Positions 1 to 64,000 of a DNA stretch of 64,000 nucleotides are shown here, piece after piece. Both the position numbers and the translations under genes were made by a program. Within the stretch, counting starts at the first letter, position 1. Each line of letters starts with the position of its first letter. The notes under the pieces are model-generated. The model saw nothing but the letters and a program-made list of their open reading frames with translations. It was not told the origin of the DNA and ran no database searches. The stretch lies in IMG/VR virus record IMGVR_UViG_3300046009_002028, positions 273-64,272 of that record. One strand, given 5' to 3'. This stretch comes from a virus. Its lineage: Duplodnaviria; Caudoviricetes.

Positions 1-48
1 CCCAAACGCTTGCCAATAGCACTGAATGTATTCGATTAAGACTTGCAT

Positions 49-249
49 TTATTCTTCACTTGCTACTGATAAGTACTTAATAAGTACATCGATTGCGGCT
101 ATGATGTTTGCGTCATAATCTGCGTCCGCTTGTATCAGTGGGTCAAATTCCTGTATTGATTTTTTAGTGCTTTTCAAATGCGTCAGCACGATTGAGTCCA
201 TCAGTTCGTACACTGCACCTTCATCATCAAACTCTAGTGTTAATTTCAT
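49..249 (-). CDS. hypothetical phage protein
   Basis: ORF with GGAG RBS, collinear with neighbouring minus-strand genes. Confidence 0.7.
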   Translation of the reverse strand: MKLTLEFDDEGAVYELMDSIVLTHLKSTKKSIQEFDPLIQADADYDANIIAAIDVLIKYLSVASEE

Positions 250-422
250 ACTTCTACTCCTTCGTTGTGTAAGTCTAGCTCGTCGATATCTATCTCGGAT
301 TCTTTACCGCTAGGTAGCTTGCCTATAATAGATGTTGGAAAGTGTCCTGTTTTAATTACCTCAATCACACACTCGCCCTTTTTCCACCATACCCATCTTG
401 GCATTGTTCGTTTGTTTGACAT
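246..422 (-). CDS. small hypothetical protein (58 aa, MSNKRTMPRWVWWKKG...), not in ORF track
   Basis: Read manually; fills the gap between 424..645 and 49..249, with ATGA stop/start overlap. Confidence 0.6.
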   Translation of the reverse strand: MSNKRTMPRWVWWKKGECVIEVIKTGHFPTSIIGKLPSGKESEIDIDELDLHNEGVEV

Positions 423-423
423 G

Positions 424-645
424 TTAGTGTCCTTTCTTTGGTTGTCTAAAGCCGTTGGGTACTTGCCCTGCGGTCATGTTCTGCATTACCAACATCAACT
501 GCTCGATTACTTTTTGGTGGTCGTCGAGCCTAGCCTGCATACCTAGTAGCCCCTCGTGCATAGCCGTTAGTGTGCCGCGTATTTCTGCGTCTGTTAGTGG
601 TATTCCTGCACCTTGTGTCATAATTTCTCTACCCCATTTTTCCAA
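424..645 (-). CDS. hypothetical protein (coiled-coil); start may be a downstream Met
   Basis: ORF in operon context. Confidence 0.6.
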   Translation of the reverse strand: MEKWGREIMTQGAGIPLTDAEIRGTLTAMHEGLLGMQARLDDHQKVIEQLMLVMQNMTAGQVPNGFRQPKKGH

Positions 646-977
646 TGTACTAAAAACTTCTTAAACTTCTCAACGGTGTCACCTAAAGCGCGGATTATTC
701 CATCATTGCCCATTCGCCAAAACTTGTCAATGACCATGACTCCCTCGTCCGTATGCCCTTGAATGATAAGCACCACAAACTTGTCGTCAATCTTAGCAAG
801 TTGCTTAAGTAAAATACTCTGCCCTATGCTAAGGTCTTCACCCGCTCGCTTCCACTCACCTACCAAAAAATACCCATTGCGCTCTACTATCATATCCACG
901 TTTGATGGTAGTATCTTACCCATAACTCCAATCAAGTCCCGAAAGTCTACATGTAAAGCCTTTGGGTTACGCATCAT
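618..977 (-). CDS. hypothetical protein, possible PD-(D/E)XK nuclease fold
   Basis: SNVDMIVERNGYFLVGEWK resembles D...ExK, followed by S-x-GQ. Confidence 0.55.
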   Translation of the reverse strand: MMRNPKALHVDFRDLIGVMGKILPSNVDMIVERNGYFLVGEWKRAGEDLSIGQSILLKQLAKIDDKFVVLIIQGHTDEGVMVIDKFWRMGNDGIIRALGDTVEKFKKFLVHWKNGVEKL

Positions 978-1192
978 ATTTTGTTTCTCCCTTTAGAAAG
1001 GCGATACCGATTGGCTTCCTCGTCCTTAGTTACGAACAGATGCGGGTGGGTGCTTCTAGCTTGAGTTACTATGGCATCAATCATTTCAATGCGGGTTGGT
1101 GATGACCCTGCGGTTTCTCTTGCCGTTGCAGGAATATGACTGTCTGTTTTTTGTACTTCTTTTAATGCCTGTGCATAAAATGCAGGTAACAT
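974..1192 (-). CDS. hypothetical protein
   Basis: ORF with GGAG RBS and overlap coupling. Confidence 0.6.
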   Translation of the reverse strand: MLPAFYAQALKEVQKTDSHIPATARETAGSSPTRIEMIDAIVTQARSTHPHLFVTKDEEANRYRLSKGRNKI

Positions 1193-1218
1193 TTCATTCT
1201 CCTAATGTGTATTTATAC

Positions 1219-1635
1219 TTACCAAGGTTTGACTCGTCTTGCAAGTTCCTTAACAAATCGAACCGAGGTAAGCACTCGTTTATTTACAACAATGTCTTCA
1301 GTGGGGGGCGCAATGTCGGTATATCCCATGCGTAACGCAAGCGCAGGGTTTTCTCTGAATGACACTGGTACGTCGACTATGGTAGGTTTCCTTGCGTATG
1401 GTGTATCGTCCCCCTCACGCTCGGTTACCGTAAAGTAAGTATTACTACCCACTCCATACTTGAATACCAATCCCTGCTCGACTAGCAATTTCATGCATGT
1501 CTTTATGTCATCCCTAGAAAAACCCTGTGCAACCAGACTTTTGCCAGTACGGTCGCCTTGCAATACTTCGGTGTATAATTCCAATCGTATTTTATCAAGG
1601 TCGACCGTTGGTATAAATGTGGCTACGTTGTCCAT
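1219..1635 (-). CDS. hypothetical protein, possible winged helix
   Basis: ORF; LLVEQGLV followed by a beta-hairpin-like segment. Confidence 0.55.
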   Translation of the reverse strand: MDNVATFIPTVDLDKIRLELYTEVLQGDRTGKSLVAQGFSRDDIKTCMKLLVEQGLVFKYGVGSNTYFTVTEREGDDTPYARKPTIVDVPVSFRENPALALRMGYTDIAPPTEDIVVNKRVLTSVRFVKELARRVKPW

Positions 1636-1805
1636 GCTAGCCCCAGTAGAACCGCAATGAATAGGGCAATCATTACCCCACCCCTGTTGGTGTGTTGTGG
1701 CTCATCGGCAAACTCTGCACCTGTCCATGCATCGGTGCGCCTAAAGCGATAGTTATCCTCATGGTAGTTCGGTCTATAGTTCATCGTCTGCCTCCAGTTC
1801 CTCAA
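1623..1805 (-). CDS. small membrane protein
   Basis: C-terminal hydrophobic stretch VMIALFIAVLLGLAW. Confidence 0.55.
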   Translation of the reverse strand: MRNWRQTMNYRPNYHEDNYRFRRTDAWTGAEFADEPQHTNRGGVMIALFIAVLLGLAWTT

Positions 1806-1951
1806 TCGAGTCTTGTATTAGGGTGTCCGCCAACGATAGATTGTCGGCGATTGATTTGTGGTCTGAGCAATAGCTTGAGTTGTATGCAGTGGATATCAAT
1901 AACTGCGCATTGACAAGCCTGTCCATCATCGCTTGTTTCTCAGTGACCATA

Positions 1952-2413
1952 TCACACTCCCTCTAATTTATTGGCATACCACGCTAACTTGCCCGCATCT
2001 ACTGACCCGAGCTTATGACCTAGCCTGCTTGAGTATTTGATGCAGTTGCCCATAAGATAACCACGATACTCGTCTGCCGATAGCTTGGCTTTGATAAAGT
2101 CAATCGTTTCAATACCCCCTACGGTGTAGTGTGGTGGGCTGTTTACCATGTCTATGGGTTGCTTCATGCGGATAGGTAGCTTAGGGTTCTGCGTAGGTAG
2201 GCTATCCATTAACTGCGCTAACTTGCTACGCCCTTTGGTTACTGCATATGCAAGGTCGGTTAAGGTGCTTGCTTTTTTCATTGCTGACTTGACTGTATAC
2301 ACCAGACCAATATCACAATTAGCCTTTTCTGCAATTTCCTTAGCCTGCAGGTTAGGGTTTTTGTATAAGATGTTTCTTACTCGTGCTGACCTACTTAATT
2401 TAATTGTTTTCAT
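1952..2413 (-). CDS. DUF3310 (SaV-like) domain protein with N-terminal HTH-like segment
   Basis: DMVNSPPHYTVGGIETIDFI...YLMGNCIKYSSR...K.AWY signature. Confidence 0.85.
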   Translation of the reverse strand: MKTIKLSRSARVRNILYKNPNLQAKEIAEKANCDIGLVYTVKSAMKKASTLTDLAYAVTKGRSKLAQLMDSLPTQNPKLPIRMKQPIDMVNSPPHYTVGGIETIDFIKAKLSADEYRGYLMGNCIKYSSRLGHKLGSVDAGKLAWYANKLEGV

Positions 2414-2433
2414 TTTTGATTCTCCGTTATTGA

Positions 2434-2658
2434 TTAGTCATAAATCCAAAATACTACGTCATTGACCCGTTGCCCTATATTGTTTATGTCATCGGGCGGG
2501 GTCACTAGTTTTAATGCTGATAGCTTCACATGTATATCCTCGGGCAAATTGTCCTCGGTTGCATACTCGGTTGTTGATGCTACCTGTCCTTCTTTATACT
2601 CAATTACTTTGATGAGCTTAAGTTGCTCATCCTCTCGGGGTAAATGAATTTCTAGCAC
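2434..2658 (-). CDS. hypothetical protein
   Basis: ORF with AGGAG RBS downstream of the promoter at 2703-2731. Confidence 0.6.
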   Translation of the reverse strand: MLEIHLPREDEQLKLIKVIEYKEGQVASTTEYATEDNLPEDIHVKLSALKLVTPPDDINNIGQRVNDVVFWIYD

Positions 2659-2702
2659 ACGATACTCTCCTTTATAGACAGCTACTCTGTCATTGGTCTT
2701 AA

Positions 2703-2731
2703 ATGGTATGCCGTTAATTTATGCATGTCAA
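2703..2731 (-). promoter_or_regulatory. sigma70-like promoter TTGACA-17-TACCAT
   Basis: Minus strand reads ttgaca tgcataaattaacggca taccat; intergenic. Confidence 0.65.
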
Positions 2732-2737
2732 ATTTAT

Positions 2738-2878
2738 TTAATCATCATCGTCGTCGTCCTCCTCTACTTCCTCAGTCTTGTAGCTAACACCTACTAAGTA
2801 TTTCTCAACCATGTCTTTTATCATCTCAGTCGCTTGTTCCTCTGATTGTGCATACCATGTTGCTCTTACTCTAATCAT
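2738..2878 (-). CDS. 46-aa acidic protein (MIRVRATWYAQSEEQA...EEVEEDDDDDD), not in ORF track
   Basis: Read manually; AGGAGA RBS; overlaps the stop of the upstream gene. Confidence 0.65.
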   Translation of the reverse strand: MIRVRATWYAQSEEQATEMIKDMVEKYLVGVSYKTEEVEEDDDDDD

Positions 2879-3095
2879 CGTCGTTCTCCTCTGTTGTTGG
2901 GTATAAATTGTCTGCGGTATATCTAATCACATCCCAGTTAATACCGTCATTTGCGTCAAAATTAGACCCCATTATTTCCAATACGTGAATGCATTGGTCT
3001 TCATCTAAGTCGGGGCGAACATTCTGCACGTCCTCGATGTGCCAATCATCTGATAGATACCATACCCCTGTTTCAGTTTGTTTCATGTGTGCCAT
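2871..3095 (-). CDS. small acidic hypothetical protein
   Basis: GGAGG RBS; W.IEDV...FDA..GINW pattern. Confidence 0.75.
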   Translation of the reverse strand: MAHMKQTETGVWYLSDDWHIEDVQNVRPDLDEDQCIHVLEIMGSNFDANDGINWDVIRYTADNLYPTTEENDDD

Positions 3096-3176
3096 TTCTA
3101 TCCTCCTAAGTTAAAGTAAACAACTACTACTGCTATCACTACACATACCCAAAAAACTACTACATCTAATTGGTCA

Positions 3177-3392
3177 TTAGTCATACTCTATCTCCTCTAT
3201 GTGGTCAATCTCTACATCACCTTGATAACTCAAGTCCTCCCATGTGTATATGTGGTCTTGTGCTAACTGCTCGGCTGTATCTCGGTCATCGGCCTTAACT
3301 ACTATGTTGTAATAGCCTGTCATCCGCACCGCAACAGTATAGGTTCTGATACCCATAAGTTTGTCTACTGCCTGCTCTGTTTTATCTTTCAT
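3177..3392 (-). CDS. small acidic protein, DpnD/PcfM-like pattern; paralog of 9337..9600
   Basis: AVDKL.G..TY.V...V.A.D.D.A...A.DH shared with 9337..9600. Confidence 0.7.
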   Translation of the reverse strand: MKDKTEQAVDKLMGIRTYTVAVRMTGYYNIVVKADDRDTAEQLAQDHIYTWEDLSYQGDVEIDHIEEIEYD

Positions 3393-3571
3393 GGTAGTTC
3401 CTTTACATTAAATATATCAATAATGTTTCTGTGGCTATCGCCTATGCGTTGGGCGAGCATGGCTACGGCATTAAACGCACTGTCCGAGTTAATAGGCTGA
3501 AGTGTTATCAGTCTTTCAGACCTTTTGCCAAATAGATTGCTTACTTCATACTCAATCTCATACTTTTTCAT
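3389..3571 (-). CDS. hypothetical protein
   Basis: ATGA-coupled ORF. Confidence 0.65.
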   Translation of the reverse strand: MKKYEIEYEVSNLFGKRSERLITLQPINSDSAFNAVAMLAQRIGDSHRNIIDIFNVKELP

Positions 3572-4296
3572 GATATTTCTCCTATTGGTAACTCTATTGA
3601 ACGATACACAGTCCCTGCTTTATATAGCATGGCTTTTATTTGTTCGTATGATTTTGGGGGGCGGCTTACATACCATCTGTCGTATGCCAAAGCACCTAGC
3701 ACATCGATGTAATCATTCTCGGTATACTCCTCGGGGTTGGATAGAAACCTATTGTTACGCCATATCGGTGCATCTCTATCGGGCTTAGGTATATCCATAC
3801 CCAATGTATCTATAAACACACGGGCAAAATCCATGAACGCCTTATACTGCCCACGTTTTATTTTAGTAGGGGGTTTATCCACAAGTTGTTTATAGTTATG
3901 CACTGCGCCTGTAACTACCCCATCTTTAATTGTTATTGGGGAACTACCCAAACGGTATTGTTTCATTGGGTTGCTCAATACTACATGAATTGCGCTATGC
4001 ACCATCCATACGTTACACCAATTAGGTAGGCATGCTTGGATAAAGTCTTTTGTTGATTGTGTATGCCAATTATCACAGTTAACTTCAACCGTGCCGTCCC
4101 TATAATAAGTTACACAGTCTGTCCGATATAATCGGCATGAGTATTTGTCATCACTGTGCTTAATCATCTCCATGTGCTTGTTGCGTCTGTTGTCTATCGG
4201 TCGGCATGTCTGCCCTCTAATAGGCTTGACCTCTGCATATCGTTTCTCTATATCAGCAAAGCTACTGATATGTGAATTTAATCTGTATCCATACAT
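3568..4296 (-). CDS. hypothetical early protein
   Basis: 242-aa ORF with AGGAG RBS. Confidence 0.8.
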   Translation of the reverse strand: MYGYRLNSHISSFADIEKRYAEVKPIRGQTCRPIDNRRNKHMEMIKHSDDKYSCRLYRTDCVTYYRDGTVEVNCDNWHTQSTKDFIQACLPNWCNVWMVHSAIHVVLSNPMKQYRLGSSPITIKDGVVTGAVHNYKQLVDKPPTKIKRGQYKAFMDFARVFIDTLGMDIPKPDRDAPIWRNNRFLSNPEEYTENDYIDVLGALAYDRWYVSRPPKSYEQIKAMLYKAGTVYRSIELPIGEIS

Positions 4297-4308
4297 AATA
4301 ATTCTCCT

Positions 4309-4698
4309 TTAGTTATACCATTCAATGGTGCGTGATACATACGGCGAGTCTATATAATCGTTACCAAAATATTCCTCCTCAATATCCCCAACGTCCTCGC
4401 CTATCCTTACGAACTTACCGCAAAGGTTTGACATTGGGTCGTCTGTTGATGAAGCCTCGTTATACATCTCCTCAATTTCTTTATACCATTTGTCCAGCTT
4501 ATCTACGTCCTCATACCCGTCATACCACTTGACATCATGAACTGCGAACTTGATGTAATCGTCCCCAAACGTAAACGCCTCTGCCCAGTAGTCAGTAGCA
4601 AATATCTCGGGCATTGTTAGTTTCATTTTGGCTACAATCGAAGCAATTATTGCTTCATCACCTGTTACCATCATTGCTACACTGCTTCTATATCCCAT
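4309..4698 (-). CDS. acidic hypothetical protein (MGYRS...KWY...FVRIGED type)
   Basis: ORF with RBS; acidic composition. Confidence 0.8.
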   Translation of the reverse strand: MGYRSSVAMMVTGDEAIIASIVAKMKLTMPEIFATDYWAEAFTFGDDYIKFAVHDVKWYDGYEDVDKLDKWYKEIEEMYNEASSTDDPMSNLCGKFVRIGEDVGDIEEEYFGNDYIDSPYVSRTIEWYN

Positions 4699-4913
4699 AT
4701 CGTTCTCCCTTGATTTAGTTCCTCAATTACCCAATCCCACCCACGTTCCATTGCGCTGTCCTCGGTCATTGCTGATGACGATATAATTATCATCTCCTGC
4801 TGTCCCTCATACTTTATGTATGATGTCCAAGTGCCTCGTTCATGGGGATTTTGTTTTGCTACTACGCCGTATCCAAGTAGCTTGCCTACTGCTAATAGTT
4901 CGTTCTTATCCAT
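4677..4913 (-). CDS. hypothetical protein
   Basis: ORF overlapping both neighbours. Confidence 0.6.
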   Translation of the reverse strand: MDKNELLAVGKLLGYGVVAKQNPHERGTWTSYIKYEGQQEMIIISSSAMTEDSAMERGWDWVIEELNQGRTIWDIEAV

Positions 4914-5473
4914 TCCTCATACTCCTCTGTTGATTTACGGTATTCGTCCTCACACTCAAGGGTTTTGATTATGTCGTGATGTGCGTCGTCAATTATGCCC
5001 TCAACTGTTTTTATCCAATGGCTAACATTGTTTGCGCCCTCGGCTTGTATTAACTCGTTGATAGGTAACCCCACAAATAGTCCAGTCGCAAACACATAAT
5101 CATGCCCATACACCTCATCATCAAATCGATAGTCATTCCCATTCTCATTGCGTAAGGCGTCCCATGTAACTCTATACAGTCCTTCGCGTAGCACCTCGGT
5201 CATCACTGCTGATGCGTTCATAAGCACATCGTGGTGTTCTGTAAAGAACTTTGCATTAGGTCGCAATGTCCCCTTACTCGCACAGGTTCTGCGATACAGG
5301 TCGAAACATACATCTTTCTTTTCAATGTCAATCCCATACTCATTGTCGAGGTAGGTGCATTGGTCATCTAATATCCAATCCCACCAATCGTAGTCGTCAT
5401 CTTGCATAGCGCAAAATTCCTCGTAACTTGGCACAGACACTGGTTCTGCGTTATTTGTAGATGCGTCGCTCAT
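4892..5473 (-). CDS. highly acidic hypothetical protein
   Basis: 193-aa ORF, AGGAG RBS, DDDYDWWDW motif. Confidence 0.75.
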   Translation of the reverse strand: MSDASTNNAEPVSVPSYEEFCAMQDDDYDWWDWILDDQCTYLDNEYGIDIEKKDVCFDLYRRTCASKGTLRPNAKFFTEHHDVLMNASAVMTEVLREGLYRVTWDALRNENGNDYRFDDEVYGHDYVFATGLFVGLPINELIQAEGANNVSHWIKTVEGIIDDAHHDIIKTLECEDEYRKSTEEYEEWIRTNY

Positions 5474-5590
5474 AATGTGTTACTCCTAACCATGATTTAA
5501 CGGTATGTGTCCGCTTGTGTATAAGTCTTGCTATGTTCTTATACGGAACACCCTCGCATTTCAATTTCAAAAACCTACTCGGGTCGATAG

Positions 5591-5812
5591 TCATACTGCC
5601 TCCCTAATTGCTTGTAGTGCCTTATCGGTTAACCGAAAGGTAGTGTGTGGTGGGGCAAACCCTTGTTGTAAATACTCACTGTCTGCGTATTCGTTTAGGA
5701 TAAAGAACCGAAGTAGATTGGCATTCTCTAAGTCGTTGAACGATACATACTCTTGACCAAACAACAATGCCCATGTGCTAAGCCCCTCGAGGGCTTTTTT
5801 AGGTAGCGTCAT
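5591..5812 (-). CDS. hypothetical protein
   Basis: TAATG-coupled to the VWA gene. Confidence 0.6.
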   Translation of the reverse strand: MTLPKKALEGLSTWALLFGQEYVSFNDLENANLLRFFILNEYADSEYLQQGFAPPHTTFRLTDKALQAIREAV

Positions 5813-7035
5813 TAGAAGTCCCCCTCTACATTAATACGCACTGTCTTACCATGCGGTGCTACTACGTCCGTAGTCATTATCCATAGTGATGGGATATCGA
5901 ACACAGGGAAGCTATCCACATAGCCATCGCTAATCATAAGCAAGCACTCGTGGTTCATAGTCTTGTTAGCGGTTAGCCAGTCGGCAACACACTGTGGGCT
6001 AGTGCCACCACCACCCTTAGCGCGTAGCACATTGTCGATATTGTCATACTGACCCTGCTCGAAAGACTGCACACTGCACACCTCGTTATCCCACCAAATC
6101 ACATCAAGCCCTGCAGGGTTGACCTCTATGCATAACTTCTTAACCTCACCCATGCTACGCGCTATGATGTCGCCACCGATACTGCCCGATGCGTCAATCC
6201 CCACTGCAAGTCGTCCGCATGTTGTTGATACTGCGCTAGGGAAGTAACCGACATGGAACATGCGTCTGTTAATCTTAGACCAACTGCTCTCGTCGCGCCC
6301 TGCCATGACTTGCTTGAGGAACTCTGCCATCTCTTTCTTGTAGTCCACCTTGCCGTCAAGCATGCCGTCGAATAGTCGTGATTGGTTGCCGTCCATCTTG
6401 CCTGCCAATGACTTACCTTGTCGGATAGCAATCTCGATGTCTTTCTCTAGGCTAGCTTTCTCGTCATCGGATAGGTCGCCACCCTCCCAGTCATGTTCGT
6501 CAGTGCCACCCGATTTAGGGTAGCCCTCGGTAATCTCGTTACCGTTATTATCTTTAGGGTTATCACCTTGACCACCGCCACCATCACCGCCATCGCCACC
6601 CTCATCGTCGCCTTGTTCCTTACCCTCGAGGTCTTTGAATATCGCGGTAACTGTCCAACCATAATACTTAGGATTGTATAGCCCACCCTTAATCATCTTG
6701 ATAAAACCCTTACGCGCATCTTGCTTGATAAGCTCACCGTTAATCCAGTAATCACACGCGGCATTAGCGCGTTGCCCATCTAAGGTATGCATAGCTTTGT
6801 ATACATACATGTGTCGTGCCATCTTGTGCATGTTCTCATGCAAGATAAGAAAGCGTAGCTCGGGGTCGGGCAAGTCATTGCAGAACTCTGCGCCATACCA
6901 CACATTCTTACCATCAGTGCATGCTGTCGGTGTGTCATCAACTTTCCATGTGCCGAAGCACAACACACCACTCATTGCTACCCAGTCGGGGTTACCCATT
7001 ATGGATATGTATTGCTTTTTGATATTCTTAACCAT
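5812..7035 (-). CDS. DUF2201-type putative metallopeptidase plus VWA domain protein
   Basis: TACTDG, HENMH (HExxH), N.A.D..IN, acidic linker, MIDAS DASGS, GGGGT, SDGY. Confidence 0.9.
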   Translation of the reverse strand: MVKNIKKQYISIMGNPDWVAMSGVLCFGTWKVDDTPTACTDGKNVWYGAEFCNDLPDPELRFLILHENMHKMARHMYVYKAMHTLDGQRANAACDYWINGELIKQDARKGFIKMIKGGLYNPKYYGWTVTAIFKDLEGKEQGDDEGGDGGDGGGGQGDNPKDNNGNEITEGYPKSGGTDEHDWEGGDLSDDEKASLEKDIEIAIRQGKSLAGKMDGNQSRLFDGMLDGKVDYKKEMAEFLKQVMAGRDESSWSKINRRMFHVGYFPSAVSTTCGRLAVGIDASGSIGGDIIARSMGEVKKLCIEVNPAGLDVIWWDNEVCSVQSFEQGQYDNIDNVLRAKGGGGTSPQCVADWLTANKTMNHECLLMISDGYVDSFPVFDIPSLWIMTTDVVAPHGKTVRINVEGDF

Positions 7036-7054
7036 GATATATCTCCTTAGTAAT

Positions 7055-7070
7055 CCTCTTATATAAGAGG
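7055..7070. repeat. palindrome CCTCTTATATAAGAGG, copy 1
   Basis: Perfect 16-bp palindrome upstream of the VWA gene RBS. Confidence 0.9.
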
Positions 7071-7074
7071 AAAT

Positions 7075-7350
7075 TTATAACGCTTGCATATAAAGTTTGC
7101 GGTTGTAGTATTCCAAATTTTTCAGTATGTCTAATAGAATATTTTCAACCGTTTGTTGACGCCTTCTTAATGGCTGAATCCGACTCATTTCAAAACGAAA
7201 GTCAATGTGTTTCTCAAGTGTTATCGGGCTTTCCACCATGCATGTGGGACGCATTATGTAATACTGCCGTGCGTCCCTTACAATTTTTAAGTCGTATAAC
7301 TTAAGCACATCGTTGGCAGATTTTACTGATACCTTTGCCATGATTACCAA
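7075..7350 (-). CDS. hypothetical protein
   Basis: ORF in operon. Confidence 0.55.
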   Translation of the reverse strand: MVIMAKVSVKSANDVLKLYDLKIVRDARQYYIMRPTCMVESPITLEKHIDFRFEMSRIQPLRRRQQTVENILLDILKNLEYYNRKLYMQAL

Positions 7351-8204
7351 CCCAATTTGTCGTGCAAGGTATCAACGCTAGCCTTTACCTTATTACGCAG
7401 TCCATCAGAACTCTTGAGGTCGTCAGTCGTAACACCCATCAGTGCCTCCTCTAGTTTCTGTCTAGCCCAGTCAAGGTCGGGGTCGTTCGTTACATTCATT
7501 ACCTTGAGCATTTCGCATAGCTCTACTGCGTTATCTAAGACGCTGTCGTATATCTTTTTCTTGCCACCGTCCTCGTTATCCGCGTAGCGTTCGCTGATAT
7601 GCTTAGTAACTTTATACAATCTATCCCATAGGTCGCCCATTGCCTGTGCTGTGCGTTCCTCATACACTCGGGCATACTCTTTGCTTAGCTCGTCTGCAAT
7701 GTCATGCCCTACATCTACTCGGAAATCACCGCGTTCGGGTAACGGCACGAAACAGAACTTGAAGTTGAACCTGTCCAAGATAGTGTGTGCATCGGGATAC
7801 TCACTGCGGTCGAACATAGTCCCCATACGAAACGCTTGCGCTGATACCAAGCTCGGATAGATTACTGCGAAGTCATTGGCTAACTGGCTCATCTCTCCAG
7901 CCTTAGTGTTTAGCCAGTCCTTTACTGGTATGAAGTTACGGATATCACACAGACGCTGACCGCCATCATTCCAAGGCAATGTCTTAGCGTAGAACTCCAC
8001 GCGAGTGTTGGCTACCCACTTCTGTATCTTTTCTAACTGCTCGACGCCTGCGAACAATGACTTGTTGAAACGCCCTGCTTGGTCGTCCGCACCTTTGGCT
8101 GTCGTTACCTCTTTAGAAACTTTCTTATCTAGTTTGCGGAAGCTAGGCACACTGATGTTTAGCTCGCATAGTATTGCTTGATTGCTTAAGTTGATTTTGT
8201 CCAT
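7344..8204 (-). CDS. helical protein associated with the AAA/VWA pair (DUF3150-like, tentative)
   Basis: 286-aa ORF between the ATPase and VWA genes; TLPW, F..(S)EYP and N.TNDP motifs. Confidence 0.7.
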   Translation of the reverse strand: MDKINLSNQAILCELNISVPSFRKLDKKVSKEVTTAKGADDQAGRFNKSLFAGVEQLEKIQKWVANTRVEFYAKTLPWNDGGQRLCDIRNFIPVKDWLNTKAGEMSQLANDFAVIYPSLVSAQAFRMGTMFDRSEYPDAHTILDRFNFKFCFVPLPERGDFRVDVGHDIADELSKEYARVYEERTAQAMGDLWDRLYKVTKHISERYADNEDGGKKKIYDSVLDNAVELCEMLKVMNVTNDPDLDWARQKLEEALMGVTTDDLKSSDGLRNKVKASVDTLHDKLGW

Positions 8205-8244
8205 CTCGTTCTCCTATTATTTGATTGACACTGGGTCTTGAAAT

Positions 8245-8260
8245 CCTCTTATATAAGAGG
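8245..8260. repeat. palindrome CCTCTTATATAAGAGG, copy 2
   Basis: Exact copy, intergenic. Confidence 0.9.
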
Positions 8261-8269
8261 AAATCCCCA

Positions 8270-9340
8270 TTAGATAAATTCCTTAGTGAATGATGTTACC
8301 CAGTCGCGCATTGCTTGACTACGCATAGCGATGGTCGGCTTGCTTTTGAATATCATGCGTCCTGTTACGGCTTGTATCTCCGCCTCAAGTCTGCACATGT
8401 AAGTAGTCGTAGCGTCTGCGTTGTCATTGTCTAGCCCCGATGCTAGGCGAGTAGCTAACAACAACTGACTAGCTAGGCTGTCTGGCACACGCGCTTGGTC
8501 GGGTGTCTTATATATAGATGACCGAGTAGGTAGGCTGTCTGCTAGCTCTACTGTTGCCCATAATTCACCAGTAGCAGGTGCGCCTATCGCGCCACATATA
8601 TGCGCCATTGCTTGCGGTCTAGTTAGCTTGCCTGCCTCCATCATGTTGAGTGTGTTACTAGCAAACCAAAAGCTACGATTGGAACAAAACGCGCCTGTGT
8701 TGCTGTTAGGATTGAACACATACTTATTGGTCTTGCGTTCCTCCTCTGTCATGTCCACATAGCTAGCGCACACCTCGGGGTTCTCACCAATGAAATACAC
8801 AAGCGTTCCGTTCATACCTCGCGCAGTCCCGAACTCAACCACATCGTGCGCGGTCGGCTTACTCACATGATTGACATGCACACGATTATTTAACAGTGCT
8901 TGGAATGTATCGCCCACACCATCTGTCGTTAGGTTACTGGTAGCAAATACTATAGAACCCTTAGGGATTGGTTTGTCTGACACTGTGCGTTCTAGCAAGA
9001 ACCTAGTAATCATTGGTTTGGTAACGCCCGACATCTTGCCTATCTCGTCCACCATGTATAGCTGTGGCTTGTCGCTGTCCAAGTGCCAACGCTGATGATA
9101 GGCATTATGTGTTACACCATCTACCACGCTAGGCATGTAGAAGTCGGGGAAGTCAAGCAAGGGTGCGTCTAGATACACGCATTGGTCATCACCCCAACCA
9201 AGTTTGGCTAGTATCTCGTGGCGGATTGAACTCTTACCAATTCCCGGCTCGCCTAACAAGATTGTTGTCGTTACATCACCTGTTGCCGCGATGATTGAAG
9301 CCGCATCGGCTAGTGTTATTACATTATTGATACCATTCAT
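8270..9340 (-). CDS. MoxR-like AAA+ ATPase
   Basis: Walker A GEPGIGKS, Walker B YMVDE, sensor ATSN, arginine finger LNNR, SNRS. Confidence 0.9.
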   Translation of the reverse strand: MNGINNVITLADAASIIAATGDVTTTILLGEPGIGKSSIRHEILAKLGWGDDQCVYLDAPLLDFPDFYMPSVVDGVTHNAYHQRWHLDSDKPQLYMVDEIGKMSGVTKPMITRFLLERTVSDKPIPKGSIVFATSNLTTDGVGDTFQALLNNRVHVNHVSKPTAHDVVEFGTARGMNGTLVYFIGENPEVCASYVDMTEEERKTNKYVFNPNSNTGAFCSNRSFWFASNTLNMMEAGKLTRPQAMAHICGAIGAPATGELWATVELADSLPTRSSIYKTPDQARVPDSLASQLLLATRLASGLDNDNADATTTYMCRLEAEIQAVTGRMIFKSKPTIAMRSQAMRDWVTSFTKEFI

Positions 9341-9600
9341 TTTGTTTCTCCTTTGGTTGAATTAACTAATACTTGCTCTTCCTCTACTTCTACTGCATCA
9401 ATTTCAAAGTAATTGCCATCTACTATGTCGTCAAGCCCATAGGCATGGTCATGTGCGATTTCCCACGCCTCGTCATCATCATGCGCTTGGATTTTTACCT
9501 TGTAGGTTACTTCCTCTCGCGCATACACATAGTAGGTTTTTAGTCCTACTAACTTATCTACTGCTAACTGCACTGCTTCGTCTGTATTTTCTGTTGCCAT
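9337..9600 (-). CDS. small acidic protein, paralog of 3177..3392
   Basis: Shared AVDKL.G.KTY...A.D.DEA...A.DH. Confidence 0.7.
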   Translation of the reverse strand: MATENTDEAVQLAVDKLVGLKTYYVYAREEVTYKVKIQAHDDDEAWEIAHDHAYGLDDIVDGNYFEIDAVEVEEEQVLVNSTKGETK

Positions 9601-9621
9601 CGTTATTCCTTTCGTTAAAAA

Positions 9622-9637
9622 GCTCTTATATAAGAGG
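9622..9637. repeat. palindrome copy 3 (GCTCTTATATAAGAGG)
   Basis: One mismatch; directly upstream of the RBS of 9337..9600. Confidence 0.85.
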
Positions 9638-10023
9638 ATTGATTAAGACCGCACACTGTGCGGTTTCGCCTATACAAGGCTCGTCAGTTAATCTTATTGT
9701 GTTTAGGCTCAAGCGTTATGAAGCGAGTTGGCTATTACACCGCGTCCACCTCTGCTCGTATTCATGCCATGCACATTCCCATTCGGTATGCCACCCGTCA
9801 GTCGCACCACTTATCAGATACTTAATACTGGTCGTAACTTTTAACTCTTACTTGTTTTACCGCCTACACAGTAGCGGAACTTTTTTATTACGAGATGTTG
9901 AACTACTATTCTCTGCAAAGTGCAGGGTTTCATCGTAGCTTTTGCGTCATGCTTGGGTATATTGCACTTTTCTGTTTCTCGTATGTTCGTGCCAGTATGC
10001 GTATCTAACGCATGGATTAAAAA

Positions 10024-10039
10024 CCTCTTATATAAGAGG
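10024..10039. repeat. palindrome copy 4 (CCTCTTATATAAGAGG)
   Basis: Exact copy. Confidence 0.9.
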
Positions 10040-10063
10040 AATTTGGGGGGCATACTCACCAAA

Positions 10064-10076
10064 TTATTAAAGAACA
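10064..10076 (-). promoter_or_regulatory. boxA-like antitermination element TGTTCTTTAATAA
   Basis: Close to the boxA consensus TGCTCTTTAACA; about 130 nt downstream of a promoter and after a hairpin. Confidence 0.5.
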
Positions 10077-10207
10077 AGGTCGCCTAAGCGCATCATGTGC
10101 ATGACAGAATAAAGCCTGCCAATAAGACTGCATACACATGATGGGCAATGCCGTAGCACCACCACCAAAACTACTAAACTACTTAACCACTTCTTTAAAA
10201 CAACTCC

Positions 10208-10236
10208 ATTGTAGCACACTTTGAAGCGTTTGTCAA
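10208..10236 (-). promoter_or_regulatory. sigma70 promoter TTGACA-17-TACAAT driving the early operon
   Basis: Minus strand reads ttgaca aacgcttcaaagtgtgc tacaat. Confidence 0.8.
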
Positions 10237-10262
10237 CCCCCATCGTCCAGCTTCCGCTTTAA

Positions 10263-10772
10263 AATCAATGACTTAGCGTGATGTGCGTTCCATGTTCCAA
10301 ATGTTCCCATCTACGGGGTCTATTTTTGGTGTTTTGTTTTTAAACATGTTATGGATATGTGTTGTTTATAAACTCGTTATAGAGAAGTGGTGTGGGGAGA
10401 ACTCGTAGTAATGTTCCAAATGTTCCAACAATGTTCCAAAAAAACTTATGCGTAAGTGCTTGAATAATAAGTAATGTTCCAAATGTTCCAAATGTTCCAT
10501 GTTTTTTGAGAGTGAAAAGTAGATTACTGGCAAAACACACTCCGCGACCAAGTTCCAACACAAAAATGCGCTTATATATCTTTTATAAACTTAATAGTAA
10601 TATATTGATGGAACATTGCACGCGCTTTTGTCCGTGCCACGCCAGTCGTGGATTATAGCCATGTTCCATGCTACAAAATTGCTTGGAACATTACAAAAAC
10701 TTGGAACATTGCTTAAAAAATAGGCAACTGTTCGAGAACGCGTAGAACTTTTCGCTTGACTTTTGGAACATT
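10263..10772. repeat. iteron-like (A)TGTTCCA direct and inverted repeat array with IHF-type sites; putative replication origin
   Basis: Triplets at 10286-10308, 10411-10438 and 10474-10499; inverted TGGAACATT near 10609, 10685, 10702 and 10764; AT-rich core at about 10570-10608; AATCAATGACTTA at 10263. Confidence 0.75.
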
Positions 10773-10837
10773 TTTCGTGTCGATTGGCTCTGCGCTTGCG
10801 TTATACAGCCTAGTAAGTGTCTACTAACATCGAAAAA

Positions 10838-10853
10838 GCTCTTATATAAGAGG
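10838..10853. repeat. palindrome copy 5 (GCTCTTATATAAGAGG)
   Basis: One mismatch. Confidence 0.85.
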
Positions 10854-10998
10854 ATTTCGTGCGCCATACACGCATGCTAAAAACCCTAGCCCACAGGAAC
10901 CAGTGTCGTCGCTCGCCTGCTCGCTCGTTCACTCGGTTACAAAGCAAACCTCGTTCACTCGCTCGCAGGCTCGCTTGCCCCTTTGACACTGGTTCTCG

Positions 10999-11030
10999 AA
11001 AAAAAACCACACCAGAATTAACTGGTGTGG
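10999..11030 (-). terminator. Rho-independent terminator after 11051..11746
   Basis: Minus strand reads ccacaccag-ttaatt-ctggtgtgg-tttttttt. Confidence 0.85.
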
Positions 11031-11035
11031 CTTAA

Positions 11036-11051
11036 CCTCTTATGTAAGAGC
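11036..11051. repeat. palindrome copy 6, degenerate (CCTCTTATGTAAGAGC)
   Basis: Two mismatches; abuts the stop of 11051..11746. Confidence 0.7.
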
Positions 11052-11746
11052 TATTCCGGCTTGTTTATTTCAATACCCATTGAAGCCATTAGAGCCACAA
11101 TTTTATTTAGGTTTTTGTCTTTCGTTTGCACCATTAAGGCATGCGCGGATTTAACATATTTCGTTATCAATTCATCTGCACTAGATTTTTTTGGTTTAAT
11201 TACTAAATCCTTCAAACCTTTCAAGCTGGGTTGCATGGTGCGAGTGATAGGTTTTAATGTTGCACCATTTTTCTTAAGCAATACATTAGCCTTGGCATTT
11301 GCTTCGTTTACCTTTTGCTTGGCTTCTACTGAAGCATTCCATGTTGTTAGCAATTCACCGGATTTTGCCTTGCGGATTGCTAGCGATAAATCAATGGCTT
11401 GGCATGTTGCGCTAACATCTGAACGAAGAAAGCGGTTAGGGTATTTGGTTTTATCCCTTGTTTCGTTTAGCGTATTTAAAAAGCCTTTTACACTGTCAAA
11501 TTGCAATGGCTTGCCTGCTAGCAATAAATCAGTTAACCCACTATTTAATGCCATGCTATCGGTTGCATTGTTAAAGTAATTGTCTAATGTTAGCACTGAC
11601 AATGCGCGTGTTGATTTTACAATCTCGCCTTTAAAAATACTTTCAATGGTGTATTGCATTGGTTTTTTGCTTTCCGTTTTCATTCTTTCAATAGCATTAT
11701 TGAATTCAGAAGGTGTTGCATTTGGTTTTAGTTTAGGTGTTGCCAT
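11051..11746 (-). CDS. basic hypothetical protein, monocistronic, probable first early gene
   Basis: Own promoter (11795-11822), AAGGA RBS and terminator. Confidence 0.8.
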   Translation of the reverse strand: MATPKLKPNATPSEFNNAIERMKTESKKPMQYTIESIFKGEIVKSTRALSVLTLDNYFNNATDSMALNSGLTDLLLAGKPLQFDSVKGFLNTLNETRDKTKYPNRFLRSDVSATCQAIDLSLAIRKAKSGELLTTWNASVEAKQKVNEANAKANVLLKKNGATLKPITRTMQPSLKGLKDLVIKPKKSSADELITKYVKSAHALMVQTKDKNLNKIVALMASMGIEINKPE

Positions 11747-11794
11747 GATATTAATTCCTTTTAGTTAAACCCGTTGCCTTACCGAGTGATTACA

Positions 11795-11822
11795 ATTATA
11801 CAGTATTTAGTGAGTTTGTCAA
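11795..11822 (-). promoter_or_regulatory. sigma70 promoter TTGACA-16-TATAAT
   Basis: Both hexamers match the consensus exactly. Confidence 0.8.
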
Positions 11823-11860
11823 GCCTTTTAGCGCCTTCTAGCGCCTTCTAGCACCTTTTA
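11823..11860. repeat. 10-bp tandem repeat GCCTTYTAGC, about 4 copies
   Basis: gccttttagc gccttctagc gccttctagc acctttta. Confidence 0.8.
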
Positions 11861-12125
11861 AAGCCCGCTACCGCCAACCCCACTATACCCCGACCCACCC
11901 GTTTTTTAATGGGAGTCCCAGGCATCGCTTGCGCTAAGCCACAGCCAAACGATGTACAATTTTTATAATAATTAGGGGGTGGGGGGTATAAAAAGGTACT
12001 TGTCTATAACAAACTATCCATACAGAAACACCCCCCGTCACTTTTTAAAAGGGGTATAGTAAAAAAAATATATACAAAAATTTTTAGCTATGATTTAATA
12101 CGCGTGTAATCAACTTGGGCCTCCC

Positions 12126-12725
12126 ATGCAAACATTAAATGAACTGCTCCACTTCGATGATGCAGATGTCGAAGCATATATGCCTACTCTAGAACGGGTA
12201 GATGAAGTTGACGTGCACTTTGCGAAAGACATTTCGTACAGGGAAGAGGTCCGCGCACGGGCCAGAAGCACAATAGAGCTCATGCAACACGGCATGCAGG
12301 TCACAGAGACGCCGGAAACTGACCGGTTAGCCACAAAAATATTCAATGAGCAAGAACCGTTTACCCCACACAAAGAAAAACCGGATGTAATCCTGCAGCT
12401 TGAGGCGTTACTGACTAAGTACGACCATGAGGTGGTGGCAGAGTCGAAGCAAGTTCGTCGGTACGTGATGAATAAGTTGTTGATAGAGTCCGAGGAAGCG
12501 GGGAAAGCCAGCGAGCGACTCAAAGCATTGGAGCTGTTAGGTAAGATTGCAGAGGTTGGGATGTTTATTGAGCGCAGTGTGGTGACTATTGAGCACCGGA
12601 CCACTAAGGAACTTGAGTCCGAGCTAGAACAAACGTTGAAACTCCTCCTGAATCCGGAAACCAACACGTACGAAATGCCTGAGCCGGTAAAAGCCAACAT
12701 AAAAGACATCGAGATAAACATTTAA
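12126..12725 (+). CDS. probable terminase small subunit
   Basis: Immediately upstream of TerL; RLKALELLGK..(V)GMF motif. Confidence 0.75.
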   Translation: MQTLNELLHFDDADVEAYMPTLERVDEVDVHFAKDISYREEVRARARSTIELMQHGMQVTETPETDRLATKIFNEQEPFTPHKEKPDVILQLEALLTKYDHEVVAESKQVRRYVMNKLLIESEEAGKASERLKALELLGKIAEVGMFIERSVVTIEHRTTKELESELEQTLKLLLNPETNTYEMPEPVKANIKDIEINI

Positions 12726-14248
12726 TGTTCTTGGATGCCGAAAAAGTTGAACAAATCATGGCGAACTTGCATAAGTTGCCACTAGAGAAGCGGGCACCTA
12801 CCCTAAAAGTGGTTAAAGAGCTGCAAAAACGGCAGCGACGTGGGGTATCACAGACGAGTTTCCTTGATTTTGTAAAACAAATGTGGCCAGCGTTCATTAT
12901 GGGGCGGCATCACAAGATTATGGCCGAGAAATTCGAGGCAGTTGCCCGTGGGGAGATAAAACGGCTAGCAATATCACTGCCACCACGTCATACGAAGTCA
13001 GAATTTGCGTCATACCTGCTTCCGGCGTGGTTCCTTGGCAACTACCCAGACAAAAAGATAATGCAGGCGTCACATACTGCGGAGTTAGCGGTAAACTTTG
13101 GTCGGAAAGTTCGAAACTTGGTTGACTCGGAGCTATATAAAGAGACGTTCCCTGATGTAACCCTGCAAACGGATAGTAAAGCCGCTGGTCGGTGGGGCAC
13201 AAACAAGGGGGGTGTATATAATGCGCTCGGTGTGGGTGCTGGTGCGGCTGGTATGGGTGCGGATATATTCATCATCGATGACCCCCACAATGAGCAGGAT
13301 ATCATTAGTGGGAACACAGACGTGTTCGATAAGGCATGGGAATGGTACATGTCCGGTCCACGGCAACGGCTCCAGCCGGGTGGCGGGATAATTGTCGTGC
13401 ATACCAGATGGTCGAAGAAAGACCTGATAGGGAAATTACTGGACTACGCAGCAAAGAATCCAGACGCGGACCAGTGGGAGTACATCGAGTTTCCGGCAAT
13501 AATGAACGAGGGGACGGACAAAGAGTCATCGCTATGGCCTGAGTACTGGCCCCTGCCCGAGCTTAAGAAAATACAGAATACGATTGCGCCACACTTGTGG
13601 AATGCGCAGTACATGCAGCAGCCCACTGGCCTTGAAGGTGCGTTGATTAAAAAAGACTGGTGGCAGATATGGGAGAAGGAGCAACCGCCGCAATGCGAGT
13701 TTGTCATTATGTCGTTGGACGCGGCACAAGAGTCACATAACCGCTCGGACTTTAATGCGCTTACTACGTGGGGGGTGTTCCTCAACGAAGAGACGGATAC
13801 GTATAACATCATACTGTTAAACTCGGTACAAAAACGGCTGGAGTTTCCAGAACTCAAGAAGATGGTGCTGGAGGAGTATAAGGAGTGGGAGCCCGACGCC
13901 TTTATGGTGGAGAAGAAGTCAAACGGGGCGGCACTATACCAAGAGCTGCGTAGGATGGGGGTTCCGGCAGGGGAGTTTACCCCAGGCAAAGGGCAAGATA
14001 AGATTAGTCGGGTCAATGCGGTAACGGACTTATTCTCTTCTGGGTTTGTGTGGGCACCTGATAAGCGGTGGGCATACGAGGTGATTGACCAGTGCAGTGA
14101 CTTTCCAAACGGGGACCACGATGACTTAGTCGACTCCACAACCTTAGCGCTGATAAGATTCAGGCAGGGTGGGTTCATACAACTACCAAGTGATGAGCGG
14201 GAAGACCCTAGAGAGTATAGACGTGCGAATACGTTATATAATATATGA
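12725..14248 (+). CDS. terL: terminase large subunit
   Basis: PPRHTKS Walker A variant, IIDDP Walker B, TRW, YMQQP, nuclease residues SLD...VEKK...HDDLVDS. Confidence 0.95.
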   Translation: MFLDAEKVEQIMANLHKLPLEKRAPTLKVVKELQKRQRRGVSQTSFLDFVKQMWPAFIMGRHHKIMAEKFEAVARGEIKRLAISLPPRHTKSEFASYLLPAWFLGNYPDKKIMQASHTAELAVNFGRKVRNLVDSELYKETFPDVTLQTDSKAAGRWGTNKGGVYNALGVGAGAAGMGADIFIIDDPHNEQDIISGNTDVFDKAWEWYMSGPRQRLQPGGGIIVVHTRWSKKDLIGKLLDYAAKNPDADQWEYIEFPAIMNEGTDKESSLWPEYWPLPELKKIQNTIAPHLWNAQYMQQPTGLEGALIKKDWWQIWEKEQPPQCEFVIMSLDAAQESHNRSDFNALTTWGVFLNEETDTYNIILLNSVQKRLEFPELKKMVLEEYKEWEPDAFMVEKKSNGAALYQELRRMGVPAGEFTPGKGQDKISRVNAVTDLFSSGFVWAPDKRWAYEVIDQCSDFPNGDHDDLVDSTTLALIRFRQGGFIQLPSDEREDPREYRRANTLYNI

Positions 14249-14625
14249 GAGACATCGCTCGCAAACGCCAGAAGACTAAGGAATGGACACTAAAAAATCC
14301 GAGGCGGGTGTGGGCGGGAGCTGCGGTAAAGAGTGCGAAGCACAGAATTAAGGGTAAAGAAATCCCTTTTAATCTAACGATAGATTATGTTGAAAGTATT
14401 TTAACAGATAGATGCCCAATATTTAACACTGAGTTTAAGTGGATGGGCAATAAAAAGGCGCGAGATACTAGCCCAGCATTAGACAGAATAATTCCTTCAA
14501 AAGGTTACGTTATTGGGAATGTCGTGGTAATATCATGCAAAGCTAACAACATCAAAAGTGCTTATATGTCAACCGAAATATTTAAAGTAGCGGAATGGCT
14601 ACAAACTATTGAAACGCAAGGATAA
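14245..14625 (+). CDS. free-standing HNH-type endonuclease
   Basis: IPFNLT...CPI...SPALDRIIPSKGYVIGNVVVISCKANNIK. Confidence 0.8.
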   Translation: MRDIARKRQKTKEWTLKNPRRVWAGAAVKSAKHRIKGKEIPFNLTIDYVESILTDRCPIFNTEFKWMGNKKARDTSPALDRIIPSKGYVIGNVVVISCKANNIKSAYMSTEIFKVAEWLQTIETQG

Positions 14626-14628
14626 AAA

Positions 14629-17130
14629 ATGGCAAACAATGTAGACAAAAGCGTATATACCGCCCCGCAGGGATTAGAATCATTAGATGATAATGAGCCG
14701 GATATCCAGATTGAAGTAGAAGACCCGGAAAGCATGGCGATTACTGCGGGCGGCATGACCATTGTGCTGCAGCCAGAACCAGAAGGCCCAGACGACTTTG
14801 ATGCTAACTTAGCTGAGTTTATGGACGAAAGTGATTTAACCGAGTTGTCAGGTGACTTGCTCGGTGATTATGACGCAGACGAAGCGTCGCGCAAAGAGTG
14901 GCTGGATACCTATGTTGATGGTATTGAGTTATTAGGAATGAAGATAGAAGACCGTACCGAGCCTTGGCCTGGTGCGTGTAGTGTGTTTCACCCATTGTTA
15001 AGTGAGGCATTGGTTAAGTTCCAAGCTGAGACCATGATGGAGACGTTCCCAGCAGCCGGTCCAGTTAAGACGCTTATCATTGGTAAAGAAACTAAAGAGA
15101 AAGCAGAAGCAGCAGTTCGTGTTAAAGACGACATGAACTATCAATTAACCGAGGCAATGCCAGAGTATCGCCCAGAACAAGAACGACTTCTATGGGGCCT
15201 AGGATTAAGCGGCAATGCCTTTAAGAAGGTGTACTACGACCCATCACTAGAACGCCAAGTTGCGGTCTACGTACCAGCAGAAGATATTGTGGTGCCATAC
15301 GGCGTATCGTCACTGCAAACAGCATCACGTGTAACGCACATCATGCGTAAGACAGAGAACGAGCTACGCAAGCTACAAGTGGCAGGGTTCTATCGTGACA
15401 TTGACTTGGGTGAGCCAACTCACACTATTGAGGAAGTAGAGAAAAAGATTGCGGAGAAGATGGGCTTCAATGCAACGATGGACGACCGCTTTAAAGTACT
15501 CGAGATGCACGTCGACTTAGACCTTCCGGGGTACCAAGACGAAGATAAAGAAGGTGAACCTACAGGCATTGCCCTCCCATATGTGGTTACATTGGAACGT
15601 GGTACAGGCGAGATTTTGGCAGTTCGACGTAACTGGAACCCTGAAGATAAGACTAAACAGAAGCGTCAACACTTCGTGCACTACGGTTACATACCGGCTT
15701 TTGGGTTTTATTGCTTTGGGTTAGTTCATCTAATTGGTGCCGCAGCTAAGTCAGGCACGATGTTGTTACGTCAGTTGGTAGACGCAGGTACGCTATCTAA
15801 CCTTCCAGGCGGATTCAAATCACGTGGCTTACGTATTAAAGGGGACGACACACCGATTGCTCCAGCGGAGTTCCGTGATGTAGATGTCCCTAGTGGCACA
15901 ATCCGTGACAATATCTTACCGCTACCATACAAAGAGCCATCACAAGTACTGATGGGGTTGATGAACCAAATCATTCAAGATGGTCGTTCATTTGCTAATG
16001 CGGCAGACATACAAGTCTCTGATATGTCAGGTAACTCTCCAGTTGGTACAACACTAGCTATTCTTGAGCGTACATTGAAGGTAATGAGTGCGGTTCAAGC
16101 ACGTATCCACTATGCGATGAAGCAAGAGTTCAAGTTATTGGCAGGCATTATCCGTGACTATACGCCAGAAGAGTATAGCTACGAGCCAGAAGAAGGTGAC
16201 CGCAAAGCTAAACAAGCCGATTACGATATGGTAGAGGTGATACCTGTATCAGACCCTAACGCTGCTACGATGAGTCAAAAAGTGGTTCAGTACCAAGCAG
16301 TCATGCAGATGGCACAAGCAAATCCACAAATCTACGACTTACCAGAGCTTAATCGACAAATGCTCGAGGTATTAGGTATTAAGAATATTGGTAAGCTAAT
16401 TCCGACAACTGATGACCAAAAACCACGTGACCCTGTTACAGAAAATATGGCCATCATTAACGGTAAACCAGTCAAAGCATTTGAGCACCAAGACCACGAG
16501 GCGCACATTAAAGTGCACTTAGCGTTCTCACAAGACCCAAAACTAGCCGAACTCATTGGACAAAACCCGAAAGCGCAAAGCATTGTAGCCGCTGGGTATG
16601 CTCATTTAAACGAACATATTGCTTTTGCGTATAAACGTCAGCTAGAAGATGAGTTAGGTGTAGAGCTTCCAAAAGAAGATTTACCATTACCAGAAGAAGC
16701 TGAAGCAGAAATTGCTAGATTAACTGCAACTGCAGCACAACAACTACTTCAAAAGAGCCAAGCCGAAACACAACAAAAACAAGCAGAGCAACAAGCACAA
16801 GACCCATTGGTGCAAATGCAACAGCAAGAGCTTGCGATTAAGGATAAAGAAGTCAGTATTAAAGATAAGAAAACTGATGCAGATATTCAAGAAGGGATTG
16901 AGCGACTTAAAGTTGAACGTGAGCGCATCGCTTCTACAGAACGCATTGCAATAATGAACGCGGATGATAAGAAGACTTTACGAGGTGTTGAGTTAGGGTT
17001 CGACGCAGTTAAAACTGACAAAGAGCTAAAAGTTAAACAATCTATGGAAGGTGTAAAACTTGGTATGCAAGCGGTTAAAACACAAAAAGAACATGAATTA
17101 AAATTACAACCAAAGGAACCTAAAAAATGA
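14629..17130 (+). CDS. portal protein (P22-like, long C-terminal Q-rich helix)
   Basis: Position after TerL; HPLLSEA, G.AFKKVYYD, FY..GL.HL motifs. Confidence 0.9.
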   Translation: MANNVDKSVYTAPQGLESLDDNEPDIQIEVEDPESMAITAGGMTIVLQPEPEGPDDFDANLAEFMDESDLTELSGDLLGDYDADEASRKEWLDTYVDGIELLGMKIEDRTEPWPGACSVFHPLLSEALVKFQAETMMETFPAAGPVKTLIIGKETKEKAEAAVRVKDDMNYQLTEAMPEYRPEQERLLWGLGLSGNAFKKVYYDPSLERQVAVYVPAEDIVVPYGVSSLQTASRVTHIMRKTENELRKLQVAGFYRDIDLGEPTHTIEEVEKKIAEKMGFNATMDDRFKVLEMHVDLDLPGYQDEDKEGEPTGIALPYVVTLERGTGEILAVRRNWNPEDKTKQKRQHFVHYGYIPAFGFYCFGLVHLIGAAAKSGTMLLRQLVDAGTLSNLPGGFKSRGLRIKGDDTPIAPAEFRDVDVPSGTIRDNILPLPYKEPSQVLMGLMNQIIQDGRSFANAADIQVSDMSGNSPVGTTLAILERTLKVMSAVQARIHYAMKQEFKLLAGIIRDYTPEEYSYEPEEGDRKAKQADYDMVEVIPVSDPNAATMSQKVVQYQAVMQMAQANPQIYDLPELNRQMLEVLGIKNIGKLIPTTDDQKPRDPVTENMAIINGKPVKAFEHQDHEAHIKVHLAFSQDPKLAELIGQNPKAQSIVAAGYAHLNEHIAFAYKRQLEDELGVELPKEDLPLPEEAEAEIARLTATAAQQLLQKSQAETQQKQAEQQAQDPLVQMQQQELAIKDKEVSIKDKKTDADIQEGIERLKVERERIASTERIAIMNADDKKTLRGVELGFDAVKTDKELKVKQSMEGVKLGMQAVKTQKEHELKLQPKEPKK

Positions 17131-17321
17131 TAGACGGTACGTTAGGCATCTTATTAAGCCAAATCGAAGAACGTCGCAAAGCAGTTATTGAATCTCTTGG
17201 CGATGGTGCAGCCAAGGATTTTGGTGCCTATCAACAAGCTGTCGGTATGGTTCGAGGTCTACTTACCGCACAGTCTTTAATATCAGACCTCGCAAAAAAT
17301 CTGGAGATGGACGATGAGTAA
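17127..17321 (+). CDS. small head-module protein
   Basis: Y...VG...GL pattern; sits between portal and GroES. Confidence 0.75.
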   Translation: MIDGTLGILLSQIEERRKAVIESLGDGAAKDFGAYQQAVGMVRGLLTAQSLISDLAKNLEMDDE

Positions 17322-17721
17322 AGTAAATCTGGCGCAAGCGGTAGATTTGTCGGCGGTGTTAAACCAGCCCGAAGAACCTACACAAGTAGTTACGCAACTA
17401 CCAGAGCCAAAAGGATATCGCATTTTGTGTGCAGTCCCTGAAGCTGATGATAAGTACGAAAGCGGAATTATTAAAGATAGTTCTACTAAACGTATTGAAG
17501 AGAACGGCACAGTAGTATTGTTCGTGTTAAAAATGGGCGACCTTTGCTACAAAGAAGAAGCGAAGTTCCCTACAGGTGCATGGTGTAAACAAGGCGATTT
17601 TGTCCTTACCCGTGCATACGCAGGTACTCGTTTTAAAATCCACGGAAGAGAATTCCGCATAATCAACGATGATACTGTCGAGGGTGTAGTAGACGACCCA
17701 CGCGGTTATACTCGCGCATAG
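17314..17721 (+). CDS. groES: GroES-like co-chaperonin
   Basis: P.GYRIL, SGII, GDFVL..YAGT, EFRIINDD.V.GVV. Confidence 0.85.
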   Translation: MSKVNLAQAVDLSAVLNQPEEPTQVVTQLPEPKGYRILCAVPEADDKYESGIIKDSSTKRIEENGTVVLFVLKMGDLCYKEEAKFPTGAWCKQGDFVLTRAYAGTRFKIHGREFRIINDDTVEGVVDDPRGYTRA

Positions 17722-17730
17722 GAGAAATAT

Positions 17731-18711
17731 ATGGCTGCACAACCAGAGTTTGATGATGATTTTGAATTTCCAGATGAAAAGGAAGTTCATATTGTTGGGA
17801 AAGATAATGTAAAAGTAACGACAGACGCTGCCGATATTGAAATTGATATCATAGACGACACTCCCGTAAAAGACCGTAATCGGGAACGACTACCAAAAGA
17901 AATAGTCGAAGAGTTAGAAAAAGACGACCTGACGGAATATTCTGAAGGCGTTAAAAAACGAATGGCACAACTTACTAAAGTTTACCATGATGAACGGCGC
18001 GAAAAAGAAGCGGCAGCAAGGGAACGTGAAGAAGCGGTTAAATTTGCGCAAACTATTGTCGAAGAAAATAAAAGACTAAAATCATCATTAACATCTGGTG
18101 AACAAGTTTATATAGAAGTAGCTAAGAAATCTGCGACTAATGAGTTGGATATGGCTAAACGGGATTACCGCGAAGCGTATGACTCAGGCGATACAGATAA
18201 GATTATTGATGCGCAACAGCGCATGAATGAAGCACAATATAAACTTACACAAACAAATAATTATCGTTTACAACATAATAATGCTTTACAAGACGAGGAT
18301 TATCATGTAAATATACAACCTGAACGGCCCCAAGTGTCAAAACCCGACCGGAAAGCTCTTGCTTGGCAAGATAAGAACAGTTGGTTTGGTACAGATGAAG
18401 AAATGACTAGCCTCGCTTTGGGGTTGCATGAGAAGCTAGTTAGGAGTGGCGTAGATGCCACTTCAACAGAGTATTACACAACCATCGATAAAACGATGCG
18501 CAAACGATTCCCCGAATATTTTGAGGATGACCCGCTGGACGATGATGTACCCGCCCAACGCACTAGACCGTCGAATGTTGTAGCTTCGGCTTCGCGTAGT
18601 ACCGCGCCAAAAAAAGTACATTTGTCCAAAACTCAATTAGCCTTGGCTAAGAAGTTAGGATTAACGCCTGAACAATATGCACGTGAGACAATTAAATTGG
18701 AGAACAGATAA
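17731..18711 (+). CDS. probable capsid scaffolding protein
   Basis: Acidic coiled-coil; C-terminal LS..Q.ALAKKLGLTPEQYA; upstream of capsid. Confidence 0.75.
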   Translation: MAAQPEFDDDFEFPDEKEVHIVGKDNVKVTTDAADIEIDIIDDTPVKDRNRERLPKEIVEELEKDDLTEYSEGVKKRMAQLTKVYHDERREKEAAAREREEAVKFAQTIVEENKRLKSSLTSGEQVYIEVAKKSATNELDMAKRDYREAYDSGDTDKIIDAQQRMNEAQYKLTQTNNYRLQHNNALQDEDYHVNIQPERPQVSKPDRKALAWQDKNSWFGTDEEMTSLALGLHEKLVRSGVDATSTEYYTTIDKTMRKRFPEYFEDDPLDDDVPAQRTRPSNVVASASRSTAPKKVHLSKTQLALAKKLGLTPEQYARETIKLENR

Positions 18712-19163
18712 TGGTTGATACAAGACAAAACCGCGAAGTAGAAACTCGAGATGTAGCTTTTAAACGGAATGAAGAATGGGCACCGGCAGGTTTATTGCCT
18801 GAGTTCACTAAACAACCGGGATGGGCATATCGTTGGGTTCGTACTAGTATGGCTGGTCAAGCTGATGCTATGAACGTTTCTTCAAAAATGCGAGAAGGTT
18901 GGGAGCCCGTCAAATTGGCAGACCATCCAGAAATGCAATTATTAACAAATCCAGATTCACGCTACAAAGATTCAGTAGAAGTGGGTGGGTTATTGTTATG
19001 TAAAACCCCGGAGGAGTTCGTTGACCAACGCTCTGCTTATTACAATAAGCAAACTCAGGCTCAAACTGATGCAGTGGACAACAGCTTCATGAAAGAGAAC
19101 GATGCTCGGATGCCTTTATTTAAAGATAAACGCTCGACAACCTCGTTCGGTAAAGGTAAATAA
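18711..19163 (+). CDS. conserved head-module protein
   Basis: YRWVR...REGWEPV...VGGLLLCK motif; gene position. Confidence 0.75.
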   Translation: MVDTRQNREVETRDVAFKRNEEWAPAGLLPEFTKQPGWAYRWVRTSMAGQADAMNVSSKMREGWEPVKLADHPEMQLLTNPDSRYKDSVEVGGLLLCKTPEEFVDQRSAYYNKQTQAQTDAVDNSFMKENDARMPLFKDKRSTTSFGKGK

Positions 19164-19177
19164 TTTAGGAGATTTAT

Positions 19178-19780
19178 ATGGCTACTACAGCAGCCCCATA
19201 CGGTCTACGTCCTATTAACCTAATTGGTGGTCAGCAATTTGCTGGCTCAACACGTCAATTAAAAATCGCTAGCGGTTACGCTGCTAACATTTTTTACGGT
19301 GACGTTGTTGCAATTGGTACAGACGGAACTATCGTAAAAGTAACAAACGTAGGTACAAACGCGGATGCATTCCCAGCTGGTACAGTTGGTGTGTTCTTAG
19401 GTTGTTCATACACAAGCCCATCATTAGGCTATTTCTTGCAAGCACAATACTGGCCTACCGGTACTGTTGCTTCAAACGCTACAGCTTATGTATGTGATGA
19501 CCCAGATGCATTGTTCCAAATCCAAGCAGATGATGCTGTGACTCAAACAATGCTAGGTTCTAACTTTGGCGTGAATCAAACAGCAGGTTCTACAACTACT
19601 GGCGATTCAAAAATATCATTAGACGTTGGCACCCGTGCTACAACAAACACTATCGCATTGCGTTTAGTGGATTTCGTAAACGGCCCATTCTCTACTGTTG
19701 GTGACGCATACACTGATTGTATCGTTAAATTTAACTTTGGTATCCATACGTATTACAATGGTACCGGTGTTGGCGATTAA
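19178..19780 (+). CDS. probable capsid decoration/cement protein
   Basis: Beta-rich, Gly/Thr-rich; directly before the capsid gene; strong RBS. Confidence 0.65.
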   Translation: MATTAAPYGLRPINLIGGQQFAGSTRQLKIASGYAANIFYGDVVAIGTDGTIVKVTNVGTNADAFPAGTVGVFLGCSYTSPSLGYFLQAQYWPTGTVASNATAYVCDDPDALFQIQADDAVTQTMLGSNFGVNQTAGSTTTGDSKISLDVGTRATTNTIALRLVDFVNGPFSTVGDAYTDCIVKFNFGIHTYYNGTGVGD

Positions 19781-19792
19781 GGAGAATAAATA

Positions 19793-20707
19793 ATGGCTAT
19801 TTCACGCGCACAGTTACTTAAAGAACTATTACCAGGCTTAAATGCTTTGTTTGGTCTAGAGTACAAACGTTATGGTGAAGAACATCAAGAGATTTACGAA
19901 ACTGAATCTTCTGAGCGTTCCTTCGAAGAAGAAACAAAATTGTCTGGCTTCTCAGCAGCTCCTGTTAAAAACGAAGGCAACGCCATCGCTTACGACAATG
20001 CTCAAGAAGCTTGGACAGCTCGCTACACACACGAAACTATTGCTCTTGGCTTCAGCTTAACTGAAGAAGCTGTAGAAGATAACTTGTATGACACATTGTC
20101 TGCTCGTTATACTAAAGCATTAGCTCGTGCTATGGCGTACACAAAACAAGTTAAAGCAGCTAACGTATTGAACAACGGTTTCAACACCTCTGGTTCATAC
20201 AACGGTGGTGATGGTGTGCCATTGTTCTCAGCTTCTCACCCACTTGTTACAGGCGGTGTAAACAGCAACATTCCAACAACCCCAGCGGATTTGAACGAAA
20301 CTTCTTTAGAAGCAGCTGTTATCCAAATCGCAGCATGGACTGATGAGCGTGGTCTGTTAATTGCAGCAAAACCAGCTAAATTGATTATCCCACCAGCATT
20401 GCAATTCGTTGCAACCCGCTTGTTGGAAACTGAATTGCGTGTTGGTACTGCTGACAATGATGTCAACGCATTGAAAAACAACGGTTCAATCCCAGAAGGT
20501 TACGCAATTAACCACTTCTTGACCGACACAAATGCGTGGTTCTTAACAACTGATGTTCCTAACGGCATGAAACACTTTGTTCGTAGCCCACTAGGTACTT
20601 CAATGGATGGCGACTTTGACACTGGTAACGTACGTTACAAAGCCCGTGAGCGTTATTCATTCGGTTGGTCTGACCCATTAGGTATGTTTGGTTCAGCTGG
20701 TGCTTAA
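19793..20707 (+). CDS. major capsid protein
   Basis: MAISRAQLLKELLPGLNALFG N-terminus, 304 aa, strongly biased codons, followed by a terminator. Confidence 0.92.
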   Translation: MAISRAQLLKELLPGLNALFGLEYKRYGEEHQEIYETESSERSFEEETKLSGFSAAPVKNEGNAIAYDNAQEAWTARYTHETIALGFSLTEEAVEDNLYDTLSARYTKALARAMAYTKQVKAANVLNNGFNTSGSYNGGDGVPLFSASHPLVTGGVNSNIPTTPADLNETSLEAAVIQIAAWTDERGLLIAAKPAKLIIPPALQFVATRLLETELRVGTADNDVNALKNNGSIPEGYAINHFLTDTNAWFLTTDVPNGMKHFVRSPLGTSMDGDFDTGNVRYKARERYSFGWSDPLGMFGSAGA

Positions 20708-20724
20708 TAAGTACTAGGTAAGAT

Positions 20725-20752
20725 AAGAGGCTCACTTCGGTGGGCCTTTTTT
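20725..20752 (+). terminator. Rho-independent terminator after the capsid gene
   Basis: aggctcac-TTCG-gtgggcct-ttttt. Confidence 0.9.
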
Positions 20753-20766
20753 AATGGTTTTCCGTA

Positions 20767-20794
20767 TTGTGATATGTATAAAAAAGAACATAAT
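20767..20794 (+). promoter_or_regulatory. possible promoter for pqqA (TTGTGA-16-CATAAT)
   Basis: Imperfect hexamers between the capsid terminator and the pqqA RBS. Confidence 0.4.
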
Positions 20795-20840
20795 TCGTAC
20801 ATATACACACGACGTGTATAAAAAACAGGAGAATTTGAAC

Positions 20841-20912
20841 ATGTGGACATCACCAGCAGCTACTGAAATGCGTTTTGGCTTTGAAGTTACAATGTACGTA
20901 ATGAACAAATAG
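20841..20912 (+). CDS. pqqA: pyrroloquinoline quinone precursor peptide PqqA (MWTSPAATEMRFGFEVTMYVMNK)
   Basis: Manual translation; W-x-x-P leader, RFGFEVTMY with the E-x-x-x-Y core, 23 aa, AGGAGA RBS at 20827-20832. Confidence 0.95.
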   Translation: MWTSPAATEMRFGFEVTMYVMNK

Positions 20913-20932
20913 TCTAAACATTTGTTTAAACA

Positions 20933-21022
20933 TAGGCGGTTAAGCCGACATTAGAGGATGTAGTAAGTAACGAGTTTTTCGGCTTTCTGCGTTACATGTA
21001 ACAACTACCAAATCTACGCCTA
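20933..21022 (+). ncRNA. candidate structured RNA with pseudoknot, downstream of pqqA
   Basis: Nested helices TAGGCG/CGCCTA, TAGA/TCTA, GTAGT/ACTAC, GTAACG/CGTTAC plus crossing AAGCCGA/TCGGCTT. Confidence 0.55.
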
Positions 21023-21029
21023 ATTTATA

Positions 21030-21058
21030 TTGACAACTCCATAAAACGCTAGTATAAA
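21030..21058 (+). promoter_or_regulatory. sigma70 promoter TTGACA-17-TATAAA
   Basis: ttgaca actccataaaacgctag tataaa. Confidence 0.8.
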
Positions 21059-21069
21059 GGCTATATCAA

Positions 21070-21145
21070 CCGGGAAATTAAATCCGGCTTATTAGACTGT
21101 CCCGGCGGACGCATACAAGACTAGTAGGCTTACTTTGTATGGAGA
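21070..21145 (+). promoter_or_regulatory. structured 5' leader, candidate cis-regulatory RNA
   Basis: CCGGGA/TCCCGG, GCTTATTAG/CTAGTAGGC and CATACAAG/TTTGTATG, the last abutting the GGAGA RBS. Confidence 0.45.
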
Positions 21146-21152
21146 AATTCAA

Positions 21153-21608
21153 ATGGCTAATACCACATTCAGCGGCCCAATACGTGCCGGTAACATCCGC
21201 AACACAACAGGTACTACAGTAGGCACTAACATTGCTAACGTAGGTCAAGTTGTAATGGCACAATCACAAAAAGTATTACAATCCTCAGCTGCAACTACAA
21301 TCGTAATTCCAGCAAACAGCCAAATCGTCGAAATGACTTTATATGTAACCACTGTATGGGATGGCGTAGCTTCAACTCTAGGTCTAGGTAACACTGCATT
21401 AGCAACTGCATACACTGCAGCTGGTGCGGTAGCCGGTGGTACAGTAGGTGTTGTTTCAGTAACCCCAGGCACAGACGCAACTCGCACATTAGCTTTTGTT
21501 GATGTAGGTGCAACAGACGTTAAAATTGTTGTAACTTCAACCAACACTGGCGCTGGTGTAGGCTACTTAACAGTTCGTTACGTTCAAGCTAACAACTTAG
21601 TTGCTTAA
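21153..21608 (+). CDS. virion structural protein (capsid-associated); start reassigned to ATG 21153
   Basis: MANTTFSGPIRAG N-terminus; GGAGA RBS at 21141-21145; capsid-like codon bias. Confidence 0.75.
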   Translation: MANTTFSGPIRAGNIRNTTGTTVGTNIANVGQVVMAQSQKVLQSSAATTIVIPANSQIVEMTLYVTTVWDGVASTLGLGNTALATAYTAAGAVAGGTVGVVSVTPGTDATRTLAFVDVGATDVKIVVTSTNTGAGVGYLTVRYVQANNLVA

Positions 21609-21654
21609 TTAATCTAGGGGCTTCGGCCCCGCTTATAATCTAAGGAGATTAATT

Positions 21655-21939
21655 ATGGCAATGCAATATGATGTAAAAGCAACACATCTTACGGCTGACG
21701 GAGTAGTATCAGCTAATCCAGCTCGTTTAAAGGCTATCTCGTATAGAGGTAACGGTCTTGATGGAAACGTGTCAATTAAAAATGGTGGCGCTTCAGGAAC
21801 TACATTATTAGAACTTGATGTAGGTACAAGTGATTCATTTACTATATATGTATTGTTACCTGGCGAAGGCATTCGTTTCGATACTAATATTTATGCTGAC
21901 CTGACTAATGTTTCTGCAATAACAGCATTTTACGGCTAA
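21655..21939 (+). CDS. small structural protein
   Basis: AAGGAG RBS; P.EGIRF..(.)IY motif; follows a UUCG hairpin at 21617-21630. Confidence 0.7.
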   Translation: MAMQYDVKATHLTADGVVSANPARLKAISYRGNGLDGNVSIKNGGASGTTLLELDVGTSDSFTIYVLLPGEGIRFDTNIYADLTNVSAITAFYG

Positions 21940-21947
21940 GGTGACAT

Positions 21948-22175
21948 ATGAGCGTAGAACGAGAACTAGCAGTACATGAAACTGAGATTAAGCATCTACA
22001 AGCTGATATGGATAGACTTGTCGCTGATATGGACGACATTAAAAAGACTCTTAACAACATTAATACAACCCTTGCGGAAGCTCGTGGGGGATGGAGAGTC
22101 TTGATGATGGTAGGTGGGGCAGGTGGTGCTCTTGGCGCTGTAGTTACTCAATTCGCACATAAACTATTTGGATAG
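21948..22175 (+). CDS. coiled-coil protein with C-terminal TM segment
   Basis: Heptad pattern followed by WRVLMMVGGAGGALGAVV. Confidence 0.65.
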   Translation: MSVERELAVHETEIKHLQADMDRLVADMDDIKKTLNNINTTLAEARGGWRVLMMVGGAGGALGAVVTQFAHKLFG

Positions 22176-22184
22176 GAAATTACT

Positions 22185-22319
22185 ATGATAATTAATGAAA
22201 ACGGCTGGGGCGACAAAAAAGAACCTGAAGCTAAAGCAGAAGTTAAAGATGTTCGCAAAGCTAAACTTCAAAAAGACGCGCCTGTTAAAGAGGTAGTGGA
22301 AGATGCCGAGCAAGAGTAA
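22185..22319 (+). CDS. 44-aa charged peptide, not in ORF track
   Basis: AGGA RBS; MIINENGWGDKKEP... Confidence 0.45.
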   Translation: MIINENGWGDKKEPEAKAEVKDVRKAKLQKDAPVKEVVEDAEQE

Positions 22320-22686
22320 ACCTCAAGCTAAGCTGATGGCTGCGGCCGCTCATAACCCTAAATTTGCTAAGAAGGTGGGTATTCCTACTAAAGTAGCAAA
22401 AGAGTTTAATGAAGCGGACAAGGGCAAGACCTTTAAAAAGGGCGGTGTATCATTAGCCGTTGGTCGTGGTGAGAAACTAGCTACCGATAAAGGCGCTGGA
22501 CTTACTGCTAAAGGACGCGCAAAATACAATGCAGCAACAGGGTCTAACTTGAAAGCTCCTCAGCCAGAAGGTGGTCCTCGCAAGAAATCGTTTTGTGCCC
22601 GTATGTCAGGTATGCCAGGCCCAATGAAAGACGAGAATGGCAAACCTACTCGTAAAGCAGCGTCATTAAAACGTTGGAAATGTTAA
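22303..22686 (+). CDS. basic Lys-rich virion-region protein
   Basis: MPSKS..Q..LMAAAAHNP.FAKK and GL.AKGRA.YN...RKKSFCARM...SL.RW.C motifs. Confidence 0.75.
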   Translation: MPSKSKPQAKLMAAAAHNPKFAKKVGIPTKVAKEFNEADKGKTFKKGGVSLAVGRGEKLATDKGAGLTAKGRAKYNAATGSNLKAPQPEGGPRKKSFCARMSGMPGPMKDENGKPTRKAASLKRWKC

Positions 22687-22696
22687 TAAAGGAACT

Positions 22697-22894
22697 ATGA
22701 TGGCTAAAGAAAACACAAAAATGGACATGGCGCAGGACAAGAAAACAGTTAAGAAAGCTGTTGGCATGCATGATAAACAAATGCACGGTGGCAAGAAAAC
22801 TGACCTAGCAGCCCTTAAAAAAGGTGGTTGCACTAAAATGGCTAAAGGTGGCGGCATTGAAGTTCGCGGTAAGACACGCGGGAAGATGTGCTAA
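22697..22894 (+). CDS. small basic protein with xKGG motifs
   Basis: LKKGG, MAKGG, RGKTRG. Confidence 0.7.
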   Translation: MMAKENTKMDMAQDKKTVKKAVGMHDKQMHGGKKTDLAALKKGGCTKMAKGGGIEVRGKTRGKMC

Positions 22895-23160
22895 TTATGG
22901 CTAAGAAAATAGAAGCATGGGAAGCAGAAGTAGACAACGGGTCTGCAACACCAACACCCCCAAAAAAATCTGCACCTCCGCCACCTCCACCACCCCCTCC
23001 AGCTCCAAAGGCTAAGGCCAAGGTTAAGGCTAAACAAAAAACATACCCTATCGGTCAAACCGAAGATGATATGAGTATCAACATGAAAAAAGGTGGTTCA
23101 GTAGGTTCAGCATCTAGACGCGCCGACGGCTGCGCAGTACGTGGTAAAACTAGGGCCTAA
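22888..23160 (+). CDS. small basic Pro-rich protein with MKKGG motif
   Basis: MKKGG..SAS.RADG.A.RGKTRA. Confidence 0.7.
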   Translation: MLIMAKKIEAWEAEVDNGSATPTPPKKSAPPPPPPPPPAPKAKAKVKAKQKTYPIGQTEDDMSINMKKGGSVGSASRRADGCAVRGKTRA

Positions 23161-23162
23161 TT

Positions 23163-23315
23163 ATGAGACCGTCACGCGGAATGGGTATAATCAACCCAAA
23201 CAAAATGCCCGGTAAAAAGCCGCGCATTATTACGCGTAAGGATGACCCAAATAAGGTTGATGTGTATAAACGAGGCGGAAAGATAAACTTTCCTGCCCTA
23301 TCACAAAGGAAATAA
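23163..23315 (+). CDS. 50-aa basic protein (MRPSRGMG...YKRGG...), not in ORF track
   Basis: Manual translation; fills the operon gap. Confidence 0.65.
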   Translation: MRPSRGMGIINPNKMPGKKPRIITRKDDPNKVDVYKRGGKINFPALSQRK

Positions 23316-23316
23316 C

Positions 23317-23442
23317 ATGATGGAACTCTATAGCATAAGTATGATTTGTGGCTTTGCTCTAGGGATTCAACATGAACTCATAGAAGAGAGCAACTACATT
23401 ATCGTTAGTTTGGGTATAGTAGAAGTAGTATTTATTTGGTAA
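23317..23442 (+). CDS. 41-aa hydrophobic peptide, not in ORF track
   Basis: AAGGA RBS; MMELYSISMICGFALG...LGIVEVVFIW. Confidence 0.5.
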   Translation: MMELYSISMICGFALGIQHELIEESNYIIVSLGIVEVVFIW

Positions 23443-23449
23443 AGAACAT

Positions 23450-24169
23450 ATGACAACTTCAGGTACCGCACTATTTAACCTAGATGTAAACAATCTAGTG
23501 GAAGAAGCATTCGAAAGATGCGGCTCAGAGTTACGCACGGGTTACGACTTAAGGACTGCGCGTAGAAGTATTAATTTGCTTACCATCGAGTGGGCAAATA
23601 TGGGTATTAACTTATGGACTGTAGAAGAGGGGTCTATTCTATTAAATACCAATGATATTGTTTACGACCTACCGGTGGATACGATTGATTTGTTAGACCA
23701 CGTAGTACGCACAGGCACAGGCCAAAATCAAACAGACATCAATATCACACGCATTAGTGGTTCAACCTACTCGACGATACCAAATAAGAATGCGCAAGGT
23801 CGCCCTATACAGGTGTGGATAAATCGTCAGTCAGGGGCAACTAATCCAGCACCTACAGGCGTACAGTATCCGACAATTAATATCTGGCCAGTTCCAGAAC
23901 AAGACAACTACTATACCTTTGTGTACTGGCGATTACGTCGCATACAAGACGCGGGTAATGGCGGTACGACAACACAAGACATTCCGTTTAGGTTTATTCC
24001 TGCGATGGTTGCGGGCTTAGCGTATCATTTAAGCATGAAAATTCCAGAGGCGTTACCTCGTGTAGAGATGCTCAAAATGGTGTACGATGAAACACTTAAA
24101 AACGCACAGGACGAGGATAGAGAGAAAGCGGCTATTCGTTTAGCGCCTAGAATGCAGTTTATTAGGTAG
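23450..24169 (+). CDS. probable head-tail adaptor protein
   Basis: EEAFER.G, W.N.G.NLWT, WP.P, P.RF...VAGLAY. Confidence 0.7.
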   Translation: MTTSGTALFNLDVNNLVEEAFERCGSELRTGYDLRTARRSINLLTIEWANMGINLWTVEEGSILLNTNDIVYDLPVDTIDLLDHVVRTGTGQNQTDINITRISGSTYSTIPNKNAQGRPIQVWINRQSGATNPAPTGVQYPTINIWPVPEQDNYYTFVYWRLRRIQDAGNGGTTTQDIPFRFIPAMVAGLAYHLSMKIPEALPRVEMLKMVYDETLKNAQDEDREKAAIRLAPRMQFIR

Positions 24170-24173
24170 TATA

Positions 24174-24596
24174 ATGGCTAGTAAATACTCAAGTGGTAAA
24201 TTTGCAATATCCCAGTGCGACCGTTGCGGGTTTAGATATAAGTTATCGCAGCTTAAACGATTGGTTATTAAGACAAAAAATGTTAACATCCTTGTGTGTC
24301 AAGATTGCTGGGAGCCAGACCAACCACAATTGCAATTGGGTATGTACCCAGTTAATGACCCGCAAGCAGTTAGAGACCCACGCCCAGATTTAGGCTATTA
24401 TCAATCAGGTCTAAATGGGTTACAATTAACCGAAACAACAAGCGTTAGCCCAAATGCAACTGGGGTTCCCTTGCAAGGTAGTAGGATAATACAGTGGGGA
24501 TGGAATCCGGTTGGATTACATGACCCGTTTAACTTAGAAGTAAACCAGTTGGTAGCAGTTGCCTCAGTCGGTACTGTAACCGTAACGACGACATAG
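24174..24596 (+). CDS. CxxC zinc-finger virion-region protein
   Basis: CDRC...CQDC...DPQAVRDPRPD. Confidence 0.75.
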   Translation: MASKYSSGKFAISQCDRCGFRYKLSQLKRLVIKTKNVNILVCQDCWEPDQPQLQLGMYPVNDPQAVRDPRPDLGYYQSGLNGLQLTETTSVSPNATGVPLQGSRIIQWGWNPVGLHDPFNLEVNQLVAVASVGTVTVTTT

Positions 24597-24606
24597 GAGA
24601 AATAAA

Positions 24607-24801
24607 ATGGCATTTAAAGCAGGCGCACAAGGTATCAATACCAAGGGTAAAACTAAAGGCAAACAGTTAGGCATCGATGGTGCTAAACTAGGCCAAGACG
24701 GTGGTGTTTCTAAAGGTGGTAAAGCCAGCACAGTTAAGTCAATCGACATGAAAAAAGTAGGCCGTAACTTGGCACGTGCAGCTAATCAGAAAAAGGGTTA
24801 A
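24607..24801 (+). CDS. small basic protein
   Basis: KGKTKG, SKGG, GRNLARA. Confidence 0.7.
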   Translation: MAFKAGAQGINTKGKTKGKQLGIDGAKLGQDGGVSKGGKASTVKSIDMKKVGRNLARAANQKKG

Positions 24802-24803
24802 TT

Positions 24804-25022
24804 ATGTCAGTATACAAACAACCAATTAAAGTACCTACCCCAGACATCAGCTATTCGTCTGACCCAAACAACTTAAGCGCTAGTGATTCAAACGGTAGCA
24901 TTCCAGCCCGTCGCGTAAGCGGTGGTAATCCTGCACGTAACGATGTAAAAACATCAGGCATTAAACAACGTGGTAGTGGTGCTGCTACAAAAGGTTTCAC
25001 TTCACGCGGTCCTATGGCATAA
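24804..25022 (+). CDS. small basic protein
   Basis: RG.GAATKG..(S)RGPMA C-terminus. Confidence 0.7.
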   Translation: MSVYKQPIKVPTPDISYSSDPNNLSASDSNGSIPARRVSGGNPARNDVKTSGIKQRGSGAATKGFTSRGPMA

Positions 25023-25031
25023 GGTAGGCCA

Positions 25032-25667
25032 ATGAACTACACCCAATTAGTTGCAGCGATTGAAAGCTACACCGAGAATCAGTTTGAAACAGCTGATATA
25101 AACACGTTTATAGATGAAGCAGAACAACGGGTTTATAACTCGGTGCAACTACCTGCCCTGCGTAAGAACGTGGTGGGTAATCTTACAAGCGGGAATAAGT
25201 ATTTAACCTGCCCGTCTGATTGGTTGGCAACGTTCTCACTAGCTTTGATTAATGGCAACAACGAATTCACGTACCTACTAGATAAGGACGTTAACTTTAT
25301 TCGTGAGTCTTACCCTGATACAGATGCTGCATACTATGGAACCCCTGCGTATTACGCGCAGTTTGACCAGAACACATTTATATTAGGCCCAACTCCTGAT
25401 GCCAGTTATGCTATGGAGCTACACTACTTCTACTACCCAGAGTCTATTGTGACTGCGGGTACTACTTGGTTGGGTGATAACTTTGACTCCGTGCTGTTGT
25501 ATGGTGCCCTATTAGAAGCTTATACCTACATGAAGGGTGAAGCGGATGTAACTGCAACATACCAAAAACGTTACGATGAAGCTATGGCGTTGTTGAAACA
25601 ATTGGGTGATGGCAAAAATAGACGAGATGCATACCGTAATGGGCAAGTAAGATACCCCGTGATGTAA
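25032..25667 (+). CDS. probable head-tail adaptor / tail tubular protein A-like
   Basis: MNY..L...I..Y, FI..AE.R, P.PD..Y, LLYG.L.EA..Y.K. Confidence 0.75.
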   Translation: MNYTQLVAAIESYTENQFETADINTFIDEAEQRVYNSVQLPALRKNVVGNLTSGNKYLTCPSDWLATFSLALINGNNEFTYLLDKDVNFIRESYPDTDAAYYGTPAYYAQFDQNTFILGPTPDASYAMELHYFYYPESIVTAGTTWLGDNFDSVLLYGALLEAYTYMKGEADVTATYQKRYDEAMALLKQLGDGKNRRDAYRNGQVRYPVM

Positions 25668-25679
25668 TTAGGAATAATT

Positions 25680-26102
25680 GTGGCGATAAACCAAACAGTA
25701 TGTACAGTATTTAAAACGAATGTGTTAAAAGGCGTAGAGAACTTTAACACCGGTACTTCATACGTATATAAAATAGCCCTCTATAACTCAACAGCTACAT
25801 TGGGTGCTGACACTTTAGCCTATACAACAACAGGTGAAATCACTGGCACAGGCTACACTGCGGGAGGCAAGGTCTTAACTCCAAGCGTTCCTGTTAATGG
25901 AAATGGTGTCGCATACGTATCGTTTGCAAATGTCACTTGGAGTCCAGCTGCATTTACTACGAGGGGTGCTTTGATATACAATAGCACAACAGGTGCCGCA
26001 GTTGCGGTATTAAACTTTGGTGAAGATAAAACGGCCGCAAGCACATTTACGGTGACATTCCCCACAGCAACATCAACAACGGCAATTATTAGAATATCTT
26101 AG
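25680..26102 (+). CDS. tail-associated structural protein
   Basis: KIALY, GY.AGG, RGALIYN, F...FP; gene position. Confidence 0.7.
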   Translation: MAINQTVCTVFKTNVLKGVENFNTGTSYVYKIALYNSTATLGADTLAYTTTGEITGTGYTAGGKVLTPSVPVNGNGVAYVSFANVTWSPAAFTTRGALIYNSTTGAAVAVLNFGEDKTAASTFTVTFPTATSTTAIIRIS

Positions 26103-26111
26103 GAGTTTATT

Positions 26112-26720
26112 ATGGTTAAAGAGCAACAAGGCTTTGGGGATGTAATCCAAGCCACATTAGGCACTACAGGTGATTCTAATGAAACAGTAGGCATAGAGGG
26201 TGTATATCACGTTGAATGCCGTGACGCAGAAGGCAACTTAAAATGGGAAGAGTCATTCCCTAACCTAGTTAACGCGGTTGGTAAACAGTTATTACTTGAC
26301 ACCCTATTACGTACATCAGGTACTTACACTACAGTTGGCCCATTCTTAGGTTTGATTTCAGGTGCTAGTCCGACATTTGCAGCAGCAGATACGATGGCTT
26401 CACACGCTGGCTGGACTGAGTTTATTAACTACACCGTTGGTGGTTCAGCAGTTCGCGGTACCGCAGTTTTCGCAGCGTCTTCTTCAGCAGGTACTACACC
26501 GACAAACGTGACGACTTCTACAGCTGCAGCGATTACTTACACTATTACAGGTGCAGGTGGTACAGTTGGTGGTTGCTTCTTAACTACAGGTGCAGGTGCA
26601 GTAAGTACATTATCAAGCACAGCAGGTACCTTGTATAGTGCAGGGGCATTCTCAACAGCTAAGATTACTACAGCCGGCGATACAGTAGCGGTTACATACA
26701 GCACAACAGCAACAAGCTAA
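26112..26720 (+). CDS. tail-associated structural protein
   Basis: NLV...G, GD...VTY; Thr/Gly-rich. Confidence 0.7.
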   Translation: MVKEQQGFGDVIQATLGTTGDSNETVGIEGVYHVECRDAEGNLKWEESFPNLVNAVGKQLLLDTLLRTSGTYTTVGPFLGLISGASPTFAAADTMASHAGWTEFINYTVGGSAVRGTAVFAASSSAGTTPTNVTTSTAAAITYTITGAGGTVGGCFLTTGAGAVSTLSSTAGTLYSAGAFSTAKITTAGDTVAVTYSTTATS

Positions 26721-26730
26721 GGAGTCCTAA

Positions 26731-29190
26731 ATGGCTCTAGCGCTAAATGACCGCGTACAACAGACGGGTACGGCTAATACCACAGTTAGCTTTACCCTAA
26801 CTGGAACTGTTACAGGCTTCCAAACGTTTGCCGTTATCGGCAATACTAATACTACATACTACTCAGCGTTTGATGGCGCAGGTAACTGGGAAGTAGGTCT
26901 TGGCACGTACTCAACAACGGGTCCTACGCTTACACGTACTACAATTCTATCCTCTAGCAACTCAAATACCGCAGTTACATTTAGTGGTGCCGTATCCGTA
27001 TTTGTCACATACCCATCATCAAAATCAGTATACGAAGATGCAAGTGGTAATGTAAGTCCATTAGGTACAATTGCGTCTGGCGTTTGGAACGGTTCAACTA
27101 TAGGGGTTGCTTACGGGGGTACAGGTGTTACTGCGTCTACCGGCGCTAACTCAGTTGTATTGCGTGATGCTAACCAAAATATAGCTGTAAACAGGCTGAA
27201 TCAATCTAACACCTCCACTGTATCTGCAGCGGGCACAACAATTTTAACTGCGGCCTCTACGTACTCCCAGACACTAACTGGGTCTACGACACAAACCTAT
27301 AGGATGCCTGACGCAACTACCCTAACAACAGGGGTAGCGTTTGAGTTTAACAATAACTCATCAGGTTTATTGACGATTCAGGATAACGCCTTAGCTACGA
27401 TTACTACTATTACTTCTGGCGGTGCGATTGAGCTTGTATTGCTATCTAATGCTACCGTTGCCGGTACTTGGGATGTGCATGGATATATACCTGAAAATGT
27501 TACTTGGGGTACTAACTCCCTAGCTCTTGGGTCAACTGTAATTTCTGGTGGTACTTGGCAAGGTGGTACTATTGCTTCAGGCTACGGCGGTACAGGCTTA
27601 ACTACATTCACTGCGGCAAACAACGCGCTATATTCAACATCAGCTTCAGCGCTAGCAGCAGGTACATTACCAGTAGCAGCGGGGGGTACAGGAACAGCAA
27701 CTGCACTTACAGCAGGCTCCGTAGTATTTGCCGGTACAGGCGGTACCTATTCACAGGATAATGCTCAATTCTTTTGGGATAATACTAATGACCGTTTGGG
27801 TATTGGTACTGCTACTCCTGCCGTTAAATTAGATGTAACAGGTTCTGCCGCAGCAAGCCTTGAAGGGGTGTTTACTAATACAAATACAGGTACATCAGCA
27901 AGTGCTGGAGTTAGAGGGGTTGGCAACAGCACGGGTTCTTGGTTGCTTAGACAATATGGTACAGGCGTAACTGCTACTGCATTTGGGCAGACACTTGCTA
28001 ACTATGCAGGTTTATTTTCAGATGGCGCATCAAGTAATGGATTGTTAGTTGGCTCTTTAACAGCAGACCCAGTTATTTTTGGTACAAACAACGCTGAACG
28101 TATGCGTATTGATTCTGCGGGTAACGTAGGGATAGCTGCAACTCCTAGTGCTTGGACGGGGTTAAATGTTTTAGAATTTGGCGGTGGTAATTTTACTGGC
28201 TCTAACAATGGTAACGGGCTGTGGTCTGGTAATAACACCTACTATAACGGTACAAATTGGATATACAAAACCACGGCTGCGGCCGCCTATTATGCACAGC
28301 AATTAGGTATTCACTCTTGGCATACAGTTGCATCAGGAACAGCAGGTACTACAGCAGCATTTGGTGAACGGATGCGTATTCATGTTTCTGGTGGCGTATC
28401 AATAGGTAATACCACAGACCCAGGCGCTACTAACTTAAGCGTAACAGGTAGAGTAAGCTCTACAACGGCTACCATAACCCCCAACACTTCTGGTGTATCT
28501 ACAGGATTAAACGTAGTCAACGGGGATATAACAACATACCGTACAGGCGGTACTACTGGGGTAATTTATTTAAGCAACTCTGGTACTAAATATTTATATT
28601 GGGATGGCACTAACTACAATATGCCTGGTGGAGCTGTTGTTGCTACAAATATTACCGCAGGAGGAAACACAACTGGCAACGCAGCGACAGCTACAACAGC
28701 TACAAACGTATCAGGCGGTACAGTAAATTCTACCACTCTAAACGTAGCAGGAAATGGTTCATCTGCTGACCCTTATGGAACTGCGGCTGTTACTGAGCCA
28801 GCCAATGCCAACAACTATTCATACTATGGTTCAACCAGGGCAGGGCAAATTGGGCTTGGATTTGGTATTACCGGCACTACAGGAGCATTAGGGCTAGGCG
28901 CCAACTCATATTGGATGGGGCAATCTGGCGCTGGTTCAGCAGGAGTAATGACGGTAGGCTGGGTCGCGTTTAACGGCTCTTCATTTAATACATCAGGCTC
29001 TATAGCTGCGACAACCACAGTAACGGGTACAACAATTAATTCATCGCAGCCATTTCATGTAAATAGTTTAACGGCAACTGTATCGTATTCAATCCCTGCT
29101 GGGTCTAGTGCAAGCTCTACTGGGCCAATTACAGTCAATAGCGGTGTTACAATTACAGTTCCTAGCGGCTCACGCTGGGTAGTTTTATAA
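26731..29190 (+). CDS. tail fibre protein
   Basis: MAL...DRV N-terminus, GGTG repeats, ERMRI repeats, GNAATAT, C-terminal GPIT...TVPSGS.W. Confidence 0.85.
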   Translation: MALALNDRVQQTGTANTTVSFTLTGTVTGFQTFAVIGNTNTTYYSAFDGAGNWEVGLGTYSTTGPTLTRTTILSSSNSNTAVTFSGAVSVFVTYPSSKSVYEDASGNVSPLGTIASGVWNGSTIGVAYGGTGVTASTGANSVVLRDANQNIAVNRLNQSNTSTVSAAGTTILTAASTYSQTLTGSTTQTYRMPDATTLTTGVAFEFNNNSSGLLTIQDNALATITTITSGGAIELVLLSNATVAGTWDVHGYIPENVTWGTNSLALGSTVISGGTWQGGTIASGYGGTGLTTFTAANNALYSTSASALAAGTLPVAAGGTGTATALTAGSVVFAGTGGTYSQDNAQFFWDNTNDRLGIGTATPAVKLDVTGSAAASLEGVFTNTNTGTSASAGVRGVGNSTGSWLLRQYGTGVTATAFGQTLANYAGLFSDGASSNGLLVGSLTADPVIFGTNNAERMRIDSAGNVGIAATPSAWTGLNVLEFGGGNFTGSNNGNGLWSGNNTYYNGTNWIYKTTAAAAYYAQQLGIHSWHTVASGTAGTTAAFGERMRIHVSGGVSIGNTTDPGATNLSVTGRVSSTTATITPNTSGVSTGLNVVNGDITTYRTGGTTGVIYLSNSGTKYLYWDGTNYNMPGGAVVATNITAGGNTTGNAATATTATNVSGGTVNSTTLNVAGNGSSADPYGTAAVTEPANANNYSYYGSTRAGQIGLGFGITGTTGALGLGANSYWMGQSGAGSAGVMTVGWVAFNGSSFNTSGSIAATTTVTGTTINSSQPFHVNSLTATVSYSIPAGSSASSTGPITVNSGVTITVPSGSRWVVL

Positions 29191-29199
29191 GGATATAAT

Positions 29200-29631
29200 A
29201 TGGCAGGAACGGTAATAGCAGATATAGTACAAGCGGCTTCAACAAGCCAGCTAAACATTAAGAATGGCGTGGCATTAACTCCGCCTACTATTTCAGATGT
29301 AAACAATGTGGCGATTGGAACATTCTGCCGTGCTTGGGTAAACTTTAATGGTACAGGCACAGTAGCGATAAGGGGTTCGTTTAATGTTACCTCTATTACG
29401 GATAACGGAGTAGGTGATTATACAGTAAACTTTACTAACGCTATGCCAGATGCAAACTACGCAATGGTAGGCGGTGGTGGTTCAGCAGTTCCTTCCCCTT
29501 TTCCGATGGGGATAAATAATACTACAGCCCCAACAACAACTGCATGCAGATTGATACAATGGTATATGACCGGAACAACAAACCAAGGTCCACAAGATGG
29601 TACTTGGAACAATGTGTCATTTTTCAGATAA
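29200..29631 (+). CDS. fibre-tip-like structural protein
   Basis: RAWVNFNG...NV.SI.D.G.GDY.VNF...MPDANY domain. Confidence 0.75.
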   Translation: MAGTVIADIVQAASTSQLNIKNGVALTPPTISDVNNVAIGTFCRAWVNFNGTGTVAIRGSFNVTSITDNGVGDYTVNFTNAMPDANYAMVGGGGSAVPSPFPMGINNTTAPTTTACRLIQWYMTGTTNQGPQDGTWNNVSFFR

Positions 29632-29643
29632 GGATAAATCATA

Positions 29644-30213
29644 ATGGCTTCAGTAGTTCTTTCAGGTAATACAAGCGGTTCGGTTACACTATCCGCACCA
29701 GCCGTTGCAGGGTCATCAACACAGACATTGGTGGCGGTAACAGATACATTAGCCCCTATTGTAAGGGGTACAGCGCAGGCAACAAATACAGGCGCTACAT
29801 CTTATGAATATACTGGGATACCTAGTTGGGTAAAGCGAATTACTTTTATAGTTAGTGGTATAACAATGAATACTACAACCGTTATGTGTGTCCAAATAGG
29901 TTCTGGAACTTATACCACTTCAGGGTATTTAGGCGCAAGCTGGCCAGCGGCTGGAGGTGCAGCGGCTAACTCAGTAGGGTTTGGTATCGCAGGTAACTTA
30001 GCAGCTTCTGATGTAATTTATGGTGCTTTAACCTTATTTAATATTACAGGTAATACTTGGGTAGCAGGTTCACAAGGTGCGGTAAACCAAGCAAACCTTG
30101 CTGTTGGTGGCGGTACAGTAACCATTGGAGGTACATTAGACCGTGTGCGACTTACCACTTCAGTTGGCACAGCCACATTTGATGGCGGCACAATAAACAT
30201 AATGTACGAATAG
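29644..30213 (+). CDS. fibre-associated structural protein
   Basis: G.TSG..TL.APAVAG N-terminus; GIPSWVKRIT; FD.G.INI.YE. Confidence 0.75.
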   Translation: MASVVLSGNTSGSVTLSAPAVAGSSTQTLVAVTDTLAPIVRGTAQATNTGATSYEYTGIPSWVKRITFIVSGITMNTTTVMCVQIGSGTYTTSGYLGASWPAAGGAAANSVGFGIAGNLAASDVIYGALTLFNITGNTWVAGSQGAVNQANLAVGGGTVTIGGTLDRVRLTTSVGTATFDGGTINIMYE

Positions 30214-30220
30214 GATAATC

Positions 30221-30592
30221 ATGGCAGTTACAATAGACGGAACAGCGAATACAATTACGGCAACGGCAACATTAAACCCAACTGCAATTGGTTGGGGTAG
30301 CCTTATTACTCGCGCTGTTAATACTTGGTACAGCCCGACTGTAAATTGCTTTGTTACTGTACGAGCAGTAGGCTCTTTCAGGAATGGCTTAGATGTTTTG
30401 GCAGGGACAAGCACTACAGTAAACACTGTAATTGCAACCCTAGGGGATGACATAAATAACAACACAAAAGGTTTTTCTTTTGGGTTCCCAGTTAAAGCTG
30501 GGGCGTATTATTATATTCGCTCACCATCTACTTTTGTAGGAACAGATGCTTTTGAAACTATCAACATTTATGAAGCCCCTGCAACAGCGTAA
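30221..30592 (+). CDS. fibre-associated structural protein
   Basis: MAVTIDG N-terminus; beta-rich. Confidence 0.65.
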   Translation: MAVTIDGTANTITATATLNPTAIGWGSLITRAVNTWYSPTVNCFVTVRAVGSFRNGLDVLAGTSTTVNTVIATLGDDINNNTKGFSFGFPVKAGAYYYIRSPSTFVGTDAFETINIYEAPATA

Positions 30593-30601
30593 GGATAAAC
30601 T

Positions 30602-30796
30602 ATGCAAAGAATTATATACAAAACAGATAACGGGGGTGTGGCAATAATAATCCCAACTGCTGAGTGGTTGGCATCGCATACCATTGAGGAATTAGCAGAA
30701 AAAGATGTACCTGCTGGGGCTGAATTTAAAATAGTAGATGTATCTGATATTCCGGAAGACAGAACATTTCGCGATGCCTGGGAGTATGCAGCATGA
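30602..30796 (+). CDS. small fibre-assembly-type protein
   Basis: KDVP.G....VD..DIP.DR.FR.AW. Confidence 0.7.
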   Translation: MQRIIYKTDNGGVAIIIPTAEWLASHTIEELAEKDVPAGAEFKIVDVSDIPEDRTFRDAWEYAA

Positions 30797-31017
30797 TTAC
30801 CATTAACTTTGATAAAGCTAAAGAGATTACCAAGGCACGATTACGTTTTGAACGAACATCTTTATTACAAGCTCAAGATGTAGCCTTTCAACGAGCATTA
30901 GAGTCAGGTGCAGATACATCTGCTATCGTGGCGGAGAAACAACGCTTGCGAGACATTACCCTATTAGCAGAAGCCGCAGAATCGTTAGATGAGCTAAAGG
31001 CGCTTAAGGCTGAGTAA
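30793..31017 (+). CDS. tail fibre assembly chaperone-like protein
   Basis: R..R..LL...D....RA.E...KQ.LRDIT. Confidence 0.7.
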   Translation: MITINFDKAKEITKARLRFERTSLLQAQDVAFQRALESGADTSAIVAEKQRLRDITLLAEAAESLDELKALKAE

Positions 31018-31982
31018 TGTTTGGCATATCCGCTTTTGCCCAGACCCCGTTTGCTAGTTTAGCAGGCAACACCCTTTTTGCGGACTTGACTGAGGGTATA
31101 GGGCTAGCGGATAGCAGCACACAACTAAGTGCGTTTTTACAGACTCGTGCAGAACCGATAACCTTAACTGATAACAACTCGCAAGCGGGTATATTTATCT
31201 TTGGAAAAACAGAAAACTTTGGGGCTGGCGACTCAAGTACGCAGTTATCTACGTTCTTACAAAGTTTAACAGAGAATCTAAACCTAGCAGACACACCAAC
31301 TATTACTGCAGGATTTGCACAAAGTCGTGCAGAGAATATTGGACTACTAGATACACCCGTACCGTACTTTGCTGCATTACAAACTAGATTAGAACCGTTT
31401 ACGCTAGCAGATAGTAGCACACAGCAGTCGGCATTTTTACAGACACGCGTTGAGCCAATTACACTAGCAGATAGCAGCACTCAACAGTCTGCATTTTTAC
31501 AGACACGCGTTGAGCCAATTACAGTAAACGACATAGAGGCTATTACTGCTCAGTTTGTACAATCGGTATCGGAAGCAACTAGAATAAATGATGTACTCGC
31601 TGCGGGTACTGCGTATTTAATATCTATAGCGGAAAACACAACAGTAGCTGACGCAAACATATCCGCTAAAAACATTTTCTATAGCATAGCAGAGTCGTTT
31701 TCAAGTACTGACGCATTATCAATAACTGCACAATTTGCCGTAGCACTAATTGAAAACTTTGCTTTACTAGACTCAACAACCACAACAGGCTGGATTAAAA
31801 TAATTGCAGGAAACGTAGCGGATTGGAATCCGATAGATGACTCGCAAATAAACACCTGGTTAGCAATAAATGATGCACAAACACCAGGGTGGGTGGCAGT
31901 GACAGATACACAGACTAGTACTTGGACTGACATAGATGATGCACAGAATCCAAACTGGACTAACGTTGACGATAATCAATAA
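31017..31982 (+). CDS. repeat-containing virion protein
   Basis: MFGISAFAQTPFASL N-terminus, 20-aa repeats (LADSSTQQSAFLQTRVEPIT), C-terminal W..I.D.Q repeats. Confidence 0.75.
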   Translation: MFGISAFAQTPFASLAGNTLFADLTEGIGLADSSTQLSAFLQTRAEPITLTDNNSQAGIFIFGKTENFGAGDSSTQLSTFLQSLTENLNLADTPTITAGFAQSRAENIGLLDTPVPYFAALQTRLEPFTLADSSTQQSAFLQTRVEPITLADSSTQQSAFLQTRVEPITVNDIEAITAQFVQSVSEATRINDVLAAGTAYLISIAENTTVADANISAKNIFYSIAESFSSTDALSITAQFAVALIENFALLDSTTTTGWIKIIAGNVADWNPIDDSQINTWLAINDAQTPGWVAVTDTQTSTWTDIDDAQNPNWTNVDDNQ

Positions 31983-32018
31983 TACTGTACAATACAAATA
32001 GTTAAATAGGGGCTAATA

Positions 32019-32240
32019 ATGGCTGAAGTACAAGTAGAATTAACATCAGAAGAAGAATCCCGTATTAAGTGGGAAAGCTTATTGCTGGGTAAAACTCAAG
32101 CCGTAGTCGAACCTGTGCCCGTTGAAGAACAAATTACCGAAATAGAAGGCACAGTAGAAGTGCCCGAAGAAATAGAAGACTCCCCAGAAGCCGTACTTTC
32201 TCAATTATTTAAGAGTATGGTAAAAGGTGTAAAGGAATAA
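32019..32240 (+). CDS. acidic hypothetical protein
   Basis: ORF with GGGG RBS; Glu-rich. Confidence 0.55.
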   Translation: MAEVQVELTSEEESRIKWESLLLGKTQAVVEPVPVEEQITEIEGTVEVPEEIEDSPEAVLSQLFKSMVKGVKE

Positions 32241-32243
32241 ATA

Positions 32244-33815
32244 ATGGCAAGTACCTATTCACCACTAAAAATTGAGCTTATTACCACTGGCGAGCAATCG
32301 GGTACGTGGGGTTCAACCACAAACGTTAATCTAGGCACAGCGCTTGAAGAAGCTATTACTGGGTCTGCCAATGTTACCTTTGCTAGTGCTAACGTCACTC
32401 TAACATTAACGGATACTAACGGAACGCAAACTGCTCGCAACCTACGACTACGCTTAACCGGAACTACAGCTGGCGCTAGAAACTTAATTGTACCTGCGAT
32501 AGAAAAACAATACATCGTGCAGAATGACTGTGCTGATGCAGTTACAATAAAAAACGCTACAGGTACCGGTGTAGCCGTACCACCAACAATGTCAGCCGTT
32601 GTGTTCAATGATGGTACAAATATAACCAGTGCGGCAGTGTATTCAACCTCAGTAGTAACACCTACCCTAGCGGCAACTGACGCGGTATTTATCAATGCAC
32701 TACCTGTTACTTCTGGTGGTACGGGGGTTACAACTGCAACAGGTACGGGTGCAGTAGTTCGTGCAGTTAGTCCAGCGTTAACAACCCCAGCACTGGGTAC
32801 TCCGACATCAGGCACACTAACAAGTTGTACAGGTCTTCCACTATCTACAGGTGTGACTGGTACATTAGGTGTCACTAACGGCGGTACTGGAGTAACTACA
32901 TCTACAGGTTCAGGTAGCAATGTTTTAAGCACTTCCCCTACCCTAGTTACACCGGCTTTAGGTACCCCATCCGCATTGGTGCTTACTAATGCAACAGGTC
33001 TTCCTATGTCTACCGGCGTTACTGGCACATTAGGGGTTACTAATGGTGGTACGGGGGTTACAACATCTACCGGCTCCGGCAGTAATGTACTCTCAACAAG
33101 CCCCACTCTAGTCACCCCGATATTAGGCACTCCGACATCAGGCACATTAACTAACTGTACTGGCCTTCCCATTGCTACAGGTGTTTCAGGTCTTGGTACG
33201 GGGGTAGCCACATTCTTAGCAACACCATCAAGTGCTAACCTTGCCGCCGCTGTTACAAATGAAACGGGTTCAGGTGCATTGGTATTTGCCACAAGCCCTA
33301 CTTTAGTTACACCGGTATTAGGTACTCCGTCCAGCGGCACATTAACAAGCTGTACGGGCCTTCCATTAACTACAGGTGTTACAGGTACGCTCGCAGTTGC
33401 TAATGGTGGTACAGGTGTGACTACGTCAACGGGTTCAGGCAATGTGGTGTTGTCGACAAGCCCAACACTAGTAACCCCAAACCTAGGAACCCCTAGTACT
33501 TTAGTAGGGACAAACATCACAGGTACCGCAGCGGGGCTTTCTATTGGTGGGAATGCTGCAACAGCCTCTAACCCTATCGGTGAAGGACAAACCTGGCAAA
33601 CTGTAACTAGGTTAGCTAATACTAACTATACAAACTCTACCGGCAAATCTATTATGGTATCTTTATATGCATTGGGGACGTTGCAGCTTACGGTCGATGG
33701 GCTTATCGTTGCCCAAAGTACTGTAAATAATGCGGGTAATAGTATAACTGCAATAGTTCAAAATGGGTCTGTATACTCATGTAACCAGGCCGCGTGGGTA
33801 GCTGAATTACGCTAA
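32244..33815 (+). CDS. tail fibre protein, paralog A
   Basis: MASTYS.LKIEL..TGEQSGTWG anchor; repeated TGLP.STGVTGTL.V.NGGTG...SPTLVTP.LGTP shaft. Confidence 0.85.
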   Translation: MASTYSPLKIELITTGEQSGTWGSTTNVNLGTALEEAITGSANVTFASANVTLTLTDTNGTQTARNLRLRLTGTTAGARNLIVPAIEKQYIVQNDCADAVTIKNATGTGVAVPPTMSAVVFNDGTNITSAAVYSTSVVTPTLAATDAVFINALPVTSGGTGVTTATGTGAVVRAVSPALTTPALGTPTSGTLTSCTGLPLSTGVTGTLGVTNGGTGVTTSTGSGSNVLSTSPTLVTPALGTPSALVLTNATGLPMSTGVTGTLGVTNGGTGVTTSTGSGSNVLSTSPTLVTPILGTPTSGTLTNCTGLPIATGVSGLGTGVATFLATPSSANLAAAVTNETGSGALVFATSPTLVTPVLGTPSSGTLTSCTGLPLTTGVTGTLAVANGGTGVTTSTGSGNVVLSTSPTLVTPNLGTPSTLVGTNITGTAAGLSIGGNAATASNPIGEGQTWQTVTRLANTNYTNSTGKSIMVSLYALGTLQLTVDGLIVAQSTVNNAGNSITAIVQNGSVYSCNQAAWVAELR

Positions 33816-33824
33816 GGAAATAAC

Positions 33825-34175
33825 ATGAAACTGTATCTATCACCAACAAATCAAGTTTATGCATACGAATCCGACGGGTCACAAGATTACCTAATTCCTT
33901 CAGACTATGTGCCTATTACGCAAGCAGAAGCGGATGCAATCATTGCAGCGGAAACACCCGCAGACCAAAACAAAGCGACTGCAATAGGCTTACTAGAAGA
34001 AACAGACTGGACACAGATTCCTAGTGTAAGCGACCCAGCACTTAGTAATCCATACCTAGGGAATAAACTTGCTTTTGACCAGTACCGTAATGCAGTTCGT
34101 CAGTATGCACTTTATCCAGTATCCGGCAAAATAGTATGGCCTGTAGCCCCACAAGAAAATTGGGTTAAGGTTTAA
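33825..34175 (+). CDS. tail fibre assembly chaperone
   Basis: LL.ETDWTQ...YR.A.R...WP.AP; follows fibre A. Confidence 0.8.
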   Translation: MKLYLSPTNQVYAYESDGSQDYLIPSDYVPITQAEADAIIAAETPADQNKATAIGLLEETDWTQIPSVSDPALSNPYLGNKLAFDQYRNAVRQYALYPVSGKIVWPVAPQENWVKV

Positions 34176-34189
34176 ATAAGGATTAAACA

Positions 34190-36010
34190 ATGGCAAGTAC
34201 CTATTCACCACTTAAGATAGAGCTAATCACTACCGGGGAACAATCCGGTACGTGGGGGTCAACTACGAACGTCAACTTGGGCACTGCTATTGGAGAGGCA
34301 ATTACCGGGTCTGCAGATGTAACTTTTGCCAGTGCTAACGTAACACTAACCCTAACAGATACCAACGGGACGCAAACTGCGCGTAACCTACGTTTGCGCT
34401 TGACAGGTACAACTGGCGGAGCCAGAGACTTAATCGTTCCTAATATTGAAAAGCAATACATCGTACAAAACGATACTGCAAATACTGTTACTATTAAAAA
34501 CTCTACGGGTACAGGCGTTGCAATACCATCTTCAGTATCGGCAATTGTATTTAATGACGGCGTAAATATAACCAGTGCAGGTACGTATTCAACATCAATA
34601 GTGACACCTCTATTAGCGGCTACAGATGCAGCGTTTGTAAATGCCCTCCCAGTTACATCAGGTGGTACAGGTGTTACGACCGCTACGGGTACAGGGTCTG
34701 TAGTACGTGCGGTTAGTCCATCTATAACTAGCCCAACATTAACAACCCCAGCATTAGGCACACCAGCGTCTGGAGTTTTAACTAGCTGTACCGGGCTTCC
34801 GTTATCCACTGGTATCGTCGGCACATTAGGTGTTACCAATGGTGGTACAGGTGTTACGACTTCTACTGGTTCTGGCAGTAATGTGCTTAATACATCGCCA
34901 ACTCTAGTTACTCCATTGTTGGGAACCCCGACATCAGGTACTTTAACTAACTGTACAGGACTTCCAGTATCTTCTGGAGTTTCAGGCTTAGGCACGGGGA
35001 TTGCAACCTTTTTAACCACCCCTTCTAGTGCTAACTTAGCAGCTGCTGTAACAGGTGAAACCGGGTCCGGCGCATTAGTATTCGCCACCAGCCCTACATT
35101 GGTAACGCCTGTATTGGGCACTCCTTCTTCAGGCACACTAACGAGTTGTACCGGGCTTCCGCTGACCACAGGCGTTACAGGTACTCTTCCCGTTGCTAAT
35201 GGCGGTACAGGTGTAACTACAAGCACTGGTACAGGCAATGTGGTGTTATCTACAAGCCCCACATTAGTAACACCTATTTTAGGAACACCCACATCAGGTA
35301 CTTTAACTAACTGTACGTTTCCAACACTTAACCAAAATACAACTGGCAACGCAGCAACGGCAACGCTAGCGGCGACCGCTACAAACGCTTTAGCTTGCTC
35401 AGGAAACTCAGCTACTGCCACTCAATTTTCCACCGCTAGTGGCTCTGCACCCTCATACGGAACAAGGGCTTGGGTTAACTTTAACGGCGCTATTGCATCA
35501 GTTAATAACTTGACAGGTACATACGTCAGACTAGCTGCAAGTTCAACGGTAACGGTTACAGCAACAGCACACGGGCAATTAGTAGGAAGCCAAGTTTATT
35601 TAGATTTTACTACGGGTACGGGGTTAGATGGGATATACACGGTAGTTTCCGCCGCCGATGCAAATACATTTACTGTTACAACCGTGGCCACCACTGCAAC
35701 AAGCGGTAACGTAAGTCTTCGTCGCTGCAGTATTAGAGCAAGTGGTAACGTTAGTTCTGTAGCCTATCTATCTGCTGGAGACTATGCAATTAATTTTACA
35801 ACTGCTATGCCCGATGCCAATTTTAGTTTAAGTGGTGCTGTCGATGGGTGGTCAATTGCGGGCATGAATAACGGTTTATATAGTGTTGGAATCGTTACGT
35901 TAGCAACTACCTATGCGCGTGTATATGCAATTGGAACTAACGGTGGTGGTAATAACACGGCTTTTTACATAGCAGATACTCCTACTATTACGGCGCAAAT
36001 AATACGATGA
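34190..36010 (+). CDS. tail fibre protein, paralog B
   Basis: Same anchor and shaft as paralog A; different C-terminal domain. Confidence 0.85.
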   Translation: MASTYSPLKIELITTGEQSGTWGSTTNVNLGTAIGEAITGSADVTFASANVTLTLTDTNGTQTARNLRLRLTGTTGGARDLIVPNIEKQYIVQNDTANTVTIKNSTGTGVAIPSSVSAIVFNDGVNITSAGTYSTSIVTPLLAATDAAFVNALPVTSGGTGVTTATGTGSVVRAVSPSITSPTLTTPALGTPASGVLTSCTGLPLSTGIVGTLGVTNGGTGVTTSTGSGSNVLNTSPTLVTPLLGTPTSGTLTNCTGLPVSSGVSGLGTGIATFLTTPSSANLAAAVTGETGSGALVFATSPTLVTPVLGTPSSGTLTSCTGLPLTTGVTGTLPVANGGTGVTTSTGTGNVVLSTSPTLVTPILGTPTSGTLTNCTFPTLNQNTTGNAATATLAATATNALACSGNSATATQFSTASGSAPSYGTRAWVNFNGAIASVNNLTGTYVRLAASSTVTVTATAHGQLVGSQVYLDFTTGTGLDGIYTVVSAADANTFTVTTVATTATSGNVSLRRCSIRASGNVSSVAYLSAGDYAINFTTAMPDANFSLSGAVDGWSIAGMNNGLYSVGIVTLATTYARVYAIGTNGGGNNTAFYIADTPTITAQIIR

Positions 36011-36444
36011 AACTCTCAGAACATTTTAACTTAGATGAATTTACCGCATCAGAGACAGCGCTGCGCAAAGGGATTGACAACACCCCAGGACCAGTCGTTA
36101 CGGAAAAACTTCGTATGCTGGCTGCTACGCTGGAGCAAGTTCGTAGCTTATTGGGCAATAATTCCATTCGTATATCTAGTGGTTATCGTTGTCTTGCTCT
36201 TAATCGTGCTATTGGAAGTGGTGATTTATCTGCGCACGTACTGGGTTATGCCGTTGATTTTACGTGTCCGGGCTTTGGTACACCGAAAGAAGTAGCCAAT
36301 AAGATTGCTGAGTCACCAATTAAATTCGACCAGTTGATTTACGAAGGCACTTGGGTGCATCTAAGCATAGACCCACGCAACAGACGCGAAGTGCTAACAG
36401 CACACTTTGGCAATGGCAAGACAAGCTACACGAAAGGAATCTAA
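36007..36444 (+). CDS. endolysin, peptidase M15 family
   Basis: LSEHF.L.EF, SGYRC..LN..IG, SAH..G.AVD, WVH. Confidence 0.9.
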   Translation: MKLSEHFNLDEFTASETALRKGIDNTPGPVVTEKLRMLAATLEQVRSLLGNNSIRISSGYRCLALNRAIGSGDLSAHVLGYAVDFTCPGFGTPKEVANKIAESPIKFDQLIYEGTWVHLSIDPRNRREVLTAHFGNGKTSYTKGI

Positions 36445-36446
36445 TT

Positions 36447-36713
36447 ATGGATATGACAAAAATAACGACAATGCTTTTCCCTGTAATGATTTCAGCTATT
36501 GCGTGGTTGCTTGGGCAAATGAGTTCTATGCAAGGTGATTTGATTGACATTAAGTCTAAGATGCCAGCCCTTATTACCCAACAAGGTGTTCCAACCGACA
36601 GCCCAATATCTGCTGAATCACGTAATAAACTTAAAGAAGAAATGAACAACAAACTTGGCGAGCTAAATGTTCGCATCCGAATCCTAGAAGAACACGATAA
36701 GGACAGAAAATGA
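36447..36713 (+). CDS. membrane-anchored lysis-region protein (start reassigned to 36447)
   Basis: AAGGA RBS; N-terminal TM segment followed by coiled coil. Confidence 0.6.
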   Translation: MDMTKITTMLFPVMISAIAWLLGQMSSMQGDLIDIKSKMPALITQQGVPTDSPISAESRNKLKEEMNNKLGELNVRIRILEEHDKDRK

Positions 36714-36907
36714 ACTTTGATAGCGTAGGTGGTAGACGTTTTTTATTTGCGGTAGGACTGACCCTTGTCTCTGCCGGTTTGTTGCTTTCAGGCAAGTTAG
36801 CTAGTGGCGACTTTACTAGCATCGTTAACTTTAATGTGATAGCTTTAGTAGCTGGACACACAGCAGACAAGTTTGCAGGTAAGAAAAATGATACCACTGC
36901 CGCTTAA
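36710..36907 (+). CDS. putative holin
   Basis: 65 aa, two hydrophobic segments, between endolysin and spanin. Confidence 0.6.
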   Translation: MNFDSVGGRRFLFAVGLTLVSAGLLLSGKLASGDFTSIVNFNVIALVAGHTADKFAGKKNDTTAA

Positions 36908-37373
36908 TATAAAAGCCATCGCCATTGGTGTAGTGCTTTTGGCTACGTTTGTAGCAGGTTGGACAACAAATGGTTGGCGGCACGATGCGCAACTGAAGAA
37001 GGCACTGCAAGAGACCATAGAGCTGCAGAAAGCCTACGATGACTATGCTAGAGAGGTGGCTACTAAATTTCAAAACCAACAAGCAGAGCAAACCATTGTG
37101 TATAGAAACCTAAAAAGGAATATAAAAGATGTTACGGATAACAGGATATGTTTTGCTGACGGCAATGCTCTCAGCGTGTGGAACAGCGCTCTTACAGGGG
37201 ACGTGCCCAAAGCCACCACAGGAACTACTAAAACGACCACCAGCACCGATACCGTTACAGACGAACAAGTCCTTACCAACGTCGTAGAAAACTTTGAGCA
37301 GGCAAAGCAAATACGCGACCAGCTTAATGCATTGATTGACTGGTATGAGAATAACGAAACGATAGGTAAGTAA
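36888..37373 (+). CDS. Rz: Rz-like inner-membrane spanin
   Basis: N-terminal TM segment, GW...GWR, coiled coil, contains a nested lipoprotein gene. Confidence 0.8.
   Translation: MIPLPLNIKAIAIGVVLLATFVAGWTTNGWRHDAQLKKALQETIELQKAYDDYAREVATKFQNQQAEQTIVYRNLKRNIKDVTDNRICFADGNALSVWNSALTGDVPKATTGTTKTTTSTDTVTDEQVLTNVVENFEQAKQIRDQLNALIDWYENNETIGK
37129..37287 (+). CDS. Rz1: Rz1-like outer-membrane lipoprotein spanin nested in Rz, not in ORF track
   Basis: MLRITGYVLLTAMLSAC lipobox, Pro-rich mature part (CPKPPQELLKRPPAP), AAGGA RBS. Confidence 0.85.
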   Translation: MLRITGYVLLTAMLSACGTALLQGTCPKPPQELLKRPPAPIPLQTNKSLPTS

Positions 37374-37374
37374 C

Positions 37375-39321
37375 ATGCCATTATCCAAACTTGTATTTAA
37401 ACCAGGGATTAACAAAGACCAGACTAACTACGCCTCTGAGGGCGGCTGGTCGGATATGGATAAAGTACGCTTTCGTTCAGGCTACCCTGAAAAGATTGGT
37501 GGTTGGATAGTAGAGACCTTTGAGCAATATGCAGGTGAAGCACGGCTTTTATTTGCTTGGGCGTTAACTTCAGGCGCATCTTTGTTATGCATAGGTACAA
37601 ACGAAAAGATATACGTCACTGCAGGTACAACACTGTTTGATATCACTCCGATACGGATAACGTACACAAACCTCACTACACCATCAACTACTAACTGCTT
37701 TGGAACTACTAACGGGTCTACTACAGTATTAGTCACATTAGCTTCTCACGGTGCAGATGAGGGGTCCTATGTTACGTTTAGTGGAGCAGTGGCAGTGGGT
37801 GGGGTAACCGCACCAAACCTAAACAAAGAATTTAAAATTAGCAACGTTACTACAAATACGTTTACCATCACAGTAGCATCTGCAGCAACATCAACGGTAG
37901 CAGCGGGCGGCGGCACAGGAATATCTGCAGCCTTTCAAATTAATATCGGATACGCAAACGTTACTGCTGGTTTTGGTTGGGGTACAGGCACTTGGGGTCG
38001 CGGTACTTGGGGTTCAAGCTCAACAGTACCTATATTTAACAACGCTCGTTTATTCTCCGCGGATAACTTTAACGATGATTTAATAATCAATGTTGCTGAT
38101 GGAAGTATTTATTATTGGGCTTACGACTCTAACTTTGTTACTCGTGCAGTTTTATTGTCGTCACTAGCTGGCGCCACTGCAGTGCCTCAACAAGTAGGAA
38201 CCCTAATATTTGCGCCGTCTGGACATTTAATCGCATTGAGCTGTACTGAATATGATGCTGCGGCAGCTGCCCCTAATTACTTGGGCGCTCTTAATCAGCA
38301 ATTAATTCGATGGGCCGACGTAAACCCGGATACCGGACCTGACCCACTTTATTGGAAACCAGAGTTAACTAACACTGCTGGGTTCTTATACTTGCAATCA
38401 GGCACAAGTATTATTACTGCCTATCATGCTAAACAAGAGACTCTAATCTGGACGGATATATCCCTAACCTCAATGCAATTCTTAGGTACCGCAGAGGTAT
38501 TTGGACTTCAAGAAATCGCTAATGGCGTTTCAATTATAGGGCCTAATACGGTTGCCTCAGCTAACAACGTTATCTATTGGATGGGTAATGATAAGTTCTA
38601 CATATATAACGGTCGAGTAGACACACTACCATGTACGTTAAGGCAATTTATATTTGAGAACATCAACCGTCAACAAGCGCAAACATTCTTTGCGGGTACT
38701 AATAACCAGTTTAATGAGATTATTTGGTTCTACTGCACGGCTAATGCAACTGACATTGATAGGTACGTCATATATAACTACTCAGATAACATTTGGTATT
38801 ACGGAAATATAAACCGGACTGCTTGGGTTGATGCCGGAGTATTCCAATATCCACTCGCCGCGCATAATGGTTGGATATATAGCCATGAGAACGGTAATAA
38901 TGATGGACAGCCCCTAGGTGTTGCGCCATTAGGCATAGACTCGTTTATACAATCAGCTGACGTTGATATTGAAGACGGAGATAAGTTTATGTTAGTCCGT
39001 CGAGTTATTCCAGACATCAACTTTACAAACTCAGAAACTAATAACCCAGTAACGGGTGCACCTATAACGCCGGAAGCTACTGTTACAGTCGGGGTGCGGA
39101 ACTTCCCAGGTGCAGTAAGTTCAGATGTAAATGCATCAGGGCTGCCAACTGATAGACCCGTAGTTACTTCAACTGCAACTGTTAACCAATATACAAACCA
39201 AGTATTTATCAGGGCTCGTGGTCGTCAGATGAACTTTAGGATTGAGTCTAGTAATGTGGGTACACAGTGGCAGTTGGGCTTACCTAGGGTAGATGCTCGT
39301 CCAGATGGAACAAGGGGATAA
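37375..39321 (+). CDS. tail nozzle / DNA stabilisation protein (P22 gp10 or T7 gp12-like)
   Basis: PGI.K..T.Y..EG.W...VRF..G.PEKIGGW N-terminus, beta-propeller-like character, RARGRQ...D.RPDG C-terminus. Confidence 0.8.
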   Translation: MPLSKLVFKPGINKDQTNYASEGGWSDMDKVRFRSGYPEKIGGWIVETFEQYAGEARLLFAWALTSGASLLCIGTNEKIYVTAGTTLFDITPIRITYTNLTTPSTTNCFGTTNGSTTVLVTLASHGADEGSYVTFSGAVAVGGVTAPNLNKEFKISNVTTNTFTITVASAATSTVAAGGGTGISAAFQINIGYANVTAGFGWGTGTWGRGTWGSSSTVPIFNNARLFSADNFNDDLIINVADGSIYYWAYDSNFVTRAVLLSSLAGATAVPQQVGTLIFAPSGHLIALSCTEYDAAAAAPNYLGALNQQLIRWADVNPDTGPDPLYWKPELTNTAGFLYLQSGTSIITAYHAKQETLIWTDISLTSMQFLGTAEVFGLQEIANGVSIIGPNTVASANNVIYWMGNDKFYIYNGRVDTLPCTLRQFIFENINRQQAQTFFAGTNNQFNEIIWFYCTANATDIDRYVIYNYSDNIWYYGNINRTAWVDAGVFQYPLAAHNGWIYSHENGNNDGQPLGVAPLGIDSFIQSADVDIEDGDKFMLVRRVIPDINFTNSETNNPVTGAPITPEATVTVGVRNFPGAVSSDVNASGLPTDRPVVTSTATVNQYTNQVFIRARGRQMNFRIESSNVGTQWQLGLPRVDARPDGTRG

Positions 39322-39323
39322 GT

Positions 39324-39554
39324 ATGGCTTTAAAATCATTTGCACCACCACTTTTGCCATTACCTCCAGCTGAATACTCGCCGCAGTATTTTGACCAGCT
39401 AGTGCGTTCATTAAACTCGTATTTTAGGCAATTAGGCTCGACAAACCCCATTGTTGTTGATAGTATTACACTAAATAATTTACCAACCAGCGCAACAGGA
39501 TTGCCCGTCGGAAGTGTTTGGAACGATGCCGGCACTTTAAAGATAGTTACTTAA
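39324..39554 (+). CDS. small virion protein after the nozzle
   Basis: LP..P.EY...Y..QL...L..YF; LPTS..GL..G.VW.D. Confidence 0.7.
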   Translation: MALKSFAPPLLPLPPAEYSPQYFDQLVRSLNSYFRQLGSTNPIVVDSITLNNLPTSATGLPVGSVWNDAGTLKIVT

Positions 39555-39563
39555 GGATTTATT

Positions 39564-41054
39564 ATGGCAACACGACAAATAGCACAAGGCTTAGCGGGAT
39601 TAGGTCGTTATGGCGACTCAATGTTAATGCATGTCTCACCCGCCGAAGTTGCGGGGATTCAACATCTAGGCAAAATGCATGGTGTATCACTAACAACAAA
39701 CCCACATACGGGGCTACCAGAAGCGTTTAGCTTCGGTAACTTCCTTAAAACAATGGCCCCTACGATTGCTGGTGTCGTGGCAGCTCCGTTTACTGCGGGT
39801 ACATCATTAGCGCTATTAGGTCCAGTTATGGCAGGTGCTGCTACAGGCGCGGGCATTGCCGCTGCTAGTGGTGACAACGTTTTATCTGGTGGGTTGATGG
39901 GTGGCCTAGGTGGTTATGGTGGTGGACAACTAGGTGCTGGCCTATCAGGAATGGGCGCCGCCGCGCCAACAGCACAAGGGGTGGGGACTACAACTCTAAA
40001 TGCCGCACCAGGGGTTGTTGGTGAAACAGTGGCGTCAGCAACACCAGATTTAGTAGCTGCCGCTACTCCGGAAATGGCTAATCAAACAGCAGCAAACATC
40101 GCACAGTATGGAGCTATGGATGGCGGGATGGCTGCCCACCCAACATTTGAAAGTATGGGTCAAGGACTTCGCAACATAGGCCAAGAAGGTAGTTGGGATG
40201 CATTTACAGCAGGTATGGGTGGTACTGGTGCTCCGGTATCTGATACTCGTGCATTAATGGGTATTGGTATGCCACTAGGCGCATCATATCTAGCAGGTAA
40301 CATGCCTACGATGGAACAACCTGATAAAGATAAAGATAAGTATGACCCTAACAAATCACTAAATCTCAGTGGTGATACAGGGCTACGTTTAGCTGGTGGC
40401 GGGATTACAAGTTTATATGGTAGTCAAGATGGCACTCAAGCACAAAACACGCTTAACGAAAATTATGGGTTAGGTCGTTTAAATGACTTATCTAATGCAA
40501 ACGCTATAGAACAAGCTAAGTTCAATAGTAATGGCTATGCGGCTCCAGCACAACAACCATACGGCGGGGCACAATATAACCCACCAACAATGAACCAGCA
40601 AGCTATGCAAATGAATCAACAGCCGCAAATGGGCCAAGTGCAACAGATGGGTGGGTTCGGTGGGTTTAATTCAATGGGGCCACAAAATGCATTCACCCCG
40701 CAGCCTAGATTCGCAAAGGGTGGACTTGCTGATGGTGGGTTTGTAGTACCAGCTGATGTTGTTAGTCATTTAGGTAATGGTAGTACAGATGCGGGACTAA
40801 AACACCTGCACAGAAGCATGGGAGCTAAAGCTATTCGTGGGGCAGGTGATGGTATGTCTGACTCAATTAAAACGACGATTGAAGGCAGGCAACCAGCGCG
40901 TATTGCTGATGGTGAAGCGTATATTCCACCTGAAGTAGTTAAACAACGTGGTGGCGCTAAGAACTTATACAACATGATGAACAAAGTACGTAAGTCACGT
41001 ACAGGTACTACTAAGCAAGGTAAGCAGATTAACCCAAATAAATACACGCCATGA
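39564..41054 (+). CDS. internal virion (ejection) protein
   Basis: GR.GD.ML.H, NP.TGLPEAF, Gly/Ala-rich segments, FVVPADVVS.LGNGS, G.GDG.SDSI, DGE. Confidence 0.75.
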   Translation: MATRQIAQGLAGLGRYGDSMLMHVSPAEVAGIQHLGKMHGVSLTTNPHTGLPEAFSFGNFLKTMAPTIAGVVAAPFTAGTSLALLGPVMAGAATGAGIAAASGDNVLSGGLMGGLGGYGGGQLGAGLSGMGAAAPTAQGVGTTTLNAAPGVVGETVASATPDLVAAATPEMANQTAANIAQYGAMDGGMAAHPTFESMGQGLRNIGQEGSWDAFTAGMGGTGAPVSDTRALMGIGMPLGASYLAGNMPTMEQPDKDKDKYDPNKSLNLSGDTGLRLAGGGITSLYGSQDGTQAQNTLNENYGLGRLNDLSNANAIEQAKFNSNGYAAPAQQPYGGAQYNPPTMNQQAMQMNQQPQMGQVQQMGGFGGFNSMGPQNAFTPQPRFAKGGLADGGFVVPADVVSHLGNGSTDAGLKHLHRSMGAKAIRGAGDGMSDSIKTTIEGRQPARIADGEAYIPPEVVKQRGGAKNLYNMMNKVRKSRTGTTKQGKQINPNKYTP

Positions 41055-41461
41055 AAGAGCTACAGGTAGTTCCAACTGCCTATATCCAGCAAGTTTGGGC
41101 AACGGTTGAAAAGTATTTAGCTGATGGGCTTGTTCAGTCTGGTGGAGAGTATAATGTAGACCAGTTAAAGGTCTTCTTAACTCAAGGGTCACAAGTATTA
41201 TTGATTGTAACGAATGCAGATAAGATTATTGGTGCATTCTCGATTGTGTTTGAAAACTATCCTAATGATAGGATTGCATTTATTACCTCTGTTGGTGGTC
41301 GGATGATAGCTGATAAAGCATTATGGCCCAAGTTTGAAGACTGGTGCCGTAGTCAAGGCGCTACCAAAATTAGAGGTGCAGCATTTGAATCAGTCGCGGA
41401 ATTATGGCGCAGACAATTTGACGTACAAACGAGATACGTCATAGTGGAGAAGAGTTTATGA
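41051..41461 (+). CDS. GNAT-like protein among the ejection genes
   Basis: 136 aa; FI..VGG...W.R..GA..I.G pattern; position like T7 gp13. Confidence 0.55.
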   Translation: MKELQVVPTAYIQQVWATVEKYLADGLVQSGGEYNVDQLKVFLTQGSQVLLIVTNADKIIGAFSIVFENYPNDRIAFITSVGGRMIADKALWPKFEDWCRSQGATKIRGAAFESVAELWRRQFDVQTRYVIVEKSL

Positions 41462-42912
41462 GATACAACCATTTAGATATGTTGCCTGAAAAGGCGTTCC
41501 AACCAGTCGGTAAACGCATGACACTTGAAGGTGGTGGTGGTGGTGGAAGCCAGACTAGCACAGGTACAACATACTCAACTACTTTGCCTGAGTACGCTAA
41601 GCCGTATTACGAAGAGTTATTAAAACAATCTGGTAAAGAAACATTTAAAACAGATAGCTCAGGTACTGTAACTGGCATTAGAGATTTTAACCCGTACACG
41701 GGTGAGCGTGTTGCTGGATTTACTCCCGGACAAACTAATCTACAAAACCAATATGCAGGGTTAACCACACCGACTGGATTTACTAATGCAGCTGCGGGTA
41801 CTACATACGGCAAAAATCTAGGATATGGTGCGGCTGGTGCTGGATTAGGGCAAGCGCTTAACTATCAACCAAGTGGATACAATGCGCAACAAGTAAATGC
41901 TCCTAGTTTACAAAACTTTGGTATGAATGCAGCTCAGTCAGGCTTCAACCCCAACTTGCAAAGTTATCAAATGGCGGGCCCACAAAACGTAGGCTCTCAA
42001 ATCTTTGGCCAAGGCGCGGCGGATTACTATACAAATCCATATCAACAAAATGTAACTAACACTGCATTACGTGAAGCACAACAAAAGGGAGCGCTAGATA
42101 AAAACGCTTTGATGAGTGGGGCAATTGGTCGAGGTACATTCGGTGGCGCTAGAAATGCATTATTGCAAGCAGAACAAAATCGTGGGTTAAATCAACAACT
42201 CGGTGACATTCAAATGCAAGGTAGTCAACAAGGCTATCTAAATGCGCAACAACAGTTCCAAGCCGACCAAGCCCGTAATATGCAAGCACAACTAGCTAAT
42301 CAACAGGCCGGACTAACTACAGGCCAACAAAACCTACAAGCTATGCTACAAACTCAAGGCTTAGGTGCAGGCATTGGTAAAGACGTTGCCTTAGCTAACC
42401 TATCTAGTGCACAACAAGCTAACGTACAAAACCTAGCAGCGCAATTACAAACACAAGGCTTAAGTGCAGATAAAGCGATGCAAGCTGCATTAGCTAACCA
42501 ACAAACAGGGCTAGCAGCTAATGCCCAAAATGTACAAGGGCAACAATACGCTGCTGGATTAGGTAAAGATATAGGACTTGCTGGATTAACTGCGGGCTTA
42601 GATGCATCTAAAACAGAGGGTGCAATTGCAGCAACTGAACAAACAGCTAACCTTGAAAGACTTAAAGCACAATCGACTAATGCGGCTGAGCAACAAGCGT
42701 ACCAACAAAAAATTGATGACCTTAAATATCAACAATTTATGGAAGCGCAAGACTACCAGAAAAAACAACTTGAGTTCTATAGCAATATATTACGCGGTAA
42801 TGCAGGTGCATTAGGCTCAACTCAAGTAAACTACGTACCCCAAGCTTCCCCAATATCGCAGGTTGCCGGTGCAGGTCTAGCAGGCTTAAGTGCCTACAAC
42901 TTAATGAAATAG
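41458..42912 (+). CDS. internal virion (ejection/pilot) protein
   Basis: Poly-Gly near the N-terminus, LPEYA.PY, Y.G.RVA.F, Y.NPY, G.FGG.R, Gln-rich, hydrophobic C-terminus. Confidence 0.75.
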   Translation: MRYNHLDMLPEKAFQPVGKRMTLEGGGGGGSQTSTGTTYSTTLPEYAKPYYEELLKQSGKETFKTDSSGTVTGIRDFNPYTGERVAGFTPGQTNLQNQYAGLTTPTGFTNAAAGTTYGKNLGYGAAGAGLGQALNYQPSGYNAQQVNAPSLQNFGMNAAQSGFNPNLQSYQMAGPQNVGSQIFGQGAADYYTNPYQQNVTNTALREAQQKGALDKNALMSGAIGRGTFGGARNALLQAEQNRGLNQQLGDIQMQGSQQGYLNAQQQFQADQARNMQAQLANQQAGLTTGQQNLQAMLQTQGLGAGIGKDVALANLSSAQQANVQNLAAQLQTQGLSADKAMQAALANQQTGLAANAQNVQGQQYAAGLGKDIGLAGLTAGLDASKTEGAIAATEQTANLERLKAQSTNAAEQQAYQQKIDDLKYQQFMEAQDYQKKQLEFYSNILRGNAGALGSTQVNYVPQASPISQVAGAGLAGLSAYNLMK

Positions 42913-42921
42913 GATTAAATT

Positions 42922-44730
42922 ATGAACTTAATTAGCCAAATAGCTAAACTACCTCATTTAAGCGACGACCAACTTAAGGCCTATATTTCAGATAAGGGTA
43001 ACCCACTTAGCCCATTTGCATTAGCAACTTTACAAAGCAAGGCTATTGCACGTAAGAAATTTGGCGCACCTGAAGCCCCTAAACAAACTGTTGCTGACCA
43101 AGTAGAAGCTGAAGCAGATGCCCCATTAGGCGCAGGTATTGCTGGGCTACAACCACAAGGCGCACCGGCCCAAATGCCACCCCCACAAGGCGCACCAATG
43201 GCGCCCCCACCAATGCCTATGCAACAGCCTCCAATGCCTCAAGGTATGGCAGGTGGTGGTATGGTTGCGTTTGATGAAGGCGGTGTAGCTTCACTTCCAC
43301 TACGTGATGATATGTTCAATGAAGACAGCTATGCTAAGGGCGGTATTGTTGGAGGTGTGCAGCATTTTGCCAATAAAGGTAGTGTTGATTATTATGGGTT
43401 AACACAAGAGAAATTTGATGCATTACCACCAGAACAACAGCAACAGTACTTCGAATCGTATTATGGCGGAGCTGGGCTTAAAAATGCGGGTAAAGCGTTA
43501 TACTCTATCCCTGCAGGAATTGCCGAGTCTTTTGTAGGCGTAGGCACTGATATTAATAATTTGATGCTTCCAGTAGGTAAAGCACTTGGATTAACTCACC
43601 CCACAGCAAAACCGTTATCACAACCAGACTACATCCCTGAAATGCAATCATTTCCACGGTCAAAAGAAGAATTTAGAGCTGGGTTACCCCCAGCAACAGC
43701 TAAAGCAACAGCTAAGCCAGCAGTTAGACCAGTTGCTCCAACAAGTGAATTAGCAAAAGAAAAGCCTGCGGCTGTGGATACTCCAAAAGTAGACCCCGCA
43801 AAATCAGTTAACCCAATGAAAGAGTTACTAGCCGCACAAGCTAGTTCAGCATCACCCTACACAATTGACAAAGCTGTCATAGAAAAGATTAAATCCCCAG
43901 CCGCGTTTGATAGAACTGCGTACAATCAAGAACGTAGACAAGCAATGATAGACGCTGGCGTTGACCCTGAGTTCTACGACAAGCAAACTGCTAAAAACGA
44001 AACGCAACGTGAAGCACTTAAAGGTGAAAGAACCGATGCGGGTTGGACTGCAGCATTACGCGCAGGTTTAGGCATGATGGGCGGCACATCACAAAACCCT
44101 TGGACAAATATCGCTGAAGGTGCAACGGCTGGGTTAACTCAGTATGGTACTGACATTAAAGACATAAAATCCGAAGAGAAATTACTTCGTGCCGCTGATG
44201 ATAAACTTGCCGAAGCCCAATACCTACAAGGTCGTGGTGACGCTGAAGGCGCACTAAAAGCAATGAAAGACCGTGAGACACTTATAGCTAGCGTAGACGC
44301 AATGAACGTGCAGGCTGCAAATGTTAATGAGACTGCGTTTGCTGGTGATAAGAATAAAATGCGCGGTGATGTGTTTAAAAACGAGCAAGAGAATAAAAGG
44401 CTTGCAATTGCACAAGCTGGTGAGACTGCGCGTTCACAAAATCAAATTGCTGCAACTGAACGTGCGACAAAAGCTACGCAAGATTTAAATCTTACATTTA
44501 AGCAACAAGAGTCGTATAATAAAGCTATTGATAATACTAATGCGGCGTTAACCCTTCAGTATGGCGCAGGGTTTGGTGCTACGCTATCTGCAGATGAATA
44601 TAGTAAAATATATAATACTGAGCTAAGAAATCAGCAAGCTCAGTTAGGGTTAAAACCATTAGTGTCCAACGCATCTATTTCAGGACTGCCAGAAGGAGCT
44701 GCATATAGAGGCTCGAGACCGGCTAAGTAA
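42922..44730 (+). CDS. internal virion (ejection) protein
   Basis: MAGGG.VAFDEGG and YAKGG motifs; helical C-terminal half. Confidence 0.7.
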   Translation: MNLISQIAKLPHLSDDQLKAYISDKGNPLSPFALATLQSKAIARKKFGAPEAPKQTVADQVEAEADAPLGAGIAGLQPQGAPAQMPPPQGAPMAPPPMPMQQPPMPQGMAGGGMVAFDEGGVASLPLRDDMFNEDSYAKGGIVGGVQHFANKGSVDYYGLTQEKFDALPPEQQQQYFESYYGGAGLKNAGKALYSIPAGIAESFVGVGTDINNLMLPVGKALGLTHPTAKPLSQPDYIPEMQSFPRSKEEFRAGLPPATAKATAKPAVRPVAPTSELAKEKPAAVDTPKVDPAKSVNPMKELLAAQASSASPYTIDKAVIEKIKSPAAFDRTAYNQERRQAMIDAGVDPEFYDKQTAKNETQREALKGERTDAGWTAALRAGLGMMGGTSQNPWTNIAEGATAGLTQYGTDIKDIKSEEKLLRAADDKLAEAQYLQGRGDAEGALKAMKDRETLIASVDAMNVQAANVNETAFAGDKNKMRGDVFKNEQENKRLAIAQAGETARSQNQIAATERATKATQDLNLTFKQQESYNKAIDNTNAALTLQYGAGFGATLSADEYSKIYNTELRNQQAQLGLKPLVSNASISGLPEGAAYRGSRPAK

Positions 44731-44746
44731 CGTATAAAGGGTTTGT

Positions 44747-47700
44747 ATGGCAAAAAACATGCTTTATGATTTTGAAGCTAATGGACGTATTTATACATTT
44801 GAAGGTCCAGAAGGGCTTGACCCAACTGCGTTTTCTTCAGCATTACAGCAACAAATTGCAATTGACAACGCACCAAAAACAGGTGGTATGGGTGAAGCCT
44901 TTAAAGGTACGGCTAAACGCTTGCTATCTTCCGGTAGAACCGCGCTTGAGTCTGTAATTGACCCTGATAAAGCAGCAGTCGCTGGGCTTGAACGCCAAAA
45001 GGCCATTACTGAATTACCCGGTGGTAGCTTAGCTGAAGTTCAACGTATCTACGAGGAACAAGGCATATTACCTGCTGCATGGGAAGGCCTTAAACAAGCA
45101 CCAGCTGTTATCTCTGGGCAAATACCCCAACTAGGTGGAATGTTTGCTGCAGGAACTGCCGCTGCCGCCGTAACCCCTCCAGTACTACCAATTGTTGGGC
45201 CATTCGCTAAACCTATTGCAGGTGTATTAGGTGGCCTAGCGTCATTAGCTATTCCTCAAACCGGTACGAATATAGAGCGTCAAGCGCAAGTACAACAAGA
45301 AGCTGGGCTACCAGTAGATGTTAGTATGGCAAAAGCAGTCCCTGCAGCAATAGGTTCCGCAGCATTAGACCAAGTTGCATTGTTAGCGGGTGGACTAGGT
45401 AAAGTACTGGGCATTGGTGTTAAAGAACTTGGCACTGTAGCTGCAGAAAGAATTGCTAAAGAATCGCTATTAAAAGCTAGCACTAAAGGCGTTGGTAAGA
45501 CAGCCCTAGCCGAAATGCCAACCGAAGTATCTCAACAAATGCTTGAACGTGCACAAGCAGGCTTACCATTAACTACACCAGACGCAATACAAGAATACGC
45601 TGACGCTGCGTATCAAGCACTGTTAATGTCACCACTAGGCGGGTTAGGTGGAGTAAGTTCACGCAGCCAAGCCAAAGGCCAAGTAGCTGCAGCCCAAGCA
45701 CTTAAAGACCAAGCAGCAGCTGATAAAACCTATGCAATAGAACAAGCTAAAGGGTTTAGAGACCAAGCGCGTGAAGACCGTGCAGGCACACAGGCCGTTC
45801 AAGAAGAGATTGCAAGACAAGCTACCGAGACTAAACAGCAGGCAGTGGATGTGCTACAACAAGTAGCTGCTAAGAAACAAGCTGAAGCAGGTATCCCAGC
45901 AGTTAACGACTTAATGCAAACAAAAGAAGGCGCATCGCAACTTCTATCAGACAAGGGATTGTTTGAATATCACTTCCCCAAAACACAATATACCGCAGAC
46001 GATATCAAACAACTTAAAAACGATATCCGTGCTCGCCGCAACACACTACCGTCACAAGAGTCTATTGCACGGGCTACTACACAGGCTGAGTTAGAGCAAA
46101 CATTCGCGGTTGACCCGAACACAATTACCCCCGAACTAATAGATATGTGGGGTATAACTAAGGGTAACAAAAAACTACGCAATAAATTGTTAGCTGTGAG
46201 CGACTTAACTGTTCCTGATAACAAAGTTAAAGCAACTGAATTACTAGAAGATTACAAACAAACTGCATCAGCAAAACAACTTAGCGCTGCTGAAACGGCT
46301 ACGCAACATATTGCGAACCTAGAACCAGTGTCTGTGGAGGCCCCAAATGTTGGACTTAACGAGCGAACAAATAGAGCAAGCGTTCCAGTTCTTGATGAAC
46401 GGGGACAAGTATCCCCCGCTGGAATTGCAGGAGTTGAGCCAGCTACACTGGGCGATGTTGGAGACAGCACTGGACTTCTTACTGATGGAACAGAGCAGCA
46501 GCCAGCTGCATTAGTAGAAGAATCACCTGCGGCAGTGCAGGCGCGTGTTCAAGCCCGTATCCTTGAGAAACGTCAGGCAGAAGAAGCAGCACGTGCAGAA
46601 GAAAAGGCAGCTAACTTAGCAGCAGTGCAGGCAGAACAAAAAGTAGCTAGGGGTAAAATAATTGCCCCAACAGCCGCCCCAGAAATCGCGCCAGATATCC
46701 AACAAGATGTCGCCGAAACACAGGCACGTGAGGCAGAGTTAAGCCCATTAGCTGACACTGAGTCAACACTGATTGAACCATACGCACCAGCAGACGAGAA
46801 TATCCTTGCGTCAGCGGCAGGCAAAAAGAAAGCGCGTAAACCAAAATACGCAATGCCAGAACGCATTGAGCCTAGTGATACTTCAGCATCTGTTGAAGCT
46901 ATTCAAACGGAATTAAACACCCTATTTACCCCACAACAACTCAAAGCACGTCCACCTGTTGTCGTTGATACGGTTGAAGAGTTACCTGCAAACTTGCAAG
47001 CTGAAGCTACTGAAGCCGATGCCGCTGCGTTCGTAGACCCAACTACTAAACAAGAATACTACGTTGCTAGTAAGATACCTAGCAATGACATTCGCGGTAA
47101 AATCCAGCATGAACGTGGTGCGCACGTTGGGCTAACCAAGCTAATTGGTAAAGACAGAGTTAATGCGCTTGCTAACCGTGTGCTTACATGGGCTACCGAA
47201 GTGGGTGGTAAAAAGATAGAGCATGTCATTGCTAGAGAGGCGCATGAGAAAGCCCTCATGTCAGGGGAAACAGAAGGGTCTGAACGCTACAACCAAGAAG
47301 TAATTGCGTACTTTACAGAGATTGCAGTTAACCGTTATGGTATTGACCCACTAAAAGCGCAGCCTAAAGAGTTTGCAAAAGTTGCTGGTTGGTTGAAAGA
47401 ACTATGGAACGGCATACTAGCTACGCTTAAAAAACTGCATTACGACCCAAGCAAACTAACTGCTAAAGAAATCGTAGACCTTGTATACGGTGCAGCACGT
47501 ATTGCAAACAAAGCAGAACCAAGCGCGGTAGGTGTGCAGGCTGAAGCGACACCAACATTATCGGATAATGATTTAACAATACTAGTCGGGTTATTGCAAT
47601 CTCCCACCCCACATGAATCAAAAGAATCTACGGGTCCTGAAACTAGCACTAAGATACAGTCATCATCAGCTTCTAGTATGATGCATGACCTAGGGTTCAA

Positions 47701-50700
47701 AAATGACCCTATTAAACGTGCGTTTATAAATCAGTTTTATAATGAGATTAAACAATACGGATATACCGCTAAAGCAGTTACAAGGTTTATTGATAATGTT
47801 GGGACTATGGGATTTCTTGTACCTACCGCAAACGTATCTGAAGAACGTATATTAAGTCAACTTCCAGAAAAAACATTATTCAATGCAGTCAATGCAGATT
47901 ATGCAACGCGTGAAATTTGGGAAAACCCTAAACAAGCAGCGGAGCAAGCATCAGCCAGAGTTAATCGCGTTCGTAACGACAATTACAGGCGTACAACTCG
48001 AAGTATGTACCATATGCAATTTGATTACTATCATTTTAGCCAAGAAGAATTTCAAATGGCTGAATCATTAATTGCTTTTTTAACCAGTAAATATAGTATG
48101 GTTGGCGATGCAATAAAAGAAATGACTGATAAGAATGAGTATCTACCTGTAATTGAGTTATCCGAAGAGTTTGTTAATCAATTTATGAGGCTATTAGAAC
48201 AAGGAAATTCACCAAAGAATTCTTATGCCAAAGCATACAAACAAACAATTTTGGCGCCAAGAGATGGGATTATTGAAGCTGCATTAGGCCAAAATAAAAC
48301 TGGGTGGATGCATTTCTCAGGGGTAGATGACGCCGATAGATTAACTATGGTTGCTTCAGATACCGGCACTACTGCACAATCCCCGTGGTGTATTGGGAAC
48401 TCATCACAAGACTTTTCCAGAAGATATTTAGAAAAAGGTGAATTCTACTTATATATTGACCGTGGAAATTCAATAGTTTCTGCGCGTTTTGAAGATGCTA
48501 ACCCTAATTACCTTGAAGAATTTTCGGGATTAGGGGTGGGGGTTAACCAAAAGGTACCTAAAGAACATACAAAATACCTGTATGAACTAGACCGTGTTAT
48601 GGGGCGCCCAATCGATATTAGTAAATACGAACAACAATCCAGCACATCAGTAGCTACTGTAGAAGACGCAAAAATTAACGACGCTGGTGAAAAAATTAAA
48701 ATAGGAATGTCTAGCCCAAAAGATTTTCGGGCGTTGCTTGAGGAGTATGCTAAGGCTCCATACGATTCCGAACTACGTAAATTACTAGATAGCCGAAATA
48801 GGGATATTATATTTGATGTATTAGGGGTTTCTAAAGCGTTCAAACAAACTTTTGATGTTTGGAAACCGGAATTAAAAACCGCTAATACTGAGCCAACTAT
48901 CTATGAAGTAATGCCACAAATAACTGACAAGTACGAAAATGTTTCGGAGGCAGCTGGGCATGTGATAGCCGTACCAGTTAATGTTACAAAGTTTGAATCA
49001 TTACCAAAAGAACTGTATCAAAAACTAACTAAATTAAAACAAGAAGTTCTTAATGCTCCGGACATATATACAGGTAAAGCCGATGAGGTAAACAGCCTTT
49101 CAGAAATAGTTTTCTATGCAAAAACTGACTCTGCAGATTTTCGCGGTTCAAATTTAAATAAATTAATTTCAAGTCTTCATCGGGACTATGATGAAGAAGT
49201 GGCATTTAGAAAACCGTTTGAAGAATGGTACGACACTTTGAAAACGTCAAGTGAAATGGGGCTTGTTGATTTAGATGTTCCCGCGCACAGACTGTCTGCA
49301 GAAGTTTTTGATAGTGGGACTGGAGGGGTAGAGGTCAAAGTCGGTGCTTTATCACTTTTTAAAGAATTTTTGCCAGACGAAAACATTCTGTCTGCTTATC
49401 ATAAATTTAACGAACTTGTAGCCGAAACTAAAGCAAATAAAGTAAAATCTGTAGCAGATAAGGCAGCAGACGATGCAGAGATTAGGGGGGCATTTGTCAA
49501 ACAAGGTATTCAGCCATCTGCCGCACCAAAAACCGCGTTAAAACGCCCCGATGGTACTGAGATTAAATTCAAGCAGCAAGAGAAAGAAACCCTATGGGAA
49601 AACTTAGCGGATGTATTTAATGGCTCTAGCACTCCTTGGCGTTCACTCATGGATATGCTTGGCAATAAGATTGTTACTGGTCGATACACAGTAGAGCGTA
49701 AAGCTATTGATGCGGGCTTATCAGCAACTGACGCCAAACAGCAAGGCAAGATTCGTGCTGACCTTATCGGGCTACAAGCCACAAACGCTATGTCTCTTGC
49801 GCAAGCAGGGTTGTTCTACGGTAAATTAGTCCTACGTAAGAGTGGGATTATTCGTGCTGAAAAAGGCAACGTCAATATGGTTGACCTAGGCAACGAGTGG
49901 CATACGCTTTTGGAAAAGGCTACCCGAGATTTAGGTAGCGCCGACCGTGCATACGATATGCTTTCAGCCGGTTGGTATGGTCCGCGTTATGAGGACTTAG
50001 CGAAACACAATGCTAACACTGCGCCTAAAAACCGCGTTGATATTAGTGATTGGACTGACTCTGATAAACAAACAAGTGCAGAAGCATGGAGAAGGTACGG
50101 TCCAGAACTAACTAAACTGCGTGATATGCGTAACGAAATGCGGGGTTCAGTGCTTGATTTGATGGTGCAGAGTGGCTTATATACCCGTGACGTTGCTAAA
50201 GAATATTTAGACCGCATGGACTACGTGCCGTTGTACCGCATACAGGAAAAAGACTTGTTGGATAAGCAAGGTCGTCCACTACGCGTAAGCACAGGGTTGT
50301 TGGGTGTGGGTAGAGAGTTTCACCTTAAAGGGTCTAGTAAAACAGCGAATGACCCGCTACAAAACTACATTGCTAACATGTCATGGATGATGCAACGCGC
50401 CATTAAAAACAATGCTGCCATACATACTGCGGACATGCTCGATGCACTTGGTCAGGGATACTGGTCTAAAAACAAAGTGCCATCAGGTAAAAAGCAATCC
50501 ATGCATGTTGCCAGCATATTTAAAGATGGTGTTGAAAAAGACTTTGTAATGTATGACCCCAACGACATGGCGGCATTCTCTGCATCTCCAATTATTTCGG
50601 GGTTGGTGTGGGATTTGATGCGCTATCCTGTATCTGGATTACGTCATGGTATTACTATGATGCCACAGTTCGTATTCAATCAGGCTATGGAAGACCCCGT

Positions 50701-52138
50701 CCGTGCGGCATTAGTGTCAGGTAACCGAGCTGGTATTGCCCAAAATGTACGTGATACATGGAAATCTATTGCGGATAACCAATTTAAATCAGAGCGCACT
50801 CCTGATGCCGACATGTTGAACCGTTATGGTGTTATCGGTCAGAAAGATATCCTTGATGCTAAAGACATTGAAGACATGTATCACGGGAACGATAAAAAAG
50901 GATATAGAAAGTATATATACTTCTTAGAGCGCATGGCACAAGGCAGTGACTTGGGTGCCCGCGAGTCTATCTATAAGAACGCAGTGAAAGAACTTACCGC
51001 TGAAGGCTATGACAAAGATACGGCAGAAGACTTAGCGTCTATTCGCTCACAGCAGTATATGCCTTACCAGCAAGTTGGTATGTCTAAGTCCCTTGCTTAC
51101 CTACGCCGCATGATGCCGTTCGTTAACCCACCTATTCAAGGTTTAGCTCGTGATATTGCAGCTATGCGTGGTCGGTTAACTGGGGTGTCTAAAGACGAAG
51201 GTAAAAAGATGTTTGCATTAACTATTACAAAGTATGCGATATTTACAGCGATGTATGCGGCGTTTAGTAGTGGTGATGACGACTATGAGAATAAGACTGA
51301 CGACCAAAAAGACAATAACTTCTATCTAGGTGGTGTGCGTATTGCAGTACCTCAAGAATTACGCCCATTAAAAGTAGCGATTGAGCGTGGCACTAGGTAT
51401 TATATATTGAACGAGCCAAACGCAGACGTGAATAGTGCAGCTATTGCAGGCACGGTATTACGCAAATCATGGGAAATTATATCCGGCATTGCATTGCCTG
51501 TTCCAACTGCCGTGCGCCCATTACTTGAAAACATGACAAACTTCGATATCTATTCAGCACGACCAGTAGTAGGTATCAGTCAGCAAAGTAAAGCGCCTAT
51601 GTATCAGTACACCGATACCACTTCTGAGCTAGCAAAAACAGTAGGTGAGGCACTTAACTATTCTCCAATTAAAATTGACCACATACTTCGTGGGTATTTT
51701 GGGTACATGGGACAAACCATTGCGCAATTCTTGAACGTGCTAGATACTGAGCGCCCATCCATGCGGTTGCAAGATTTACCGATTGTTGGCGGGTTTGTTG
51801 AAGGGCAGTACGGCACAGGTCCTAAAAACGAGCTATACGAGTTGATTGGCAAATCTGCGGAAGCCAAAGCCACGCTTAAATCCATTCAAAAAGAAGGTGA
51901 CCGTGAGGCAGCAATTAAGTGGGCTAGAGACCATAGGGGTTCTATTGGATTGTCAACGGCAGTAAATGCATTGCATACGCAAGTAACCAATATCCGTACA
52001 AACAAGTCAAAAATCTATAACTCTAAATTGTCGGCACCCGAAAAAAGAGCTAGGATTGATGCGTTAGAAAAAGCTGAACTGCGGTTGTTATCCAACGTGC
52101 ATGAGTTACACAAGCGGATGGTTGAGTTGGATGCATAA
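44747..52138 (+). CDS. giant ejection / polyvalent protein with zincin-like HE-x-x-x-H segment and LPD38-like C-terminus
   Basis: 2463 aa; IQHERGAHVGL...E..AY; C-terminal YVP.YR, PF.N..IQG, P.EL, SP.KIDH..RGYFG. Confidence 0.8.
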   Translation: MAKNMLYDFEANGRIYTFEGPEGLDPTAFSSALQQQIAIDNAPKTGGMGEAFKGTAKRLLSSGRTALESVIDPDKAAVAGLERQKAITELPGGSLAEVQRIYEEQGILPAAWEGLKQAPAVISGQIPQLGGMFAAGTAAAAVTPPVLPIVGPFAKPIAGVLGGLASLAIPQTGTNIERQAQVQQEAGLPVDVSMAKAVPAAIGSAALDQVALLAGGLGKVLGIGVKELGTVAAERIAKESLLKASTKGVGKTALAEMPTEVSQQMLERAQAGLPLTTPDAIQEYADAAYQALLMSPLGGLGGVSSRSQAKGQVAAAQALKDQAAADKTYAIEQAKGFRDQAREDRAGTQAVQEEIARQATETKQQAVDVLQQVAAKKQAEAGIPAVNDLMQTKEGASQLLSDKGLFEYHFPKTQYTADDIKQLKNDIRARRNTLPSQESIARATTQAELEQTFAVDPNTITPELIDMWGITKGNKKLRNKLLAVSDLTVPDNKVKATELLEDYKQTASAKQLSAAETATQHIANLEPVSVEAPNVGLNERTNRASVPVLDERGQVSPAGIAGVEPATLGDVGDSTGLLTDGTEQQPAALVEESPAAVQARVQARILEKRQAEEAARAEEKAANLAAVQAEQKVARGKIIAPTAAPEIAPDIQQDVAETQAREAELSPLADTESTLIEPYAPADENILASAAGKKKARKPKYAMPERIEPSDTSASVEAIQTELNTLFTPQQLKARPPVVVDTVEELPANLQAEATEADAAAFVDPTTKQEYYVASKIPSNDIRGKIQHERGAHVGLTKLIGKDRVNALANRVLTWATEVGGKKIEHVIAREAHEKALMSGETEGSERYNQEVIAYFTEIAVNRYGIDPLKAQPKEFAKVAGWLKELWNGILATLKKLHYDPSKLTAKEIVDLVYGAARIANKAEPSAVGVQAEATPTLSDNDLTILVGLLQSPTPHESKESTGPETSTKIQSSSASSMMHDLGFKNDPIKRAFINQFYNEIKQYGYTAKAVTRFIDNVGTMGFLVPTANVSEERILSQLPEKTLFNAVNADYATREIWENPKQAAEQASARVNRVRNDNYRRTTRSMYHMQFDYYHFSQEEFQMAESLIAFLTSKYSMVGDAIKEMTDKNEYLPVIELSEEFVNQFMRLLEQGNSPKNSYAKAYKQTILAPRDGIIEAALGQNKTGWMHFSGVDDADRLTMVASDTGTTAQSPWCIGNSSQDFSRRYLEKGEFYLYIDRGNSIVSARFEDANPNYLEEFSGLGVGVNQKVPKEHTKYLYELDRVMGRPIDISKYEQQSSTSVATVEDAKINDAGEKIKIGMSSPKDFRALLEEYAKAPYDSELRKLLDSRNRDIIFDVLGVSKAFKQTFDVWKPELKTANTEPTIYEVMPQITDKYENVSEAAGHVIAVPVNVTKFESLPKELYQKLTKLKQEVLNAPDIYTGKADEVNSLSEIVFYAKTDSADFRGSNLNKLISSLHRDYDEEVAFRKPFEEWYDTLKTSSEMGLVDLDVPAHRLSAEVFDSGTGGVEVKVGALSLFKEFLPDENILSAYHKFNELVAETKANKVKSVADKAADDAEIRGAFVKQGIQPSAAPKTALKRPDGTEIKFKQQEKETLWENLADVFNGSSTPWRSLMDMLGNKIVTGRYTVERKAIDAGLSATDAKQQGKIRADLIGLQATNAMSLAQAGLFYGKLVLRKSGIIRAEKGNVNMVDLGNEWHTLLEKATRDLGSADRAYDMLSAGWYGPRYEDLAKHNANTAPKNRVDISDWTDSDKQTSAEAWRRYGPELTKLRDMRNEMRGSVLDLMVQSGLYTRDVAKEYLDRMDYVPLYRIQEKDLLDKQGRPLRVSTGLLGVGREFHLKGSSKTANDPLQNYIANMSWMMQRAIKNNAAIHTADMLDALGQGYWSKNKVPSGKKQSMHVASIFKDGVEKDFVMYDPNDMAAFSASPIISGLVWDLMRYPVSGLRHGITMMPQFVFNQAMEDPVRAALVSGNRAGIAQNVRDTWKSIADNQFKSERTPDADMLNRYGVIGQKDILDAKDIEDMYHGNDKKGYRKYIYFLERMAQGSDLGARESIYKNAVKELTAEGYDKDTAEDLASIRSQQYMPYQQVGMSKSLAYLRRMMPFVNPPIQGLARDIAAMRGRLTGVSKDEGKKMFALTITKYAIFTAMYAAFSSGDDDYENKTDDQKDNNFYLGGVRIAVPQELRPLKVAIERGTRYYILNEPNADVNSAAIAGTVLRKSWEIISGIALPVPTAVRPLLENMTNFDIYSARPVVGISQQSKAPMYQYTDTTSELAKTVGEALNYSPIKIDHILRGYFGYMGQTIAQFLNVLDTERPSMRLQDLPIVGGFVEGQYGTGPKNELYELIGKSAEAKATLKSIQKEGDREAAIKWARDHRGSIGLSTAVNALHTQVTNIRTNKSKIYNSKLSAPEKRARIDALEKAELRLLSNVHELHKRMVELDA

Positions 52139-52169
52139 AAAAGACCCCCGATTATGTGGTCGGGGGTTT
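52137..52169. terminator. terminator between the convergent late and replication operons, probably bidirectional
   Basis: aaaaaag-acccccgat-tatgtg-gtcgggggt-tt. Confidence 0.8.
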
Positions 52170-52231
52170 AAGTTTACTACGGAGAATGAGAATGGATTGC
52201 TCCACTCACAGCCGAAGTATACACGGATTTA

Positions 52232-52417
52232 TTAAATGCGCCATATTCTTACACCATATAACCCGTTATACACAACTCTTTCTATCCGCAAATCGTAATT
52301 AAAGTCTTTTGACAGCCTAGTTGCCTCACGTCGGACTTCATCATACTCGATGCAGGGGACAAAGAAACTATCCCCCTTATCCATGCTAGCTATCGGTAGT
52401 TCAATCGGCTGTTTCAT
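52232..52417 (-). CDS. small conserved phage protein
   Basis: M..GDSFFVPC...GVRIWR motif. Confidence 0.75.
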   Translation of the reverse strand: MKQPIELPIASMDKGDSFFVPCIEYDEVRREATRLSKDFNYDLRIERVVYNGLYGVRIWRI

Positions 52418-52853
52418 ACATCACATCAAATGCTTGCGATTCAAAAACTTGAACCCCACCGAAACCAATAGCAATATGTTGTTCTTCATACCATGCAGTC
52501 CAACCATCATGGATAGCTTGAAGCTGCGTTATATCGGGGCTACCATGCCAGAATGAAGTTAATGTTCCTTTATAATCATGTAAGCCCAACAGTGCCCCAC
52601 ACTGGATATCGGAAATATCTAAATGTAGCCGCCCCATCATGTACCCCATCACTGAATGAAGTCTTCGGTCTTCAAGAGTAGTATCATCATGACGTTTAGC
52701 TATTGGGAATAATCGAGAATCTATGCTCCACTCCCCTACTAATTTATATACTGACCGTTGCAAAAATACCTCAGCAATCTCCGATATAAATTCTTTGTCG
52801 GCATAACCAAAATGGGTTGATGATTCTTGTAATTTAATTTTCCGGTTGTTCAT
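52401..52853 (-). CDS. hypothetical protein
   Basis: 150-aa ORF overlapping both neighbours. Confidence 0.6.
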   Translation of the reverse strand: MNNRKIKLQESSTHFGYADKEFISEIAEVFLQRSVYKLVGEWSIDSRLFPIAKRHDDTTLEDRRLHSVMGYMMGRLHLDISDIQCGALLGLHDYKGTLTSFWHGSPDITQLQAIHDGWTAWYEEQHIAIGFGGVQVFESQAFDVMYETAD

Positions 52854-55701
52854 GTTCTGCCTCTATCTCAAAATCGCCTTCGAAGGCGAGTAACCAAACT
52901 GGTGGAGCATCAATGCCAGTACCGCGCATGATACGAATCTTTTCGGGGCCTTTATACTTGATACCATCCATCTCACTAGCTATCGATGCACTAAATGGGA
53001 TTTGACGTTTAACGCAGTACTCTTTAAATACTGACCGAACTATGTACAACCGTTTGCAATCGGGCTCAAACCTACCTACGATACGAATGTTAGGGTTGAA
53101 TATCGGAGCCTGCGGCAATCCACTACGCAGGTCCTTCGTGCCATTGATTTGCAATATGGCTCCTTTGTTCTCACTGATGAATTCGCCCAAGACACTACCG
53201 AAGTCTAACAGTTCGTCTTTAGCCTCTTGGCGCTTACCAAACGCAAGCTCGAGTAATATCTTAAATAACTTATCAATATCCCAGTCGATAATGCCTAATG
53301 ACTTGGCAATGTAACCGCCAGTAATCATTGCACTGAATGCCGCAACCCACATACGTTCTTTTGATTGGGTTTTCATTAGCTTGTTAATTTTCATCTTAAC
53401 TTTTTTAAGCAACGCTTTTGTGCCAGCTACGTCACTGACAAGTGTTTTTATATACAAGTCACCAGCATGTCCGTAGTTTTGGTCTAGTGTGGTCACTAAT
53501 TCCTGTGCATAGTCCGCATCCAATTCTTCGGGCTTAAGGATATCAATCTCGAATATCCGCATGAGCTCACCATCAGCTACAGCTTTGTTCACGGTCAACT
53601 TATCAGACAGTGAGGCGTTAGATGATGACAGCCCTATCGTGGACCACCAAGTGTTGTTGATACGGGCTTTATTCGCACCGCTCTCCATACGTTCCTTACC
53701 ACGACCTTCTGAGAACCCATAGGCTAAGTCAGAAACTTCCGCCATTGATAAGTTAGTAAGCTCGTCCATACATGCAGGCAAGTTGCATAGTACCCCAACG
53801 CGATGCGTCCTTGAAGCCAGCGTGTCTGCCTTCCGCATCATGAGGCGTGTCGTGTTACCATACACAGAGTTTACAAAGTGTTGGATAAGTGTCTTACCTG
53901 TACCCGAATCTTTGTTGATGCAGTTAAACAGCAAGCCATGCTCACCAGTAAACGTCATTAACGGGGCACCGAAAGCAATCAATGCAGCTAGCTGATGGCG
54001 TTCCCATCCGGGCCGTCCCAATGTTGCACCCACTGTTTTCCATTTTTCGTAGTCACCTTTTGGGTCCATATACGGGGCTAGTGATGATGTGGGAACGGAG
54101 GGTGGACTGTATCTGTCACCTGCCGCAGAAATCTCGCGCTTACCTAAAATAAATACCTTATATTCGTCAGCCCAACCAAATTGTGGGCGAGATAATTCTA
54201 ACCGCGTATGCTTTTGTAGTGCATCATTTGCGGTAAGTATATATGCCATTATGTCCTCCATTTTCTTCTTGTTCGCTGTCACGCCGTAAAATGCTAGCCC
54301 GTCACGTAACTTATCGAATGAGGTTATATGCATTAACGGAATAACAAATTCTTGTAGCCCATCCATAGGTAAGATTAGGTTAAACAGCAACACTTCGCCG
54401 TGGTCACCATCTTTAATACGCTTCATCACAAACAGGTCATTCACGTACACCATGATGTCTTCTTCTACACCGTCAACACTGTCCGAAGGTTTACCCTTGC
54501 GGAATATCCCACCCTTGGCTCCACGGAAATACGGGAACGGTAGTTTAGGAATAGTAACTTTTATAGGGTCATCGATTGCGATGTTAGCTATCCCACCCGC
54601 TACGGGTACCACAGGTACTACAGGTACCACCACTTCTGTTGCCGTTGACTCGGGCACAAACTCACCTAACTTAATCGGCGTTACAATCTGCCCTTTGTAT
54701 TTACAATCTGCACAACCCTGTGGGTTATACCCAATAAACCATTCACATGTACGAGCCCCATCAAACTCTGCGGCTTTGTCTATAGTTGCTTGTGGAGAAT
54801 AGTTCTCGTAACCTTTAGATAGTTTATGTATGGCGGTTTCGCCATCTACGCACTTATTGGCAATGGATAGCCCTGCGCACCACATATCGTAGTTCACGCC
54901 ATTGGGCTTTTCTAGCATGGTTTTAATCTGCATGCAGCCATCACCCTTAATGCTTCGGATGGCTATAGTGGAAAACTTAGAGTCTTTGTACCCTAGTGCA
55001 TTTTTAGTTGCGGTGTCGTATTCAATTTTAGCTTTTGGCTTACGCTCAACAATACCCATCGCGGCACAAGCATCGCGCAATGGTGATTCAAACTGGGTCA
55101 ATGGGATAGGTGCAGGGATAGGCACACCATCTAAGAACTTGGCATTAATACCATAACGGGTGTTGTTCGTACCGACAACACGTAACACTCGCGCACAATC
55201 TGCGGGTACGGCAGGGTCAATATATAGGTCTGACTGGATACACAACTGTTTGAATAGGTTAGCTACAGGTTGCCATTGCTCGGGGGTCAATGCTGTATCT
55301 AATACCCAATATAAATGCCACCCACCACCAGAATCCACAACGGCAGGTAGGGGTAGTCCGTGCTTATCGATAAATCGACGAGCAATGTTTAATGCTTCAT
55401 CTTTGTCTGCGTAGGCTTTTTTTGATTCAAGTTTCTCGGGGTCATCACTAATGTCAATGTCTAGAAAGAACGACTTAATCTCTTGGACATTCGATTGCTT
55501 GCGTGATGTGTCATCCTTAAAAGAACTTAATGCGAAATAGGTGTTAGTAGTCTTTTGGTCAATAGACTCAATAAGTTTTTCCACACCATCTAAGCTCGTA
55601 GCAAAGCGTTGGGTCGGCACTTTTGTTGCGGGGTTTACCCCAATGATGCAGTATGTACCACCCCTAGGCACCACTGAATCTATAAATTCTATTGCTTTCA
55701 T
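52834..55701 (-). CDS. primase-helicase (AEP/RepB-like primase, Zn-binding region, DUF927 and P-loop helicase)
   Basis: FLDID, SGGGWHLYW, RVLRV.GT.N, C..C..C, QFGW, SGTGKT, MDELT, G.GK.R. Confidence 0.9.
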   Translation of the reverse strand: MKAIEFIDSVVPRGGTYCIIGVNPATKVPTQRFATSLDGVEKLIESIDQKTTNTYFALSSFKDDTSRKQSNVQEIKSFFLDIDISDDPEKLESKKAYADKDEALNIARRFIDKHGLPLPAVVDSGGGWHLYWVLDTALTPEQWQPVANLFKQLCIQSDLYIDPAVPADCARVLRVVGTNNTRYGINAKFLDGVPIPAPIPLTQFESPLRDACAAMGIVERKPKAKIEYDTATKNALGYKDSKFSTIAIRSIKGDGCMQIKTMLEKPNGVNYDMWCAGLSIANKCVDGETAIHKLSKGYENYSPQATIDKAAEFDGARTCEWFIGYNPQGCADCKYKGQIVTPIKLGEFVPESTATEVVVPVVPVVPVAGGIANIAIDDPIKVTIPKLPFPYFRGAKGGIFRKGKPSDSVDGVEEDIMVYVNDLFVMKRIKDGDHGEVLLFNLILPMDGLQEFVIPLMHITSFDKLRDGLAFYGVTANKKKMEDIMAYILTANDALQKHTRLELSRPQFGWADEYKVFILGKREISAAGDRYSPPSVPTSSLAPYMDPKGDYEKWKTVGATLGRPGWERHQLAALIAFGAPLMTFTGEHGLLFNCINKDSGTGKTLIQHFVNSVYGNTTRLMMRKADTLASRTHRVGVLCNLPACMDELTNLSMAEVSDLAYGFSEGRGKERMESGANKARINNTWWSTIGLSSSNASLSDKLTVNKAVADGELMRIFEIDILKPEELDADYAQELVTTLDQNYGHAGDLYIKTLVSDVAGTKALLKKVKMKINKLMKTQSKERMWVAAFSAMITGGYIAKSLGIIDWDIDKLFKILLELAFGKRQEAKDELLDFGSVLGEFISENKGAILQINGTKDLRSGLPQAPIFNPNIRIVGRFEPDCKRLYIVRSVFKEYCVKRQIPFSASIASEMDGIKYKGPEKIRIMRGTGIDAPPVWLLAFEGDFEIEAEHEQPEN

Positions 55702-55723
55702 TTGTATCCCCGAAGTTAAAGCA

Positions 55724-55791
55724 GGGAAAGTAGCGCCATCCTATTGCATACGCAATATAACTAAACACAACATCGATGGCACCACTTTTCC
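55724..55791 (-). promoter_or_regulatory. long stem-loop in the leader of the primase gene
   Basis: Minus strand ggaaaagtggtgccatc pairs with gatggcgctactttccc; inner tattgc/gcaata hairpin. Confidence 0.55.
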
Positions 55792-55812
55792 GACAGGTAG
55801 TTCTAAGTAAGA

Positions 55813-56766
55813 CTAGTCTTCCCACTCGTCAAGTAAATTGGTCAAACTTGCTTTAGGGGCAGGTTCAGACGCGGCTTTACTAACTTTAACTGGCTCACTC
55901 ATTGCTACTTCTACTTCAACTTCAGAAACTTCAGAGATTTCCTCATCGGCTTCTTCTACTACGGGGGCTGGCTTTGCTTTTGGTGCGGCGATTGCTGCTT
56001 TAGGGGCTGGGGCAAACGCATTTTTGTTAGCTGTCGCACTGTCTGCTTGGAACACAGTCATTGTTACTGCACGGGTAGCATCAGCGCTTTCACCTTTTGC
56101 TTTACACAACTGAAATTCTTCCTCATTCAATGGACGCACTGGGCTAAATATCAGCTTGGGGGTAGCTGACGCTGTGTCGAATCGCATTTCAGTTACTACT
56201 GCACCGACAGGAAGTCGCATTTGCACGATTGATTGCACATATGCTTGTAGTGGTAGTTTAGAACCATCAACACCCTTACCAAAGATACTTGTGGCAGGAA
56301 GCGATAGCTGATAGACATCACCATTCAAGTCACCTTCTAATACAACTGCAACGCGTTGGTTAAAACGGCAAGCTCGGCTTTCACCTGTGCCCGAACCTGC
56401 GATATTCTGAGGACATGACATACATGTATTCGCTTGTGGATTAGTTGCGTCTGCGGCAGGTTTAGTGTTATCGGGGGACCAGCATGATGGACCCTTGGCT
56501 TCACCACCTTCAACATAAGCACCTTCATAGTACGTACGGCCTAATGGGGATGATGCAACGATAACTACATTCATTGCACGGTCTTCATTGACCATCAATT
56601 CTTCGCCATTAACAAGCATGCGGAATACACCGCCTTTGATTGAAATGCGTTTGCTACCACTACCACCACCGCCGCTACCTGCTAGATTTTTGGTTGTAGC
56701 ATCAAGCTCGATGTCTTTTAAATATGATGGAAGTTTTGCGCCTGTAAACAATGCTAAATTACTCAT
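55813..56766 (-). CDS. probable ssDNA-binding/annealing replication protein
   Basis: RISIKG..F, CWS.D...P, C..CP.N..GS, AC; acidic C-terminus LDEWED. Confidence 0.7.
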   Translation of the reverse strand: MSNLALFTGAKLPSYLKDIELDATTKNLAGSGGGGSGSKRISIKGGVFRMLVNGEELMVNEDRAMNVVIVASSPLGRTYYEGAYVEGGEAKGPSCWSPDNTKPAADATNPQANTCMSCPQNIAGSGTGESRACRFNQRVAVVLEGDLNGDVYQLSLPATSIFGKGVDGSKLPLQAYVQSIVQMRLPVGAVVTEMRFDTASATPKLIFSPVRPLNEEEFQLCKAKGESADATRAVTMTVFQADSATANKNAFAPAPKAAIAAPKAKPAPVVEEADEEISEVSEVEVEVAMSEPVKVSKAASEPAPKASLTNLLDEWED

Positions 56767-56962
56767 TTGATTCTCCTTTGTAAATGTATGCTACTAATGT
56801 ATCTCTTGAAATGCGCCACGCTCTACCTACCCGTTTAGCACTAATCTCGCCAGTATCAATTAGCTTATATAATAATTTCTTTTCAATGCGTAGAAACTTC
56901 GCGGCTTCCGCAACGGTTAATATGTCAGCGGGGGCATTCATGGTTGACGTTTCTTCGTTCAT
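56759..56962 (-). CDS. excisionase-family (HTH_17) DNA-binding protein
   Basis: LTV.EAA.FLRI....LYKLI..GEI.A.RVG..WRI. Confidence 0.88.
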   Translation of the reverse strand: MNEETSTMNAPADILTVAEAAKFLRIEKKLLYKLIDTGEISAKRVGRAWRISRDTLVAYIYKGESNE

Positions 56963-57366
56963 TTAATTTCCTTTCTCGGTTTATATAGCCTTATATCGTA
57001 GGTGCGGTCACAATTTAAAGCTGGTGGTAAGTCATCCGCGTGTTGTTCAATCCATTCACGCATAGCCGCAACGGTGATTCGTTGGTGTAACAAATGTAAT
57101 GCATCGTGCTCTTTAACATACTGCAAAAATGGTTGCCAATCGCTACACCAGTATCTGTCATTAGTGACACGAGATATCGTGCCGTGAGAAGTTCCAGTGG
57201 TAGAAATCCCTTGTTCTTTAAAGATGTTAAGGATTTCATCGGTTACCATTTTTTGTTTTGCTTCAAGCACTTTATCTTCAGCATCGAACTGCTTAGATAA
57301 ATCGGAACGCTTAGCTCTTATCTTTTCGAGGACACCTGCTAATCGGTCTATTGATATTTCACTCAT
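56959..57366 (-). CDS. conserved replication-module protein
   Basis: T.HGT.S, DW..F..YV...LL..RI, PP motifs. Confidence 0.75.
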   Translation of the reverse strand: MSEISIDRLAGVLEKIRAKRSDLSKQFDAEDKVLEAKQKMVTDEILNIFKEQGISTTGTSHGTISRVTNDRYWCSDWQPFLQYVKEHDALHLLHQRITVAAMREWIEQHADDLPPALNCDRTYDIRLYKPRKEIK

Positions 57367-57398
57367 TTAATTCTCCGTTAAAAAGTAAACAGATAAGA

Positions 57399-57427
57399 AT
57401 CTTATACGTTCTTATTATCTCTGTCAA
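57399..57427 (-). promoter_or_regulatory. sigma70 promoter TTGACA-17-TAAGAT
   Basis: Intergenic, upstream of the GGAG RBS of 56959..57366. Confidence 0.7.
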
Positions 57428-57442
57428 GTACTTTAATGTACC

Positions 57443-59005
57443 TTAAATCTGTAATATTTCTTTATACATACTAATCAAACTAATGTGACTGTCGACACGA
57501 GTTTCAAGCATATCATAAATATGTTTCTCTACGGGACTGCCTTGAATCATAAACACAGTTACCTTTGTATCCTGTCCTTTTCGATGCGCCCGAGCATTTG
57601 CTTGTAAGTAAGTATCCACACTAGATGTCGGCCCAAACCATATAACCGAGCTTGCGGCAGTTAGTGTAATTCCGTGCGAAGCTGCTTGTGGCTGGATGAC
57701 AATTACTTTTACATCGGGGTCATTTTGAAACGCTTGAATAATATCGCCTCGTTTTGCGGGGGATACGTCACCGTGGATATACAAAGTTCCCACATTCCGT
57801 GCAGATAAATGGTCTTTAATCAGTTCAATCGTATGTCGAAACGGAGCAAATATGATAGTCTTTTTATCGGATTCGTCAATGATTTCATCCATAACAGTTA
57901 GCCTATTTGATGCATCGAACCGAACTACTTCTCCAGTATCCGAGTACACCGCGCCACATGATATCTGTAACAACTTATTCATATTAGCCGCCGCATTGAC
58001 TGCACTGATTTCCTCACCGGCCGCTTGTAACATCATGGATGCCTTCATTGTTTTGTAATACTTCTCTTGCTGTGCAGTAAGTTCTACATCACGGCGGGTA
58101 TACATAATGTCGGGAAGGTCTAGGCATTGTTCTTTAGTAAATCGAATCGCAGGCTGTAGCGCATTGAACACCATATCTTTAGCTCTTGGGCGTGGCACCC
58201 ACTTGAACATGGTTATCTTTTGCATCACTAAATCCCGCCATTGTGTATAGTACTTTGGCACACGGTCGGGGCTGACTAACTTAGCCAACCCATATGCGTC
58301 CTCGGGGGATTGTGCCGCAGGGGTACCCGTCATCATCCATAACTTACATTGCAGTGCCTCAAGGATTTTGCTAAACGCTTTCCACCTACGGGTAGTAACG
58401 GTCTTAAGGTTGTTTGCCTCATCGACAATAATAAGGTCAAACTTAGCCTCGATGATTTCATCCATGACAATCTCAACGCCGTCATAGTTAATGATAACGA
58501 ACTCTGCCTCGGACTTAATTACTTTGCGTCGTTGTTCTTTTGTACCATGCGCAATCCCAATCGTACGGTGCATGACTGACCGAAACAAATCTTCTTTCCA
58601 AGCCGCATGCATAATGGATATAGGGCAGACTATCAGCACTCGTTTAACTTCACCAAGGTTCATGAGATAGTCAGCCGCCCATGCCGCCGCACAAGTTTTT
58701 CCAGTACCCATCTCGGATAGTAGGAAGCACCTGTCATGGGTGGTGAGAAATTCGCTGGTGGTAACTTGATGGGACATGGGCGTGTATATCCCAGTCCATT
58801 TGTATTTGCGTAGTGGTGCAGGGGGGACAGTTTTAAACCCCATTGTGTATAAGGCTCGCACTTCGTCACGTCCCCAGTGCACTACAACTTCTGCAATATC
58901 ACTGCCTGCGATGTTACCAATAAGTTTGCTTTTGGTAATACTCGATAAAATTTTGTCAGTTAATCTAGTACGCAGTTTAAGCGCACGATTTTCTACTACT
59001 TCCAA
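57443..59005 (-). CDS. SNF2-family (SF2) helicase
   Basis: EMGTGKT, VCP, INYD, IVDEA, MTGTP, HGITL, QANARAHRKGQ. Confidence 0.93.
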   Translation of the reverse strand: MEVVENRALKLRTRLTDKILSSITKSKLIGNIAGSDIAEVVVHWGRDEVRALYTMGFKTVPPAPLRKYKWTGIYTPMSHQVTTSEFLTTHDRCFLLSEMGTGKTCAAAWAADYLMNLGEVKRVLIVCPISIMHAAWKEDLFRSVMHRTIGIAHGTKEQRRKVIKSEAEFVIINYDGVEIVMDEIIEAKFDLIIVDEANNLKTVTTRRWKAFSKILEALQCKLWMMTGTPAAQSPEDAYGLAKLVSPDRVPKYYTQWRDLVMQKITMFKWVPRPRAKDMVFNALQPAIRFTKEQCLDLPDIMYTRRDVELTAQQEKYYKTMKASMMLQAAGEEISAVNAAANMNKLLQISCGAVYSDTGEVVRFDASNRLTVMDEIIDESDKKTIIFAPFRHTIELIKDHLSARNVGTLYIHGDVSPAKRGDIIQAFQNDPDVKVIVIQPQAASHGITLTAASSVIWFGPTSSVDTYLQANARAHRKGQDTKVTVFMIQGSPVEKHIYDMLETRVDSHISLISMYKEILQI

Positions 59006-59027
59006 ATTGCATTCTCCTAGCTAACTT

Positions 59028-59297
59028 TTATTTTTTCTTTTTGCCAGTGCCGTGGTAATTATCTGATTGATTTGCACTTGGGTTACGTAATCGTAAGTTA
59101 CCTGCTGATGTCTTGCCACCTGCTCGAATCGGTTTGATGTGGTCAATATCTTTACCTGCCCTATCAATACCTTTTTTGTCGTACTCGCGTCGTGCTTGTT
59201 GTCGTTCTAATTGGTCTTTTGTTTCCCCACGCGCCTTTTGTTTTTGGTACTGTAGTTTCCAATACTCGGGTGGGTGTGGTCCTTTGGCTCTTGGCAT
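59028..59297 (-). CDS. small HNH-motif protein (start reassigned to MPRAK)
   Basis: GKDIDHIKP...GG....NLR.....N. Confidence 0.75.
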   Translation of the reverse strand: MPRAKGPHPPEYWKLQYQKQKARGETKDQLERQQARREYDKKGIDRAGKDIDHIKPIRAGGKTSAGNLRLRNPSANQSDNYHGTGKKKK

Positions 59298-59299
59298 TA

Positions 59300-59953
59300 C
59301 TATCTCCTTTTTGGTTTCCAATGTTCACATGCAGTATGTGGGCACCATCCACATAGCCCCGAAGGACTAGGGTTCCATACGCCTAATTCCGCACAAGACA
59401 TTATATTAACACGCTTATCCAGCCAATACTTGAACAAATAGTCAAAATCTTTGCGGTGGTATTCGCGCTTTACCATTATGTCGTGAAGCAGAAATAGTAA
59501 CGCCCCCTTTACACTTGTAACCTCGGGGAACTTAGTAAACACCATGAGTGCCATCAGCTCTAACTGCTTAGGGTCGGGGTACTTGGCACTGCCTGTTTTA
59601 TAGTCAATTACTCGCGCCTTGTCACCATCAACAATGATTAAGTCGGCAATCCCACGGAACCCTTCGAACTCGTCGTTAAAGTCTTTTACCTCACCGCCCG
59701 TGCTTAAGCCCATTTCAATTTCGGTATACTTATCACCTTTATAGGACTTTAACTTATCCAGTATGGGTTTAAAGCGCATGTGGCCGCCTAACGGAATGTC
59801 GTCCTTGATGTAGTCCTCGCATGCTTTATGGACTGTCTTGCCGTACATAGTCGCCGTGGTTTCTTCAAACGGGTATGCATTAAGTATCTTTACTTGATAG
59901 TATCTACGAGCACACCCATCAAAATCTTTCATAGCACTGTACGACAATCTCAT
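59300..59953 (-). CDS. PD-(D/E)XK (RecB/Cas4-like) exonuclease
   Basis: LSYS, C, G...H...E, GIADL, IDYKTG, QL..A, C.WC...C. Confidence 0.9.
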   Translation of the reverse strand: MRLSYSAMKDFDGCARRYYQVKILNAYPFEETTATMYGKTVHKACEDYIKDDIPLGGHMRFKPILDKLKSYKGDKYTEIEMGLSTGGEVKDFNDEFEGFRGIADLIIVDGDKARVIDYKTGSAKYPDPKQLELMALMVFTKFPEVTSVKGALLFLLHDIMVKREYHRKDFDYLFKYWLDKRVNIMSCAELGVWNPSPSGLCGWCPHTACEHWKPKRR

Positions 59954-59956
59954 TTC

Positions 59957-60388
59957 TTACCCCCCAAAGTTCTTGCGCATGTTAGCTTTTAATATAATTT
60001 CAGCAAACTCATCCATGCTCAATATTTTAGGCACTGTCCGAGATACATTTATTTTTTCTTTCTTGGGTGGGCGCGATTCGTCGGGGTCGTTTAACCAATT
60101 CTCATCGTACATTACCGCCATCCACTTATCATGAACTTCTTGGCTTACAGGTTGTTCCCCAGTGCTTCGAGTTATCCCTAATGAAACATTATAAAAGTCA
60201 CCGTGCCCTTGGTCTATCTCATGCTTAAGCATATCAACTACACTAGATATACCCTCAAGGTCATACCCATCATCCTCAAAGCATGCGCCGTCTAGTTGCG
60301 AATACGTTACGATGGGTATTCTTTTACCCGCGTTTGATTTACGGTATATCTTAAACCCTTGTTCAGCGTATTTACTTGGCGTCGCCAT
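59957..60388 (-). CDS. hypothetical protein between polymerase and exonuclease
   Basis: ORF overlapping the polymerase stop. Confidence 0.55.
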   Translation of the reverse strand: MATPSKYAEQGFKIYRKSNAGKRIPIVTYSQLDGACFEDDGYDLEGISSVVDMLKHEIDQGHGDFYNVSLGITRSTGEQPVSQEVHDKWMAVMYDENWLNDPDESRPPKKEKINVSRTVPKILSMDEFAEIILKANMRKNFGG

Positions 60389-62267
60389 AACTATCACCTA
60401 TCCCACCTTCTGCATCTAACGGTAAATCGGGTGCCCATGCAGGTGGTGTTCGCATAATCTCAATCACATCAACTAACGCTTGCTCGGCATGTTCCTCGGG
60501 GACTAATAACAACAACTCATCGTGCACAGTCCCAACGACATGATACTTCTTACTCGCAGTCAGTATATTTTCTGCCATGATATCACGCGCTAATGATTGT
60601 GTCACACGCTGAAAAACTTTACTGCCATATACTTTATCTCGCCCATGCCGTTGCGCATAAGTTATCTCGGGTTTCTTGGTATCTTTATTGACAGTGCGTT
60701 TTAACTCGGGATATGTAAGCACTAAGCCGTTAGGTTTAACTAGCCCCATGCCACCGTTAGCCAACTCAATCGTACTGATAATGCCGTTGCGACAAAAGGT
60801 TTTGGATTGCTTTTTCATTAACGCGTCCAAGACACTGGTTCCATCGTTCCAAGTATTTACTACGGATGAGTAGCCTGTTCGGTATAGGGTAGTTAATGAC
60901 AGCGCTTCGGAATCGCTTACTGTTTGTGCGCCCTTACTTTGAATTCGGATTGTCCCTTGCAACTTAACAGCACCTGTGCCATAGATAAGTGATAGTGATG
61001 CGCACTTACCCACAAATCGTTTTGGGTCTTTCTTGCTAATGGATTCATACGGGATTTGGTACGCTTGTGATGCAAAGTCGCGGTACAAGTCAATGCCCTC
61101 ACGAATTAAGTCTAGCTTGTCATCTTGCCCCGCAAGCCACAGCCCTAGGCGTAGCTCAATGTTACTTAAGTCGGCAACAACCAGCTTATAGCCTTTGGGG
61201 GCGTGTAACGCGTAACGAAGTGCATCTGAAGGCTTGGGTCTGTCAAGGTCAATCCTTGATAAGTTCTGCGGGTTAACGTCGAACCCCGACCACCGATGGG
61301 TAACACAAGCCCCACTATACTTGAGCGGGAATGGAAAGGTCCCTCTTTCAGCAATACCCAAGAACGCCTCCGACCGAGTGATAGCGATAGTAGACTTGAA
61401 CCCCATACGAGCTGCGAAAAGAGCCTGTATAATTGGGTTCGGGTGGTCCTCAAGCATTGTAAATTCCTCGTCCGTTTTTGCGAAAGCATATGTTTCTTTG
61501 CCCGTGGTTGGGCTAATTTTCCGTGGTGGCTCAACTCCGTTCTCCCTTAATAGTTTAGCAAACTGGTCATTACTCATAAGTTGTTTCTGTAAAGTATCCT
61601 CGGACTTAACCCCAAGCTCATTCATTAGTTTAAGCATGAGGCTACGTCGCTCTACCCCTATCTCATACAGGGCTTTCTCTAACATCTTCTTGTCTAACTT
61701 GAGTTTAGGTTCTGTAAACATGCGGACAGTAAGGTCAATCAGTCTAAGTTCTGATTTTGGGAATTGTGGCATCATGTGAGTGAGCAGTGTGTATGTAAGC
61801 TCGACGTCGTTAATACAATACTCGCCATACCTAGCAAGTTCCTCACGGTCAAAATCTAGCCTGCGTTTGCCTAGCGCGTTAAGGACTTCTGTGCCTTTCT
61901 CGCCGATACCATATAGCTTAGCTAGGTTTTTGAGTGATACTGATTCATTGATGCCATGTAGCACGTTAGCCATAGACAGCGTATCAAGTATCTTTGCGGG
62001 TCGTATGCCGTATATCCAGTTGAGGATAGCCATATCGAAGTGCGCGTTCTGTGCGCATACTGCATGTTTATGCAGGTCATATTCCTCGAGATAGCTTTTA
62101 AGCTCTTTATAAGTACCCGAGTACCACACAGCAGGATTATCGTTTACCTTTACGGCTACCCCAATCGTTTCAAACTGGGGGCTGCGGATATATGCTTCGG
62201 TTGTTATTTTAGATAGACTGAATGCCCTATCGTAGTAGGTTTCAAAGTCTAGTGTGATGATGTCCAT
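60372..62267 (-). CDS. polA: family A DNA polymerase with 3'-5' exonuclease domain
   Basis: LDFET, NAHFD, Y..ND; motif A ADLSNIELR, motif B R...K...L...YG, motif C VHDE. Confidence 0.93.
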   Translation of the reverse strand: MDIITLDFETYYDRAFSLSKITTEAYIRSPQFETIGVAVKVNDNPAVWYSGTYKELKSYLEEYDLHKHAVCAQNAHFDMAILNWIYGIRPAKILDTLSMANVLHGINESVSLKNLAKLYGIGEKGTEVLNALGKRRLDFDREELARYGEYCINDVELTYTLLTHMMPQFPKSELRLIDLTVRMFTEPKLKLDKKMLEKALYEIGVERRSLMLKLMNELGVKSEDTLQKQLMSNDQFAKLLRENGVEPPRKISPTTGKETYAFAKTDEEFTMLEDHPNPIIQALFAARMGFKSTIAITRSEAFLGIAERGTFPFPLKYSGACVTHRWSGFDVNPQNLSRIDLDRPKPSDALRYALHAPKGYKLVVADLSNIELRLGLWLAGQDDKLDLIREGIDLYRDFASQAYQIPYESISKKDPKRFVGKCASLSLIYGTGAVKLQGTIRIQSKGAQTVSDSEALSLTTLYRTGYSSVVNTWNDGTSVLDALMKKQSKTFCRNGIISTIELANGGMGLVKPNGLVLTYPELKRTVNKDTKKPEITYAQRHGRDKVYGSKVFQRVTQSLARDIMAENILTASKKYHVVGTVHDELLLLVPEEHAEQALVDVIEIMRTPPAWAPDLPLDAEGGIGDSYGDAK

Positions 62268-62572
62268 TACGCATTATCTCCTGTCAAATGGGTAATCAGA
62301 AATCTAAGGTCATCAAGGTTGCTTTCGTTCACCACCATCGCATGCCCACCTGCTTGTTGTATCCGTAGAATCTCACGGTCTTGTAGTGGGGTAGGTCTAT
62401 TTGTCCCTGCCTTTGCCTCGATTGCTATAAAGCGTCCCTTGAAACAAGCGATGATATCGGGGATACCTGCCCTACCCATTCCCGACATGTAAGGCGAGAA
62501 GTGATACACCCCTGCCTCATTCAGTATTGTTGTGATTTGTTTCTTGACTTTCTTCTCGGGTGTCATCGCCAT
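62267..62572 (-). CDS. VRR-NUC nuclease (probable Holliday junction resolvase)
   Basis: TPE.KV, GIPDII, F.AIEAK, T.LQ, GG; start placed by the GGAGA RBS. Confidence 0.88.
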   Translation of the reverse strand: MAMTPEKKVKKQITTILNEAGVYHFSPYMSGMGRAGIPDIIACFKGRFIAIEAKAGTNRPTPLQDREILRIQQAGGHAMVVNESNLDDLRFLITHLTGDNA

Positions 62573-63011
62573 ACTCATTTCTCCATATATCATTTATAGT
62601 TAGGGGGGTTTCACCACGCATCACGGTTTGAATCTGTCCTTGATACATCGCTTCCACTAACGCTTGTTTTGCTAACCGACGGTTGAGCGCATTGGTAGTG
62701 CGGATGTCAACTGGGTTGCTATTGTTTGCTTTGTTCTGTAACTGCTTAATCTTATCTCGGTTAATCAGAGTAAACCTTTTGTATTCACTGCGCAAGTTTT
62801 TTAGTTTAATTTCTAGCCTGCGAGCCTGCCGCGCTTTGATGGCTTCGGATGCCCCTTGCTTTAGGACTTGCAGTTCGCGGTATTTATGCATGGCTTTAGC
62901 TCTAGACTTACGTTTCCTACATATGATGCATCGGGTACTCCATCCTGTTATGTTGTTGGCATGAAACTCGGAGTCTTCCTTTGCCTCATTACATACTTTA
63001 CATGTTCGCAT
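62517..63011 (-). CDS. Zn-finger basic protein (start reassigned to MRTC)
   Basis: C..C...K...EF......C..C followed by a basic helix. Confidence 0.65.
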   Translation of the reverse strand: MRTCKVCNEAKEDSEFHANNITGWSTRCIICRKRKSRAKAMHKYRELQVLKQGASEAIKARQARRLEIKLKNLRSEYKRFTLINRDKIKQLQNKANNSNPVDIRTTNALNRRLAKQALVEAMYQGQIQTVMRGETPLTINDIWRNEYGDDTREESQETNHNNTE

Positions 63012-63198
63012 TTTTTCTCCTTGTCCAATCCTCTTGACAATCTTGACTGCACCACCGCACATGTTTTGGTAATGCCTCGGAACAATTTAAGCAAAAACCA
63101 ATAGCCTGCACTTCAGCTACAGGACTAGGTTTGTATCGTTTACGGATTTCTTCTTCACGTTCCATTTGCGACTGTGCTAAGTCTGCGTCATCACTCAT
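62998..63198 (-). CDS. TraR/DksA-like zinc-finger protein
   Basis: N-terminal MSDDADLAQ (D-x-x-D-x-A) helix plus C..C...C...CQ. Confidence 0.7.
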   Translation of the reverse strand: MSDDADLAQSQMEREEEIRKRYKPSPVAEVQAIGFCLNCSEALPKHVRWCSQDCQEDWTRRKNANM

Positions 63199-63437
63199 TA
63201 CTTTTCTTCCTCATATCCTATGTTACCGTTCTGACCTATAATATCGGCTCTACCCTCGTCCCAGTTAAGGGGGCAACTCGTCCACGCACACTCTTTAGTG
63301 CCTGCCAAACTCTTACCGCACACATCACACAGTGGGTCTTTGTCTTTCCTAAAGATGTTATCGAAGTTGTCCTCGAACTGTTTGTTGTTTACTCGACTCT
63401 TAATTAAGTCGCCTGTTACATCATTTCGTGATGCCAT
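63198..63437 (-). CDS. hypothetical protein
   Basis: SRNDVTGD.I.S N-terminus, Cys cluster, R.DIIGQNGN.G tail. Confidence 0.7.
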   Translation of the reverse strand: MASRNDVTGDLIKSRVNNKQFEDNFDNIFRKDKDPLCDVCGKSLAGTKECAWTSCPLNWDEGRADIIGQNGNIGYEEEK

Positions 63438-63594
63438 TTTCTTTCTCCTTCTTAGCGGCTTCGATACCCTTTAGTATTAGATACTCGAAGCCTTGTTGCA
63501 TTAGATACATTTTACCTTCCTCGTCCACATCCAGTTCAGCTATTGCACTGCCGTCGGGCTGGTCAATCAAGTCACCAATCAATTCTATTTTCAT
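63421..63594 (-). CDS. 57-aa hypothetical protein (MKIELIGDLIDQPDGSA...), not in ORF track
   Basis: Manual translation; AGGA RBS; overlaps the next gene's start. Confidence 0.6.
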   Translation of the reverse strand: MKIELIGDLIDQPDGSAIAELDVDEEGKMYLMQQGFEYLILKGIEAAKKEKENGITK

Positions 63595-64000
63595 ATCTGT
63601 ATCCTATGGTTTACATTTTTGTCTGTTTGTACACTATGTGAGCGCTTTTAGTTCAAAACTAAACTAATAGTGTAGACTTGTGTGTAATTTTAAACCGTTT
63701 ATTCAACACAAACTTTTTTGTCCCGCAAGAATTAAACTCAAAAAAGTGATATATGCGACTTTATTGAACCACTTTGCAATATAGTAGCGACTAAACTGAA
63801 GTCCCAAGATAAGTAGCCTTAACTCCATTGCTAAACTGCACCTCAACTGCGCACTCTTGCCCTTTGTTTCCACTTAAAAGGTTATAAAACCCGAAACACA
63901 TGGAAACAATAGCTATAAGTAGCAACGTTACTACAATTACCACTGCTCTATCTGATTTACTACCGCCACAGTCACACTTACGGCCTTGCTCACAGTTTTG

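What the first reader, a model, noticed from the sequence alone, without database searches (positions are those of the whole stretch)
20841..20912. Phage-encoded PqqA, the precursor peptide of the redox cofactor PQQ, hidden below the ORF cut-off
Seen: AGGAGA RBS, then ATG...TAG encoding MWTSPAATEMRFGFEVTMYVMNK. Established: PqqA peptides are about 23-30 aa with a W-x-x-P leader and an E-x-x-x-Y core. PqqE/PqqD cross-link the Glu and Tyr, which are excised to form PQQ, the cofactor of methanol dehydrogenases (MxaF, XoxF). One peptide is consumed per cofactor. From memory, this peptide closely resembles Methylophilaceae PqqA. Inference: the phage supplies only the consumable substrate (no pqqB-E recognised in the window) to raise PQQ and methanol oxidation in a methylotroph host. 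Novelty needs a literature check, since viral pqqA may already be noted in freshwater metagenomes.
Basis: partly seen in the sequence, partly recalled or inferred. Interest (0 to 1): 0.93.

Follow-up and report, generated by a model that had tools for sequence, protein, structure and literature searches.

The report
Phage-borne PQQ precursor gene pqqA
A complete 64-kb freshwater phage carries, right after its capsid gene, an intact 23-codon copy of pqqA, the small peptide that methanol-eating bacteria use up to make the cofactor PQQ; the gene is real and conserved, but viral copies of it have been reported before.

Summary
Window 20841-20912 (+) encodes the stated 23-residue peptide behind an AGGAGA ribosome site. 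It scores well above the curated cut-offs of both PqqA models: Pfam 37.9 vs 21.1 bits, TIGR02107 34.4 vs 20.

The window is a virus record that CheckV rates 100% complete. It has no radical-SAM, PqqB, PqqC, PqqD, PQQ-dehydrogenase or integrase gene.

The peptide differs by one residue from the commonest Methylophilaceae PqqA. In a sample of that family, 57 of 61 genomes carry PqqE and 61 of 61 carry pqqA, with 1-12 matches each.

The same ORF occurs in at least 119 other IMG/VR contigs and in nine cultured Methylophilales/Methylophilaceae phage records, never annotated on the right strand. Viral copies show purifying selection and 119 of 119 have a Shine-Dalgarno-like site.

Here pqqA is a roughly 320-bp cassette between the capsid gene and the next promoter. 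It is absent from 70 of 72 phages with a similar capsid protein, and those have higher GC.

Best reading: an auxiliary gene that supplies the consumable PQQ precursor to host enzymes. Function and expression are not shown. Viral PqqA was published in 2020 (PMC7678222), and this scan has noted it on many other genomes. It is a new member of a known kind.

The parts
19793..20707 (+). Major capsid protein gene, directly upstream of the pqqA cassette
   Evidence: phrog_371 major head protein, E=3.7e-21. 84-96% aa identity to the 80 best IMG/VR relatives kept, out of at least 599.
20725..20751 (+). G+C-rich hairpin followed by a T run, terminator-like, after the capsid gene
   Evidence: Sequence. 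An 11-bp stem appears in the RNA fold. The same hairpin is in the pqqA-positive relative L248. The consensus terminator scanner did not list it.
20708..21029 (+). The pqqA cassette: present here and in L248 and L256, replaced by about 60-100 nt (a hairpin only) in five pqqA-negative relatives
   Evidence: Alignment A1 and blastn end points.
20767..20794 (+). Weak sigma-70-like promoter match (TTGTGA-16-CATAAT) upstream of pqqA
   Evidence: 9 of 12 positions match. The region held 5 such sites against 4.0 expected from shuffles, so this is not evidence by itself.
20827..20832 (+). Shine-Dalgarno AGGAGA, 8 nt before the ATG
   Evidence: A Shine-Dalgarno-like 4-mer lies upstream of 119 of 119 viral pqqA copies that had enough upstream sequence.
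20841..20912 (+). pqqA: 23 codons plus TAG, with cross-link residues E15 and Y19
21030..21058 (+). TTGACA-17-TATAAA promoter-like site for the downstream virion genes, conserved in position in relatives with and without pqqA
   Evidence: Read and aligned. The scanner does not list it because its second hexamer must end in T.
21081..21152 (+). Conserved structured leader in front of the next gene (ATG at 21153). Not part of pqqA; it marks the right-hand border of the variable slot.
   Evidence: Conserved in 8 of 8 aligned relatives. RNAalifold predicts 14 pairs, 4 with compensatory changes. No Rfam family matches.

Best explanation
This is a functional phage copy of pqqA that acts as an auxiliary metabolic gene. 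Shown: the ORF is a bona fide PqqA. It sits inside a complete phage genome. The phage lacks all PQQ-processing enzymes. Methylophilaceae have those enzymes and keep several pqqA copies. Inferred: the gene is transcribed late, either by read-through from the capsid gene past a terminator-like hairpin or from a weak promoter of its own, and is translated from its AGGAGA site. Host PqqD then binds the leader and host PqqE (radical SAM) cross-links E15 to Y19. Host peptidases, PqqB and PqqC finish PQQ (pathway from established knowledge and from passages in PMC7678222 and PMC9851590). One peptide is destroyed per cofactor. Once phage infection shuts down host transcription, the short-lived precursor would be the first part of the pathway to run out. 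A phage copy would keep PQQ, and so periplasmic methanol dehydrogenase (XoxF/MxaF) and energy supply, going until lysis. Within this capsid family the roughly 320-bp cassette marks the low-GC members, which presumably infect Methylophilaceae.
For: Identity: scores above both curated cut-offs.

Viral setting: terminase, portal and capsid genes lie upstream and virion and tail genes downstream. The replication genes are DNA pol A, DUF927 primase-helicase, SNF2 helicase and a PD-(D/E)XK nuclease. CheckV rates the record 100% complete.

Substrate only: 0 matches in the record for Radical_SAM, PqqD, TENA/PqqC, PQQ_2 and PqqB.

Host type: a pattern specific for this peptide type hit at least 120 genome stretches. 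Nearly all of the 80 listed titles are Methylophilaceae. The window peptide differs at one position (S4) from the commonest bacterial form (79 of 128 copies).

Host machinery: the PqqE equivalog scores over its cut-off in 57 of 61 sampled genomes of that family. PqqA is in 61 of 61, with 1-12 matches per genome and a median of 4. Even a 1.3-Mb genome has 3. Beck et al. 2014 report 3-12 pqqA copies but single pqqBCDEFG (PMC4109929, passages).

Selection: there are 104 distinct nucleotide versions among 112 standard-length viral copies. pS is 0.57 and pN/pS is 0.17. On codons the search pattern did not fix, pN/pS is 0.23, and on the free core codons 0.08. R11 and F14, which the pattern left free, are invariant in 104 of 104. 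A Shine-Dalgarno-like site lies upstream of 119 of 119 copies.

Recurrence: the pqqA-bearing loci fall into 16 context groups, including four different cultured phage types.

Synteny: in 16 of 18 related pqqA-bearing loci the gene sits just downstream of the capsid gene.
Against: No direct evidence of expression or function. The RNA-library contigs laid hold exact pieces of this phage's head genes. However, the contigs over pqqA mostly match only the 72-nt ORF and have other flanks, so they come from other pqqA loci. Contigs cannot show transcription of this copy, and RNA libraries can hold DNA.

The promoter match is no better than chance.

I could not establish that PQQ turns over fast enough to matter within a latent period; PQQ is a fairly stable cofactor.

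Part of the residue invariance follows from the search pattern itself (W, P, E/D9, G13, E15, V16, T17 and Y19 were fixed).

The host is inferred only from the peptide type, GC content and habitat of the sequencing runs, not from a culture.
Confidence: 0.72

Rival explanations
1. A selectively neutral passenger: a recently captured scrap of host DNA sitting in a variable slot after the capsid gene, with no role in infection.
For: The slot after the capsid gene varies between relatives in length and content. Host genomes hold many dispersed copies that could be picked up. The window copy is 95.8% identical at nucleotide level to some Methylotenera copies.
Against: Viral copies have diverged strongly at synonymous sites (pS 0.57) while keeping the peptide (pN/pS 0.17-0.23). 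Every copy keeps its start, stop and Shine-Dalgarno-like site: 119 of 120 IMG/VR loci gave an intact ORF, and 119 of 119 had the site. The gene recurs in unrelated phage types. Only 1 of 104 viral nucleotide versions is shared with the bacterial sample.
Confidence: 0.08
2. A DNA-level role: the 72-nt stretch serves as homology for recombination or integration into the multi-copy host pqqA loci (att-like), and the coding capacity is incidental.
For: Exact runs of up to 58 nt are shared with bacterial loci, all of them inside the ORF. Hosts have 1-12 dispersed target copies.
Against: No tyrosine integrase in the record. Serine recombinases were not searched. Homology ends at the ORF borders. A DNA target would not preserve the reading frame, the Shine-Dalgarno site and the amino acids while synonymous sites drift. 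Only 1 of 120 bacterial pqqA loci had 3 or more ORFs like those of pqqA-bearing viral loci, so bacterial copies are rarely next to prophage genes. A T4-like lytic phage (Melnitz) also carries the gene.
Confidence: 0.04
3. The peptide is made but does not feed PQQ synthesis. Instead it acts as a decoy or regulator, for example by occupying host PqqD/PqqE, or as a substrate for another modification.
For: Viral leaders vary more than bacterial ones: 52 distinct peptides in 120 viral copies against 11 full-length forms in 128 bacterial copies. The bacterial pattern fixed the C-terminal half, so this comparison is only fair for positions 4 and 6-8. Leader pN/pS is 0.38 against 0.05-0.08 in the core.
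Against: The core and the cross-link residues match the host's, and the window peptide differs from the main host form at a single position that also varies among host copies. A decoy that is a perfect substrate would simply be turned into PQQ. The record holds no radical-SAM gene or other PQQ-type modifying enzyme among the families searched.
Confidence: 0.08
4. Assembly artefact: a metagenomic mis-join at the conserved 72-nt repeat placed a host or foreign pqqA in a phage contig.
For: pqqA is a near-identical repeat shared by many genomes in one sample. Many RNA-library contigs end at the ORF borders.
Against: Independent contigs repeat the same order of capsid gene, pqqA, then the same downstream virion genes: L042/L248 (capsid 96%, next gene 92%), L069 (98%, 78%) and others. 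pqqA-negative relatives keep the same flanking genes in the same order. DNA runs of several coded studies hold 0.72-0.84 of the words of 19793-21700; one of them may be the source sample.
Confidence: 0.02

Closest known systems
Viral PqqA of Lake Baikal viral population VP_266 (Coutinho et al. 2020, Microbiome; PMC7678222, passages read)
   Same: A PqqA precursor peptide gene in an uncultured freshwater virus predicted to infect Methylophilaceae. The authors interpret it as an auxiliary gene that supports methanol dehydrogenase.
   Different: The Baikal viruses described also carry methanol dehydrogenase and other methylotrophy-related genes. This phage carries pqqA alone and belongs to a different, roughly 64-kb type related distantly to HTVC023P/HTVC027P (portal up to 44% identical). 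I did not compare sequences with VP_266 itself.
Stand-alone ('orphan') pqqA copies of Methylophilaceae chromosomes (Beck et al. 2014, PMC4109929, passages read)
   Same: Same peptide type, one residue from the commonest form. A stand-alone 23-codon gene away from pqqBCDE, present in several copies per genome.
   Different: Here it is carried on a virus and flanked by virion genes. The S4 variant was seen in 5 viral loci, including this one, and in 0 of 128 bacterial copies sampled.
Unannotated pqqA ORFs of cultured Methylophilales/Methylophilaceae phages (P19250A, MEP301, Venkman, MEP401/402, Melnitz)
   Same: An intact 23-24-codon pqqA, 73-96% identical to the window peptide.
   Different: Different phage types and different genome positions: near recombination genes, at a genome end, or between tRNA genes. 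None has this phage's capsid-adjacent arrangement. None is annotated on the right strand. The isolate papers held in the library contain no word starting with 'pqq' except as a medium ingredient.
psbA (photosystem II D1) of cyanophages: an analogy recalled from general knowledge, not tested here
   Same: The phage carries the fast-consumed component of the host's energy-harvesting machinery and leaves the rest to the host.
   Different: PqqA is a sacrificial biosynthetic substrate of 23 residues, not a structural subunit. Turnover of PQQ during infection has not been shown.

Membership tests
PqqA (Pfam PF08042 / NCBIfam TIGR02107 equivalog) | Score above the curated cut-off of the family model | tested here: met
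   PF08042 37.9 bits vs 21.1. TIGR02107 34.4 bits vs 20. A six-frame search of the whole record gave 35.7 bits.
PqqA (Pfam PF08042 / NCBIfam TIGR02107 equivalog) | Short peptide (about 20-30 residues) with a conserved Glu and Tyr spaced E-x-x-x-Y that form the PQQ skeleton | tested here: met
   23 residues with E15-V-T-M-Y19. The definition of the motif comes from established knowledge.
PqqA (Pfam PF08042 / NCBIfam TIGR02107 equivalog) | Near-identity to PqqA of organisms that make PQQ | tested here: met
   One residue from the commonest Methylophilaceae peptide. In that family PqqE scores over its cut-off in 57 of 61 genomes.
PqqA (Pfam PF08042 / NCBIfam TIGR02107 equivalog) | Genomic association with pqqBCDE | tested here: not met
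   No PqqB, C, D or E in the phage. This is not disqualifying, because Methylophilaceae themselves keep most pqqA copies away from the operon (PMC4109929).
PqqA (Pfam PF08042 / NCBIfam TIGR02107 equivalog) | Bound by PqqD, cross-linked by PqqE and converted to PQQ | not testable with these tools
   Needs biochemistry. Complex prediction asks for chains of 30 residues or more and the peptide has 23, so no job was sent.
Phage auxiliary metabolic gene | Encoded inside a bona fide viral genome with viral genes on both sides | tested here: met
   The same arrangement appears in independent contigs.
Phage auxiliary metabolic gene | Maintained by purifying selection in viral lineages | tested here: met
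   pN/pS 0.17 overall and 0.23 on codons not fixed by the search pattern. 104 distinct nucleotide versions.
Phage auxiliary metabolic gene | Expressed during infection and changing host metabolism | tested here: inconclusive
   the head genes occur as exact contigs in RNA libraries, but no listed contig ties this pqqA copy to its flanks, and contigs cannot show transcription.

The most novel reading that the evidence does not exclude
pqqA is the signature gene of phages that infect Methylophilaceae. It has been acquired independently by at least five or six unrelated phage types and has been overlooked in the cultured ones that carry it. Within this widespread capsid family, gaining the roughly 320-bp cassette went with the move onto methylotroph hosts. 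That would mean the sacrificial peptide, not any enzyme, is the first component of methanol oxidation to fail in an infected cell. It would also mean a 72-nt gene can serve as a host-prediction marker for uncultured viruses.
Probability: 0.4. Interest if true: 0.62.

Novelty: new member of a known kind. Interest (0 to 1): 0.42.

Why it matters
Methylophilaceae (OM43 in the sea, LD28 and Methylotenera in lakes) are major consumers of methanol, and their methanol dehydrogenase is among their most expressed genes (PMC5120137, passages). A phage gene that tops up the one consumable input of PQQ synthesis would be a compact example of a virus sustaining host energy metabolism.

Because the gene has only 23 codons, gene callers and AMG surveys miss it. 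It is unannotated, or called on the wrong strand, in every cultured phage record examined.

For this window the added points are these. It is a further phage type with no cultured member. The insertion site after the capsid gene is precisely delimited. Cassette presence tracks low GC across a capsid family that spans phages with GC from 37% to 56%. Cultured host-phage pairs exist, so the hypothesis can be tested directly.

Tried and rejected
I used the documented DNA-pattern scan instead.

I followed the error text, obtained handles, then ran the family-level searches.

The consensus scanner found no terminator in 19700-21700, although the hairpin at 20725-20751 is plain in the sequence and in the fold. 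The whole cassette does not fold better than shuffles (z = -1.5), so I claim no RNA structure for it.

Expression: 7 of 20 listed runs are RNA libraries. I laid 4 of them, of which three come from one sample. They hold exact contigs of the head genes. Summed depth is high in the bin containing pqqA, but loose ends at 20840/20841 and 20908-20913 show that these are mostly other pqqA loci. Lower cover downstream of pqqA is not usable as evidence, because these are contigs rather than reads. No conclusion on expression of this copy.

The careful maximum-likelihood tree did not finish in 300 s, so only the quick tree (SH-aLRT support) is reported. The clade holding 9 of the 12 pqqA-positive rows has support 90, below the starred level. 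Rows left out were capsid genes that were incomplete or not matched over residues 3-298.

I first read '70 of 72 relatives lack pqqA' as loss among close kin. One search corrected this. Two complete 'relatives' share only the capsid protein at high identity (88-90%). Their other genes are 25-67% identical or unmatched, and their GC is 50-56%. They are therefore distant phages with a conserved capsid.

Rfam (gathering thresholds) and tRNA scans of the window found nothing.

Complex prediction, structure prediction, the search for homologous proteins, the search of protein representatives and the protein-atlas search were not used. The peptide is too short or the answer was already clear.

I cannot claim that all cultured phages of this host group carry pqqA. 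NCBI taxonomy lists further names (HIM624-A, MEP431-434, Venkman EXVC038S) that were not among the hits, and I could not tell whether they are in the collection. Three weak hits (two Acinetobacter phage records at E=0.05, one Escherichia phage at E=10) were not examined.

The claim that nothing beyond Coutinho 2020 is in print rests on searches of the held library only. One search listed 25 of 60 papers. PMC13188868, which holds both 'pqqA' and 'AMGs', was seen only in the listing. Supplements were closed and may list viral pqqA.

Full report
OBSERVATION. AGGAGA lies at 20827-20832, ATG at 20841 and TAG at 20910-20912, and the product is MWTSPAATEMRFGFEVTMYVMNK. It matches the full Pfam PqqA model (PF08042, 37.9 bits, gathering score 21.1, E=1.7e-9). 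It also matches the NCBIfam equivalog TIGR02107 (34.4 bits, cut-off 20). A degenerate 54-nt pattern for the conserved residues hits the window once and hits none of 100 shuffles. A longer in-frame ORF from an ATG at 20754 is not conserved in other loci. A 58-codon ORF on the opposite strand (20732-20908) is the kind of call that has displaced pqqA in two GenBank phage records.

SETTING. The window is bases 273-64272 of a 64,272-base IMG/VR virus record. CheckV rates it 100% complete, and it is linear without terminal repeats.
- The + strand from 12.7 to 52.1 kb carries large terminase, portal, a GroES-like gene, major capsid protein (19793-20707), virion and tail-fibre genes and a 2463-codon ORF.
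- The - strand arms carry DNA polymerase A, a DUF927 primase-helicase, an SNF2 helicase, a PD-(D/E)XK nuclease and a DUF2201 metallopeptidase/VWA protein.
- There is no tyrosine integrase, no tRNA and no Rfam match.
- The portal protein is at most 44% identical to those of Pelagibacter phages HTVC027P/HTVC023P, Planktothrix phage Pag-Yong1 and similar 52-65-kb phages. No cultured phage is close.
- Six-frame searches of the whole record found no Radical_SAM, PqqD, TENA/PqqC, PQQ_2 dehydrogenase repeat or PqqB. The named control genomes did ring in each of these searches.

The phage therefore carries the precursor peptide and nothing else of the pathway.

WHOSE PEPTIDE IT IS. Nearly all of the 80 listed titles are Methylophilaceae: Methylotenera, Methylophilus, Methylobacillus, Ca. 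Methylopumilus, OM43. A few are vaguely or oddly labelled MAGs. Among the 128 bacterial copies in those loci, 79 have T at position 4 and 35 have K. The window has S there and is otherwise identical. The exact window peptide occurs in 5 viral loci, its own included, and in none of the 128 bacterial copies. The best nucleotide identity to a bacterial copy is 95.8%, to four Methylotenera MAG loci. Homology does not extend beyond the ORF. The window has 44.1% GC, and the sequencing runs that hold the region are labelled lake or freshwater. A freshwater Methylophilaceae host, perhaps Methylotenera-like, is the likely one, but this is inference.

THE HOST SIDE. I sampled 61 genomes of the family of Ca. 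Methylopumilus universalis.
- The PqqE equivalog scores above its cut-off in 57 of them.
- PqqA is found in all 61, with 1-12 matches per genome and a median of 4. The tool warns that matches are not strict copy numbers.
- A 1.3-Mb streamlined genome still has three dispersed copies.
- This agrees with Beck et al. 2014: 3-12 pqqA copies but single pqqBCDEFG in Methylophilaceae (PMC4109929, passages).

Gene dosage of the precursor evidently matters to these bacteria.

HOW COMMON IT IS IN VIRUSES. tblastn against 50,697 GenBank phage records gave 13 records with a match.
- Ten are full-length matches with E of 1e-4 or better: Methylophilaceae phage P19250A, Methylophilales phages MEP301, Venkman, MEP401, MEP402 and four Melnitz isolates, and one uncultured spring-water phage.
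- In the six regions I fetched, the ORF is intact with a start and a stop.
- In those regions it is either unannotated or overlapped by a 'hypothetical protein' on the other strand.

119 of the 120 gave an ATG-to-stop ORF of 23-25 codons in my script. One locus, L066, gave no match and was not followed up. Together with the window's own copy that makes 120 viral copies, and all of them are of the Methylophilaceae type.

SELECTION.
- Of the 120 viral copies (the 119 IMG/VR loci plus the window's own), 112 have the standard 72-nt length, and they comprise 104 different nucleotide sequences. Only one of these is shared with the bacterial sample.
- Pairwise pS is 0.57 and pN is 0.095, so pN/pS is 0.17.
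- Because the search pattern fixed eight residues, I recomputed on the 14 free codons and got 0.23. On the five free core codons the value is 0.08.
- R11 and F14, which the pattern left free, are invariant in 104 of 104.
- A Shine-Dalgarno-like 4-mer precedes 119 of 119 copies that have enough upstream sequence.

This is the signature of a translated gene. It does not fit a DNA or RNA element or a decaying fragment.

ANATOMY OF THE CASSETTE IN THIS PHAGE TYPE. In 16 of 18 pqqA-bearing loci that share genes with the window, pqqA lies directly downstream of the capsid gene. The alignment compares the window, two pqqA-positive relatives and five pqqA-negative ones. All share the 3' end of the capsid gene. 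Further on they share a promoter-like site (TTGACA-17-TATAAA at 21030-58 in the window), then a strongly conserved leader (21081-21152), then the next gene (ATG at 21153). Between the capsid stop and that promoter, the negative phages have only a hairpin of about 60-100 nt. The positive ones have a hairpin, about 90 nt containing a weak promoter match, the Shine-Dalgarno site, pqqA, and a trailer. In L248 and L256 the trailer ends in a clear terminator; in the window it does not. So pqqA is a self-contained insertion of roughly 320 bp (20708-21029). It could be transcribed by read-through from the most heavily expressed late gene or from its own start.

WHO HAS THE CASSETTE. The capsid protein has relatives in at least 599 IMG/VR contigs. 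The best 80 are 84-96% identical.
- Of the 72 with at least 260 nt after the gene, 2 have pqqA and 70 do not. The other 8 were too short to judge.
- The PqqA model found nothing in five larger negative records, three of them 99-100% complete. A positive record searched the same way did ring.
- These are not close kin. Two complete negative genomes share 88-90% identity in the capsid protein but only 25-67% in terminase, portal, polymerase and helicases. They share nothing in many tail and early genes, and they have 50% and 56% GC.
- Across the capsid family, the 16 pqqA-positive loci have 37-44% GC (median 39.5) and the 70 negative loci have 39-56.5% (median 48.9). Mann-Whitney p is 2e-9, though kin share GC, so the rows are not independent.
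- On a quick capsid tree, 9 of the 12 positive rows fall in one clade of 10 rows (support 90). The label needs 5 changes where shuffles need 11.5 on average, and 0 of 500 shuffles were as low. Well-supported branches force only 2 changes.

The simplest reading is that a very conserved capsid is shared by phages of many hosts, and that the cassette belongs to the low-GC branch infecting Methylophilaceae, with a few extra gains or exchanges.

MECHANISM. The established part is the pathway. PqqD binds PqqA and the radical-SAM enzyme PqqE cross-links the Glu and Tyr. Peptidases, PqqB and PqqC then complete PQQ, so one peptide is consumed per cofactor (general knowledge; PMC7678222 and PMC9851590 passages). 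The inferred part is that the phage peptide enters this host pathway and keeps PQQ, and with it methanol dehydrogenase, supplied while host gene expression declines. In OM43, methanol dehydrogenase xoxF is the most abundant transcript (PMC5120137), which shows how central the reaction is. I could not show expression of this copy. RNA-library contigs include exact pieces of the phage's head genes, but over pqqA they are dominated by other pqqA loci with different flanks.

RIVALS. Four alternatives were weighed.
- A neutral passenger is unlikely, given the selection signal and the recurrence in unrelated phages.
- An att-like DNA role is unlikely. There is no tyrosine integrase, homology stops at the ORF, the frame and ribosome site are conserved, and only 1 of 120 bacterial pqqA loci looks phage-associated.
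- A decoy or regulator cannot be excluded, but it has little support beyond the greater variability of viral leaders.
- An assembly chimera is contradicted by the same gene order in independent contigs.

NOVELTY. Viral PqqA is in print. Coutinho et al. 2020 describe it in a Baikal virus of Methylophilaceae and propose the same role. In the held library I found no other paper reporting it. The isolate papers do not mention it; one search returns only the Melnitz paper, where PQQ is a medium ingredient. This scan has already recorded phage pqqA in 107 notes on at least 79 other genomes, with follow-ups reaching the same reading. I rechecked the main claims independently here. This window adds three things: a further, uncultured phage type, an exact delimitation of the insertion, and the link between the cassette and low GC within a broad capsid family. 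It is a new member of a known kind, of moderate interest.

Noticed in passing
window 21081-21152 (and L248, L256, L260, L290, L298, L301, L322): A strongly conserved leader sits in front of the gene after the capsid gene (ATG at 21153). It is present in 8 of 8 aligned relatives whether or not they carry pqqA. RNAalifold predicts 14 pairs, 4 with compensatory changes. No Rfam family matches. It may be a translational operator or an RNA-processing site of the late transcript.
   Followed up: partly
window 19793-20707; G066, G067 (L328-L335): The major capsid protein is 84-96% identical in the best 80 of at least 599 IMG/VR contigs with a relative. Yet two complete genomes with 88-90% identical capsids share only 25-67% identity in other genes and differ by 6-11 points of GC. 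The capsid gene is either unusually conserved or exchanged among phages of different hosts.
   Followed up: partly
window 20732-20908 (-); L246 3961-4056 (-); L247 2067-2195 (-): Gene callers place a 'hypothetical protein' on the strand opposite to pqqA in Melnitz (MelnitzEXVC044M_152) and in the spring-water phage MW202481 (UOF77531.1). The window has a comparable 58-codon antisense ORF. These are probably false calls that hide pqqA.
   Followed up: partly
window 20841-20912, runs X5, X7, X8, X17: Metatranscriptome contigs that match only the 72-nt ORF and diverge on both sides are numerous and deep. Many different pqqA loci, from hosts or other phages, are therefore represented in the same RNA libraries.
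   Followed up: no
L193: A 12-kb contig of a genome assembly labelled only 'Gammaproteobacteria bacterium' carries pqqA and has 15 ORFs similar to ORFs of pqqA-bearing viral loci. It is probably a phage contig or prophage inside a bacterial assembly.
   Followed up: no
window 32244-33815 and 34190-36010: Two adjacent large genes share the same N-terminal family (phrog_31104) but have different C-terminal parts, one of them tail-fibre-like. They look like paired receptor-binding proteins with a common anchor.
   Followed up: no
window 44747-52138: A 2463-codon ORF at the end of the virion module. Only its last 650 residues or so match a PHROG of unknown function (phrog_9854).
   Followed up: no
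window 5812-7035: A DUF2201 metallopeptidase/VWA-like protein lies in the early arm. The two neighbouring large ORFs (7344-8204, 8270-9340) have no Pfam match.
   Followed up: no
hits H11 and H12: Two records named Acinetobacter phage MD-2021a give a weak PqqA-like tblastn hit (72% identity over 18 residues, E=0.05). This could be a pqqA in a phage or prophage of another PQQ-making genus.
   Followed up: no

Follow-up and report, generated by a model that had tools for sequence, protein, structure and literature searches.

A pseudoknotted RNA domain behind pqqA in an uncultured phage and its relation to the Rhizobiales RNA Atu_At1

The pqqA locus of the phage genome

The window analysed here is a whole stretch of 64,000 nt from an IMG/VR virus record of 64,272 bases, which CheckV estimates to be complete. 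It contains an RNA element that is single-copy in the window and lies in a region where all genes are on the + strand:

19793-20707, +, major capsid gene (Pfam Phage_capsid_4, Mu-like_gpT)
20729-20752, +, canonical intrinsic terminator after the capsid gene (7-bp hairpin 20729-20746, T6 20747-20752)
20767-20794, +, promoter-like site upstream of pqqA, TTGTGA-16-CATAAT (consensus match only)
20841-20912, +, pqqA, 23 codons plus stop, MWTSPAATEMRFGFEVTMYVMNK (Pfam PqqA, 37.9 bits, E 1.7e-9)
20933-21022, +, whole pseudoknotted RNA domain, P1 to P1 (117.7 bits, E 1.6e-29 to covariance model R1)
21023-21031, +, U-rich tract AUUUAUAUU immediately behind P1 (up to 6 U per 8 nt)
21030-21058, +, promoter-like TTGACA-17-TATAAA, putative start of the next transcription unit (kept in L002, L083, L088 and L115)

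The capsid gene shows about 64-65% DNA identity with its counterparts in the Pelagibacter phages HTVC023P, HTVC027P and related phages, and the terminator behind it is covered by weak terminator-type Rfam matches (STnc40, isrB). The pqqA gene is preceded by AGGAG at 20826-20830 and shows 80-90% DNA identity with pqqA of Methylophilales phages, where it is unannotated or labelled "hypothetical". Viral pqqA itself was already known, from viruses infecting freshwater methylotrophs, according to the available part of an earlier report (PMC7678222). The element starts 20 nt past the pqqA stop codon, in agreement with a first-pass annotation of the sequence that had placed it directly 3' of pqqA, and the next gene downstream begins at 21153. 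Promoter-consensus sites as such are not in excess in this region (5 found versus 6.2 expected). The promoter-like site at 21030-21058 was missed by the automatic scan because the scan rule demands a T at position 6 of the second hexamer; the same arrangement after P1 recurs in sequence classes beyond the four loci listed above. No tRNA or tmRNA genes were found in the window (ARAGORN).

Among 80 close capsid-gene relatives, the element is found in L002 only and pqqA in L002 and L010 only. This rarity indicates that pqqA plus element behaves as an inserted cassette.

Architecture and covariation of the element

The element consists of four nested helices, closed back on themselves by a pseudoknot:

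20933-20938 / 21017-21022, +, P1, TAGGCG/CGCCTA (6 of 6 pairs covary in the 75-copy alignment)
20939-20951, +, J1/2, GUUAAGCCGACAU, holding the pseudoknot 5' strand 20942-20948 (GUUAA and ACA near-invariant)
20952-20955 / 21013-21016, +, P2, TAGA/TCTA (3 of 4 pairs covary)
20956-20959, +, GGAU, 5' strand of the internal loop between P2 and P3 (unchanged in all 61 rows)
20960-20964 / 21004-21008, +, P3, GTAGT/ACTAC (5 of 5 pairs covary)
20967-20972 / 20990-20995, +, P4, GTAACG/CGTTAC (5 of 6 pairs covary in 61 copies, 6 of 6 in 75 copies)
20973-20989, +, P4 loop, AGUUUUUCGGCUUUCUG, with the pseudoknot 3' strand at 20979-20985
20996-21003, +, J4/3, AUGUAACA, variable; site of an extra hairpin in long (Atu_At1-type) forms
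21009-21012, +, CAAA, 3' side of the P2/P3 internal loop, conserved (alignment columns A83, A84 and T85 invariant)

The P4 loop sequence TCGGCTT (20979-20985) is the exact reverse complement of AAGCCGA (20942-20948), giving 7 bp. All four helices and the pseudoknot had been proposed by the first-pass annotation, and each is found at the positions that it gave.

Thermodynamic significance was dropped as a line of support. The minimum free energy (MFE) of the + strand is −18.7 kcal/mol (z = −0.11), with 81 of 200 shuffles folding equally well, and the minus strand gives z = −0.63; these scores are uninformative, since a nested-only MFE leaves the pseudoknot out. The unconstrained MFE structure differs from the proposed nested fold, which has −14.9 kcal/mol and becomes the MFE structure (−16.3 kcal/mol) once both pseudoknot strands are held single-stranded. 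The pseudoknot duplex alone contributes about −9.4 kcal/mol.

Comparative evidence is decisive instead. In an alignment of 61 distinct copies from phages, standard pairs fill 97.3% of the pair cells, versus 34-41% when the partners are slid, and 18 of the 21 nested pairs show compensatory changes. Covariance model R1, which was built from phage copies with the nested helices only and with the pseudoknot left out, aligned 79 hits, 75 of them distinct and together more diverse than the 61-copy set. In this alignment compensatory changes are found in 24 of 28 pairs, including four of the seven pseudoknot pairs, and none of 500 shuffles attains any of five covariation measures. A separate pseudoknot scan, with the four central positions left free on both strands, returned 162 copies, of which 159 have a Watson-Crick core in 13 different versions; the remaining three each differ by one G-U wobble, on the + strand. 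Inner pairs likewise contain G-U more often than A-C (12 versus 3), indicating that the + strand is the RNA. The element is therefore a real, strongly conserved pseudoknotted RNA, far beyond chance expectation, which bears out the structured RNA predicted from the single sequence. About 25 unpaired nucleotides (GUUAA, ACA, GGAU, U5, UUUC and CAAAU) are nearly invariant from Rhizobiales to betaproteobacterial phages.

Relation to the Atu_At1 family

Searching the 126-nt stretch 20915-21040 against Rfam gave a single match, RF02496 Atu_At1, at 17.8 bits (E 0.65). With a gathering threshold of 60 bits, the element is by Rfam's own criterion not a member of that family, and searches with 3 kb, with the whole window or with the divergent copies L095, L118, L121 and L127 returned nothing at the element. 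The first-pass annotation had seen no resemblance to hammerhead, twister, pistol or HDV ribozymes; Rfam 15 gives no match to these at E ≤ 10, nor to hatchet or twister-sister. The same annotation had considered the RNA to be uncharacterised, and this needs qualification: the Rfam search it proposed yields no match at threshold, but it does reveal a sub-threshold, distant relationship with Atu_At1 that is further supported by intermediates at 50-67 bits.

The RF02496 alignment is full-length, spanning exactly 20929-21022 and model positions 1-108. Atu_At1 and the element have the same order of parts (P1, bulge, P2, GGAU, P3, AA, P4, CAA(A), P2', P1'), and both have U5-NNNN-UUUC in the P4 loop, so that the element carries the complete Atu_At1 junction and loop signature (G-UYAA-NNNN-AC, GGAU, U5-NNNN-UUUC, CAA). 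The complementarity of loop and bulge is also common to both, in the versions AACCGGA/UCCGGUU, AAGCGGA/UCCGCUU and AAGCCGA/UCGGCUU. The printed structure line of the Rfam model has a local hairpin in place of the bulge and no pseudoknot. In contrast to Atu_At1 (about 100-120 nt), the element is about 90 nt long and lacks the extra hairpin between P4 and P3 (GCC-AACGAAA-GGC), having only AUGUAACA there. Rhizobiales copies do have this hairpin, as do the viral long forms L163, L164, L191 and L208. The two also differ in context, the element lying in phage DNA after genes and Atu_At1 at the start of EcfG-type stress transcripts, and U-rich tracts follow the phage copies but not the Rhizobiales copies.

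A chain of intermediates connects the element with bona fide RF02496 members. Viral long forms that have the AAGCCGA pseudoknot of the window score 66.8, 63.4, 51.8 and 49.8 bits to RF02496, and all six Rhizobiales loci tested score 80.6-121.3 bits, while the phage-type copies L255, L276 and L288 stay below threshold. Conversely, R1 detects both the viral long forms and Rhizobiales copies, the latter at the right place with E-values of 0.002-0.5. Based on these intermediates, the common architecture and the conserved loops, we read the element as a minimised phage variant, and distant relative, of the Atu_At1 family. As a feature it is real, and it is a new variant within a family that is functionally uncharacterised.

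In the main texts of openly accessible papers, we found no description of the motif. The one co-mention of pqqA and a riboswitch that we found is a c-di-GMP riboswitch beside pqqA in Methylophaga (PMC12530212, available part). The accessible main texts of a second Agrobacterium ncRNA survey (PMC3738593) and of a paper on nonhomologous end joining (NHEJ; PMC6379672) do not mention the RNA, which their supplements may list.

Rhizobiales copies lie at the 5' ends of stress transcripts

According to the available text of Wilms et al. 2012 (PMC3384568), At1 lies between atu5055 and atu5056 in Agrobacterium and accumulates as a discrete species, measured at 113 nt by dRNA-seq and at 115 nt on Northern blots, with the strongest signal at high optical density or in stationary phase; no function is given there. 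The gene downstream of At1 is ligD (atu5055). By the same account, this homologue is transcribed in the same sense as the + strand of the element.

A pattern in which two pseudoknot positions may be either G or C matches at least 120 places in bacterial genomes. The family signature is present in 102 of them, nearly all labelled Rhizobiales, and in these signature copies the pseudoknot is always complementary, mostly as AACCGGA/UCCGGUU and eight times as AAGCGGA/UCCGCUU; the 11 non-complementary matches all lack the signature. The AAGCCGA/UCGGCUU version occurs in three of the signature copies and in three further matches, which are the phage-type copies L255, L276 and L288. P1-to-P1 length in Rhizobiales copies ranges from 99 to 128 nt. 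Copies are found in 185 plasmid records, between annotated genes among the matches listed, and in pAtNT1RE the copy (L343, 3501-3598) is followed after 58 nt by ligD in the same orientation. Downstream ORFs, scored at 42 loci, encode LigD (12), PAS kinases (4), general-stress-type proteins and others, also DUF763. Some Rhizobiales copies face a convergent ORF.

We observe that a strict EcfG-type motif (GGAAC-N15-18-(C/G/A)GTT) precedes 37 of the 102 copies, versus 22 of 2400 control windows, with the motif ending 17-22 nt before the pattern start in 36 of the 102. This fits the EcfG/RpoE2 control of Sinorhizobium ligD4 that is described in the available part of PMC6379672. No enrichment of U-rich tracts after P1 was seen in Rhizobiales, where 55 of 101 copies were placeable and distribute like the control. 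Rhizobiales relatives sit at transcript 5' ends, unlike the copy in the window, which follows pqqA.

Several copies occur in some Rhizobiales genomes (L230/L284, L246/L297 and L274/L299).

Distribution and placement of phage copies

At least 165 copies of the element are present in IMG/VR contigs. An exact 20-mer from it matches 60 IMG/VR stretches, and looser patterns match at least 119 and at least 120. The borders of the copies are sharp at P1, and the flanks on either side fall into many unrelated classes. In the GenBank phage collection (50,697 records) the element alone gives no match, the element together with its flanks gives matches to the capsid gene and pqqA and to nothing else, and none of its cultured phages is shown to have the element.

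In the presumed host family (that of G001, a Methylotenera-labelled MAG with L276), the element was found in two of 151 genomes, a count for which 27 candidates were scored per genome, so that weak copies could be missed. Given this low number, we rejected the idea that the element was copied along with the pqqA gene of the host. Phage-type copies are found in three betaproteobacterial MAG contigs (L255, L276 and L288); in two betaproteobacterial MAG contigs the genes beside the element are those that also lie beside viral copies, and one contig with a phage-type copy may be bacterial.

Of the 165 viral copies, 84 are preceded by a same-strand pqqA ORF no more than 300 nt away, with a median distance of 21 nt from its stop codon to P1. 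In most of the listed contexts without pqqA, another same-strand ORF stops no more than a few tens of nt before the element, in many no more than about 10 nt; such ORFs include the capsid gene, and a few contexts have no close ORF. The element lies at convergent junctions in 35 of 75 distinct contexts with two neighbours of at least 80 aa, compared with 163 of 1345 ORF junctions in the same DNA, an approximately fourfold enrichment. The most common downstream neighbours are genes for HNH endonucleases (16 of 79) and endolysins (10 of 79).

The sequence directly behind P1 is also distinctive. A U-rich tract (at least 5 T in the 8 nt directly after P1) is present in 48 of 83 distinct contexts versus 11% of controls, and a stricter one (at least 6 T in 8 nt) in 26 of 83 versus 3%; some copies, e.g. 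L351, L359 and L288, have tails of U7-8, and 35 of the 83 contexts have no U-rich tract. The first-pass annotation had excluded an intrinsic terminator for want of a U-tail, an argument that falls away with these counts and with the tract AUUUAUAUU of the window copy. A sigma-70-like promoter, TTGAC(A/G)-N16-18-TAnnn(T/A), starting at −1 to +21 nt relative to P1 was found in 18 of 89 distinct contexts versus 15 of 2670 controls. On the upstream side, inspection by eye revealed no consistent −10/−35 at a workable distance before P1 in phages, and a bidirectional terminator was rejected, as the flanks beside P1 there are not A-rich (by eye). A canonical terminator directly precedes the element in 5 of 83 contexts by rule, and by eye L002, L113, L121, L209 and L222 sit directly behind one; in such copies the element would be redundant or reached by read-through only. 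Where pqqA occurs without the element (L010 and the cultured phages Venkman, MEP301 and P19250A), a simple hairpin or terminator lies within about 70 nt in four of four cases by eye, two of which are called by the terminator rule.

Two IMG/VR contigs hold two copies of the element each (L096/L110 and L087/L134). Both copies of the former follow a copy of pqqA, while in the latter one copy follows pqqA and the other follows sequence that ends like pqqA. In L099, L133 and L184 a 150-aa ORF immediately upstream of the element ends in ...AKEYVMNK or ...AKDFVTGK, the first of which has the same final residues as PqqA (YVMNK) and gives the impression of an ORF joined to what is left of a pqqA gene. 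In the cultured Methylophilaceae phage P19250A (L386, 1-195), pqqA adjoins a gene annotated as a GGDEF/EAL protein with PAS sensors.

RNA-library contigs

RNA-library contigs from three studies contain the element, which is weak evidence of transcription, DNA carry-over being possible; as assembled contigs they attest presence rather than ends, strand or level. The analysis covered four of 19 runs, all 19 being in contig form. An 83-nt contig (X1) is identical to the window and runs from pqqA into the element, X10 has pqqA and element on one contig with a different spacer, and X5 (record 24) runs from pqqA through the element into the next gene.

A possible 3'-end module and the alternatives to it

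The reading that we favour, and that we would put at somewhat short of an even chance, is that the element serves as a cis-acting terminator and 3'-end-protecting module. The RNA domain would be made as the 3' end of the pqqA transcript, where the stack of four helices P1-P4 would fold over, bringing the P4 loop into pairing with the P1/P2 bulge. The G+C-rich P1/P2 together with the U-rich tract could then end or pause transcription at the border of the pqqA unit, before the next promoter, and the fold, locked by the pseudoknot, may stay behind as a cap that 3'-to-5' exonucleases have difficulty unwinding. As a result the very short pqqA message would accumulate, for a peptide that is used one per PQQ molecule. 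Selection at the RNA level, placement at unit ends and the frequent U-rich sequence behind P1 speak in favour of this module, as does the positional equivalence in the four element-less cases, in which a hairpin or terminator takes its place after pqqA. The discrete length of At1 (PMC3384568, available text), which equals the P1-to-P1 domain without a U-tract, also fits a trimming-resistant fold. Against it stand the contexts without a U-tract (35 of 83), the copies directly behind a canonical terminator, the 5' rather than 3' position of the Rhizobiales relatives, the X5 contig that continues into the next gene, and a P1 that closes a domain of about 80 nt, unlike the short-loop hairpins of known intrinsic terminators. 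The near-invariant unpaired bases, moreover, exceed the needs of a passive terminator and are typical of aptamers or ribozymes. Stabilisation of the 3' end of pqqA mRNA had been among the functions first suggested for the element, and this comes close to what we consider the best reading, except that the element is not specific to pqqA (84 of 165 copies).

Intrinsic terminators resemble the element in having a G+C-rich helix that abuts a U-rich tract (P1 has four G-C among its six pairs, followed by AUUUAUAUU), after stop codons, at convergent junctions and before promoters. They differ in that the "loop" of the element is a three-helix pseudoknotted domain of about 78-80 nt with invariant unpaired bases; in the window it measures 78 nt, and the automatic terminator rule does not call it. 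The exonuclease-resistant RNAs (xrRNAs) of flaviviruses and plant viruses, which block the 5'-to-3' exonuclease Xrn1 and adopt a three-way-junction ring fold, are likewise small pseudoknots in which nucleotides making tertiary contacts are conserved, and a stable RNA fragment remains whose end coincides with the fold. Both the Xrn1 5'-to-3' block and the ring fold set them apart from the element; to our knowledge, no bacterial xrRNA is known. THF-I riboswitch aptamers are, like the element, elongated hairpins with a bend that lets the apical loop base-pair with an internal loop close to the foot of the helix. Their conserved nucleotides are different, no such model matches the element in Rfam at E ≤ 10, and the genes beside the element vary too much for a consistent association.

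The main rival is a sensor RNA, which we regard as possible but doubtful. Here the pocket formed by GUUAA/ACA and GGAU/CAAA with the pseudoknot would bind a small molecule or a protein, stabilise P1/P2 and so set termination, with the effect of an attenuator in the stress-gene leaders of Rhizobiales and of a conditional terminator where phage units end. Unpaired nucleotides conserved at the level of an aptamer across very distant hosts point in this direction, as do the U-tract directly behind P1 in phages and, in Rhizobiales, an RNA that begins at an EcfG-type promoter (37/102 versus 22/2400), often with ligD downstream (12 of 42 scored ORFs; 58 nt away in pAtNT1RE). A short, discrete transcript of 113-115 nt, as given in the available text on At1, is also seen with many riboswitches. 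However, in about half of the phage contexts (35 of 75) the next gene is convergent, leaving nothing downstream to regulate, in others a promoter intervenes, and the ORF behind some Rhizobiales copies is convergent too. Neither lineage shows a tight gene association, the neighbours being diverse, and the phage copies lie downstream of genes, whereas a riboswitch would be expected as an aptamer upstream of a consistent gene set. No ligand is suggested by the context. PQQ, for which a ligand-binding RNA had initially been proposed to be tested, is an improbable one, as no pqq gene adjoins any Rhizobiales copy or roughly every second phage copy (only 84 of 165 have pqqA upstream); a PQQ riboswitch was rejected on these grounds. 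The remaining readings are less probable still. A stable RNA acting in trans, i.e., a domain trimmed from any carrier transcript and serving for instance as decoy for a host RNA-binding protein or RNase, which phages would express late to manipulate the host, would explain borders that are sharp and independent of context, the occurrence in 5' leaders, at 3' ends and stand-alone, the two contigs with two copies each, and a discrete At1 that is highest at high optical density (available text of PMC3384568). We consider it unlikely, since no gene for a partner protein co-occurs (the commonest neighbours being those for HNH endonucleases, 16 of 79, and endolysins, 10 of 79) and the presumed host family rarely has the element (2 of 151); contig depth in the RNA libraries, a poor measure, is no higher over the element than over the next gene.

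Two further explanations concern cleavage and DNA mobility. A compact pseudoknotted fold with invariant junction nucleotides would suit a self-cleaving ribozyme of a new class, cutting at one domain border to give an RNA end without a terminator. Twister, pistol and hatchet ribozymes are abundant in phages and found in varied contexts, much like the element, and the 3' end of At1 at the end of P1 without a U-tract (available text of PMC3384568) would agree with such a cut. With no Rfam ribozyme model matching at E ≤ 10, an orientation that is tied to the upstream gene, and a U-tract enrichment that termination explains better, we give a ribozyme only a slim chance. Least probable of all, in our view, is a DNA-level site for recombination or homing, by which the pqqA cassette would pass from phage to phage. 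Its patchy presence (element in 1 and pqqA in 2 of 80 capsid-gene relatives), near-identical copies amid unrelated flanks, and HNH endonuclease genes as the commonest downstream neighbour (16 of 79) count in favour of such a site; yet pairing-preserving changes, the pseudoknot and strand-specific G-U wobbles all indicate selection on the RNA fold, and the homologue At1 is, by the available account, a detected RNA.

Implications for the superfamily

What had been a Rhizobiales sRNA entry becomes a widespread structured-RNA superfamily with a well-supported pseudoknot, conservation of riboswitch or ribozyme grade, and a range that now includes uncultured phages. New here are a phage mini-form that is abundant, a pseudoknot proven by covariation, the terminator-like context, and the link between phage copies at 3' ends and Rhizobiales copies in stress leaders. 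Tentatively, and with well under even confidence, we suggest that the Atu_At1 superfamily could be a new functional RNA class, namely a terminator gated by a ligand or a protein, or else the equivalent of exonuclease-resistant RNAs in bacteria and phages. If so, this class would serve Alphaproteobacteria where general-stress transcripts have their 5' end and phages of freshwater methylotrophs where short, highly expressed messages have their 3' end, and the gated-terminator option would make it an orphan riboswitch class tied to stress physiology. The phage form of about 90 nt is a natural minimal version with hundreds of variants, which makes it suited to structure determination and a substrate for asking whether pseudoknotted folds end or protect bacterial and phage transcripts. 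It also bears on how phages boost the auxiliary gene pqqA in infected methylotrophs.

Further features downstream in the window

The leader of the gene at 21153 (21081-21152) is conserved in at least 14 capsid-gene relatives that have neither pqqA nor the element. It contains a hairpin, GCUUAUUAG...CUAGUAGGC, with compensatory changes in 5 of 14 predicted pairs (10 sequences), as well as an invariant stretch, GACGCAUAC, and may be a second structured RNA, a 5' leader. Further downstream, at 22303-23315, four consecutive small basic ORFs of 127, 65, 90 and 50 aa, one of which has a run of nine prolines, share a K-(K/R)-GG ... RGK-type motif and look like a paralogous series.
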